A stretch of DNA of 32,000 nucleotides from Candidatus Saccharimonadota bacterium (GCA_001790095.1 MGBH01000001.1:840001-872000), one strand, 5' to 3'. Counted from the stretch's first letter, positions 1 to 32,000 are shown. Numbers and translations are program-made. Notes: generated by a model not told the origin, from the letters alone.

Positions 1-44
1 TCCGAAAGACCAAAAGAGGAAAGAACCTTATAGATGTTGCTCAT
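1..44 (-). CDS. 5' end of an unidentified leftward gene, truncated by the window edge; only 14 codons visible (MSNIYKVLSSFGLS...)
   Basis: The reverse complement of 1..44 reads ATG AGC AAC ATC TAT AAG GTT CTT TCC TCT TTT GGT CTT TCG with no stop before the edge. A GATAAT box lies 8 nt upstream on the minus strand. The fragment is too short to identify. Confidence 0.25.
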   Translation of the reverse strand, partial: MSNIYKVLSSFGLS

Positions 45-196
45 AATTTTTAATTATCAATTTACAATTTTCAAACAATTACTCAATTAATAAGTATCAA
101 TAAATGAAAATTAAATTACTAAATATTGATTGAAAATTGATCATTAAAACCTGGTAATTGCTTTTATTCTATCACTGTCGTCACTGTCCGTCAACT

Positions 197-225
197 TTGA
201 CATAGGCTATCCGCTTTGGTATGAT
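197..225 (+). promoter_or_regulatory. Sigma70-type promoter: TTGACA (197-202), 17-nt spacer, TGgTATGAT extended -10 (217-225)
   Basis: Read directly from the sequence. The -10 ends 6 nt before the ATG at 232, so the predicted transcription start coincides with the start codon (leaderless geometry). No SD motif lies between them. Confidence 0.55.
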
Positions 226-231
226 AGCTCC

Positions 232-969
232 ATGTGTACAACTGCAGCAAAGCGCCTCAACCAATCATGGTTTCTCATAAAAACTCGTGATCCCGTATCG
301 TGGATGAGATGGGATGATGAAATAAAACTATTTAATGCTAGGACCGATAGGTTTAAGAAATTGATTGTGCAAAATCCTAACCCCCGGGAAGACGGTTATT
401 ATGGAGGCATTAATGAAAAAGGAGTTGCATTTGTCTCAACATATGTGCATGTTGCAGAAAATCAGATTTCCTATATACGAAGACCTTACGTCCGTCTCAT
501 ATTAGATGCTAGAACAGCAAAAGAGGCTATCAAAATAATCAAGTCTTTTCATCCCCGCATCGGAGGAAATATGTTTGTTGCTGACTCTCATGAATGTTAC
601 GGCATCGAGGGAGTTCCTGAAAAATATTACGTGCAAAAAATCGCCAAGCCCGCGGTCAAAACAAATCATTTCTTGCATCTTCCCAATCGTAATCTTGGCT
701 TTGATACAAATCCTTCATTTGAAAAATGGTCAAAAGACCATCAAACGCGGGCGCAAGAACTCATCAAAGAAGCAAACACGATCGAAGATCTTAAAAATAT
801 CCTCAAAGACCGCAAGAATGCGAAAAAAAACACTGCCATATGCACCACTGGCAATGAGGAAAAATGCTTTACACACAGTGCGTTCATTTTTGACACAATG
901 AAAAAAAGAGCCTATTACTGCCAAGGTAATCCTTTAGACCGTCCATTCAAACAATACAGCTTTCCTTAA
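232..969 (+). CDS. Ntn-hydrolase superfamily protein (C45/C59-like linear-amide hydrolase or acyltransferase fold) with the nucleophile Cys directly after Met1
   Basis: 245-aa ORF starting MCTT... A Cys at position 2 is typical of self-processed N-terminal-nucleophile hydrolases. The pattern FLIKTRD...GGINEKGVAF...GGNMFVAD fits that fold. The family assignment rests on motif memory only. Confidence 0.65.
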   Translation: MCTTAAKRLNQSWFLIKTRDPVSWMRWDDEIKLFNARTDRFKKLIVQNPNPREDGYYGGINEKGVAFVSTYVHVAENQISYIRRPYVRLILDARTAKEAIKIIKSFHPRIGGNMFVADSHECYGIEGVPEKYYVQKIAKPAVKTNHFLHLPNRNLGFDTNPSFEKWSKDHQTRAQELIKEANTIEDLKNILKDRKNAKKNTAICTTGNEEKCFTHSAFIFDTMKKRAYYCQGNPLDRPFKQYSFP

Positions 970-1108
970 AGAGCTACGGTATAAAACTAAAATCTTTATA
1001 AAATACGCGCTCTTTGATAATTCATGAAGAAATACATTTATATCCGACTTGTTAATATTTCTGTATAATTATATCGGCAATGGTAAATATGAGAATCGCA
1101 ACCATAAT

Positions 1109-1741
1109 ATGACAGCTTTAGAAACATCTATAAGTCTTTCACGAATACGTAGAACTGCAACAGTCCTTCCTCATGAGAATCCAGAATTATTTGAGACAAT
1201 AAAGAGACAGTCTCGTATAAATATTAGACATTTTGTTTCAAGTTGCATAAATAGAAGTCCTTCATGTCTACCTTATGTGGATGTAGCATGTGGCTACAGA
1301 ACAAATAAACCCGAAGTTATACATAGCTCTCACTTTGTAGATCCGCTCTATGTAGCATTTGATCATGTACTTGTTTTTGATAAAGAAGTTGAACCTATTT
1401 CATCACCAAATATGGCGGCAGATGCTGAACTCATACCATTAAAAGACCGTTGTGCAGGAACAGTATTATGCACAGAAGTCCTCGAACATGTTAGGAATCC
1501 TCATCTTGTATTGAATGAGGTATATAGAATCCTAAAACCTTCAGGAAAATTGCTTTTAACAGTCCCTGGAATACATGTTCCGAAACACGAAAAATTACCA
1601 CATCAAAGAGACTATAGAAGATTCAGCAAAGTGTATTTGCGACAATTACTTAAAGAACACAATTTCACTATTTTAGAAATGCAAGATAAATTTTTTGAAG
1701 GAAAACATATTAATATTCTCGTTTGGGCATTACGTACCTAA
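1109..1741 (+). CDS. Class I SAM-dependent methyltransferase (Methyltransf_11-like)
   Basis: VDVACGYRT (motif I-like) and VLCTEVLEHVRNPHLVLNEVYRILKPSGKLLLTVP (the post-II/III region typical of Methyltransf_11). I prefer the ATG at 1109; the ORF track's 1049 start is a TTG. Confidence 0.8.
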   Translation: MTALETSISLSRIRRTATVLPHENPELFETIKRQSRINIRHFVSSCINRSPSCLPYVDVACGYRTNKPEVIHSSHFVDPLYVAFDHVLVFDKEVEPISSPNMAADAELIPLKDRCAGTVLCTEVLEHVRNPHLVLNEVYRILKPSGKLLLTVPGIHVPKHEKLPHQRDYRRFSKVYLRQLLKEHNFTILEMQDKFFEGKHINILVWALRT

Positions 1742-1819
1742 TAGTTTACAAACTCAAGGGTTACATAACTTATCACTTATGCCTCAAAGCATAAAAGCAG
1801 ACTTATGTTATGAGCTCAT

Positions 1820-2434
1820 TCAAAAGGATAAAAACGATTTGATTACGTCCTTTTTAAAGCGGGCAATGTTGGCGTATGAATTGCTTATACGGATCTTCTT
1901 TAAAGGAAAAATATTATAGTATTTTTTCCAAAGCGGGTATAGTTCCTCCATAAGTGTTTTATATTTTGTCAGTGCCATACTTCTTTCTTTTGTGTTTTTT
2001 ATACCTGCTTTATCCAGTCTCCTTTCATAAATGAGACGTCTTCTTTCCCAAGATGTTTGAGGCTTTGTGTCAATGAATAATACATGTGGCTCAAACCCTT
2101 TATAAGAGGTCATATATTGGGGTAGGGATTCTACTGCTGCCTTTTTTCCACAATAATGTTCAAGATAGACTAGATGAAAAATACCAGTCTCTGATACATG
2201 CGTTTTTCCGTCTCTTTTCAGACTTGCGATATGTTTTATTTCTTGCTTTGTAATTTCAGCTTCAAGATCCGCAGTAACAAATGCACCCCCCATGTGATCT
2301 TTTCCCTTTAATACATATTGATTTATTTCCGGAATAAAATTCCAGGAAGGATGTGTATCATGAAGGTACTGCCAGACCGTGGTTTTACCCGAAGATTGAG
2401 GTCCGGCGATGATGTAAAGCTTTGTTTGAGACAT
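1820..2434 (-). CDS. P-loop NTPase/kinase-fold protein (AAA_28/NadR-like small ATPase); substrate unknown
   Basis: 204-aa ORF with the Walker A motif GPQSSGKTT at residues 11-19. Its size and layout are typical of small nucleotide or nucleoside kinases. Confidence 0.75.
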   Translation of the reverse strand: MSQTKLYIIAGPQSSGKTTVWQYLHDTHPSWNFIPEINQYVLKGKDHMGGAFVTADLEAEITKQEIKHIASLKRDGKTHVSETGIFHLVYLEHYCGKKAAVESLPQYMTSYKGFEPHVLFIDTKPQTSWERRRLIYERRLDKAGIKNTKERSMALTKYKTLMEELYPLWKKYYNIFPLKKIRISNSYANIARFKKDVIKSFLSF

Positions 2435-2442
2435 GTGATATT

Positions 2443-2451
2443 ATTATAGCA
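2443..2451 (-). promoter_or_regulatory. Extended -10 promoter element TGcTATAAT (minus strand)
   Basis: The reverse complement of 2435..2451 is TGCTATAATAATATCAC, followed by the ATG at 2434. Only 8 nt separate the -10 box from the ATG (leaderless or 1-nt leader). Confidence 0.45.
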
Positions 2452-2460
2452 ACGATTTTC

Positions 2461-2502
2461 ATCCCCGCGCCCCGAAGGGGTCCCTTTGGGACAGGCGGGG
2501 AT
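2461..2502. other. GC-rich nested-hairpin element: outer stem ATCCCCGC/GCGGGGAT enclosing CCCC-GAA-GGGG and GTCCC-TTT-GGGAC
   Basis: Base pairing read directly: 2461-2468 pairs with 2495-2502, 2470-2473 with 2477-2480, and 2480-2484 with 2488-2492. The element is much more GC-rich than its AT-rich surroundings. It lies in the divergent intergenic region between the -10 boxes at 2443-2451 (minus) and 2515-2520 (plus). Confidence 0.5.
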
Positions 2503-2539
2503 CCAGACTAAAAATACAATAGTTGTAATTATAGACTGG

Positions 2540-2559
2540 ATTCCCATCTTCATGGGAAT
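2540..2559 (+). other. Perfect 8-bp hairpin ATTCCCAT-CTTC-ATGGGAAT, 15 nt upstream of the nrnA-like start
   Basis: Read directly from the sequence. It would sit in the 5' UTR if the TACAAT box at 2515-2520 is the -10. Confidence 0.4.
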
Positions 2560-2574
2560 GACGATCTAAACTCT

Positions 2575-3651
2575 ATGCATTTTACCCAAAGTAAAAAGAT
2601 CTGGGATGTCATCATGAAGTCTAAACAAATTCTTCTCAACATCCATCGTAATCCAGATCTTGATTCGGTCGGATCTGCGCTTGCTATGCAAACTGTCCTT
2701 ATGGGTTTGGGGAAAAAAACACAGATTATCGGACCTCACCCCATCAACCCTGACTTTATGTTCTTGCCCCATACGGACAATGTAAAGATTGTTGATTATA
2801 AAACATATGATATAAAACCTTTTGACTTATTTATCATCCTTGATTCAGGAAGTGACGACATTGTAACGGGTCAAAAGGGTGTTGTGCTCCCCTCTTTACC
2901 TACCATCGTCATTGACCATCACAAAAACAATACCATTCATGCACAGATAAAATTAGTAGATGACCATGCTTCCTCAACCGCCGAGATCCTTTATCATCTG
3001 TTTGAAGACTGGAAGATAAAAATGACTCCCCATATCGCTACCTTACTTTTTGCAGGCGCATGTCATGATACTATGTTTTTCAAATACAACGAAAATGAGG
3101 TAGATACTTTTCAGATAGCGGCAAAGCTTATCGAAAAAGGAGCAAAAAAAAACAAAATCCTCACCCATGTATATAACAACCTTAACCTATTGTTTATTAA
3201 ACATGTTGGAACATTACTTACAAAGATTAAGATACAGACACCTAGTCATGCTGAACTCGCTTCAGCATCTCCTACTGATAAAGGGATCCCGAAACAAGTT
3301 CGGGATGACAGTTTGTTGAAGGTGAACTTTGCTTGGGTTGCTTTATCTTATGAAGAGTATGAAAAGATGGGGTTGCCTTTGGCTATCCGCGAATATGTGG
3401 CTGATCACTTTATTCAAAGCATCAAAAACACGGGGTTTGGAATAGTAATGATTGAGGAGGAAAAAGGTAAATTATGCATTAGCTTCAGGGGTAAAGAAGA
3501 ATATGATATGTCTTCATTGGCTAGGAAGCTGGGAGGCGGCGGACACTTGCTTCGGGCTGGTGCAACTTTGTATGGAGATAATTTTGATGAGATGGTTAAG
3601 CAAGTGCTGTTGATACTCTGCTCTAATCAGCCACTCGCACCGCAAAGATGA
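2575..3651 (+). CDS. nrnA: DHH/DHHA1 family phosphoesterase, NrnA-like (oligoribonuclease / pAp phosphatase type)
   Basis: DHH motifs HRNPDLDSVGS (motif I), ILDSGS and VIDHHKNN (DHH), plus the DHHA1 motif GGGGHLLRAGA near the C-terminus. The N-terminus SKKIWDVIMKSKQILLNIH matches the usual family N-terminal helix, so I prefer the 2575 start over 2614. Confidence 0.85.
   Translation: MHFTQSKKIWDVIMKSKQILLNIHRNPDLDSVGSALAMQTVLMGLGKKTQIIGPHPINPDFMFLPHTDNVKIVDYKTYDIKPFDLFIILDSGSDDIVTGQKGVVLPSLPTIVIDHHKNNTIHAQIKLVDDHASSTAEILYHLFEDWKIKMTPHIATLLFAGACHDTMFFKYNENEVDTFQIAAKLIEKGAKKNKILTHVYNNLNLLFIKHVGTLLTKIKIQTPSHAELASASPTDKGIPKQVRDDSLLKVNFAWVALSYEEYEKMGLPLAIREYVADHFIQSIKNTGFGIVMIEEEKGKLCISFRGKEEYDMSSLARKLGGGGHLLRAGATLYGDNFDEMVKQVLLILCSNQPLAPQR
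3248..3306 (+). repeat. Twin perfect 8-bp hairpins with 5-nt loops, embedded in frame in the nrnA-like CDS
   Basis: ATGCTGAA-ctcgc-TTCAGCAT (3248-3268) and ATCCCGAA-acaag-TTCGGGAT (3286-3306). They encode HAELASAS...GIPKQVRDD in the linker between the DHH and DHHA1 domains. The region is locally GC-enriched. Confidence 0.5.
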
Positions 3652-4378
3652 GAAGTCGTTGGAGAGTTGTACCAGGTGGCCAACAGGTTTGTAAGGTAAT
3701 AAACTCACGATTGGTCTTGCGGGTCAGATACTCAACCTGTTTTGGATCAACAACCGTTTTTTCAATCACTTTATATTTATAGCGCTGTCCTTGAAAAAAA
3801 ACATTGATCTCATCATTAACTTCAAGCTTATGTAATAAATAAAACACTGCATTATAGTTCCCCACATTCCAAAAGTAGTCGGTTGAATGAGCAAACAAAA
3901 ATACATGCCCTCCTTCTCCAGGAAAAGCGGTACCCGCAGCATGAGCAACTCCTTTTTTGAGAGCATTCAAGTATTCTTTTTCGTTTGACGTATCAATGTT
4001 TGGCAATATACGGGCGTTGGCTCCTATCTTTGGGATGACAACGGCAAAGTTTGGATCCTCAGGAACCAATACTTCAACTGGCTTGATGGACAGAAGTTTT
4101 CCTAAATTACCCTTTGGAAGAGAGCTCTGTTGAAGGTGGTATGTCGCTTCTTCTTCTTTTGTGGAGGCTACGATATATTCTTTTTTTGCTTGCTTTTCGA
4201 CGAAATAGCGCAGTTCTTGCCGGATCGGTTGATAAAATGTTTTACTGATCATAAAAAGTGAAGAAAGGATAAGAAAGTTGCCAAATGTTCGAAGAAGAAG
4301 AACTGTTATGTATTCTGTCTGTTTTGCTTTATCAACGTGATGATAGATAGAAGTTGCATTTTTTGACTTATACTGCAT
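3623..4378 (-). CDS. Sortase family transpeptidase with an N-terminal membrane anchor
   Basis: The catalytic TLxTC motif is present as ITLQTCWPPG, with an upstream His in HVFLFAHS. The N-terminal hydrophobic segment is TVLLLRTFGNFLILSSLFMI. The 3' end overlaps the convergent nrnA by 29 nt. Confidence 0.85.
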   Translation of the reverse strand: MQYKSKNATSIYHHVDKAKQTEYITVLLLRTFGNFLILSSLFMISKTFYQPIRQELRYFVEKQAKKEYIVASTKEEEATYHLQQSSLPKGNLGKLLSIKPVEVLVPEDPNFAVVIPKIGANARILPNIDTSNEKEYLNALKKGVAHAAGTAFPGEGGHVFLFAHSTDYFWNVGNYNAVFYLLHKLEVNDEINVFFQGQRYKYKVIEKTVVDPKQVEYLTRKTNREFITLQTCWPPGTTLQRLLIFAVRVAD

Positions 4379-4384
4379 GTACTT

Positions 4385-4393
4385 ATTGTAACA
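4385..4393 (-). promoter_or_regulatory. Extended -10 promoter element TGtTACAAT (minus strand)
   Basis: The reverse complement of 4379..4393 is TGTTACAATAAGTAC, followed by the sortase ATG at 4378. Only 6 nt separate the -10 box from the ATG (leaderless geometry). Confidence 0.45.
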
Positions 4394-4425
4394 AAAATCA
4401 TCCTTAATTATGCTTTGGACTTAAG

Positions 4426-5595
4426 TTAATGAGTTAAAGAGGAGGCGAACTCACCTAATCGTTTTAGGCCTTTGATGATCTGTTCCATGCTTGTTGCATA
4501 ACTCAAACGAATATATCGATCATCGCCAAAAGCACTCCCTGGAATGATGGCCACTAGTTTTTCATCAAGTAGTTTTTTACAAAAATCTACCGAAGTATGG
4601 ATTCCGTCTTTGTACAAACGTGAAACATCAGCAAACACATAAAAAGCTCCATCTGGCGTATGTACAGAAACCCCCCTGATCTCCTGAAGAGTTTTTACCA
4701 TATAGTCTCGCCTTTTTCGATATTCTTCAACCATTTTATTGATAAATGCGGGATCAGTCTTAGTAAGCGCAGCTACTGCTGCCTTTTGAGCAATTGAGTT
4801 GGTGTTTGAAGTCATATGATCTTGAAGATTTATGGCGGCTTTTATGATATCTTCAGGCCCGGCGCAGTAGCCAATCCTCCATCCCGTCATCGCAAATGTT
4901 TTGGAAAAACCGTTTACCACTATAGTGAGCTTTTTTATATCTTCCCCTAAGCTTGCAATACTGACATGTTTTTTGCCATAGGTAAGCTTCTCATATACTT
5001 CATCGCTCATAACAAAAATACTGTGTCTGACACACAAAGCAGCAATTTCTTTGAGTTCTTCCTCTCCATACATCGCGCCAGTTGGATTGCTTGGGCTACT
5101 TAAAATAATAAGACGTGTCTTTGGAGTGATTGCTTTTTCTAAAGAACTTGCCGTAATTTTAAAGCCCTCTGTCGGAAGAAATACAACCTTCCCCTCCGCG
5201 ACCTTTACCATTTCCTCATAGCTTCCCCATGAGGGAACAGGAATAATAACTTCATCACCTGGATTAACCGTCACCTGGATGATTTCATAAAGACACTGTT
5301 TTGCTCCGGTTGAGATCATGATCTGGGAGGGTATATAGTCAAGCCCGTTTTCTTTTTTCAGTTTATCGCATACTGCCTGTTTTAACTCTGGTATGCCGGA
5401 GGTTGGGGTATATTTGGTGAAACCGCTTTTTAAGGCTTCATATGCCGCTTCCTTGATATAATCTGGTGTATCAAAATCTGGTTCACCAGCTCCAAATGAG
5501 ACAACATCTTTTCCTTCCTTTTTCATGAGTTTTGCTTTTGCAGTAATGGTTAAAGTTTGAGAAGGACTTATATTCTGAGCACGTTTTGATATCAT
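4426..5595 (-). CDS. Pyridoxal-phosphate-dependent class I aminotransferase (aspartate aminotransferase-like)
   Basis: 389 aa. The PLP-lysine motif is SKTFAMTGWRIGY. The N-terminal SPSQTLTITAKAKLMKKEGKDVVSFGAGEPDFDTP and SSPSNPTG are typical of class Ib AspAT. The start overlaps the pckA stop by 4 nt (ATGA). Confidence 0.9.
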   Translation of the reverse strand: MISKRAQNISPSQTLTITAKAKLMKKEGKDVVSFGAGEPDFDTPDYIKEAAYEALKSGFTKYTPTSGIPELKQAVCDKLKKENGLDYIPSQIMISTGAKQCLYEIIQVTVNPGDEVIIPVPSWGSYEEMVKVAEGKVVFLPTEGFKITASSLEKAITPKTRLIILSSPSNPTGAMYGEEELKEIAALCVRHSIFVMSDEVYEKLTYGKKHVSIASLGEDIKKLTIVVNGFSKTFAMTGWRIGYCAGPEDIIKAAINLQDHMTSNTNSIAQKAAVAALTKTDPAFINKMVEEYRKRRDYMVKTLQEIRGVSVHTPDGAFYVFADVSRLYKDGIHTSVDFCKKLLDEKLVAIIPGSAFGDDRYIRLSYATSMEQIIKGLKRLGEFASSLTH

Positions 5596-7163
5596 AGGGT
5601 GGGACCTGCATTGATAATGGGTTTTGGAATCTCTCCAAATTTTTTGAAATTCTCAATAAATTTTAAAACCAACTCTTTTGCTTTCACATCATACGCTTGT
5701 TTATCCTTCCACATCGCTTTTGGATCAAGTATTTTTGAGTCAACTCCCTTGACATGAAGAGGAATTTTAAGATTAAAAAACTTATCATCTCGATATTTTT
5801 CTTCACCTAAGTTGCCTTCCAGTATGCCTGTAACTATAGCCCTTGTATCTTTGATACTGATCCTTTTCCCGACCCCATATGCTCCTCCCTGCCAACCGGT
5901 ATTTACCAGATAGACATTTACTTTATATTTTTTTATATATGTTTTAAGAAGGTCCGCATACACTAGAGGTTTAAGGGCCATAAAAGGACCTCCGAAAAAA
6001 GCAGAGAATGTGGCGACCGGATCCTTGATCCCTCGTTCGGTCCCCGCGAGCTTTGAAGTATAGCCGGAAAGAAAATAATAAACAGCCTGGTTTACGTTCA
6101 ATTTTGCAACAGGAGGAAGAGTACCCGTAGCATCTGCTGTAAGAAATAAGATATTCGTAGGATGTGGGCCAACTCCGTCTATCACCGCATTTTCGATATA
6201 TTCGATAGGATAGACAACCCGTGTGTTTTCAGTAAGACTTGCATCGGTAAAATCAGGCACTCCGTCTTTGTTTAAAACTACATTTTCAAGCATTGATCCA
6301 TGCCGGATCGCACCCCAGATCTGGGGTTCACTTTCTTTTTTCAGATTAATGCACTTGGCATAACAACCTCCCTCAAAATTAAAGATTCCGTTTTCACTCC
6401 ATCCATGCTCATCGTCTCCAATGAGGTACCGGTTTGGATCTGCAGAAAGGGTAGTCTTCCCTGTACCTGAGAGTCCAAAAAATAAGGCCGCTTTTCCGTC
6501 GCGGCCTATATTGGCTGAGCAGTGCATAGGAAATACGTTTTTCTGAGGAAGCAGGATATTAAGAACAGAAAAAACCGATTTTTTGATTTCACCGGAATAA
6601 TTTGTACCACCAATAAGCACCACCATTTTATCAAGATTCATGACTATAAATGTTTCTGAGTGAGTACCATCTGTCTTGGGATCTGCAACACAGTTAGGAG
6701 CTGACAGAATGGTTAGTTGGGGTGAATGTGTACGAAGTTCATCTGCTGTCACCCGACGAAGAAGATGTGTGCTAAAAAGCGCCTGATAGGCAAATTCAGA
6801 GACTATACGAGTTGGAAGTGAGTGTTGTTTATCAGCACCTGCGACTCCATCAAAGATATACAGTTCTTCAGCTTTTGAAAGATGACTCGTAATCTTTTTA
6901 TATAGTTTATTAAAATGAGCCTCTGACATGGGTTGATTAACTTGGCCCCAATTTATTTTTTCATGATAGGATGGAGTGTCGACAATGAATTTATCTTTGG
7001 GAGATCTTCCTGTATATTTACCCGTATACACCACCAATGCTCCAGTCTTTGAAGTGACTGTCTCCTTGCGGGATAACGATCTATCTATAAGTTCTTTTAC
7101 CTTTGCGTTACGATAGACTTTTCCCCGCGGCACTATTTGGTGTCGACGTAATGCTTGTGACAT
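5592..7163 (-). CDS. pckA: Phosphoenolpyruvate carboxykinase (ATP)
   Basis: 523 aa. The kinase-1a motif is FFGLSGTGKTTLS, with IGDDEHGW and the characteristic GGTNYSGEIKKS and NTGWQGGAYG segments of ATP-dependent PEPCK. Confidence 0.95.
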   Translation of the reverse strand: MSQALRRHQIVPRGKVYRNAKVKELIDRSLSRKETVTSKTGALVVYTGKYTGRSPKDKFIVDTPSYHEKINWGQVNQPMSEAHFNKLYKKITSHLSKAEELYIFDGVAGADKQHSLPTRIVSEFAYQALFSTHLLRRVTADELRTHSPQLTILSAPNCVADPKTDGTHSETFIVMNLDKMVVLIGGTNYSGEIKKSVFSVLNILLPQKNVFPMHCSANIGRDGKAALFFGLSGTGKTTLSADPNRYLIGDDEHGWSENGIFNFEGGCYAKCINLKKESEPQIWGAIRHGSMLENVVLNKDGVPDFTDASLTENTRVVYPIEYIENAVIDGVGPHPTNILFLTADATGTLPPVAKLNVNQAVYYFLSGYTSKLAGTERGIKDPVATFSAFFGGPFMALKPLVYADLLKTYIKKYKVNVYLVNTGWQGGAYGVGKRISIKDTRAIVTGILEGNLGEEKYRDDKFFNLKIPLHVKGVDSKILDPKAMWKDKQAYDVKAKELVLKFIENFKKFGEIPKPIINAGPTL

Positions 7164-7178
7164 ACATATTCCCTACAT

Positions 7179-7207
7179 AGTTTAGGACTTCTTTTCCATA
7201 TTGTCAA
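7179..7207 (-). promoter_or_regulatory. Sigma70-type promoter TTGACA-17-TAAACT for pckA
   Basis: The reverse complement of 7164..7208 is cTTGACAatatggaaaagaagtccTAAACTatgtagggaatatgt, followed by ATG. This implies a short leader of about 8 nt containing GGGAA. Confidence 0.5.
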
Positions 7208-7224
7208 GTCCCCTCTTCAAACAG

Positions 7225-7296
7225 TGCCCTCAGGAGGAATTGAACTCCCATCTTACCCTTAGGACGGGTCTGCTCTATCCGTTGAGCTATGAGGGC
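7225..7296 (-). tRNA. tRNA-Arg (anticodon CCU), 72 nt, no encoded CCA
   Basis: The minus-strand sequence folds as GCCCTCA-TA-GCTC-AACGGATA-GAGC-A-GACCC-GTCCTAA-GGGTA-AGAT-GGGAG-TTCAATT-CCTCC-TGAGGGC-A. It has a 7-bp acceptor stem, GG in the D-loop, the GTTCAATTC T-loop, U33 and A37. There is one mismatch in each of the anticodon and T stems, and G at position 32. Confidence 0.8.
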
Positions 7297-7312
7297 AATC
7301 TCACGTAACACC

Positions 7313-7340
7313 ATTTTACCAGATTTGCCTGCCCTTCAAA
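7313..7340 (-). promoter_or_regulatory. Promoter for the tRNA: TTTGAA-16-TGgTAAAAT (extended -10)
   Basis: The minus strand reads ctTTTGAAgggcaggcaaatcTGgTAAAATggtgttacgtgagatt, followed by the tRNA 5' end. The -10 box lies 16 nt upstream of the mature 5' end. Confidence 0.45.
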
Positions 7341-7361
7341 GCTTAAGCGAAGGAGAGAGCT

Positions 7362-7390
7362 TTGACATTTGATATATTAACTTTTATAAT
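7362..7390 (+). promoter_or_regulatory. Perfect-consensus sigma70 promoter TTGACA-17-TATAAT
   Basis: TTGACA at 7362-7367, exactly 17 nt of spacer, and TATAAT at 7385-7390. The ATG at 7398 begins 8 nt after the last -10 base, giving a leaderless or near-leaderless tmk-like mRNA with no SD. Confidence 0.65.
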
Positions 7391-7397
7391 CATAATC

Positions 7398-7988
7398 ATG
7401 TTTATCGTCATTGAAGGCATTGATGGAGCAGGATGCGAGACACAAGCAAAACTTGTCTCTAAACAACTAACCACCAACCACCAATCACCAACCGCTCTTA
7501 TTAAATTCCCCCATTACGACACTCCTGTTGGAAAAATGATCAAAGATTTTCTCTATCTTAATCAAAAAATGTCAGCTCATGAACAGTTTTTGCTCTATAC
7601 TCTCCAGTTTATCTTTGATGCTCCCCATATTCGTGAACAATCAAAACATCAAATTATGATTGCTGACCGCTATTTCACAACTACCCTTTGCTACCAGGCT
7701 TTGGAAGGGTTTGATGAAACATTTGCACTTCAGTATGCTCAACAATTCGGCATCATTAAACCCGACATAGTATTTTTCCTAGATGTGTCACCTGAAACAG
7801 CAATCCACTGGAAACACGGTGAAGACAAAGAGAAAAATTTTAGAGAAAAAGACCATAAATTTATAAAAAAAACGTACGTGAAATATCAAGATCTTGTTAA
7901 GCGACAAGTCTGGACAAAATGGATACATATAAATGGTGAGCAACAAAAAGAGAAAGTCACGCAAGAAATTCTTAAATATCTTGTATAA
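7398..7988 (+). CDS. tmk: Thymidylate kinase-like protein with a degenerate P-loop (GIDGAGCET instead of GxxGxGK[ST]T)
   Basis: The start MFIVIEGIDGAGCETQAKLV aligns with the dTMP kinase N-terminus, and the DRY motif is present (ADRYFTTTLCYQ). The Walker lysine codon is TGC (Cys) at 7434-7436 and the following Ser/Thr is Glu. The ORF track's 7362 start is a TTG inside the -35 box. Confidence 0.75.
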   Translation: MFIVIEGIDGAGCETQAKLVSKQLTTNHQSPTALIKFPHYDTPVGKMIKDFLYLNQKMSAHEQFLLYTLQFIFDAPHIREQSKHQIMIADRYFTTTLCYQALEGFDETFALQYAQQFGIIKPDIVFFLDVSPETAIHWKHGEDKEKNFREKDHKFIKKTYVKYQDLVKRQVWTKWIHINGEQQKEKVTQEILKYLV

Positions 7989-7997
7989 TAAATTCTT

Positions 7998-8579
7998 ATG
8001 GAAAGAACTCTCATTATCTTGAAGCCAGATGCAGTAAAACGCGCACTTGTTGGCACTGTCATTGAAACATTTGAAAATGTAGGACTTAAATTATTGGCTG
8101 GTAAAATGCTTAGACCAGAGGCCGATGTAATAAAAAAACATTACCCAGGAACTCCCGAGTGGATCAAAGAAATGGGCAATAAAACACTTGCAAGCTTTAA
8201 AGAATCAGGCGTAAACGTAAGGGAAAAAATGGGGACGGATGATCCTGTAAAATTAGGTCAGTTTGTATATGACAGGTTGATTAAATATTGGCAAGAAGGT
8301 CCCATAATCGTCATGGTGTGGGAAGGACCAGGCGCAATAGCGATCGCACGCAAATTAAGAGGTCACACCATACCACTTCTAGCTCAAACAGGCACACTGC
8401 ATGCTCAGTATTCATACGACTCCTCTACCCTTTCTTCTGGACTTGACCGAGTTGTCAAAACTTTTATTCATGCCTCAGGATCTGTTGAGGAAGCGAATCG
8501 AGAGATAGCATACTGGTTTCCAAAAGAGACGTTCAAGACATACGAACGTGAGATCGATAAACTTTATCTTGTAAAATAA
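7998..8579 (+). CDS. ndk: Nucleoside diphosphate kinase, long form with an internal insertion of about 40 aa
   Basis: The start MERTLIILKPDAVKRALVGTVIETFENVGLKLLAGKM is a canonical NDK N-terminus. VMVWEGPGAIAIARKLRG is present, and the catalytic His lies in FIHASGSVEEANREIAYWF. A TATAAT box at 7984-7989 overlaps the tmk stop and lies 8 nt before the ATG. Confidence 0.85.
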   Translation: MERTLIILKPDAVKRALVGTVIETFENVGLKLLAGKMLRPEADVIKKHYPGTPEWIKEMGNKTLASFKESGVNVREKMGTDDPVKLGQFVYDRLIKYWQEGPIIVMVWEGPGAIAIARKLRGHTIPLLAQTGTLHAQYSYDSSTLSSGLDRVVKTFIHASGSVEEANREIAYWFPKETFKTYEREIDKLYLVK

Positions 8580-8591
8580 ACTCTCCTCAAT

Positions 8592-9284
8592 TTATCTATT
8601 AATAACTTTTTCTATGAGCTCCCTTAAATTTTGAAACCCCTTATCTTGAGGGAACAAACGTAGTGCATCTATAACGATTTTGTATGCTTTATCGGGTCTT
8701 AGTTGATAATAGTAGGAAAAATAAAGACCGTTATATGCTGCTTTAAGGTCATCACCCGTAGCTATGTTTTTAGCTTTTAAAAATAATTTTTCCGCATCTG
8801 GAGCAAGGGTAACGTTGGCATTCACATACAAAAAACCTAGCGACAGATATGCTTTTACAAACTGAGGATCGTTCTGTATCGCCTGCAATAAATACTGCTT
8901 TGATTTTTGCCATGAACCTGGCGTATCTAGATTATATTCAAAACGGTACATCTCTCCAAGTTGCCATTCAACCTTTGCTTTTTGCTTACCTTTTGTTTTC
9001 TCAAGAAGCGTCTTTGACAGAGCGATCGTATCCCGCAGTCGTTTAATGGATGTTTCTTTTGCCTTTTTGTCTTTAAATGTGGGAGGATAGGGGGTAAAGA
9101 TCATAAGCAGTTCATCGATCTCATGATTCACAAACGATATCTTGTCTTGCACGATTTTTTCCTGATACCGAAGATATGTTTTATAACCAAGCAATGAAAC
9201 AAGAGTAATAAAAAGAGCCAATACAGCAATCCATTTTATTTTTCTTTTATTCATTACTTTCATAAGATTACTTCCATACTTCAT
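8592..9284 (-). CDS. Membrane-anchored TPR-like repeat protein (hypothetical)
   Basis: One N-terminal TM segment (WIAVLALFITLVSLLGY) is followed by a helical-repeat region (QYLLQAIQNDPQFVKAYLSLGFLY...AAYNGLYFSYYYQLRPDKAYKIVIDALRLFP). It overlaps the helicase stop by 17 nt if M1 is used; Met codons at 9263 and 9254 are alternative starts. Confidence 0.65.
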   Translation of the reverse strand: MKYGSNLMKVMNKRKIKWIAVLALFITLVSLLGYKTYLRYQEKIVQDKISFVNHEIDELLMIFTPYPPTFKDKKAKETSIKRLRDTIALSKTLLEKTKGKQKAKVEWQLGEMYRFEYNLDTPGSWQKSKQYLLQAIQNDPQFVKAYLSLGFLYVNANVTLAPDAEKLFLKAKNIATGDDLKAAYNGLYFSYYYQLRPDKAYKIVIDALRLFPQDKGFQNLRELIEKVINR

Positions 9285-12270
9285 ACTGCAAACGTTTGAT
9301 CTTATGTCTATTATAAGCCCGAAGCTTAATTAAAAGCTCTACTCCTTCAGTAGAGCGAGTATAGATCAAGTCGCCTCCTCCTACATACATACGCCAGTTG
9401 GAAGCAAATATTTGAGCTCTTTCTTTGTTGAGAGCAAGGATGTTGGGAACGGGGTGATATGCAACCCTTTCCTGCTTTATGAACCGAAACAATTTGCGCA
9501 TGAACCACCATATCCCAGAATAGAAACCAATCCTCACATCATCCTCGCTTCGGGATACCAGATATCGATCATTTGTCACCGGTGCCAAAAGTTCACGAAG
9601 TGACTGGGAAAAGATTCTAGCATCTTCTTTAGTTGAATAATCAATATATAGATCATAATACCCAGCCTCATCGACCGCAACCCGCACATTGTCTACCGAT
9701 TGGTTTTGATTTACCACTCCTGCTTCACGAAGTGATTTTAATAAGCATTTTCCGATATCAAGCATGAATGAATCAAGCGGAAGTTCAATAAAACCTTTCT
9801 GTATGTATTGTATGATCTTTCTCCCCGCATACGCCAAAGAACCACCGATAAATACAACTCCCAAAAAACCCATAAGATACGGCGAGCGGCTCTGAAATCC
9901 AAGTTCAAGAAGATCCTGAAGTATCATAACATACCAAAAAATAAAGGAACTTATTGCGAAAATGATACTGTTTCCTATGGCATATAAGGTATTGCGAAGA
10001 GTATAGGCAGTCTGAAATTTGAGATCGCGTGCATCTATTTTTGTTGCGCTGTACTCAAAGTTTGAATACGGATCTCCTATCTTCCACTCTTTATAACGGA
10101 CATCTCTTTGTTTTGCTTTTGAGAGCATCCGCGTATTGATAAGTTCATATGATATTCGCTTAAACCCAAGAGTTTGATGCTGAAGTGCAAGCTGCTCATC
10201 TACATGCAAGTATCCCTTCATAATTTTTCCTTTTGATGCTATTCCATAAAACTGAGACTGTTTTTTTAAGAAACGTATAAAGTCCCTATCCCCTTTTTCA
10301 TACGAGGAATCAACACATATCACATCCCAGTTGTTGGAGAGTTTGAAAGGTTTTTTGGGGTTTAAGCGTATGGATCTTCCCCTTATTTGGTTCACCATGG
10401 TACTGGTGGTTGCGGTTGTCAGATCGATGAGGGTGTTAAGACTCAACGAGTCCCATCCTTCAGCCAACAGCCCTCGTGTCCCCACAATACATTTAATAAC
10501 GCCATCTTCAAACAAGCCTGTCACCATACGGACGTATACATTTGACTTCCAGTCTGAACCGGATCCGGAAAGTTCAACGATCCGATCATACGGTGTTTTA
10601 ACTATTTTAAAGGTAAATGCATATCCGTTTTGCGCTTTCCATTTGTTAACATGTTCCAATATGTGATCTATCTCATCAATGTCTACAAGTACTGTTGTTC
10701 CGGTCACAAGTACCGGTTCCAGTTTGGTAGTTACCTCATCGTGTACTATGTGTCTAAACGTACGCACAGCACCGCCGGCATCTGCATCCAATATGCCTTG
10801 GAGTGATTTTGTTAAGGTTGCCGACTGTTTTTCAAAATCAGTGATCACAACAGCCCGGACATCTTCTCCCATCGAATCTATCTCCGACCGCAAAATCCTG
10901 ACAACCGCTGTATTTTTGGCGTCAGAAAAGGCAAGAAGTATGTCTGAGGGGGAACGATGTTGACGAATCCCCTTTTCAGTAAGCAGGTACCCAAACGCAC
11001 GAAGTACTGACGCTATTTCATTATATTCTTTGTGATAGATTTTTTCTGTGCTTAATTTAAGAAAATTAAGGCTGTAGTCGGAAAGGAGCTCAACCCAGTC
11101 TTCTAAGTTCATCTCCTGTTCCATCTCTTCAGACTCGATGATATCAGGCGTAACATCTTCCTTTCGTATTTGCTCAATGTATTTTACCCCAGCTATAGCC
11201 AGGAAAGGATGCCGGTTAAAAAAACTAGTCCAGTCGTGTTTTCCGCCATCTGAAAGAGGTCTTTCAACAATCCGCTTTTGCACCCATCTCGAAAATGAGT
11301 CTCGACTCCCAATCTCCTGAATAAGATTCTGAAATCTATTTTGTATGGAGGATATATATTGTTTTTCCTTATGCGTAGGGTAACAAAAATATACAAGATC
11401 CTGATACGGAGCAAGGTTGCCTTCCTTGACGACCGCGGGAGTCGGTATTTCAAAATCGATATCTCCCATGATAGAAAGATAGTTGTCCAGCTCTTCATCA
11501 TTGGCTGAAAGAGGAGGCGTAGCGGTAAGACCTATCAAAACGGGATTTTCTATCCTTTTGATAAGTTCTTTTATCACAACAGCCCAATAATCAAGAAGGT
11601 GGTGAGACTCATCCATAACAATTGTTTTTACGCCATATGCAACAAGTCGTTCAATTAATTTTCTGGCATTTGGATGGAGGAATTGCGTCCCGTCAAAATT
11701 TGGATCAGATAGATACTGTGTTTTAATCTTTTTATAGTACTTTGTTAGCTCTCTTTTGTATGATGACGGATTATTCTTTTTTAAAGCCTCAATCCGTTTG
11801 TCAGCCTCACTCACAGTTTCTACGATAGAGGTTGCGACCATATCATCTTTCCAAGAGAAAATGGCAGCTTCCTGCACAAACTGAATATTTTCAGAAGGCG
11901 AAGAGATGAGCTGATAGGTATATGCGTTGATGGGAAGAATGGTTTTGGGATCAATGCTCACAACTTCATCAAGTTCGATTCTCGGTTCGATCTGGGGAAT
12001 AAACATGGATACCTTTTCTTTCCACTGAAGCTGAATGGTGGATGTGGGAGCAAACACGACGGCCGGTGCACCAAACCTTCGTATAAGCTCTATACCAACT
12101 ATTGTTTTCCCTGATCCAGGAGGGGCAACGATATGAAACTTGCGATCTTTATCTTTTGTCGTATCCACTTTCTGCAGTATTAAAGACTGATATTTCCGGA
12201 AAGGATACGAAAATTCCATACGTGAAAATATTTCAAGAGGTTTTTGATCTAGATCTTTTTTCTTTTCCAT
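9268..12270 (-). CDS. SF2 (ResIII/DEAH-type) helicase, 1000 aa, with a C-terminal transmembrane hairpin and an extra C-terminal domain
   Basis: Motif I is APPGSGKT, Ia VVFAPTSTIQ, II MDESHH, III LTATPP, V GTRGLLAEGWDSLSLNTLIDL and VI QIRGRSIR. Two hydrophobic helices, LYAIGNSIIFAISSFIFWYVMIL and YLMGFLGVVFIGGSLAYAG, map to about 9823-9987. A soluble tail of about 180 aa follows them. Confidence 0.9.
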   Translation of the reverse strand: MEKKKDLDQKPLEIFSRMEFSYPFRKYQSLILQKVDTTKDKDRKFHIVAPPGSGKTIVGIELIRRFGAPAVVFAPTSTIQLQWKEKVSMFIPQIEPRIELDEVVSIDPKTILPINAYTYQLISSPSENIQFVQEAAIFSWKDDMVATSIVETVSEADKRIEALKKNNPSSYKRELTKYYKKIKTQYLSDPNFDGTQFLHPNARKLIERLVAYGVKTIVMDESHHLLDYWAVVIKELIKRIENPVLIGLTATPPLSANDEELDNYLSIMGDIDFEIPTPAVVKEGNLAPYQDLVYFCYPTHKEKQYISSIQNRFQNLIQEIGSRDSFSRWVQKRIVERPLSDGGKHDWTSFFNRHPFLAIAGVKYIEQIRKEDVTPDIIESEEMEQEMNLEDWVELLSDYSLNFLKLSTEKIYHKEYNEIASVLRAFGYLLTEKGIRQHRSPSDILLAFSDAKNTAVVRILRSEIDSMGEDVRAVVITDFEKQSATLTKSLQGILDADAGGAVRTFRHIVHDEVTTKLEPVLVTGTTVLVDIDEIDHILEHVNKWKAQNGYAFTFKIVKTPYDRIVELSGSGSDWKSNVYVRMVTGLFEDGVIKCIVGTRGLLAEGWDSLSLNTLIDLTTATTSTMVNQIRGRSIRLNPKKPFKLSNNWDVICVDSSYEKGDRDFIRFLKKQSQFYGIASKGKIMKGYLHVDEQLALQHQTLGFKRISYELINTRMLSKAKQRDVRYKEWKIGDPYSNFEYSATKIDARDLKFQTAYTLRNTLYAIGNSIIFAISSFIFWYVMILQDLLELGFQSRSPYLMGFLGVVFIGGSLAYAGRKIIQYIQKGFIELPLDSFMLDIGKCLLKSLREAGVVNQNQSVDNVRVAVDEAGYYDLYIDYSTKEDARIFSQSLRELLAPVTNDRYLVSRSEDDVRIGFYSGIWWFMRKLFRFIKQERVAYHPVPNILALNKERAQIFASNWRMYVGGGDLIYTRSTEGVELLIKLRAYNRHKIKRLQYEVWK

Positions 12271-12905
12271 ATATTAAAAAGAAATCCTATTATGATTCCA
12301 AAAAGAGCTCCTCCCAGATGCGCCCACCACGCTACCCCTCCTTTAGATTGGGTTGCTACAAGACTCCCCCAACTATTGAAAAATTGGGTAACTACCCATA
12401 TTCCCAAGACCGCTTGCGCCGGTAACTCAATAGTCGTCAGATATCGGGCTGGGATAAGACACGTAATGGTATTGTGAGGAAAACGAACCAGATAATAACC
12501 CATTACCCCCGCAATAGCACCGGATGCACCAAGATGGAAGACGGTGGAATCCATGTTTAAAACATATTGAGCTATATTTGCTACGATTCCAGCTGCTATA
12601 TAGAATAATATATAGAGAATAGGCCCCATATCCGCCTCAACATTGTCCCCATATATATGAAGAAACCACATATTTGAAAGTATGTGCATAACTCCTCCAT
12701 GAAGAAACACCGAAGTGATAAATGGATACCATGTAACGATCTTGTCAATATTGACCTGACTTGGCACAAGGGACCAAACTTTAAAAAAACCGTCGAGATC
12801 AGGAGTTAAAAACTCAATGAAAAATATGACTGAAGTAATAAATATAAAGATGTATGTTGCAAATGTAAACTTGTTTGGAGGATCGCTGTCTTTGATAGGT
12901 AACAT
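12249..12905 (-). CDS. Rhomboid family intramembrane serine protease
   Basis: FLHGGVMHILSNMWFLHIYG (the HxxxxHxxxN region), the catalytic GxSG motif in HLGASGAIAGVMGYY, and the catalytic His in WWAHLGGALFG. The protein is polytopic. Confidence 0.9.
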   Translation of the reverse strand: MLPIKDSDPPNKFTFATYIFIFITSVIFFIEFLTPDLDGFFKVWSLVPSQVNIDKIVTWYPFITSVFLHGGVMHILSNMWFLHIYGDNVEADMGPILYILFYIAAGIVANIAQYVLNMDSTVFHLGASGAIAGVMGYYLVRFPHNTITCLIPARYLTTIELPAQAVLGIWVVTQFFNSWGSLVATQSKGGVAWWAHLGGALFGIIIGFLFNIWKRKKI

Positions 12906-12906
12906 A

Positions 12907-13767
12907 TTATTTTGTCAGATCGGTATTCCACAATATTCTTTTCCAAGGACTTTCCGGATTGGTACTCAACCATCGCAGTGCATTCTCCATCTCGGGATGA
13001 TAAGCATTTGCCATCCAAAAGGTTCTTCCAAGTATATAGTGATTCCCTAGTTCATCCCATGAACCATAAAGACGTTGAAGATTTTGTCCAGCAAAAAACA
13101 TATAGCTCCACGCTTCCTTTTCACTGATATATCGTGCTGAATATGCCCAACGAGCTACACTTGCCATGCGCATATAGTCCCATGCATACAGTTTTTTGGT
13201 GGCTAATTTGTTGCGATTCTTCCATACAAAATCAAGAAGATATATAAGAGTAGTTCTGTCCTGGTCGGAGTTGACAAACTTGATTATGGATTCGCGTTTA
13301 TCTATATATTCTTCATCCGTCTGTGCAAAATGAGAGATGACACGATAAACATCAGCAAATTGTTTAGTGTGTCCCTCTTTTTTAAGCCATTCCAAAGTAC
13401 TTAAAGCGCTTGCTCTATCCGCAACCCCCCACCATTCCCTTAAAAGCATCTCAGCTGTTTGCTGAGTACACTCACAATCAAGAGTGTTCAGGCTTTCTCC
13501 ATTACGATATGATAGGAGGGCGCTTGTTGCCAATAACCATTGTTTAGACTCTGTGGATAAAGATATTGCAAGGGGCGTTGGTGTTGGGCTTGGAGTGGGG
13601 TTTGATACAACAAGCGTAGGCTTTTTTGCAGTAAATAAAGAGTAAAGATTCTGGAGAGAAAATTTCTTAGCAACCAATATAAAAAGCACTATCGCAATCA
13701 TGATAAAACTGAGCTTAAGCAGTGTATTGTTAGTCGCATCTTTGTTGCTGTTAAATGAACCTGACAT
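12907..13767 (-). CDS. Membrane-anchored DUF1266-like protein
   Basis: An N-terminal TM segment (LKLSFIMIAIVLFILVA) is followed by a Pro/Thr linker (NPTPSPTPTP). The C-terminal YAWDYMRMASVARWAYSARYISEKEAWSYM...YGSWDELG resembles the DUF1266 signature from memory. The stop lies 1 nt before the rhomboid ATG. Confidence 0.7.
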   Translation of the reverse strand: MSGSFNSNKDATNNTLLKLSFIMIAIVLFILVAKKFSLQNLYSLFTAKKPTLVVSNPTPSPTPTPLAISLSTESKQWLLATSALLSYRNGESLNTLDCECTQQTAEMLLREWWGVADRASALSTLEWLKKEGHTKQFADVYRVISHFAQTDEEYIDKRESIIKFVNSDQDRTTLIYLLDFVWKNRNKLATKKLYAWDYMRMASVARWAYSARYISEKEAWSYMFFAGQNLQRLYGSWDELGNHYILGRTFWMANAYHPEMENALRWLSTNPESPWKRILWNTDLTK

Positions 13768-13797
13768 AGGTGTTTGGTCGAATCGGTTAATTATAAA

Positions 13798-16377
13798 TCA
13801 TTGACACTCCGCAAGTTCTGTCTGTTGATCTGCCCCCATATATATAAAACGGTATGGCTTATCAGGAAACTCTTGGTAGTTAAAATCGTAGACGACTGTC
13901 TCACCTGGCTTGAGCGATGTGCTTTGTATGGCAGGATTAGGAAACCCAGTGATTTCTTTTGCTTTCATGACAACCAGATATGGAGAAACCTGTTCTGTTT
14001 TTAACCCGAAATTGTTTGAAAAATGCACCCGAACATAAATCCTTCCTTTACTTTGCCAAACCTTTATGACTTTGGCAGACACATCTCCCTCAACAGTCAC
14101 CAAACCCCTGTTAATACATATCATCTCCTCACCTGTAACATTATCCGACGTGGTGCTAAAAGAAGATTGTTTTGTATCAACTGCTTTTTCATACAACTTA
14201 TCTATTTGAGGAGATGTTTCCTTAACAAGTGTATCGTATCGTTTGACCAGTTTTTCATCGATCCATTCTCCCCCTCTTATCTGCCTATTTATCTCCGATA
14301 CTAATCCATACCCTTCCTCAACATTTTTCCTTATCTGCGCTAGATTGTCTTTGTCCATACCGGGAAACCCCACAAAAGAATTGACTTCATTTAAAACCAT
14401 TTTTGTGGTTGCAAGTTCTTTTTGCCAATATTGTATGGTTTGAGATGAATAGGTAGGTCTGTCAGGCCTTGCGATGATGATGACAATTATGGGCATCTTG
14501 CACTCGTTGATGGACATTTGTGACTGACCAATACCGATCTCTGAAAACGTATCTGAATAGAAGTCCAAAAAGGCATTATTTTGTTCATGTATTTGATTCA
14601 AAATCTGCTCCTCGTCTAAATAACCGTAGGTAATAAACTCCGAAGTAGCTGTAAAAACATATCCTTCCTGTTTTAATACTGTCTCAACTACATAAGAATC
14701 GTTTTTCCCTGAACCTATGTGGGATGAGATATATGCTGCTTTGTTCTCAGCAATCTTATCCAGGGTCTTATGTATCGTAAGTGGTGAGAGACTCATATTC
14801 TCTCTTCCGCGGTTATATTTCTTTAGAAACAAATCTATATCAAGCTTAGCTCTTAGATTGGCTTTTGGGGAAGTACTTGTAAGTACATCTGCTTGGGGTG
14901 ATTTGATCACTCCGTCTATGTCTTTTTGACTTACAAAACCAATCGCCCGCGAATCAAAGCTCACGACTCGATTGTCGCCTAATGCAAGATAATGTTGAGA
15001 CGGAACTTTATACGTCCTACATTCAAGGATATACTCATTACCATAGGTCGGACCGTATTTTACATAGGGTTCTTTAATGAGTTCATTATTTATATATACG
15101 TGTCCCCCCTTGATAAGGATATCGTCTCCCGGCATACCAACAACCCGTTTAAGATAATGGGATGGCGCTGTCTCTTCGTTTCGAAAAGATATGATATCTC
15201 CTCTTTGAATTGGAAATTTTTTCGGGCTGCCTAGCGTAATCTTTTCACCGTTTTTAACGGTTGGATACATTGAAGTTCCATATACCGGAACAGTTATGGG
15301 TTTGTCAATGAGCCCATATTCAATGAGGCCGTTGTATACCTTTTTTTTTGTCTCAGTAATAGCTTTATTCCAAGTAGAAAACAAAATACCAAACAACAGG
15401 ATTGTATAAAAAATCTTTTTGACAACTGACTTTTTTGCAAAAAAAACATCTTTAGCAATTAATAATGGATGAGCTACAATAATAAATAATTTTTTAGTAA
15501 TTGAGTGCGTTTTCCCGTATTTTTTTTGATATATAAACAGATACGTAATACTCAAAGCCAAAAGAAAGACGGCATGATCCCAAATAAGTGCTGCTTCATA
15601 TGAAAAAAATAATGCCGGTATAAATATACCTATCCAGACTATGAGAAAAACAGACATTCCAGATCTCATACAGTTCGCATATGAAGAGGGAATATCAACT
15701 ATTTTAAGAAGTATGCGTATGATAAACGCCAACCACAATAAGGTAAAAAGAAACGCCAAACCAAATAAAAAAACCAACCCATGAAGAACTAATAAAAGAA
15801 AGAGGAAGACCCCAATCTGTAGTTTTGTTTTATTTTCCTCAACATATTGATTTAGTGATGAAAAATGTCTCTGGAGCACCTCTTTGTTTATCACCAAATT
15901 GGTGACTCGATCAAGTGGAGTTACTGTTATCCGACCGCTATTTAGATATACCAAACTGTTTCCAGTCAGTAACATATATGATTGATACTTTTCAAAGTCC
16001 TCTACCTTTGCCTTCGTATCAATCGTAAGCACTCTTACTTTTGCCCTTCCCTTTCCCGGGCTTTTTCCGGGTTGTAAAAGCTGATTAAACTGAGACTGTG
16101 AAAAACTGATGAAGTACGGCTCTCTAACGTTGGTACTTACTCTTCCGTTTTGGATCCTTAGTTCAAGCCCTGCTGGATATATGTCATGTATGATCGTCTG
16201 CTGTAAAGTGGCACTATTCTCTACGAACGTGTAGCCTGAAGATATTATGGCATACATCGGACGGACTGCCATGGCGTAGAAAAGAAACAGACATAAAAGA
16301 AGGGGCTTTTTTATTGATATTTTTTCCGTGAGAGATTTATCAATTGCATTTGTTATCGAAAAAAAAATTACTTTCAT
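13798..16377 (-). CDS. Polytopic membrane protein fused to a signal peptidase I (S26) domain and a C-terminal extension of about 350 aa (CAP/YkwD-like plus beta-sandwich-like)
   Basis: The S26 boxes are GTSMYPT (Ser, codon near 15273), YLKRVVGMPGD (Lys) and GDNRVVSFDSRAIGFV, mapping to about 14900-15291. Several TM helices lie upstream. The downstream FLKKYNRGRENMSLSPLTIHKTLDKIAENKAAYISSH looks CAP-like (weak). The alternative longer start is the ATG at 16431; I prefer 16377 because it leaves 67 nt before the divergent ndk paralog. Confidence 0.85.
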   Translation of the reverse strand: MKVIFFSITNAIDKSLTEKISIKKPLLLCLFLFYAMAVRPMYAIISSGYTFVENSATLQQTIIHDIYPAGLELRIQNGRVSTNVREPYFISFSQSQFNQLLQPGKSPGKGRAKVRVLTIDTKAKVEDFEKYQSYMLLTGNSLVYLNSGRITVTPLDRVTNLVINKEVLQRHFSSLNQYVEENKTKLQIGVFLFLLLVLHGLVFLFGLAFLFTLLWLAFIIRILLKIVDIPSSYANCMRSGMSVFLIVWIGIFIPALFFSYEAALIWDHAVFLLALSITYLFIYQKKYGKTHSITKKLFIIVAHPLLIAKDVFFAKKSVVKKIFYTILLFGILFSTWNKAITETKKKVYNGLIEYGLIDKPITVPVYGTSMYPTVKNGEKITLGSPKKFPIQRGDIISFRNEETAPSHYLKRVVGMPGDDILIKGGHVYINNELIKEPYVKYGPTYGNEYILECRTYKVPSQHYLALGDNRVVSFDSRAIGFVSQKDIDGVIKSPQADVLTSTSPKANLRAKLDIDLFLKKYNRGRENMSLSPLTIHKTLDKIAENKAAYISSHIGSGKNDSYVVETVLKQEGYVFTATSEFITYGYLDEEQILNQIHEQNNAFLDFYSDTFSEIGIGQSQMSINECKMPIIVIIIARPDRPTYSSQTIQYWQKELATTKMVLNEVNSFVGFPGMDKDNLAQIRKNVEEGYGLVSEINRQIRGGEWIDEKLVKRYDTLVKETSPQIDKLYEKAVDTKQSSFSTTSDNVTGEEMICINRGLVTVEGDVSAKVIKVWQSKGRIYVRVHFSNNFGLKTEQVSPYLVVMKAKEITGFPNPAIQSTSLKPGETVVYDFNYQEFPDKPYRFIYMGADQQTELAECQ

Positions 16378-16444
16378 ACAAAAAATGCGTGTCTTTTGAT
16401 TGTAGAATATGATATATTTTACTTTAACCATTTACTTAACACAA

Positions 16445-17035
16445 ATGAATAAGCAAAAAGCATTACTCATCATAAAACCCGACGGAGTTCAGAGGGGACT
16501 TTGTGGGACTATCCTTAAACGTTTTGAAAAAGTTGGCCTTACGATAATTGGTTTTAAATTTGCTTCAGCTGATCCCGCAACCGTAAAAGCACACTACCCA
16601 GAAAATGATGTATGGTTTGGTAAGGTGGGTCAACGAACTCTTACAAATTATGCGAAAAAAGGCTTGGATGCAAAAAAAATATTTGGGACTGATAATGCGA
16701 TACAAATCGGAAAGACAGTTAAGCAGTGGCTTATTTCTTATTTTCAGGAATCCCCTGTGTTGATAGTCGCAGTTGAGGGATACGAGACTATTGAGATCGT
16801 CCGTAAAATATCTGGAAACACTATCCCCATACTTGCGATTCCAGGCACAGTTCGCGGAGATTTTTCGCATGATACGATCGATCTTGCCAATGAACAAAAC
16901 AGACCGCTTCGTAACATTATCCATGCCTCAGATTCAGTAGAGGATGGGGAAAAGGAAGTAAATCTGTGGTTTACTAAAGAAGAGCTTTTTTCTTATAAGC
17001 GAGCTGATGAAGCTTTGATGTTTCCGCTTAACTAA
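16445..17035 (+). CDS. ndk: Nucleoside diphosphate kinase paralog, long form with the same internal insertion
   Basis: MNKQKALLIIKPDGVQRGLCGTILKRFEKVGLTIIGFKF, then GTVRGDFSHD, and the catalytic His in IIHASDSVEDGEKEVNLWF. The ATG at 16445 matches the family N-terminus; the 16409 start in the ORF track would add 12 non-homologous residues. Confidence 0.85.
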   Translation: MNKQKALLIIKPDGVQRGLCGTILKRFEKVGLTIIGFKFASADPATVKAHYPENDVWFGKVGQRTLTNYAKKGLDAKKIFGTDNAIQIGKTVKQWLISYFQESPVLIVAVEGYETIEIVRKISGNTIPILAIPGTVRGDFSHDTIDLANEQNRPLRNIIHASDSVEDGEKEVNLWFTKEELFSYKRADEALMFPLN

Positions 17036-17639
17036 GCACTTTATCAAATCCTTTAAATTTTTTTGCAATCTTCTCTGTTACTATCTGTATTTCTTGATAT
17101 AAATGATCTAGGTCTTTATTGTTCTCTATCAGAAAATCAGCCATATTCATACATCTTTTGACCTGTTGACCGGCATCGTTTTTTTCATCTTCATGGTCGC
17201 GATTATCAACTATTACAAAACTGTCCCAGTCTTTAGGATCCCACGGTTTTCCTCGTTCAATCACTCGTTTGTAACGCACCGCACGGGTTGCATCAACGGC
17301 AATGAGTACAAAATTAGGTAGTTTGCGCAAAAAGCGTACCTCGCCTGGATTACGTATCCCCTCAATGACGACCCTCGTACTTCCCTCTTTTTCCAATATA
17401 GAGATTGCTCGTTTTGCAAGCGCTCCCTCACCCTCTTTCGCCCGCAGTCCATCTCCTATGTCCTGTAGGGTCTTTCGAGTAAACTCGGTTACTCCTTTCT
17501 TTTTTAATTCTTCATGGACGATATAGGAAAGAGAGAAAGAAACAAAACCAAACTGTTTGATTAAATAATCAGCAACAACTCCCTTACCTGTTGCAAGAGA
17601 TCCAACCAAACCAATGAATAGTTTTGCTTTCATACCCAT
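17028..17639 (-). CDS. P-loop nucleotide kinase (dephospho-CoA kinase / UPF0200 / adenylate-kinase-like fold); substrate unknown
   Basis: The Walker A motif is GLVGSLATGKG, and EGIRNPGEVRFLR is typical of this small kinase family. Its 3' end overlaps the convergent ndk paralog by 8 nt. Confidence 0.7.
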   Translation of the reverse strand: MGMKAKLFIGLVGSLATGKGVVADYLIKQFGFVSFSLSYIVHEELKKKGVTEFTRKTLQDIGDGLRAKEGEGALAKRAISILEKEGSTRVVIEGIRNPGEVRFLRKLPNFVLIAVDATRAVRYKRVIERGKPWDPKDWDSFVIVDNRDHEDEKNDAGQQVKRCMNMADFLIENNKDLDHLYQEIQIVTEKIAKKFKGFDKVLS

Positions 17640-17644
17640 ATAAG

Positions 17645-17671
17645 ATTATCAGGATGTGTGGGTTTATGCAA
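17645..17671 (-). promoter_or_regulatory. Candidate promoter TTGCAT-15-GATAAT, 5 nt upstream of the kinase ATG
   Basis: The minus strand reads TTGCATaaacccacacatcctGATAATcttatATG. The spacer is short, so this call is weak. Confidence 0.3.
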
Positions 17672-17728
17672 ATTGAATTTATATACACATGTTTAGTTGG
17701 AGGTGATGTACAATATGAAACATAAACT

Positions 17729-18706
17729 ATGACAACCATACAAGTATCAAGCCTCATGAAAACGTTTAATATCTATCGAAAGCAGCCTGGGATAATGGGC
17801 TCGTTAGGATCGTTAATCAAACGATCTTATACTACATTCACGGCTGTTAACGATATTTCTTTTTCAATTGAAGAAGGAGAACTTGTCGGTTTTATCGGAC
17901 CAAATGGAGCGGGAAAAACAACGACACTCAAAATGCTCTCTGGCCTTCTCTATCCAACCAGTGGAAAGATTACCGTCTTAGGATATACACCGTTTGAACG
18001 AAAACCTGAGTTCCTAAAAAAGATATCCCTTGTGATGGGGCAAAAAAATCAACTATGGTGGGATCTTCCTCCCATGGAATCATTCCTTCTCAATAAAGAA
18101 ATCTATGAGGTCACAAATGACCGGTTCAAAACGGTTCTCTCAGAGCTCACTCATCTTATGGGCATTGAGGACATCCTAAACGTACAGGTTCGCAATCTTT
18201 CTCTTGGACAAAGGATGAAGTGCGAACTCATCGCACAACTCATACACTCCCCCCGGATACTCTTTCTTGATGAGCCGACTATCGGCCTTGACGTAGTAAT
18301 GCAGAAAAAACTGCGTGACTTTATAAGGGAATATAATAGACAGTATAAGGCAACCGTCATCCTTACCAGTCATTATATGGATGATGTTAAGGAGCTTTGC
18401 AAAAGGGTTATTGTCATAGACCACGGAAAGCTCCTTTTTGACGGTCAACTTGACAAGGTCATAAAAAAGTATTCTCGTCACAAATTGCTTTCAATCATAT
18501 TTAGTGATCCACCCCCCATCCACGAACTTGAATCACTGGGACAAATCATCCTACATGAGGGACAACAAATACATCTTGAGATAGAGCGGGAAAAATCCAA
18601 TGAGATTGCCGCACACCTACTTAAGACATATGCCATAGCAGATCTCAACATCGAAGAACCTCCTATTGAGGAAATCATCCGTTCGTTATTTTCCGAAAAA
18701 AAATAA
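17729..18706 (+). CDS. ABC transporter ATP-binding protein (ABC-2 type, COG4586-like)
   Basis: Walker A is GPNGAGKTTT, the signature is LSLGQRM, and Walker B is LFLDEPTIGLD, followed by H-loop TSHYM. Confidence 0.9.
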   Translation: MTTIQVSSLMKTFNIYRKQPGIMGSLGSLIKRSYTTFTAVNDISFSIEEGELVGFIGPNGAGKTTTLKMLSGLLYPTSGKITVLGYTPFERKPEFLKKISLVMGQKNQLWWDLPPMESFLLNKEIYEVTNDRFKTVLSELTHLMGIEDILNVQVRNLSLGQRMKCELIAQLIHSPRILFLDEPTIGLDVVMQKKLRDFIREYNRQYKATVILTSHYMDDVKELCKRVIVIDHGKLLFDGQLDKVIKKYSRHKLLSIIFSDPPPIHELESLGQIILHEGQQIHLEIEREKSNEIAAHLLKTYAIADLNIEEPPIEEIIRSLFSEKK

Positions 18707-18707
18707 A

Positions 18708-19502
18708 ATGCCAATACTGCAAATTGTTCTTCTCCATTTTCAGTATGTATTCTATAACCGAATGCGTTCTTTGGTGTGGTTCCTTATACCACTTATGAAC
18801 AACTTAATGCTCATCCTCTTCTGGTCAGGAGCTCTAAAACATAGTACACCATCAGAAAATTGGTCTATGGCATCTGTCACTACCTATTATTTTCTGTTAA
18901 CTATAGCAGGAGCGATGCTTTCTTCACACATAGAGGAAGATGTGGCGCTTATTGATATCCAGCAAGGAGATCTGACCAGATACCTGACCCGACCTTTTCC
19001 ATATTTTTGGATTAAGTGCATTGAAGAAATGCCTTATCGTATATTGCAGGGAACGTATGGAATCATACTACTTATTATCTTTACTCTTTTTTTCGGGACC
19101 TACATCCGCCTTACCCACGATCCCATTGCTATTTGCATGTCTGTAATCATCGCAGTCCTTGCTTTTCTCATAACGTTCACTCTTAAGATGAACCTGGGTC
19201 TGAGTGCTTTTTGGTTTAAAGACTCGAGGGGTTTTTTTGAACTTGTTACGATCGTACTTATTATTTTTTCTGGTGGAGTAGTACCACTCCACATCCTTCC
19301 CAAAGCAATGCAAACGATCTCCTATGCGCTCCCTTTTGCCTACACAGCATATTTTCCCATCATGGCAGTCCAAGGAGAACTGCATTATGCTTCACTTTTC
19401 CAAGTAATAGGCAGTCAAATCTTTTGGCTTACTGTACTTGTCGGTATCAATAGATTGATGTGGTCAAGAGGTATTAAAGAATTTACTGCATTTGGCCAAT
19501 AG
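18708..19502 (+). CDS. ABC-2 family transporter permease (first of two)
   Basis: A polytopic membrane protein starting 1 nt after the ATPase stop (TAA a ATG). It forms the usual ATPase plus two-permease trio. The ATG at 18708 replaces the overlapping 18666 start in the ORF track. Confidence 0.8.
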   Translation: MPILQIVLLHFQYVFYNRMRSLVWFLIPLMNNLMLILFWSGALKHSTPSENWSMASVTTYYFLLTIAGAMLSSHIEEDVALIDIQQGDLTRYLTRPFPYFWIKCIEEMPYRILQGTYGIILLIIFTLFFGTYIRLTHDPIAICMSVIIAVLAFLITFTLKMNLGLSAFWFKDSRGFFELVTIVLIIFSGGVVPLHILPKAMQTISYALPFAYTAYFPIMAVQGELHYASLFQVIGSQIFWLTVLVGINRLMWSRGIKEFTAFGQ

Positions 19503-19504
19503 CA

Positions 19505-20293
19505 ATGAAAAGATATTTTAATCTCTATAAAATTTTTCTTCGTTTTAGTTTCCTTAACTTTACGGTATTCCGTGCAAATTTTATAAACAGCATGGTGTCA
19601 ACAGTCGGTTGGGGCGTCTTTCAATTTGCATGGATAAATCTTCTTACCATACGCACTCAAAGTGCTTTTGGATGGAATAAACACGAACTTGTTATATTGG
19701 CTATCTTGTATATTATCATTATTGGCGTTTTCCATTTTCTCTTTTCCCGCAATTTTGAGCGCTTCTCACGGATAATCGATCGGGGCGAACTTGACTTTAT
19801 TCTTCTTAAGCCTGTTGATTCACAGTTCATGATAACCAACTTTATGCAGGGTTATCCCAACCTCATCCGTATAGGTCTTGGCATCATATTGTTAGTTTTT
19901 TATCTTCACATAAACAATATTTCCATTTCATTTGTTGGTTTGCTCGGATTTTTAGTCTTTATCGTGTTTGGCATAATGTTGCTTTACTCTCTATGGTTAT
20001 CTTACTGCACTCTTCTTATATGGTTTCCCCAGTTGACAAATATCCTTGACTTCCTTTACACCATAAATGGCATGTCCCGATATCCTTTGGAGATGATACG
20101 GGAGGTAAAAAGCTTTCTTCTTCTTTTCATCTTTCCTTTTTCAATAGCTATAGCCACTCCGGCAAAGGTGTTGGTCCGGGGGACGTTGGATGGAGATGTA
20201 TATTGGCTTATCTTTTTGTCAGTAATTTTATTCTTTACTTCACGAACATTTTGGAACTATGCTCTTCGATTCTATACTTCTGCAAGTAGTTGA
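19505..20293 (+). CDS. ABC-2 family transporter permease (second of two)
   Basis: A polytopic membrane protein starting 2 nt after the preceding stop codon. Confidence 0.8.
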   Translation: MKRYFNLYKIFLRFSFLNFTVFRANFINSMVSTVGWGVFQFAWINLLTIRTQSAFGWNKHELVILAILYIIIIGVFHFLFSRNFERFSRIIDRGELDFILLKPVDSQFMITNFMQGYPNLIRIGLGIILLVFYLHINNISISFVGLLGFLVFIVFGIMLLYSLWLSYCTLLIWFPQLTNILDFLYTINGMSRYPLEMIREVKSFLLLFIFPFSIAIATPAKVLVRGTLDGDVYWLIFLSVILFFTSRTFWNYALRFYTSASS

Positions 20294-20369
20294 AACAATT
20301 ATTTGAATAACTAACGTCTGTGATATATAATATGAATCATAAGGGGACGATCGAGTAGATCTACATTGG

Positions 20370-21149
20370 TCAAATTCGATATATATTACGTATTATCTGA
20401 AGAATGGTTTCCTGCCAAAAAAGCATCATGATCATTCCAAGTATTATGTATGGACCAAAAGCTATCTTGCTTTTCATTTTTTTCTTTTTTGATACTAACA
20501 ATAAAACTCCAACTATCGCTCCTAAAATAAATGCAATATAAAGAGCTACGAGTCCACTCTTTAAGCCAAGCAAAAAACCGACTATAAAACTTAACTTTAC
20601 ATCACCAAATCCCATACCGCGTCCTTTGGTGAGAAGATAAAGAAAGAGTATTGGCACCATAACTAAAGCTCCTTCAACCAGTCCAAATCCAAGTCCTGTA
20701 ACAGATACCCCTTGCAGAATCTTTAAAAGAAATACTATTAAAAATAAACTTATTTGTACTTCGTCTGGAATGATTTGTTTTTTCAAATCAACCATAAAAA
20801 TCACGATAGCACAGCTTACAATCCCCAGATAAGCAAGTAAACTGTAAAAATCCTGTTCTAGGTACACACCGGCCGGGTATCGAACAATAAATACCATCAC
20901 AAATAATAACCCTGTCAGCATCTCAATAAACGGATACTGCCAAGATAGTTTTCTTTTACAGTACCTACATTTTCCATTAAGGAGTATGAATGAAATAACT
21001 GGCAACAGATCCAATACTCCTAAGTTATGTTTACAAAAGTTACAGTGAGATCTTCCGTTTAATGATTCATCCCGTGGAAGACGGTCTATCACAACTCCCA
21101 AAAATGAACCGATCGCAGTACCGAGAATAAAAATAAATAGTTCAAACAT
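20370..21149 (-). CDS. pilD: Type IV prepilin peptidase (A24 family)
   Basis: The N-terminus GSFLGVVIDRLP is followed by paired Cys motifs, CNFCKHNL...CRYCKRKLSWQYPFIEMLTG. The catalytic-Asp motif GMGFGDVKL and the C-terminal AFGPY are present. The protein is polytopic. Confidence 0.9.
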   Translation of the reverse strand: MFELFIFILGTAIGSFLGVVIDRLPRDESLNGRSHCNFCKHNLGVLDLLPVISFILLNGKCRYCKRKLSWQYPFIEMLTGLLFVMVFIVRYPAGVYLEQDFYSLLAYLGIVSCAIVIFMVDLKKQIIPDEVQISLFLIVFLLKILQGVSVTGLGFGLVEGALVMVPILFLYLLTKGRGMGFGDVKLSFIVGFLLGLKSGLVALYIAFILGAIVGVLLLVSKKKKMKSKIAFGPYIILGMIMMLFWQETILQIIRNIYRI

Positions 21150-21160
21150 GTCTTATTATT

Positions 21161-21263
21161 ATCTCAAATATAAAATGTCAAATTGCAAATATACATATCA
21201 AATATCAAATCTATTAAAACATTTGAGATTTAACATGTAGATTTGACATTTGAAATTTGAGAT
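21161..21263. repeat. AT-rich dyad-symmetric array: 23-nt inverted arms (21/23 match) built from five NTCAAAT units on the left and four ATTTGAN units on the right
   Basis: The left arm ATCTCAAATATAAAATGTCAAAT (21161-21183) matches the reverse complement of 21241-21263, ATCTCAAATTTCAAATGTCAAAT. CAAAT occurs at 21165, 21179, 21186, 21199 and 21206. ATTTG occurs at 21221, 21241, 21248 and 21255. Each arm contains a TTGACA box pointing outward. Confidence 0.55.
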
Positions 21264-21267
21264 TCTA

Positions 21268-23373
21268 TTATTCATATCTTAACGCATTCAGGGCAGATAT
21301 TTTCTTTGCACGCTGTGCTGGATAGAATCCGGTAATCATACCGACAATGAAAGATGATAAAAGAATGAAAAATACAAGAAATGGCGGGACATATGTCAGA
21401 CTTAAATAACCTTGACCGTTCACAATGGCAATAAGTGAAATGCCAAAAGAAAGGGATCTTCCTATAAACTCACCAAGCATAAGACCTCCGACTCCTCCAC
21501 CTAAGCCCATGATCATAGCCTCAGCAAGAAACAAATCCTGTATCTCATCAGATACAACACCCATTGTCTTCATACCTCCAATCTCTCGCGTTCTCTCAAG
21601 GAGGGACACTGTCAATGTGTTAAACATGCCAAGTGAAGCTACTCCAAGGGCTACCATCCCTAAAAGTCCAAGTAGTAAACGTAAATTGGCAAAAAGTGTC
21701 TCTATTTGGCTCACCGTATCTGCCGTGCTGTTTGTTTTAAAACCCATGGTTTCAATCGCTTTTCTAGACTTGGACATTTTGTCTTTATCCGTGAAAACCA
21801 CTTTGACCTGGGAAAAATTCTTTATTCCAATGGTCTGAGCATCGGTAAACGGAACATACATATACTGAGCATCAACATCATCTACAACTCCCCTTATCGT
21901 ATACTCCACCTGACTCGTCAATACCCTCCCCTCAATCTCCGGCATAAGGTTTTTAACAACGATAAATGAAACTTTAAATGTTTTTCCAACTGCCTGTTTT
22001 TCTGGAATATTTAATAGACGAAGGAATCCAAGCGATACCACCGTCTCACCACTTAATGGAGTATCCAATTTAAGCACGTCTGATTTTTTCTTGACAAGTG
22101 AGGCTTCATCACTTGACTGCAGTTGGACTACTTCAAGACCACCAGCACTTGTTGCAATCACAACCGCATCATAAGTCAAAGCAGATGCGGTAGCCTCGGC
22201 AGGAGAGATCTCAAGAGCCGCTGACTCAGTTGACTCACCCAACACTTCAGCAAACTCTAAACGAGACAATATCTGCAGATCTTTTGACTGCAGACAAACA
22301 GTCTCCCATTTATGCCGGCCTAGTTCATCAAGTATAGGAGTAAATCCTCCGTCAGCGTTTTTTTCAAAAAGTGGGACATGTGCTCTCACCCATAGTCCTA
22401 AATACATATTTCGGATACTGTCAAACCCCTCCCTGCCCTTATTTTCAAATGGAGCATATTCGCCACCCCACACTTCCTCTCCTTCAAATCCACCCTCAAG
22501 CCTGCTTGTATAACCTAGTATCTTTGAGCTACTTGAACACGATTCCCACACAAGAGATGCGATAGTCGGCTTGATATTAAATTCAACAGACCGTATCTTT
22601 CCTCCCAACTCTCCGTTTTGCATTTTGGTCTCAACACCTGCGACCTGACCGTCTGGGGGCGGTGTATAAAGCTGATTAAAGGCAAAATATTTTCCCTTAA
22701 GAAGTCTAACTTTGTTTATCTCTAGATACTGCTTCGGGACTGCGTATACTAAGGTATCTGTATTTGCTTTGTTGTAGCTGACTCTTCCAACCAATGAAAT
22801 AAATGGGACCACCTGTTCTATTTGTGGAAGTTTTTTTAGTTTTTTTACCGCATCGGAGTTCAAACGAAGCGATGTATTCTCTCCTGTTGAGACGTCAATA
22901 ATCTTAAGCTCATCCAAACCTGCAACTTTACTAATGATCAACTTTTCTAGTCCATACCCCAAAGAAAGAAGTAATACAATAATTCCAACACCAACTGACA
23001 TGCCCAGTATAGTGATAAATGAACGCGTCTTTTTTACCATGAGGTTTTTATATGCAAGGGAGATGAGATAAGATCGTTTGAGTTGGGTAGTACGCGTCTT
23101 CTCAATACCGTTCACCATGACTTCATATATTTGATAGAATCTAATTCTCCACAACCCATGTAATTTTCTGAAAGGAATGCCAAGTAAGGGTATTCTCATA
23201 AACATACCATAGATCTTGCCGAATAAGAAAGTGACAAGGAGCATGAAGAAGCTTGCTACCATATAAGTTGCACGTATCGTGTGTGGAATCCCTACTTTTA
23301 TCTTTAATAAGATCTGAACCCAGTACTTCGGGCTTATGATATTTTTAAAGAAATTTAATATATGGGCTTTCAT
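21268..23373 (-). CDS. MacB/FtsX-type ABC transporter permease with an extra N-terminal TM helix and an extracytoplasmic domain of about 430 aa
   Basis: The MacB-like N-terminus is LAYKNLMVKKTRSFITILGMSVGVG. The C-terminal FtsX module is LLGMVALGVASLGMFNTLTVSLLERTREIGGMKTMG...FYPAQRAKKISALNALRYE. A long soluble segment lies between the first and second TM helices of that module. Confidence 0.9.
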   Translation of the reverse strand: MKAHILNFFKNIISPKYWVQILLKIKVGIPHTIRATYMVASFFMLLVTFLFGKIYGMFMRIPLLGIPFRKLHGLWRIRFYQIYEVMVNGIEKTRTTQLKRSYLISLAYKNLMVKKTRSFITILGMSVGVGIIVLLLSLGYGLEKLIISKVAGLDELKIIDVSTGENTSLRLNSDAVKKLKKLPQIEQVVPFISLVGRVSYNKANTDTLVYAVPKQYLEINKVRLLKGKYFAFNQLYTPPPDGQVAGVETKMQNGELGGKIRSVEFNIKPTIASLVWESCSSSSKILGYTSRLEGGFEGEEVWGGEYAPFENKGREGFDSIRNMYLGLWVRAHVPLFEKNADGGFTPILDELGRHKWETVCLQSKDLQILSRLEFAEVLGESTESAALEISPAEATASALTYDAVVIATSAGGLEVVQLQSSDEASLVKKKSDVLKLDTPLSGETVVSLGFLRLLNIPEKQAVGKTFKVSFIVVKNLMPEIEGRVLTSQVEYTIRGVVDDVDAQYMYVPFTDAQTIGIKNFSQVKVVFTDKDKMSKSRKAIETMGFKTNSTADTVSQIETLFANLRLLLGLLGMVALGVASLGMFNTLTVSLLERTREIGGMKTMGVVSDEIQDLFLAEAMIMGLGGGVGGLMLGEFIGRSLSFGISLIAIVNGQGYLSLTYVPPFLVFFILLSSFIVGMITGFYPAQRAKKISALNALRYE

Positions 23374-23376
23374 ATC

Positions 23377-24177
23377 TTACAAATTCAATTTTTTCAAAAA
23401 CTGCGGATCTCTTACGTTTGATTCCACCATATCTTCGCCAATCTCTTTTTTTCCTGCAAAACTATCTTTTAATAAATGCTTGTCTTTTGTGGTATACGTC
23501 TCAACTACTTCTCCATCTAGGATGTGAAATATCTTGGTTGCATATTTAAGATATTCAAGGTCGTGGGTAACCATGATGATGGTCTTACCCTCATCTACCA
23601 GTTTCATAAATCGCTCAAGAAGTTCACGTCCGGATACGGTATCCAGATTTCCTGTCGGCTCATCGGCAATGATAAGGATCGGGTCTATCATAAGTGACCG
23701 TACCAAGCTAATTTTTTGCTGTTGACCGGATGATAGCTCAAGTGGCATATATCCTGCCCATTTGGAAAGTCCTATTGAGTCAAGAAGCTTCATCGCCCTC
23801 TCTCTCGCAACCTCTTCTTTCTCATCCAGCAAATATAGCGGAAACATGACGTTTTCAATGACATTAAATGAACTTATCCAAAGGGGTTCCTGATAAATCA
23901 TACCAACCTTGTCACGTCTAAAAAGTCCCCGCTGGTCCTCAGACATCTTATAAAAATCTTTATCTTCAATCATCACATTACCTTCGCTTGGAGCCTCAAG
24001 CCCAGACAATGTATGTAGGAGAGTTGATTTACCACACCCTGATGGACCAAATATGATGACAAATTCTCCCTTGTTTATGGTGATATTTATTCCCTTTAGC
24101 ACCTCAACCACTCCGGTTCCAACCGGAAACGACTTTTTTACATTGTTAATTTGTATGAGTACTTTTGAGTCTGCCAT
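23377..24177 (-). CDS. ABC transporter ATP-binding protein (MacB/LolD/FtsE class) with a C-terminal tail of about 45 aa
   Basis: Walker A is GPSGCGKSTL, the signature is LSSGQQQK, and Walker B is IIADEPTGNLD, followed by H-loop VTHD. It starts 1 nt after the giant gene's stop and ends 3 nt before the permease ATG. Confidence 0.95.
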   Translation of the reverse strand: MADSKVLIQINNVKKSFPVGTGVVEVLKGINITINKGEFVIIFGPSGCGKSTLLHTLSGLEAPSEGNVMIEDKDFYKMSEDQRGLFRRDKVGMIYQEPLWISSFNVIENVMFPLYLLDEKEEVARERAMKLLDSIGLSKWAGYMPLELSSGQQQKISLVRSLMIDPILIIADEPTGNLDTVSGRELLERFMKLVDEGKTIIMVTHDLEYLKYATKIFHILDGEVVETYTTKDKHLLKDSFAGKKEIGEDMVESNVRDPQFLKKLNL

Positions 24178-24178
24178 A

Positions 24179-27100
24179 TTACCTAATATTTTTTAGAAAT
24201 CCAAATGTTTTGGACAGGTTTTCGATAACTAAGTTAAGCGCGTCTTTTGTTGACTTTGGTGTGATGGTCACGGTGTCATCAGACTGAGCGATGTTTGCAG
24301 CCTTGTCTTTGGAAACTGCCCGAAGATGATAGATCTTTGATGGTGAAAGACCAGGGATGGTGATGACATGGTTGGTCGTCAGATTAGTGTCCTCCTGTGT
24401 GGTCTGACTATAGGTAACACCAGTCCCTTGAGCATATTCAACCTGTGTGGTAGATGGTTCATCGGTATCCCAGCTCACGATAATCTGCGCTTTTGCATCA
24501 TCTCCAATCCCAACGATCGTGCTTTCAACGATCATGTTTTGTATTTCAGGCGGTCTGAAATCCACCGCAGTCTTTACTTTATTGGACGGATTTATGACTT
24601 CGTTCCCTGCTGTGTCTCTACCCTTTACAATGATCGTATAATCGGTATCGTCTTTTAAATTCTTCAAAATAACCTCATGACTTTTCTTTAGTATCAGGCT
24701 TATCTGATCTTTGGCTGCTTCTAGATTGTTGGATGGATAATAGGTAACGATCGATGAGATAGGTGTGTTGGAAGTCCAAATCAATCTAAGTGTGGCCGTT
24801 GGCATACCGCTTACCTGTTGTATACGAAGACCTACTATCTTTGGCACTGGAAGAGTCTCAAATATATAATCATCTCCCGCAAACGTATTACCCTCATCAT
24901 CTTCAACAACAATACGATAATGATAGATCGTTCCCTCTGTAAGACTGTCAAGCTTAAGAGTAGTTGTCGTCTCATTTTTGCTTACTGAAGTCGAACTCAT
25001 GCTTCCATAGGAAAGTGTTTTCCCATATTGTAGCGTTGCCTTTATACCGTTTTTGCTGGTAAAGGTAACATATGCCGAATGAATACTGATATCTGACGCT
25101 TTCACGCCCGATACAAAAGGCGCGGGGTTAGTAGTAAGGGTTATTTCTTCAGATGAGCCATAGTTACCATCTTCATCAGCCCAAGAAACTTGAAAATAAT
25201 AAGCAGTACCAGGCGCAAGTTCTGTCAGTTTAATCTCATGGTTAGTCACTTGATCAGATGATCCAACTTCATTGCCGTAATCGCCTGATTTTGTCCCGTA
25301 TTTGACAAACGAATTACTTGCCCGTGATGTTGACCATATGATAGTTGCACTTTTTGTTTTTACAGTAGCTGATGGAGAAGCGGTGAGATCAGGAGCTTCC
25401 AACCATCTGCCTGTTGGCATAAGAGACACCGTGGTTGAAGCGCTTGAACATTGATCGGTCGTTGTACAAGCCTTTATACAAAGATAATATGTAGTTGATT
25501 CTAGATCAACTCCACCGATTGAAGTCACCACATATGAGTTTCCTGCGGTTGAGCCTGCGATCTCATAACTTGACATATCTGTTGAACATTCGGCATTCGT
25601 AGTTGAAGCATAAACTCTGTATTCTTCAAATGAAGTACCAAGGTCAGTGGGCGGATCCCAAGTCAGTCCTACACGGTATTTTTTTGTCGCACGGATTGAG
25701 TTGTCAAACGCCTCAGGAGCAAGCGGGATACCAGGAGCCTCAACAGATACTGAAAATGTTTTTGAGGCGTAATTAGCATAAGCTACATTATTAGCTTCAT
25801 CAACCGCCACTACGTAAAACGTATTTTCGCCCTCATGAGTACCTGCTATATCATTTACCATGCTAGCTGAGGTCGTTGATATATTAGATGCATTGGGAAG
25901 CTCATTTACCGAGTATCTGTATTCTTTGATAGTACCTCTATATACGGACGGTTCATCCCAGTCAAAATCGAATTGATTTGCCGCAGGATCGCTTGAACCT
26001 AATACAAGATTTCTTGGAGGAGAAGGAGCAACGCTGTTAAAATTAAAATTAACGCTCGTAACAGATGTATAATTACCTGCCACATCGTTTGCCTTGAGAT
26101 AGAACGTATTTGTCCCCTCCTGATAAGCAGTAATACCTGTCAAAGTGCACATACTTTCTGTACATGTTCCGGTAAATGCTTGATATTGAGATAGACTACC
26201 CGATGCAGTTCCGGTTTTATAATAATAATTAAGTAGTCCTGAAGCAGTACTATTTGTAATAGGATCGCTCGTTGGAATCCAGTTAAAGGCGAAGTTGTTG
26301 GTAGAAGTGTAACCGCTTGGCAGTACTGATACGTTTTCTGATGCTACGTCTGTTGGAGAAACAGAATCAAAAAAGTAATGAAACGGAGACCAATGGGTTG
26401 TGTTTATATTTCCTGCATTATCAACCGCCTTTATTTTGAGATAATAGTCTCCATCTTCCGTACCATCTGTTGCAAGGGTTGCACTATAACTTGCAGTTGT
26501 GATAAGTTCACCAGATACTGATGCATCAGCGTTAATATCATTCCCAAAATATACATAGTACCCGTTTACTCCTGACCCTATACCATCATCCGCTCCACTC
26601 CATTCAAAATAGGGATGAGCATAGTTATACCATGTATTGTCTGTTATCGATGCTGATTTTGTTGCGGTCGTATAAGAATCAAGAGTATCTGGATTAGTTG
26701 GAGCTGTTTCATCAGCATAGTAAGTCAAACTTAGATCTGATATGGTCGGAGTTGTCGCGCTTTCTTCTGAGTTGAGTGTGGCTTTTACTTGTACATAACG
26801 ACTTGCCGGAGAATTAATATTGTAAGTGAAGTTTGTTCCTTCAATTTGTTTCAAGTTTGTTGCCTGCGCCCATGCAGACCAGTTTGCCGCATCAGTTGAG
26901 GTTCGAGTCTCAAACATAATGCTGGTTGCAGAAGGCGAGGCGACTGTCGCGGACAATCCGGCAAATCCATAGGTGTTTCCGATACTTAAGGGTTTTGTGG
27001 TATAGGTCCCTTGATATTTATAGGATGATGATGTGGTTGGAATATTATACTTCCAGAATGTCTGAGTATAATTTCCTTGTAATGCGTAAAGAGTATTGCT

Positions 27101-30100
27101 TGGCCCTTTGACCAAAGCACCTCCCGCATATGTTTGAGATGGAGTCATAGTGCCGGTCATCCATGTATCACTCGCAACATCATAGATATGAAAACCGTTG
27201 TTGTTGAATCCGGACATAACATAGATCTTTCCATTGTCATATACGCTTCCTGAGCCGTTGGAGACTAATTCAGGAACAGAGGTAAGCGTAGTCCATGTTG
27301 GTGGGTCCGATATCGTATATTTATAAAAAGTGTTTGTATTATTACCCCTTACAATATACAGATTTCCACTTCCATCATATGTGATAGAGGCACCCCACGA
27401 ACTGCCAAATACATCAGGAGGAGACGCTCCCGGATTTGATTCGGTAGTCCACTCATTTGTTGAGATTGTATACTTATAGAGCGTACGTGAACCAAGTCCA
27501 CGTAGAACATAGATTGTATCACTTCCGTCATATGCGGCTATCTGATTACCGGCCGCGCCTATGGTATCGGGCGCATTTGCCATCTTTGTCCATTCGGAAG
27601 TCGCAGGACTATACCGGTACATGGTTTTTGTGGTACCGCCGCATACGGCATATAGGTTATTGTTCGCATAGACCAATCCGCCATTATAGATACATGGAAG
27701 ATAGGGTAAAATCGACCATTTTTTCGTTGAAACCTGGTATCTATTCATATAGGCAGTACCTCCTTGAGCGTAGTAGATCGTGTCTGATCCATCATATGCT
27801 AAAGAAGTGCCTGTATACGGTTGATGGATGATTGTCTCGCCGTCACTTTGGTATGTGCGATCAAGAGGCAGAATCGGCGTCTCCGGAACAAACCTATTTT
27901 CTTTGAAATCAAACTTGTATATGGCAGTTGTTCCTGCACCCGATGTGCTGTATCCCTGGAAAAGATATGCATAGCGTGATCCGTCATACGCTACAGCTCC
28001 TGAGGATAACCAAACATCTGTTGCAACAGGTACTGATTCCCATTTGTTGGTAAGCATCCCGTACCGCCATACAAACCGTTTGTTGTCTGTATTGGCTTGA
28101 TAGTCATAAGTCGTAAATACGTACAGGTAGTTATCATAAAAGACTACATTATGTGAAGCAGATCCTATGGTATATGGAGCAAGAGGCAGGGTATTGTCCC
28201 ATGTGTCAGTCGCAACTATATATTTGAGAAGTCCTGACCCTCCACCAGTTACTGCCCATATATACGTTGATCCATCGTAATAGAGTCCTGCGCCGGATGT
28301 CACAGCGTAAGGAGGTGCAGACATGTTTCCCCAATCATCAGCCGAGATTGTATATTTCAAGAAACTTGTTGATCCTCCTGAGAATGCATATATCGTATCG
28401 CTTCCAACCCTCACAAGAGATGCTCCATACGACCATGCAACAGTCGGCTGAGTAAGGCTCGAATTCCAGGTGTTTGTTGAGATCGTATATTTGAAAAATC
28501 CATATTGTCCGCCTCCCTGAGATACATAGATGCTGTCATTTCCGTCAAACAACATACTTGATCCATAGTAAATATTACCCGGCGCATCAGTAAGCTGAGT
28601 CCATGAGGTAGAAACTGGATCATATGTATAAAATGTCTTTGTGTTATAACCGCGCAGTACATATATATTACTATTGGCGTATGTTGCTGCTCCATATACC
28701 ATGCGTGCTCCCCAAGGTAGCGTACCTATCTGATATCCTGCCCATGAGCCCCGAGTCATCGCCTCAAGAGTAATAGAGGTATCAGGAGATACGGCAGGTT
28801 TGTCTGTCTCACTTCCTGCGCTAGCTGTTACAATACCTGTCCAAAAAGGATCAGCAGCATCGACGCCTGCTCCACTTCCAAGCTGACCATTGATATTATT
28901 GCCTGAGGAATCACTTACATTCTGCGAAACAGCATCGTCAAAATGATAAAGTCCTACAGTATTTGCATCGGTTGTAAATGGTGTGGTATGGGGCGTGAAA
29001 TCCGCAGTATATCGAGCGATGTTTGAGATCCGCATCTCATCAAGCCCTCCATACATATAACCGGTATATCCACCTGAACCGTTATAACCGATATACTGAG
29101 TGACATTGGTAACGAGTGTACCTGTTAGACCGGTACGGGTAAAATCAAGTCTGCCGTTTACAAACCCCTGCTCAGTACCTGTTGCGGAATCATACGTGAG
29201 AGCAAAATGATACCATTTACCTGACTCCAACATAGTAGTACCCGTATTTGAATATACGCTTGATGAGGCGGTCGTTCGCAACTGATATGCCAGGTAGTTT
29301 TGTCCCGAATACACTCCAACAGCAGTCTGCCATGAAGAATTGCTTCCATAAAAAAGCCTATAACCATTTGAGTTGTAATATTTAAACCATCCCTCTATTG
29401 TTACTGCTGAAGAACCATTAAGCGTTGTGTGCATGGTAGGAAGTCTCACATAATCTGCTCCATCAAAAGTAAGCCCTGTTCCCCATTTTGATGCGCCGTT
29501 TGAGGAAATCATGTCAAGTTTCGGACTGCCCGTTTCGTTTGGATTGCCATAGTATACGTAGTAATTTGTATCGTCCACTCCGGATACAATGCTTTTTTGC
29601 AGTGGAAAATATGTGGTTGAAGCATCTATATACTGATGGTCTATCTCCCTCCAGGATGATCCATCAAGATATATTACTCGCCAATCTTTTCTGTCTTCAC
29701 GAAGTTTACTAGCAGTAACTAATGCGTCCGTATCAATATCCACTTTCACCAGGCTTCCGGCAGATGAGGCAGTGAATGAAGAAATGGTAAGCTGTTTGCG
29801 GTACGCATAGCTCATATTCCACCACGATGTATCGGACGTATAAGTTGCGCTGCGGGTGGATTCTGCATCATCCCAGTCTGCTTGATTTGTCAATGTTGTT
29901 GTTGTAGCAGGTGATATGCCACTATATATATAGCTAAAACCTGCAACCGCATCGGATTTATTACCCAGCTTGTCTTTTGCTTTGATACGAAGATAATATG
30001 TCTCGCCGTTTGTCATACCGGTTGCGACCGTATAATGAGCATCACTCTGATATGTTCCCAGTGTCTCAGGGTCAGCTGCAGCGTTGCTTCCAAAATACAC

Positions 30101-32000
30101 ATAATATCCGTCAAGTCCTGTCTCTGTATCAGTCACTCCGGACCAAGAAAAATATGGATTTCGATAATTGTAACTTTGTCCAGAAGTTAAGGATGTGCCA
30201 CTATTGGAAGAATAACCCGAAACGCTTAAACTTCCCGTATCAGGAGCAGTTGTATCTGAGTCATAGTTTATCGTAAAGTCAGATAAGGTCGGACTGTCGG
30301 TCCCATCCCCAGTTAATACAGCTTTTATCTGAATAAAGCGTGAAGGACTTGAGGTAACCACTCCTCCTGAGATCTCTTCCCAATTACTCCATGTAGTCTG
30401 ATTACTTGACGTACGTGAATAATATACTATATTTGTACCTGCCGGCTTTGTCTCTGTATAAGCGAATTCACCAAACGCGGTCGCATAAGTTAAATCATAG
30501 ACCGGCGAGCTCCATGCACCTGTTGTTTGATACACGTTACCGGCAGGTGGAGTATATTTCCAGAATCCTCCATCATATCCTTGATAAGCATAGACCTTAC
30601 CTTCATAATAAGTCAAACTTCCACCCCACCGTATCATGGCTGGCAGATCCGCCACACGCTCCCAGATGCTTTTGCTTATTGAATAGCGGTAAAACCTCCT
30701 CCCCCAAATATCATTTTCTCCACCCACCTGTGCATAGATATAATCGCCTCCATCATAAGTCATACCTCCTCCGTAATAGGATCCAACAGGTAGTGACGGA
30801 AGCTCTTCCCAACCGTTGGTAGTCTCATGATATCTCCAAAATCTGCCTCTTTGATATCCTTGCATTACGTACGTATACATACCAGCCTGTGCCATGCCTG
30901 AGCCGCGATAAGTACCTTCCGGTACTAAAGCTTTTTCAATCCATGTATTTCCAACCGCATCATAACGATAAAACTGAGCTCCCCCTCCTCCACGAAGCGC
31001 CCAAATAGTATTGCTACTTGATGAAGCTATCATGTTTGAGCCGTCACCTAATGTAAGCGTAGGACTTGTCAAACCACTCGTTGTCCAATTATTTGCAGCA
31101 GGAGGATTATATCTATAAATAGCATTACCATTACTTCCCCTATTAAGATATAATGCATTATTTACGTACGCAAGAGATGTACCATAATAGCCAAGAGTTA
31201 CTCCTGCTGCAGGAAGTGTAGTCCACGTATTTGTTGCGATCGTGTATTTATAACAAGTCTGAGTATTTTGGCCACGACACATATAGATATTTCCTTCTCC
31301 ATCTGACTCTATACTCTTGCCCGTTGCCCATGCATTTGCAGGAGGCCCTGCCACTGCATTGCTGTAGGAGTTGTTTGAGGGATAATAATAAACAAACTCG
31401 CTTAGACCTATCTGCATAATGATTCTGCTGTTTTCCGAGTCATATGCCAGCGCACCATAGGATGTAGAATATGGTAAGTCCGCTTTTGACTCCCATTGAT
31501 TATTTGTTGCATTATATCTATATAGTGTTTTTGTTCCCGCCCCCCTCATAGTATAAATATCTTGACCTATCATAACTGCATTTACTGCGGTCGACAAAGA
31601 TCCATCAAGCGGAAGGTTTGCCCGCTGCAGCCATGAGGGAGAAGGAGTAGTCACATCAAGGCGGTATAATCTGTCCGGACTACCCCAGTCAGTGAGAAAA
31701 TAGAGGTATTGGCTTCCATCGTATACCAAATCACAATATGTTTGACAATATACGCTTGCTGGAGTAATCGCATCCCAACCTTTTGTGCTTATAGTATAAC
31801 GCCATAGATCATAATAACCATTGCCGCGCCATGCATATATGGTGTCATTACCCACATATTCGAGCCTTGCTCTTGCACCCATATAAGCCGGAGTATTGGT
31901 AAGATAGCTCCATGTATCAGTCGGTATGTCGTACTTCAAAAAGTAACGGGAAAGATTGGTAGTTGATGTACGGGTAGCAAATACCCATATAGTATCTGTT
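24179..32000 (-). CDS. Giant secreted or surface protein (more than 2,606 aa, 5' end beyond the window): Kelch-like beta-propellers, beta-sandwich modules, DUF2341, LamG/concanavalin-like lectin domain and a C-terminal fibronectin-III array
   Basis: The frame stays open from 31939 to 32000 (...TDTIWVFATRTSTTNLSRYFLKYDIPTDTW), so the TTG at 31939 is not the true start. Blade motifs such as Y-x-Y-x(4-5)-N/T-x-W-x(5-7)-P recur in about 30545-32000 and about 27050-28760. DUF2341-like WWNMSYAYRKQLTI...YYVYYGNPN maps to about 29530-29824. LamG-like LTFDGADYVRLP...WYHFALTYD...LDEMRISN maps to about 28990-29500. Fn3 and purple-acid-phosphatase-N-like repeats (ATIIWSTSRASNSFVKYG...PGTAYYFQV) map to about 24179-26700. 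Confidence 0.9.
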   Translation of the reverse strand, partial: TDTIWVFATRTSTTNLSRYFLKYDIPTDTWSYLTNTPAYMGARARLEYVGNDTIYAWRGNGYYDLWRYTISTKGWDAITPASVYCQTYCDLVYDGSQYLYFLTDWGSPDRLYRLDVTTPSPSWLQRANLPLDGSLSTAVNAVMIGQDIYTMRGAGTKTLYRYNATNNQWESKADLPYSTSYGALAYDSENSRIIMQIGLSEFVYYYPSNNSYSNAVAGPPANAWATGKSIESDGEGNIYMCRGQNTQTCYKYTIATNTWTTLPAAGVTLGYYGTSLAYVNNALYLNRGSNGNAIYRYNPPAANNWTTSGLTSPTLTLGDGSNMIASSSSNTIWALRGGGGAQFYRYDAVGNTWIEKALVPEGTYRGSGMAQAGMYTYVMQGYQRGRFWRYHETTNGWEELPSLPVGSYYGGGMTYDGGDYIYAQVGGENDIWGRRFYRYSISKSIWERVADLPAMIRWGGSLTYYEGKVYAYQGYDGGFWKYTPPAGNVYQTTGAWSSPVYDLTYATAFGEFAYTETKPAGTNIVYYSRTSSNQTTWSNWEEISGGVVTSSPSRFIQIKAVLTGDGTDSPTLSDFTINYDSDTTAPDTGSLSVSGYSSNSGTSLTSGQSYNYRNPYFSWSGVTDTETGLDGYYVYFGSNAAADPETLGTYQSDAHYTVATGMTNGETYYLRIKAKDKLGNKSDAVAGFSYIYSGISPATTTTLTNQADWDDAESTRSATYTSDTSWWNMSYAYRKQLTISSFTASSAGSLVKVDIDTDALVTASKLREDRKDWRVIYLDGSSWREIDHQYIDASTTYFPLQKSIVSGVDDTNYYVYYGNPNETGSPKLDMISSNGASKWGTGLTFDGADYVRLPTMHTTLNGSSAVTIEGWFKYYNSNGYRLFYGSNSSWQTAVGVYSGQNYLAYQLRTTASSSVYSNTGTTMLESGKWYHFALTYDSATGTEQGFVNGRLDFTRTGLTGTLVTNVTQYIGYNGSGGYTGYMYGGLDEMRISNIARYTADFTPHTTPFTTDANTVGLYHFDDAVSQNVSDSSGNNINGQLGSGAGVDAADPFWTGIVTASAGSETDKPAVSPDTSITLEAMTRGSWAGYQIGTLPWGARMVYGAATYANSNIYVLRGYNTKTFYTYDPVSTSWTQLTDAPGNIYYGSSMLFDGNDSIYVSQGGGQYGFFKYTISTNTWNSSLTQPTVAWSYGASLVRVGSDTIYAFSGGSTSFLKYTISADDWGNMSAPPYAVTSGAGLYYDGSTYIWAVTGGGSGLLKYIVATDTWDNTLPLAPYTIGSASHNVVFYDNYLYVFTTYDYQANTDNKRFVWRYGMLTNKWESVPVATDVWLSSGAVAYDGSRYAYLFQGYSTSGAGTTAIYKFDFKENRFVPETPILPLDRTYQSDGETIIHQPYTGTSLAYDGSDTIYYAQGGTAYMNRYQVSTKKWSILPYLPCIYNGGLVYANNNLYAVCGGTTKTMYRYSPATSEWTKMANAPDTIGAAGNQIAAYDGSDTIYVLRGLGSRTLYKYTISTNEWTTESNPGASPPDVFGSSWGASITYDGSGNLYIVRGNNTNTFYKYTISDPPTWTTLTSVPELVSNGSGSVYDNGKIYVMSGFNNNGFHIYDVASDTWMTGTMTPSQTYAGGALVKGPSNTLYALQGNYTQTFWKYNIPTTSSSYKYQGTYTTKPLSIGNTYGFAGLSATVASPSATSIMFETRTSTDAANWSAWAQATNLKQIEGTNFTYNINSPASRYVQVKATLNSEESATTPTISDLSLTYYADETAPTNPDTLDSYTTATKSASITDNTWYNYAHPYFEWSGADDGIGSGVNGYYVYFGNDINADASVSGELITTASYSATLATDGTEDGDYYLKIKAVDNAGNINTTHWSPFHYFFDSVSPTDVASENVSVLPSGYTSTNNFAFNWIPTSDPITNSTASGLLNYYYKTGTASGSLSQYQAFTGTCTESMCTLTGITAYQEGTNTFYLKANDVAGNYTSVTSVNFNFNSVAPSPPRNLVLGSSDPAANQFDFDWDEPSVYRGTIKEYRYSVNELPNASNISTTSASMVNDIAGTHEGENTFYVVAVDEANNVAYANYASKTFSVSVEAPGIPLAPEAFDNSIRATKKYRVGLTWDPPTDLGTSFEEYRVYASTTNAECSTDMSSYEIAGSTAGNSYVVTSIGGVDLESTTYYLCIKACTTTDQCSSASTTVSLMPTGRWLEAPDLTASPSATVKTKSATIIWSTSRASNSFVKYGTKSGDYGNEVGSSDQVTNHEIKLTELAPGTAYYFQVSWADEDGNYGSSEEITLTTNPAPFVSGVKASDISIHSAYVTFTSKNGIKATLQYGKTLSYGSMSSTSVSKNETTTTLKLDSLTEGTIYHYRIVVEDDEGNTFAGDDYIFETLPVPKIVGLRIQQVSGMPTATLRLIWTSNTPISSIVTYYPSNNLEAAKDQISLILKKSHEVILKNLKDDTDYTIIVKGRDTAGNEVINPSNKVKTAVDFRPPEIQNMIVESTIVGIGDDAKAQIIVSWDTDEPSTTQVEYAQGTGVTYSQTTQEDTNLTTNHVITIPGLSPSKIYHLRAVSKDKAANIAQSDDTVTITPKSTKDALNLVIENLSKTFGFLKNIR

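What the first reader, a model, noticed from the sequence alone, without database searches (positions are those of the whole stretch)
8592..16431. Tightly packed five-gene membrane block: SPase-I fusion, DUF1266-like, rhomboid, TM-anchored SF2 helicase, TPR-like anchor protein
Seen in sequence:
- Five co-directional minus-strand genes have junctions of +30 nt (13767/13798), +1 nt (12905/12907), -22 nt (12249/12270) and -17 nt (9268/9284).
- I found no promoter-like or terminator-like signals inside the block.
- Every product has predicted TM segments.

Established knowledge: signal peptidase I and rhomboids are membrane serine proteases. DUF1266 and TPR modules are typically interaction or adaptor domains. 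ResIII/DEAH SF2 proteins are nucleic-acid translocases and are normally soluble.

Inference: linking a membrane-tethered translocase to two membrane proteases and two adaptor-like proteins does not match any system I can name. One possibility is an envelope-associated nucleic-acid handling or uptake module, which would suit a nucleotide-scavenging cell; Tmk-like and Ndk genes flank the block on both sides. Another is protease-gated signalling or defence. Tight packing alone is weak evidence in such a compact genome.
Basis: partly seen in the sequence, partly recalled or inferred. Interest (0 to 1): 0.65.

Follow-up and report, generated by a model that had tools for sequence, protein, structure and literature searches.

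The report
Rhomboid-helicase pair beside peptidase-DUF1266 pair
The five tightly packed membrane genes are real, but they are not one conserved machine: comparison with relatives splits them into a rhomboid protease plus membrane-anchored helicase pair (kept across many Patescibacteria), a signal-peptidase-fusion plus DUF1266 pair, and a species-specific TPR gene; the helicase belongs to a widespread, unstudied family that usually stands alone.

Summary
All five minus-strand ORFs, their junctions (+30, +1, -22, -17 nt), domain calls and hydrophobic segments are confirmed. The tight packing is typical of this genome: 6 of 9 other same-strand junctions are 30 nt or less.

The five-gene unit does not recur.
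- In 80 genome loci anchored on helicase orthologues, DUF1266 and the TPR gene never appear. A signal peptidase appears once. A rhomboid appears in 6.
- The closest relative (79% helicase identity) has only DUF1266-rhomboid-helicase.

Two sub-modules do recur.
- Rhomboid followed by helicase, overlapping by 1-56 nt in eight of nine lineages, occurs in 9 of 16 Patescibacteria-like lineages (46-79% identity). All other neighbours differ.
- The signal-peptidase fusion followed by DUF1266 occurs in 3 lineages.

The helicase has intact SF2 motifs. Its predicted fold resembles Hef, XPB and RIG-I. It carries a family-wide two-helix membrane hairpin and a 175-residue C-terminal domain with no PDB fold match. 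About 1,300 clusters at 50% identity carry this domain, mainly from Chloroflexota, Actinomycetota, Bacillota, Patescibacteria and some archaea, and most are solitary. No PADLOC defence model matched beyond generic helicase similarity, and I found no literature.

Verdict: a composite of small operons. The real lead is an uncharacterised membrane-tethered helicase with a rhomboid partner in Patescibacteria.

The parts
13798..16431 (-). G1: signal peptidase I fusion (877 aa as an ORF; probably about 859 aa from Met19 at 16377). It has an N-terminal multi-pass membrane region, an S26 catalytic domain at aa 381-510, a marginal CAP-like stretch at 537-636 and a C-terminal region of about 240 aa. It is the upstream member of pair A.
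   Evidence: Pfam and NCBIfam hits. Motifs SMYPT387, KRVVGMPGD428 and GDNRVVSFDSR485. Five to six hydrophobic segments. Only 7 homologues were found. The two with usable context (48% and 43% identity) are each followed by a DUF1266 gene.
12907..13767 (-). G2: DUF1266 protein with an N-terminal membrane anchor and a Pro/Thr-rich linker. It is the downstream member of pair A. In the closest relative it sits directly upstream of the rhomboid.
   Evidence: Pfam DUF1266 4e-41. Membrane segment at 15-33. Orthologues lie +7/+9 nt after G1 homologues in L095 and L096/L097, and 29 nt upstream of the rhomboid in L081. It is absent from all other helicase loci.
12249..12905 (-). G3: minimal six-pass rhomboid intramembrane serine protease. 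It is the upstream member of pair B.
   Evidence: Pfam Rhomboid 1e-31. Motifs HILSN74, GASG126 and AHLGG195. Orthologues lie directly upstream of the helicase in 9 Patescibacteria-like lineages, overlapping it in eight.
10306..12213 (-). G4 helicase core (aa 20-655): two RecA-like lobes with a helical insertion at about aa 300-470.
   Evidence: ResIII/DEAD hits. Motifs GSGKT52, DESHH220, TATP249 and QIRGRSIR628. AlphaFold2 model with pLDDT 83.7. Top Foldseek hits are DRH-1/RIG-I/MDA5, XPB, Hef and FANCM, E about 1e-10.
9787..10008 (-). G4 membrane hairpin (aa 755-828): two long helices joined by a short loop. Basic residues lie on both outer flanks, which puts both the helicase core and the C-terminal domain in the cytoplasm.
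   Evidence: Hydrophobic segments fall at the same alignment positions (q765-787 and q796-816) in 59 of 60 family members. The model shows helices 755-791 and 797-828.
9271..9795 (-). G4 C-terminal domain (aa 826-1000): a conserved alpha/beta domain of unknown fold and function. It is the family signature.
   Evidence: Invariant residues are listed. AlphaFold2 pLDDT is 80.7. There is no PDB fold match (best E 0.48) and no PDB sequence match. The profile finds 1,309 clusters. In every full-length protein checked the domain is C-terminal to a ResIII helicase.
9268..12270 (-). G4 whole gene: membrane-hairpin-anchored SF2 helicase (1000 aa). It is the downstream member of pair B.
   Evidence: Full-length homologues at 40-79% identity occur across Patescibacteria, Chloroflexota, Actinomycetota, Bacillota and archaeal genome bins.
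8592..9284 (-). G5: TPR-like protein with an N-terminal membrane anchor. It is specific to the species or strain and is not part of either conserved pair.
   Evidence: TPR hits are below threshold. It aligns to the TPR part of P0291 with E 0.002. It was found only in L083, a 95%-identical fragment, and is absent from L081 and all other loci.

Best explanation
The block is a composite, not a five-part machine. It joins two small conserved operons and one lineage-specific gene in a gene-dense Patescibacteria (CPR)-type genome.

Pair B (G3 then G4). An active rhomboid protease is encoded next to, and probably translationally coupled with, an SF2 ATPase of the Hef/XPB/RIG-I structural type. The ATPase is held at the cytoplasmic face of the membrane by a two-helix hairpin and carries a C-terminal domain specific to the family. 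I infer that the helicase translocates on duplex or branched nucleic acid at the membrane. I also infer that in Patescibacteria the rhomboid acts on or with its hairpin, by cleavage, turnover or complex formation.

Pair A (G1 then G2). A signal-peptidase-I fusion facing the outside of the cell is paired with an anchored DUF1266 protein, as a dedicated peptidase with its client or partner.

G5 is an unrelated neighbour.

Shown: the decomposition, the conservation pattern, the intact catalytic motifs, the hairpin and the fold class.

Inferred: the functional coupling within each pair (about 0.5 for pair B, about 0.4 for pair A), the direction of rhomboid action and the nucleic-acid substrate.
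For: Five-gene unit not conserved:
- across 80 loci, 0 have DUF1266, 0 have G5, 1 has a signal peptidase and 6 have a rhomboid.
- No neighbour family is shared beyond lineage-level synteny.
- The closest relative, L081, lacks G1 and G5.

Pair B:
- The rhomboid sits directly upstream of the helicase in nine lineages: the window, L081, L084/L001, L003, L018, L006, L091, L092 and L094. It overlaps the helicase by 1-56 nt in all but L018, where the two are about 1 nt apart.
- These span 46-79% helicase identity, and every other flanking gene differs between them.
- Loci with the rhomboid occupy the deepest and the shallowest branches of the clade, which fits an ancestral pair lost several times.
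- Rhomboid similarity tracks helicase similarity.

Pair A:
- Both G1 homologues whose context could be read are followed at +7/+9 nt by a G2 orthologue. In L096 no rhomboid or helicase follows.

Helicase:
- Motifs are intact and the fold class is supported.
- The hairpin is conserved in 59 of 60 members.
- The C-terminal domain is always attached to the helicase.

Genome context:
- Base composition is uniform and the neighbours are housekeeping genes, so this is not a genomic island.
Against: - Seven of 16 Patescibacteria-like lineages lack the adjacent rhomboid. So do nearly all Chloroflexota, Actinomycetota, Bacillota and archaeal loci, so the helicase does not need a neighbouring rhomboid.
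- No hairpin sequence signature separates lineages with and without the rhomboid, so a substrate relationship has no direct support.
- Overlapping genes are mechanically hard to separate, so some persistence of the pair could be neutral.
- Pair A rests on only three lineages, and G2 persists without G1 in L081.
- There are no expression data. All five genes could still be co-transcribed here.
- Only 16 Patescibacteria contexts could be examined.
Confidence: 0.55

Rival explanations
1. All five genes form one dedicated envelope system, either nucleic-acid uptake and scavenging or protease-gated signalling or defence.
For: The genes are co-directional with tight or overlapping junctions. All five products are membrane-associated. 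DUF1266 bridges the two pairs in both the window and L081. A plain signal peptidase sits next to the rhomboid-helicase pair in L006. One G1 homologue is fused to TPR repeats.
Against: The full set occurs only in this species. G1 and G5 are missing at 79% helicase identity. DUF1266 and G5 are absent from the other 80 or more helicase loci. In L096 the G1-DUF1266 pair occurs with no rhomboid or helicase after it. The NDK/Tmk flanks are not conserved in other loci with the rhomboid. PADLOC gave no system-level hit. Packing is genome-typical.
Confidence: 0.06
2. There is no functional coupling at all. The five are independent housekeeping membrane genes, and both 'pairs' are inherited synteny kept by overlapping reading frames in small genomes.
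For: The helicase is solitary in most phyla. Seven of 16 Patescibacteria-like lineages have lost the adjacency. No sequence signature in the hairpin correlates with rhomboid presence.
Against: The pair survives to 46-48% helicase identity, close to the inter-phylum level of 42-44%, while every other neighbour has been replaced. A related Chloroflexota group independently has a rhomboid immediately next to the helicase, in convergent orientation. Both G1 homologues whose context could be read have DUF1266 next to them.
Confidence: 0.27
3. The helicase is a single-gene anti-phage or abortive-infection protein. The SF2 core senses foreign nucleic acid at the membrane, and the hairpin or C-terminal domain acts as the effector. 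The rhomboid modulates it in Patescibacteria.
For: The family has a patchy distribution: 192 of about 185,000 species genomes matched the search patterns (a lower bound), spread across distant phyla and archaea at 40-47% identity. The fold resembles the RIG-I-like sensors. There are weak PADLOC hits to PbeA, DinG and type I restriction enzyme models. Toxin-antitoxin genes lie near some loci.
Against: The PADLOC hits are generic SF2 similarity at 17-27 bits. Neighbours are mostly housekeeping genes and are stably syntenic within lineages; in Clostridiaceae they are glycolysis genes. The family is rare on plasmids (5 of 72,556, all non-mobilizable) and in phages (2 weak hits). No island signals appear in the window.
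Confidence: 0.1

Closest known systems
Hef / FANCM / XPB / RIG-I-like SF2 duplex translocases
   Same: It has two RecA-like lobes with motifs I, II (DExH), III and VI, and a helical insertion. These are the best Foldseek matches (E about 1e-10), with weak sequence hits to XPB and Hef.
   Different: It scores 32 bits against the 610-bit cut-off of the XPB equivalog model. None of those enzymes has a membrane hairpin or this C-terminal domain. No nuclease partner (Bax1 or the Hef nuclease) or CARD-type signalling domain is present.
Rhomboid with a dedicated membrane client (PARL-PINK1, Providencia AarA-TatA, B. subtilis YqgP-MgtE, rhombosortase with GlyGly-CTERM proteins); recalled from general knowledge
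   Same: An active rhomboid is genetically tied to a protein anchored by membrane helices. This is the pattern expected if the protease processes or polices that anchor.
   Different: No cleavage site or substrate motif was identified. The client would be a 1000-aa helicase with a hairpin rather than a single-pass segment. The rhomboid scores far below the rhombosortase and GlpG equivalog cut-offs.
Dedicated signal peptidases encoded with their substrates (B. subtilis SipW in tapA-sipW-tasA, conjugative TraF, the NiSOD maturation protease); recalled from general knowledge
   Same: An S26 peptidase is encoded immediately upstream of a secreted or anchored partner protein, conserved as a pair.
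   Different: G1 is an 860-880 aa fusion with a multi-pass N-terminal domain and large C-terminal extensions. Whether DUF1266 is cleaved is unknown. The TraF and SodX models score below their cut-offs.
ComFA-type competence helicase, or helicases recruited to the membrane through partners (CshA with RNase Y; viral NS3 with NS4A); recalled from general knowledge
   Same: An SF2 ATPase acts at the inner face of a membrane.
   Different: Those enzymes are soluble and recruited by partner proteins; here the anchor is built in. No competence or degradosome genes are linked to the helicase in any locus examined.

Membership tests
Signal peptidase I (MEROPS S26) | The profile score exceeds the curated cut-off. 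| tested here: met
   TIGR02227 scores 110.9 against 47, and Pfam PF10502 scores 108.9 against 22.9.
Signal peptidase I (MEROPS S26) | The catalytic Ser (box B, SMxPT), the catalytic Lys (box D, KRxxGxPGD) and box E (GDNxxxSxDSR) are present. | tested here: met
   SMYPT at 387, KRVVGMPGD at 428 and GDNRVVSFDSR at 485.
Rhomboid intramembrane serine protease | The profile score exceeds the cut-off, and the HxxxN, GxSG (catalytic Ser) and TM6 His motifs are present. | tested here: met
   PF01694 scores 110.2 against 22.6. HILSN at 74, GASG at 126 and AHLGG at 195.
GlpG or rhombosortase subfamilies | The equivalog model cut-off is reached. | tested here: not met
   GlpG scores 31.8 against 250, and rhombosortase scores 30.9 against 84.
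DUF1266 | The Pfam gathering score is reached. | tested here: met
   141.6 against 27 bits, covering profile positions 2-175 of 175.
SF2 helicase (ResIII / DExH) | Motifs I, II, III and VI are present, with a two-lobe RecA fold. | tested here: met
   GSGKT at 52, DESHH at 220, TATP at 249 and QIRGRSIR at 628. The ResIII profile hit has E 2e-15.
XPB (NF045503 equivalog) | The equivalog cut-off is reached. | tested here: not met
   32.1 against 610 bits; only the motif I region aligns.
TPR repeat protein (G5) | A Pfam TPR model scores above its gathering score. | tested here: inconclusive
   TPR_17 scores 17.4 against 24.4, and TPR_11 scores 16.6 against 26.8. BLASTP against the TPR region of P0291 gives E 0.002.
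Known anti-phage defence systems (PADLOC-DB 2.0) | Component models are hit for a recognised multi-gene system. | tested here: not met
   Four of the five proteins have no hit. The helicase has only weak generic hits to PbeA, DinG and a type I restriction enzyme, at 17-27 bits.
Conserved five-gene operon or system | The same gene set recurs around orthologues in independent lineages. | tested here: not met
Conserved gene pair: rhomboid then membrane-anchored helicase | The adjacency is retained across divergent lineages while the flanking genes turn over. | tested here: met
   Nine lineages at 46-79% identity, with the rhomboid directly upstream (overlapping by 1-56 nt in eight of them) and all other neighbours different.
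Conserved gene pair: signal-peptidase fusion then DUF1266 | The adjacency is retained across divergent lineages. | tested here: met
   The window, L095 and L096/L097 (G1 identity 43-48%), with gaps of +30, +7 and +9 nt. This is only three lineages.
Operon (co-transcription of the five genes) | A single transcript spans the junctions. | not testable with these tools
   The consensus promoter and terminator scan is at chance level. No transcriptome data are available.

The most novel reading that the evidence does not exclude
The rhomboid-helicase pair is a regulated intramembrane proteolysis switch for a nucleic-acid motor. The helicase is parked at the membrane by its hairpin. The rhomboid cuts the hairpin, either separating the motor from its C-terminal domain or releasing it. 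This would couple an envelope event, such as DNA uptake, phage entry or membrane stress, to nucleic-acid processing. More broadly, the roughly 1,300-cluster family would define a new class of integral-membrane SF2 translocases with a new C-terminal fold.
Probability: 0.15. Interest if true: 0.75.

Novelty: new variant of a known kind. Interest (0 to 1): 0.42.

Why it matters
SF2 helicases are normally soluble. This family is hard-wired into the membrane by a hairpin and carries a C-terminal domain with no match among solved structures. It is conserved at 40% identity or more from Patescibacteria and Chloroflexota to some archaea, and it has no described function.

Its conserved operon with a rhomboid in Patescibacteria offers a rare candidate for a natural bacterial rhomboid client. 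Such clients are a long-standing gap in rhomboid biology.

Cultured carriers exist, which makes the question testable: Thermoclostridium caenicola DSM 19027, and for the roughly 900-aa subfamily Paenibacillus cellulositrophicus and Chondrinema litorale.

The work also removes a tempting but unsupported "five-gene system" from further consideration.

Tried and rejected
- The metagenome-contig scan with the single helicase sequence returned one strain-level fragment (L083), because the patterns it used were too specific. The first genome contigs attempt failed and was repeated.
- Four literature searches found nothing relevant: membrane-anchored or transmembrane helicase; DUF1266; rhomboid + helicase + Patescibacteria; SF2 helicase + membrane anchor.
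- The C-terminal domain has no PDB sequence hit (best E 0.31) and no fold hit (best E 0.48). The weak PINK1 and AcpS rows are noise.
- PADLOC and PHROGs gave only generic helicase hits.
- I looked for a hairpin sequence signature distinguishing helicases with a rhomboid neighbour from those without. None was found.
- I looked for DUF1266 fused to a rhomboid, signal peptidase or helicase among G2 homologues. None was found among the 10 homologues.
- A weak S26 hit upstream of the helicase in L052 turned out to be an S24-like/DUF5305/EAL protein, not a signal peptidase I.
- The promoter and terminator scan is at chance level and was not used as evidence.
- I considered and rejected a mobile-element or genomic-island origin: base composition is uniform, the flanks are housekeeping genes, and the family is rare on plasmids and in phages.


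Full report
**Observation**

The junctions are +30, +1, -22 and -17 nt.

Profile searches confirm the domains:
- G1: Peptidase_S26 at aa 381-510 (TIGR02227 scores 110.9 bits against a cut-off of 47), plus a marginal CAP hit.
- G2: DUF1266 (4e-41).
- G3: Rhomboid (1e-31).
- G4: ResIII/DEAD at the N-terminus.
- G5: TPR matches only below threshold.

The catalytic and ATPase motifs are all present:
- G1: SMYPT, KRVVGMPGD and GDNRVVSFDSR.
- G3: HILSN, GASG and AHLGG.
- G4: GSGKT, DESHH, TATP and QIRGRSIR.

Every product has at least one strongly hydrophobic 19-residue stretch.

Three qualifications apply.
- Promoter-like and terminator-like consensus matches do occur inside the block, but at the level of shuffled sequence: 27 against 26.7, and 6 against 7.3. 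That scan says nothing either way.
- Tight packing is normal here. Six of the nine other same-strand junctions in the window are 30 nt or less.
- G1 probably starts at Met19 (ATG at 16377). Its 858-aa homologue aligns only from residue 23, and the longer ORF overlaps the divergent NDK gene.

Base composition is even across the window. The flanks are housekeeping genes: PEPCK, Tmk, two NDK paralogues and ABC transporters. The exact proteins occur on a contig of about 1.2 Mb, which fits a small Patescibacteria (CPR)-type genome.

**Is the five-gene set conserved?**

The helicase has many full-length homologues of about 1000 aa at 40-79% identity. I fetched 80 genome loci anchored on it, with up to 10 kb of flank. 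They are mostly Chloroflexota, with Patescibacteria, Actinomycetota, Bacillota (including the isolate Thermoclostridium caenicola DSM 19027) and archaeal genome bins.

I searched all their ORFs with the four other block proteins:
- DUF1266: 0 loci.
- The TPR gene: 0 loci.
- A signal peptidase: 1 locus (L006), where it is a plain 165-aa enzyme on the opposite strand.
- A rhomboid: 6 loci.

Custom profiles gave the same picture.

De novo clustering of all neighbouring ORFs found no family shared beyond lineage-level synteny. Examples are an MFS transporter with PGK, TPI and iPGM in Clostridiaceae, and a PfkB-type kinase in one Anaerolineae group.

Annotated contexts agree:
- The closest relative (79% identity, L081) has NDK | DUF1266-rhomboid-helicase | NDK. 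It has no signal-peptidase fusion and no TPR gene.
- Relatives at 57-64% identity (L082, the P0009 locus, L086 and L087) carry the helicase among unrelated genes.
- G5 was found only in a 95%-identical fragment.

**What is conserved**

*Pair B: rhomboid followed by helicase.* An orthologous rhomboid lies immediately upstream of the helicase in nine lineages: the window, L081, L084/L001 (WWE3), L003, L018, L006 (Dojkabacteria), L091, L092 and L094. The two genes overlap by 1-56 nt in eight of them; in L018 they are about 1 nt apart.
- That is 9 of the 16 Patescibacteria-like lineages I could examine.
- They span 46-79% helicase identity, close to the 42-44% seen between phyla.
- In each locus the other flanking genes are different.
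- In neighbour-joining trees the loci with the rhomboid occupy the deepest branches as well as the shallowest, and loci without it are interspersed. The simplest reading is an ancestral pair with several later losses.
- One Chloroflexota group (L026, L036) independently has a distant rhomboid immediately downstream in convergent orientation.

*Pair A: signal-peptidase fusion followed by DUF1266.* G1 has only seven detectable homologues.
- The two whose context could be read (48% and 43% identity) are each followed, 9 and 7 nt later, by an orthologue of G2.
- In L096 nothing resembling a rhomboid or helicase follows.
- G2 has only ten close homologues, with no domain fusions.

The window therefore holds pair A, pair B and a species-specific gene laid end to end. 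L081 keeps DUF1266 next to pair B but lacks G1.

**The helicase family**

An AlphaFold2 model built from a 60-sequence alignment is confident, with pLDDT 83.7 and pTM 0.76.
- Its best PDB fold matches are DRH-1/RIG-I/MDA5, XPB, Hef and FANCM (E about 1e-10). These are SF2 duplex translocases with a helical insertion between or within the RecA lobes.
- It is not an XPB orthologue: it scores 32 bits against a cut-off of 610.
- Two long helices (755-791 and 797-828) form a hairpin.
- Hydrophobic segments fall at the same alignment positions in 59 of 60 family members. Basic residues flank the hairpin and the loop is short. This places both the motor and the C-terminal domain in the cytoplasm.
- The last 175 residues are strongly conserved and model well, with pLDDT 80.7. 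They have no PDB match by sequence or fold.
- A profile of this domain finds 1,309 clusters at 50% identity (754 at E of 1e-10 or better). The domain is always at the C-terminus, and every full-length member checked is a ResIII helicase.
- A subfamily of about 900 aa also has the hairpin. It occurs on large non-mobilizable replicons of Paenibacillus cellulositrophicus and Chondrinema litorale, again among unrelated genes.

Several searches gave no functional lead:
- Phage records give only two weak hits.
- PADLOC and PHROGs give generic helicase similarity only.
- Four literature searches found no description.

**Mechanism**

*Shown.* The block is composite. Both proteases look catalytically competent. 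The helicase has an intact ATPase core of the duplex-translocase structural class. It is built into the membrane by a hairpin that is conserved across the family.

*Inferred for the helicase.* It works on duplex or branched nucleic acid at the inner face of the membrane.

*Inferred for pair B.* In Patescibacteria the rhomboid is functionally tied to the helicase, with probability about 0.5. The most economical mechanism is action on the hairpin, by cleavage, turnover or a stable complex. This would resemble known rhomboid-client pairs such as PARL-PINK1, AarA-TatA and YqgP-MgtE (recalled from general knowledge).

I found no hairpin signature that separates helicases with a rhomboid neighbour from those without. 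The substrate idea therefore has no direct support.

*Inferred for pair A.* It may be a dedicated signal peptidase with its client or partner, as with SipW and TasA. Whether DUF1266 is cleaved is unknown.

*Rivals.* These are neutral inherited synteny (0.27), a single-gene defence protein (0.10) and the original five-gene system (0.06).

**Novelty and score**

The five-gene "system" is not a real unit. What remains is a new variant of a known kind. It is an SF2 helicase family with a built-in membrane hairpin and an unmatched C-terminal domain. In Patescibacteria it has a conserved rhomboid partner.

The lead is unusual and testable, because cultured carriers exist. Its function is still open, and the comparative sample for the pair is small. 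Interest: 0.42.

Noticed in passing
window 7362-8579 and 16409-17639: Two NDK paralogues (7998-8579 and 16409-17035) bracket the block on the opposite strand. Each matches the NDK model in two stretches. A thymidylate kinase (7362-7988) and a P-loop kinase-like gene (17028-17639) lie beside them. The closest relative, L081, also has NDK on both sides; the other rhomboid-helicase loci whose gene content was listed (L084/L085, L091, L092, L094) do not.
   Followed up: partly
window 16377-16431: The G1 ORF overlaps the divergent NDK start by 23 nt. Homologue P0287 (858 aa) aligns only from G1 residue 23, so the real start is probably Met19 (ATG at 16377). That leaves a divergent intergenic region of only about 30-70 nt.
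   Followed up: partly
L001/L084 at about 3.2-5.0 kb; L004 8187-9956; L071, L074, L077 and L078 about 1 kb upstream of the helicase: An ABC-F-type double-ATPase gene lies within 0-2.5 kb upstream of the helicase in two Patescibacteria lineages and in one Bacillota group. This could be chance, because the family has several paralogues per genome.
   Followed up: no
P0291 (G1 homologue, 622 aa); window 8592-9284: One G1 homologue is a signal peptidase I fused to TPR repeats. The C-terminal half of G5 aligns to that TPR part (28% over 93 aa, E 0.002). This is a weak domain-fusion hint linking the peptidase to TPR partners.
   Followed up: partly
L006 1886-2383 (minus strand): In a Dojkabacteria genome bin, a plain 165-aa signal peptidase I sits divergently immediately upstream of the rhomboid-helicase pair. 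This is a second, independent case of a signal peptidase next to that pair.
   Followed up: partly
window 9336-9356 (minus strand): A terminator-like hairpin (8-bp stem followed by TTTTAATTAA) lies inside the last 30 codons of the helicase, 52 nt before the G5 ATG. It could lower read-through into G5. The overall count of such sites is at chance level.
   Followed up: no
window 24179-31939 (minus strand): A giant 2,586-aa ORF with a TTG start lies downstream of MacB/FtsX-like and ABC genes. It was not examined.
   Followed up: no
L096 3615-4358: The 744 bases after the DUF1266 gene contain no ORF longer than 77 aa and no tRNA. This stretch may be non-coding or hold an unrecognised RNA.
   Followed up: partly
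L026 13068-13934 and L036 4811-5566: In one Chloroflexota group a distant rhomboid lies immediately downstream of the helicase in convergent orientation (29-41 nt away). This adjacency is independent of the Patescibacteria arrangement.
   Followed up: partly
P0017 (1086 aa helicase homologue): One Patescibacteria homologue carries a hit to Pfam family PF12773 that the other listed homologues lack.
   Followed up: no

What the first reader, a model, noticed from the sequence alone, without database searches (positions are those of the whole stretch)
21268..32000. Giant propeller/LamG/Fn3 surface protein translationally coupled to a MacB-type ABC pair with an oversized ectodomain
Seen in sequence:
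- The giant ORF of more than 2,600 aa runs off the window.
- Its TAA stop (24179-24181) is 1 nt from the ABC ATPase ATG (24177).
- The ATPase stop (23377) is 3 nt from the FtsX-type permease ATG (23373).
- The three genes therefore form one translationally coupled unit, with a prepilin peptidase next in line after a 118-nt repeat-filled spacer.
- The permease has an additional N-terminal TM helix.
- About 430 aa lie between TM1 and TM2 of its FtsX module, which by my recollection is roughly twice the periplasmic domain of characterised MacB.

Established knowledge: MacB, LolCDE and FtsEX-type (type VII) ABC systems do not move substrates across the membrane. They use ATP to drive extracytoplasmic domain movements that push, extract or activate partners outside the cell.

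Inference: this pair could be a dedicated machine that releases, mounts or remodels the giant adhesin-like protein. I do not know of a characterised example of such a pairing. The propeller-rich protein next to pilD also recalls PilY1-type pilus-associated propeller adhesins.
Basis: partly seen in the sequence, partly recalled or inferred. Interest (0 to 1): 0.7.

Follow-up and report, generated by a model that had tools for sequence, protein, structure and literature searches.

The report
Giant surface protein with dedicated ABC motor
In a large group of ultra-small uncultured bacteria, a giant secreted surface protein is always encoded directly in front of its own MacB/FtsX-type ABC ATPase and permease, which suggests an ATP-driven membrane machine that holds or moves the protein and that I could not find described anywhere.

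Summary
A giant ORF (2,606 codons, open at the window edge), an ABC ATPase and a 701-aa MacB/FtsX-type permease sit 1 and 3 nt apart. A 118-nt hairpin spacer and a prepilin peptidase gene follow.

Among 78 species-level genomes of Microgenomates (CPR/Patescibacteria), 69 had enough upstream DNA to judge. All 69 carry the same trio, with median gene gaps of 2 and 0 nt. No other neighbour is found in more than 28 of 77 loci.

The conserved part of the giant protein is not the Kelch/LamG head, which is swapped between lineages. It is a C-terminal stalk of about 800 aa made of Fn3-like domains. The stalk ends in a near-invariant tail, TPKxTxxALNLVIxNLxxxFGFL, 2–10 residues from the C-terminus. Orthologues start with ordinary Sec signal peptides and have no membrane or wall anchor.

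The permease has a MacB fold. Its ectodomain is twice the usual size and carries a family-specific β-domain with no match in the PDB or Pfam.

Best reading: a type VII ABC mechanotransducer whose dedicated outside partner is the giant protein. The link to PilY1 and pili is not supported. I call it a new variant of a known kind. All evidence is genomic.

The parts
24179..32000 (-). Giant secreted protein gene. It is 5'-truncated by the window edge: 2,606 codons plus TAA are visible. Full length is about 2,770-2,810 aa, judged from orthologues.
   Evidence: Open frame to the window edge. Orthologues in L001 and L002 are 2,771 and 2,809 aa. Pfam finds Kelch, fn3 and Pur_ac_phosph_N. No TM-like segment in the visible part (maximum KD19 1.06).
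30500..31999 (-). N-terminal Kelch-type β-propeller region of the variable head (approximate limits).
   Evidence: Kelch_6, Kelch_2 and Kelch_4 hits in residues 1-700. This part aligns only to close relatives or to repeats.
29012..29464 (-). LamG / concanavalin-A-like domain (residues about 846-996). It is part of the variable head.
   Evidence: Laminin_G_3, E 1.4e-15. Coordinates. Query residues about 828-1057 are not aligned even in the 51%-identical relative L010.
26930..28792 (-). Central Kelch β-propeller region of the variable head (approximate limits).
   Evidence: Kelch_6, Kelch_1, Kelch_2 and Kelch_FKB95 hits at residues 1101-1615.
24257..26512 (-). Conserved C-terminal stalk: about 750 aa of tandem Fn3 / Pur_ac_phosph_N / Ig-like domains (residues about 1830-2581).
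   Evidence: This is the only part that aligns colinearly to the end in all orthologues. Column identity is 0.5-0.8 across 65 orthologues. Pfam finds fn3 in 4 stretches, Pur_ac_phosph_N in 3 and Big_13.
24182..24256 (-). Conserved amphipathic C-terminal tail, TPKSTKDALNLVIENLSKTFGFLKNIR. This is the proposed handle for the ABC ectodomain.
   Evidence: V, L, F and F are invariant in 65/65, and T, P, T, A, L, L and G are present in 94% or more. The motif occurs in 74 loci, always 2-10 residues from the ORF end, and in no other of 5,905 ORFs. Hydrophobic moment 1.5-1.6.
23377..24177 (-). ABC ATPase (266 aa) of the LolD/FtsE/MacB clade. It starts 1 nt after the giant gene's stop codon.
   Evidence: ABC_tran, E 7.7e-29. 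Best NCBIfam models are LolD, FtsE and MacB-NBD, all below their cut-offs. Walker A GPSGCGKST, signature LSSGQQQ, Walker B ILIIADE and the H-loop are intact (read).
21268..23373 (-). MacB/FtsX-type (type VII ABC) permease, 701 aa. It starts 3 nt after the ATPase stop codon.
   Evidence: MacB_PCD and FtsX. AF2 model pLDDT 83.5. Foldseek top hits are MacB 5gko (E 3.7e-18), LolCDE, Spr0694-5 and YtrEF. The family profile's best PDB hit is YtrF, E 2.5e-25.
23035..23373 (-). Family-specific N-terminal extension (residues 1-113) with a hydrophobic helix at about residues 35-59.
   Evidence: Conserved in 120 homologues; F42, F43 and L46 are nearly invariant. Predicted helices at 2-13, 15-60, 65-78, 80-92 and 100-113. 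Flank charges are +6 and +9.
21727..22923 (-). Extracytoplasmic domain (residues 151-549): a MacB Porter/Sabre core interrupted by a large insertion.
   Evidence: MacB_PCD matches in two stretches. Model secondary structure. Comparison of domain lengths.
22258..22626 (-). Family-specific β-rich insert domain (residues about 250-372) with a nearly invariant Cys pair (C279, C360).
   Evidence: The stand-alone AF2 model has pLDDT 88.5 and pTM 0.80. No PDB match (best E 0.28, TM 0.25 or less). No Pfam hit even at E 10. Only weak SH3b-like viral hits. Found only inside this permease family among 1.84 billion representatives. Conserved residues.
22084..22254 (-). Disordered Ser/Ala/Glu/Thr-rich linker (residues 374-430) after the insert domain. 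Its length varies between homologues.
   Evidence: pLDDT below 50 for residues 374-430. Alignment columns rich in indels. Sequence.
21150..21267 (.). 118-nt spacer forming a long hairpin built from ATTTGAN heptads. It marks the 3' boundary of the trio.
   Evidence: Inverted repeat with 49-nt arms, 78% complementary. RNA fold -38 kcal/mol, z = -5.2. Heptad enrichment: 8 found against 0.9 expected.
20370..21149 (-). Prepilin peptidase (PilD, A24). It is a neighbour and not part of the conserved module.
   Evidence: A24_N_bact and Peptidase_A24. Downstream in 20/39 close loci and 1/32 distant loci.

Best explanation
The three genes encode one dedicated envelope machine that is conserved across Microgenomates (OP11-group Patescibacteria).

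Shown:
- The ATPase and permease form a type VII (MacB/FtsX-fold) ABC pair.
- The permease has a double-size ectodomain with a family-specific β-domain.
- The giant protein has a lineage-variable head. In this window the head is Kelch propellers plus LamG.
- It also has a conserved stalk of about 800 aa of Fn3-like domains, ending in a near-invariant amphipathic tail at the extreme C-terminus.
- The three genes always occur together, with junctions tight enough for translational coupling.

Inferred:
- The giant protein is exported by Sec and its signal peptide is cleaved. It then has no anchor of its own.
- The ABC ectodomain grips the conserved tail and the membrane-proximal stalk, and so holds the protein on the cell.
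- As in FtsEX-EnvC or LolCDE-LolA, ATP binding and hydrolysis in the cytoplasm are passed on as ectodomain movements. These movements switch, extend, tension or eventually release the stalk and its binding head.
- The head probably binds host or partner cell surfaces, or polymers.
For: - Synteny: 69 of 69 loci with at least 700 nt upstream carry a giant homologue directly before the ATPase and permease. No other gene family is present in more than 28 of 77 loci.
- Junctions: median gap 2 nt from giant to ATPase (58/71 at 10 nt or less) and 0 nt from ATPase to permease (65/73 at 10 nt or less). No terminator-like site lies on the coding strand inside the trio.
- Co-divergence: giant C-terminus, ATPase and permease, clustered independently, give the identical 46/18 split. 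The giant-permease distance matrices correlate at r = 0.90.
- Duplication as a unit: two whole trios lie on one contig (L059, L077). All three parts of L077 are closest to L049; the L059 parts are closest to L055 or L067.
- Shared transporter: two tail-bearing giants precede a single ABC pair in L046 and L068.
- Tail motif: near-invariant, always 2-10 residues from the C-terminus, and found nowhere else in 5,905 ORFs.
- Export without an anchor: orthologue N-termini are Sec signal peptides with AxA-type cleavage sites. There is no lipobox Cys, no LPXTG and no C-terminal TM.
- Transporter class: MacB fold, ATPase of the LolD/FtsE/MacB clade with intact catalytic motifs.
- Ectodomain: a conserved insert domain with a Cys pair, restricted to this family.
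- Established knowledge: type VII ABC systems act on extracytoplasmic partners by mechanotransmission (reviews PMC5985334, PMC7668044).
Against: - No direct evidence of physical contact. I could not run a complex prediction, and 65 sequence pairs are too few for co-evolution statistics.
- The correlation of the distance matrices could largely reflect shared species phylogeny.
- Only the best 80 of at least 563 related loci were examined.
- The signal-peptide and no-anchor calls were made by eye and by hydropathy, not with a dedicated predictor. The N-terminus of the window's own protein is missing.
- The tail could serve another receptor, such as the wall or an S-layer.
- The insert's weak resemblance to SH3b wall-binding domains would fit an ectodomain that binds peptidoglycan rather than the giant protein.
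- No transcript or protein data are available.
Confidence: 0.45

Rival explanations
1. Transient assembly or release factor, in the style of LolCDE. After Sec export the amphipathic FGFL tail lies in the outer leaflet of the membrane. The ABC pair uses ATP to extract it and expel it outward. This hands the giant protein to the wall or S-layer, or releases it. The transporter is not a permanent base.
For: It rests on the same synteny and tail evidence as the main model. The tail is amphipathic with a hydrophobic FGFL end. LolCDE, LolF and YbbAP, which extract hydrophobic anchors or compounds from the outer leaflet, are among the closest structures (PMC8333309, PMC12646458).
Against: The tail's mean hydrophobicity is low (about 0.4 KD). 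There is no lipobox or acylation site. No downstream acceptor analogous to LolA is conserved in the neighbourhood. It is unclear why about 800 aa of stalk would also be conserved if only a tail is extracted.
Confidence: 0.25
2. Co-expressed but not physically coupled. The ABC pair handles a small ligand, such as an antimicrobial peptide, a lipid or a cell-wall precursor, as MacB, BceAB and YtrEF-type systems do. The giant protein only supplies, captures or protects against that ligand.
For: The closest solved relative by sequence is B. subtilis YtrF (E 2.5e-25). From my own knowledge, its operon responds to cell-wall stress. The insert gives weak hits to SH3b wall-binding domains. Public annotations call these proteins lipoprotein-release or antimicrobial-peptide permeases.
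Against: Strict 69/69 adjacency across deep divergence, duplication as a unit, matching clustering of all three proteins, and a dedicated invariant tail are hard to explain by co-regulation alone. The SH3b hits are not significant (E 0.014 or higher). The annotations are automatic.
Confidence: 0.17
3. An FtsEX-like regulator of cell-wall remodelling. The giant protein would be, or would recruit, a peptidoglycan hydrolase that the ABC pair activates during growth or division.
For: Both are type VII ABC systems with an outside partner. FtsX structures appear among the Foldseek hits (E 1e-4 to 1e-6).
Against: No hydrolase, LytM, CHAP, NlpC/P60 or coiled-coil domain is detected in the giant protein. 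The FtsX NCBIfam models score 21-24 bits against cut-offs of 225-255. The ectodomain is of the MacB_PCD type, not the small FtsX ECD.
Confidence: 0.05
4. A PilY1-like pilus-associated adhesin, functionally tied to the adjacent prepilin peptidase and to type IV pili.
For: pilD lies directly downstream in the window and in 20 of 39 close relatives. The head is rich in propellers.
Against: Orthologues have type I signal peptides and no prepilin leader. No PilY1/PilC or vWA domain is found. pilD is absent downstream in 31 of 32 distant modules. A long hairpin, or in relatives a rhodanese-like gene, separates pilD from the trio. No pilin or PilB/C/M genes lie nearby.
Confidence: 0.03

Closest known systems
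MacB of the MacAB-TolC pump (E. coli, A. actinomycetemcomitans, A. baumannii; PDB 5GKO, 5LIL, 5NIK)
   Same: Four-helix FtsX-type membrane domain. A Porter/Sabre periplasmic core domain sits between TM1 and TM2. The NBD belongs to the LolD/FtsE/MacB clade. Best Foldseek hit, E 3.7e-18.
   Different: No MacA-type adaptor and no outer-membrane duct in the neighbourhood. The NBD is a separate gene here, though it is fused in L064, L076 and L080. The ectodomain is about 408 aa against about 200. It carries a family-specific β-domain and a disordered linker. There is an N-terminal extension of about 113 aa. The partner is a giant secreted protein rather than a small substrate.
FtsEX with EnvC, PcsB, CwlO or RipC
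   Same: A type VII ABC system with no transported substrate. ATP-driven ectodomain movements act on a dedicated extracytoplasmic partner, which docks through helices (PMC7668044, PMC10694151). This is the closest analogy for how the module may work.
   Different: FtsX has a small ECD, not a MacB_PCD. The FtsX NCBIfam models are far below their cut-offs. The partner here has no hydrolase or coiled-coil module. It is 10-20 times larger and is always encoded directly upstream.
LolCDE-LolA / LolF and YbbAP-TesA
   Same: MacB-fold systems that grip a hydrophobic handle at the outer leaflet and hand it to, or work with, an outside partner. They are among the top structural hits (PMC8333309, PMC12646458).
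   Different: The partner has no lipobox or acyl anchor. The lolCE model scores 72.6 bits against a cut-off of 362. The organisms are monoderm, with no outer membrane to sort to.
YtrEF (B. subtilis; PDB 9O9X) and Spr0694-0695 / YknYZ of Gram-positive bacteria
   Same: MacB-fold ABC systems of monoderm bacteria. YtrF is the closest solved relative by sequence profile (E 2.5e-25) and has the best target-normalised TM score of the hits listed (TMt 0.67).
   Different: The similarity covers only the C-terminal half of the profile. Those systems have no comparable insert, no N-terminal extension and no giant partner gene.
Giant adhesins exported and retained by type I secretion ABC systems (LapA, SiiE class)
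   Same: A very large repetitive surface protein is genetically coupled to a dedicated ABC transporter, and a C-terminal element is recognised by that transporter.
   Different: This comparison rests on my own knowledge and was not tested. Those ABC proteins are HlyB-type exporters in diderm bacteria, and their substrates lack Sec signal peptides. Here the ABC has the MacB fold and the substrate has a Sec signal peptide.

Membership tests
Type VII ABC (MacB/FtsX-fold) superfamily | C-terminal FtsX-type membrane domain (TM2-TM4), with TM1 separated from it by an extracytoplasmic domain | tested here: met
   PF02687 FtsX at residues 571-693, E 5.4e-13. Model helices at 115-150, 550-603, 608-651 and 664-700.
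Type VII ABC (MacB/FtsX-fold) superfamily | Overall fold similarity to solved MacB, LolC/E and FtsX structures | tested here: met
   Foldseek gives 61 PDB chains with E of 0.001 or less; every one of the top 50 is a MacB-fold (type VII) ABC protein: MacB, LolC/E, Spr0694-5, YtrEF, HrtB, YbbP, YknZ, BceB or FtsX. Top hit 5gko, E 3.7e-18. Profile against PDB sequences: YtrF 2.5e-25, MacB 4.2e-21.
Type VII ABC (MacB/FtsX-fold) superfamily | Cognate NBD of the LolD/FtsE/MacB clade with intact catalytic motifs | tested here: met
   Best NCBIfam models are LolD (2.3e-56), FtsE (9.1e-52) and MacB NBD (3.2e-51). Walker A, signature, Walker B-Glu and H-loop are present.
Type VII ABC (MacB/FtsX-fold) superfamily | Permease dimer with two NBDs; mechanotransmission rather than transport across the membrane | not testable with these tools
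   This needs biochemistry or a complex structure.
MacAB-TolC-type tripartite efflux pump | An adjacent membrane-fusion (HlyD/MacA) adaptor and an outer-membrane factor | tested here: not met
   No such gene is present in the window, in the Pfam-annotated contexts of L001 and L002, or among the conserved neighbour families.
MacAB-TolC-type tripartite efflux pump | MacB equivalog score | tested here: not met
   NF007826 scores 72.4 bits (permease) and 174 bits (ATPase) against a cut-off of 966.
FtsEX | FtsX/FtsE equivalog scores and the small FtsX extracellular domain | tested here: not met
   FtsX models score 21-24 bits against cut-offs of 225-255. FtsE scores 175.8 against 264.85. The ectodomain matches MacB_PCD instead.
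LolCDE | LolC/E equivalog score and a lipoprotein (lipobox) substrate | tested here: not met
   TIGR02212 scores 72.6 against 362.45. Partner N-termini have AxA sites and no lipobox Cys.
PilY1/PilC-type pilus adhesin | PilY1/PilC C-terminal propeller domain, vWA domain, and association with a minor-pilin/T4P operon | tested here: not met
   No such Pfam hit at E 0.01 or less. No pilin or PilB/C/M genes nearby. pilD adjacency is specific to one clade.
Class III (prepilin) leader substrate of PilD | A short basic leader, G at -1, E at +5, then a hydrophobic helix | tested here: not met
   Orthologue N-termini are 25-60-residue Sec-type signal peptides ending VQA|AS, AFA|AS, VEA|AS and similar. 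The window's own N-terminus is missing.
Sortase-anchored (LPXTG) or C-terminally TM-anchored surface protein | A C-terminal LPXTG-like motif, a hydrophobic segment and a basic tail | tested here: not met
   The C-terminus is ...TPKSTKDALNLVIENLSKTFGFLKNIR with no hydrophobic span.
Type I secretion giant adhesin (LapA/RTX class) | A HlyB-type ABC exporter (ABC_membrane fold), RTX repeats and no Sec signal | tested here: not met
   The permease has the MacB fold. No RTX/HemolysinCabind hit. A Sec signal is present in orthologues.

The most novel reading that the evidence does not exclude
The trio is a previously unrecognised class of ATP-powered surface organelle of Microgenomates. A MacB-fold ABC motor forms the membrane base of a giant stalk-and-head protein, gripped by its C-terminal tail. 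ATP hydrolysis would then actively extend, retract, tension or detach an exchangeable binding head. That would make it a pilus-independent, motorised attachment or capture device for the episymbiotic lifestyle, and the first type VII ABC system whose partner is a megadalton-scale adhesin.
Probability: 0.2. Interest if true: 0.85.

Novelty: new variant of a known kind. Interest (0 to 1): 0.66.

Why it matters
Type VII ABC systems are known to drive efflux (MacAB), lipoprotein extraction (LolCDE), activation of cell-wall hydrolases (FtsEX) and lipid hydrolysis (YbbAP-TesA). A system whose dedicated partner is a giant modular surface protein would add a new output to this mechanism.

It would also give a concrete, testable handle on how ultra-small, uncultured Microgenomates build and operate their cell surface. 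These bacteria are assumed to depend on attachment to other cells, yet almost nothing mechanistic is known about them beyond type IV pili in other CPR lineages.

The invariant C-terminal tail and the family-specific ectodomain insert are small, well-defined elements. They can be tested directly by co-folding, by peptide binding, by ATPase stimulation, or by searching tomograms of enrichments.

Practically, the tail motif and the permease insert can serve as markers. They could be used to annotate several hundred 'hypothetical' or 'Fn3 domain-containing' giants, and permeases labelled 'lipoprotein-release', in public CPR genomes.

Tried and rejected
- Literature. Eight full-text searches and four papers read found no description of a giant-protein/MacB-type module in CPR. 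This is absence within an open-access library, not proof of novelty.
- Homologue search with the giant's last 329 aa. It returned only contig-end fragments named 'hypothetical' or 'fibronectin type III domain-containing'. It gave no functional names and no clear hits outside CPR.
- Fold search of the insert domain. PDB gave nothing. The viral library gave only non-significant SH3b/endolysin wall-binding-like hits. Pfam gave nothing at E 10. I did not adopt the SH3b reading.
- A fourth conserved gene. All-against-all clustering of flanking ORFs found none. The recurrent ORF of about 800 aa downstream is leucyl-tRNA synthetase, and the ORF of about 200 aa is a rhodanese-like membrane protein.
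- Complex prediction of tail plus ectodomain. I considered a linker-fused chimera with a paired alignment. I did not attempt it, because the structure tool only accepts window or database sequences and both jobs were needed for the permease and its insert.
- Residue-level co-evolution between tail and ectodomain. Rejected because 65 pairs give too little power.
- The spacer hairpin as a canonical intrinsic terminator. There is no G+C-rich stem with a T-run on the coding strand, so its role is left open.
Full report
**1. Observation**

On the minus strand, the frame that starts at 31999 is open for 2,606 codons and ends at TAA 24179-24181. One base later the ATG at 24177 opens a 266-aa ABC ATPase. 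Its stop at 23377-23379 is followed after 3 nt by the ATG at 23373 of a 701-aa permease. The permease stops at 21268-21270. A 118-nt spacer (21150-21267) separates it from a 259-aa prepilin peptidase at 20370-21149.

Pfam confirms the following:
- Kelch repeats, fn3 and Pur_ac_phosph_N in the giant protein.
- Laminin_G_3 when that segment is scanned alone (E 1.4e-15).
- ABC_tran in the ATPase.
- MacB_PCD (residues 118-260, profile positions 1-141 of 207) and FtsX (residues 571-693) in the permease.

DUF2341 was not detected.

The stretch between TM1 and TM2 is about 408 aa by hydropathy. The periplasmic-domain constructs of MacB, LolE and YknZ in the PDB are 187-214 aa. 'About twice' therefore holds.

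**2. Organism**

The permease has 341 or more database relatives of about 700 aa. The named ones are Roizmanbacteria, Woesebacteria, Levybacteria, WS5 and 'Patescibacteria group'. The other genes in the window fit a small CPR genome:
- sortase, rhomboid, an S26 signal peptidase fusion, a DHH phosphoesterase and an ABC-2 transporter;
- two NDK genes, thymidylate kinase and PEP carboxykinase (called by eye from the translations).

The window comes from a Microgenomates (OP11-group) bacterium.

**3. Synteny**

A scan of one genome per GTDB species found at least 563 loci encoding relatives of the permease. The best 80 were fetched with 10-kb flanks. I translated all ORFs and searched them with the four window proteins.
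- Among 78 independent loci, 74 have the ATPase adjacent or fused. Three of the other four are cut by a contig end. The fourth (L070) has the ATPase about 750 nt upstream.
- 69 loci have at least 700 nt upstream of the ATPase. All 69 carry a homologue of the giant protein directly upstream.
- The median gap is 2 nt from giant to ATPase (58/71 at 10 nt or less) and 0 nt from ATPase to permease (65/73 at 10 nt or less).
- Independent gene calls with Pfam for two close relatives show the same order.
- Clustering all flanking ORFs found no other family in more than 28 of 77 loci. The commonest are a rhodanese-like membrane protein, an M16 peptidase, pilD, MreB and LeuRS.
- pilD lies downstream on the same strand in 20 of 39 close loci and in only 1 of 32 distant loci.

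The conserved unit is therefore the trio. pilD is inherited local gene order.

**4. Evolution as a unit**

Average-linkage clustering of the giant C-terminus, the ATPase and the permease, done separately, gives the identical 46/18 partition. The giant-permease distance matrices correlate at r = 0.90. Part of this may simply reflect species phylogeny.

Other observations point more specifically to a unit:
- One contig (JBAYIT010000002.1) carries two complete, divergently oriented trios about 10 kb apart (L059, L077). All three parts of L077 are closest to L049. The L059 parts are closest to L055 or L067.
- One MAG holds a near-clade module and a far-clade module with different tails (L027, L068).
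- In L046 and L068, two tail-bearing giants precede a single ABC pair.

**5. What is conserved in the giant protein**

Only the C-terminal part, about 770-1,100 aa, aligns colinearly to the very end in all orthologues. Giant ORF sizes mostly range from about 1,150 to 2,940 aa, with a median of 2,382.

The heads differ between lineages. Kelch propellers dominate in the near clade. The LamG segment is not aligned even in the 51%-identical relative L010. Far-clade heads have no Kelch and include an FGE-sulfatase-like domain.

The stalk consists of tandem Fn3 / Pur_ac_phosph_N / Ig-like domains. Its column identity is 0.5-0.8 across 65 orthologues.

The stalk ends in the motif T-P-K-[AS]-T-x-x-A-L-N-L-V-[IV]-x-N-L-x-x-x-F-G-F-L:
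- V, L, F and F are invariant in 65/65.
- The motif is always 2-10 residues from the C-terminus.
- It is present in 74 loci and in no other of 5,905 ORFs.
- It is amphipathic (hydrophobic moment 1.5-1.6) and is not a TM segment.

Full-length orthologues start with Sec-type signal peptides that have AxA-like cleavage sites, such as VQA|AS, AFA|AS, VEA|AS and VFA|LN. They have no prepilin leader and no lipobox Cys. There is no LPXTG motif and no C-terminal TM segment. The mature protein is therefore extracytoplasmic, with no anchor of its own that I could detect.

**6. The ABC pair**

The ATPase is closest to the LolD, FtsE and MacB-NBD models, below every curated cut-off. Its Walker A, signature, Walker B-Glu and H-loop are intact.

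The permease model has a mean pLDDT of 83.5. It shows:
- an N-terminal helical extension (residues 2-113);
- TM1 (residues 115-150);
- an ectodomain (residues 151-549);
- three C-terminal TM helices.

Foldseek against the PDB returns MacB-fold (type VII) ABC proteins in all of the top 50 places: MacB (5gko, E 3.7e-18), LolCDE, Spr0694-5, YtrEF, HrtB, YbbP, YknZ, BceB and FtsX. A family profile against PDB sequences is closest to B. subtilis YtrF (2.5e-25) and then MacB.

The doubled size of the ectodomain comes from an insertion within the MacB core. The insertion is a β-rich domain (about residues 250-372) flanked by disordered segments at 238-248 and 374-430.

Modelled alone, this domain is confident (pLDDT 88.5, pTM 0.80).
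- It has no PDB match (best E 0.28, TM 0.25 or less).
- It has no Pfam match even at E 10.
- It gives only non-significant SH3b/endolysin-like hits in the viral library.
- It contains nearly invariant residues, including a Cys pair at C279 and C360.

An exhaustive phmmer search of 1.84 billion representative proteins found the domain in only 47 clusters. In full-length proteins of about 650-870 aa it lies at about position 205-450. In a few longer proteins (about 650-1,000 aa) it lies at about 507-646, which in the longest fits fused ATPase-permease forms. The rest are shorter, apparently partial proteins.

The N-terminal extension is conserved across the family. Its hydrophobic helix (about residues 35-59) has basic flanks of +6 and +9, so 'one extra TM helix' is plausible but the topology is unresolved.

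**7. The spacer**

The 118-nt spacer is an inverted repeat with 49-nt arms, built from ATTTGAN heptads. As RNA it folds at -38 kcal/mol, with z = -5.2.
- No canonical terminator or promoter lies on the coding strand inside the trio.
- The junctions of 1 and 3 nt leave no room for either.
- The hairpin marks the 3' end of the unit. Its function is open.

**8. Mechanism**

Shown:
- a type VII ABC pair with a specialised ectodomain;
- a Sec-type giant protein with a variable head, a conserved stalk and an invariant tail;
- obligate adjacency of the genes, and inheritance and duplication as a unit.

Established: MacB-fold ABC systems do not move substrates across the membrane. They transmit ATP-driven movements to periplasmic domains and their partners (PMC5985334, PMC7668044, PMC8333309, PMC12646458).

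Inferred (confidence about 0.45): the ectodomain grips the tail and the proximal stalk. It retains the otherwise unanchored giant protein at the membrane, and it uses ATP to switch, extend, tension or release the protein. The exchangeable head provides the binding specificity.

Rivals:
- transient extraction or release of the tail, in the style of LolCDE (0.25);
- co-expression without contact, with the ABC pair acting on a small ligand or the cell wall (0.17);
- FtsEX-like control of a hydrolase (0.05);
- a PilY1/pilus adhesin (0.03).

**9. Comparison and novelty**

The pair is a member of the type VII ABC superfamily; every feature I could test was met. It is not a member of the MacAB-TolC, FtsEX or LolCDE families: the equivalog scores are far below cut-off, there is no adaptor or outer-membrane factor, the ectodomain is not the small FtsX ECD, and the partner has no lipobox.

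In the way it works it is closest to FtsEX-EnvC (a partner docked on the ectodomain) or to LolCDE (a hydrophobic handle). Its partner, a multi-domain giant with a dedicated C-terminal tail, and the ectodomain insert have no described counterpart that I could find.

I rate it a new variant of a known kind. Interest is about 0.66. The genomic pattern is unusually clean and directly testable, but there is no evidence yet of physical contact or of function.

Noticed in passing
window 21150-21267; L036 7826-7866; L003 21200-21290: The permease-pilD spacer is a near-perfect long hairpin made of ATTTGAN heptads (8 heptad-pair matches against 0.9 expected). The same heptad occurs as an in-frame tandem array inside the pilD coding region of L036 and in an intergenic stretch of L003. 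This suggests a lineage-specific simple-repeat element that can sit in both coding and non-coding DNA.
   Followed up: partly
window 13798-16431 (-): An 877-aa protein combines a multi-helix hydrophobic N-terminal half, a Peptidase_S26 (signal peptidase I) domain and a weak CAP/SCP domain. This is an unusually large fusion for a signal peptidase.
   Followed up: no
window 9268-12270 (-) and 12249-12905 (-): A 1,000-aa ResIII/DEAD helicase-like protein has a hydrophobic C-terminal region. Its start overlaps the end of the upstream rhomboid protease gene by 22 nt. DUF1266 and signal-peptidase genes lie further upstream on the same strand.
   Followed up: no
L064, L076, L080: In three relatives the ATPase and permease are fused into one ORF of about 960-1,000 aa, with an NBD-TMD order like E. 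coli MacB. The giant gene is still directly upstream where the sequence allows this to be seen.
   Followed up: partly
L046 3-8937; L068 791-9021; L059/L077 (contig JBAYIT010000002.1): Some genomes have two tail-bearing giants in tandem before a single ABC pair. One contig carries two complete, divergently oriented trios about 10 kb apart.
   Followed up: partly
loci L003-L082 (record titles): Many GTDB representative records titled 'uncultured Gammaproteobacteria', 'Weeksellaceae', 'Pseudomonadales', 'Limisphaerales' or 'Aerophobetes' carry this module, which is otherwise specific to Patescibacteria. Their titles look like placeholders or binning errors.
   Followed up: no
L006 12043-12681, L007 12103-12705, L019 12075-12737; L001 166-834: A membrane-anchored rhodanese-like protein of about 200 aa lies between the permease and pilD in 28 of 77 loci, and upstream of the giant gene in the two closest relatives. 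It is absent from the permease-pilD gap in the window.
   Followed up: partly
window 7998-8579 (+) and 16409-17035 (+): Two nucleoside-diphosphate-kinase paralogues lie within 9 kb. Both are longer than typical NDKs. The close relative L002 has two NDK genes side by side.
   Followed up: no
window 22258-22626 (-) (permease residues 250-372): The ectodomain insert gives recurrent but non-significant Foldseek hits to phage SH3b/endolysin wall-binding domains (E 0.014 or higher, probability up to 0.98). This is a hint that it might bind peptidoglycan.
   Followed up: partly
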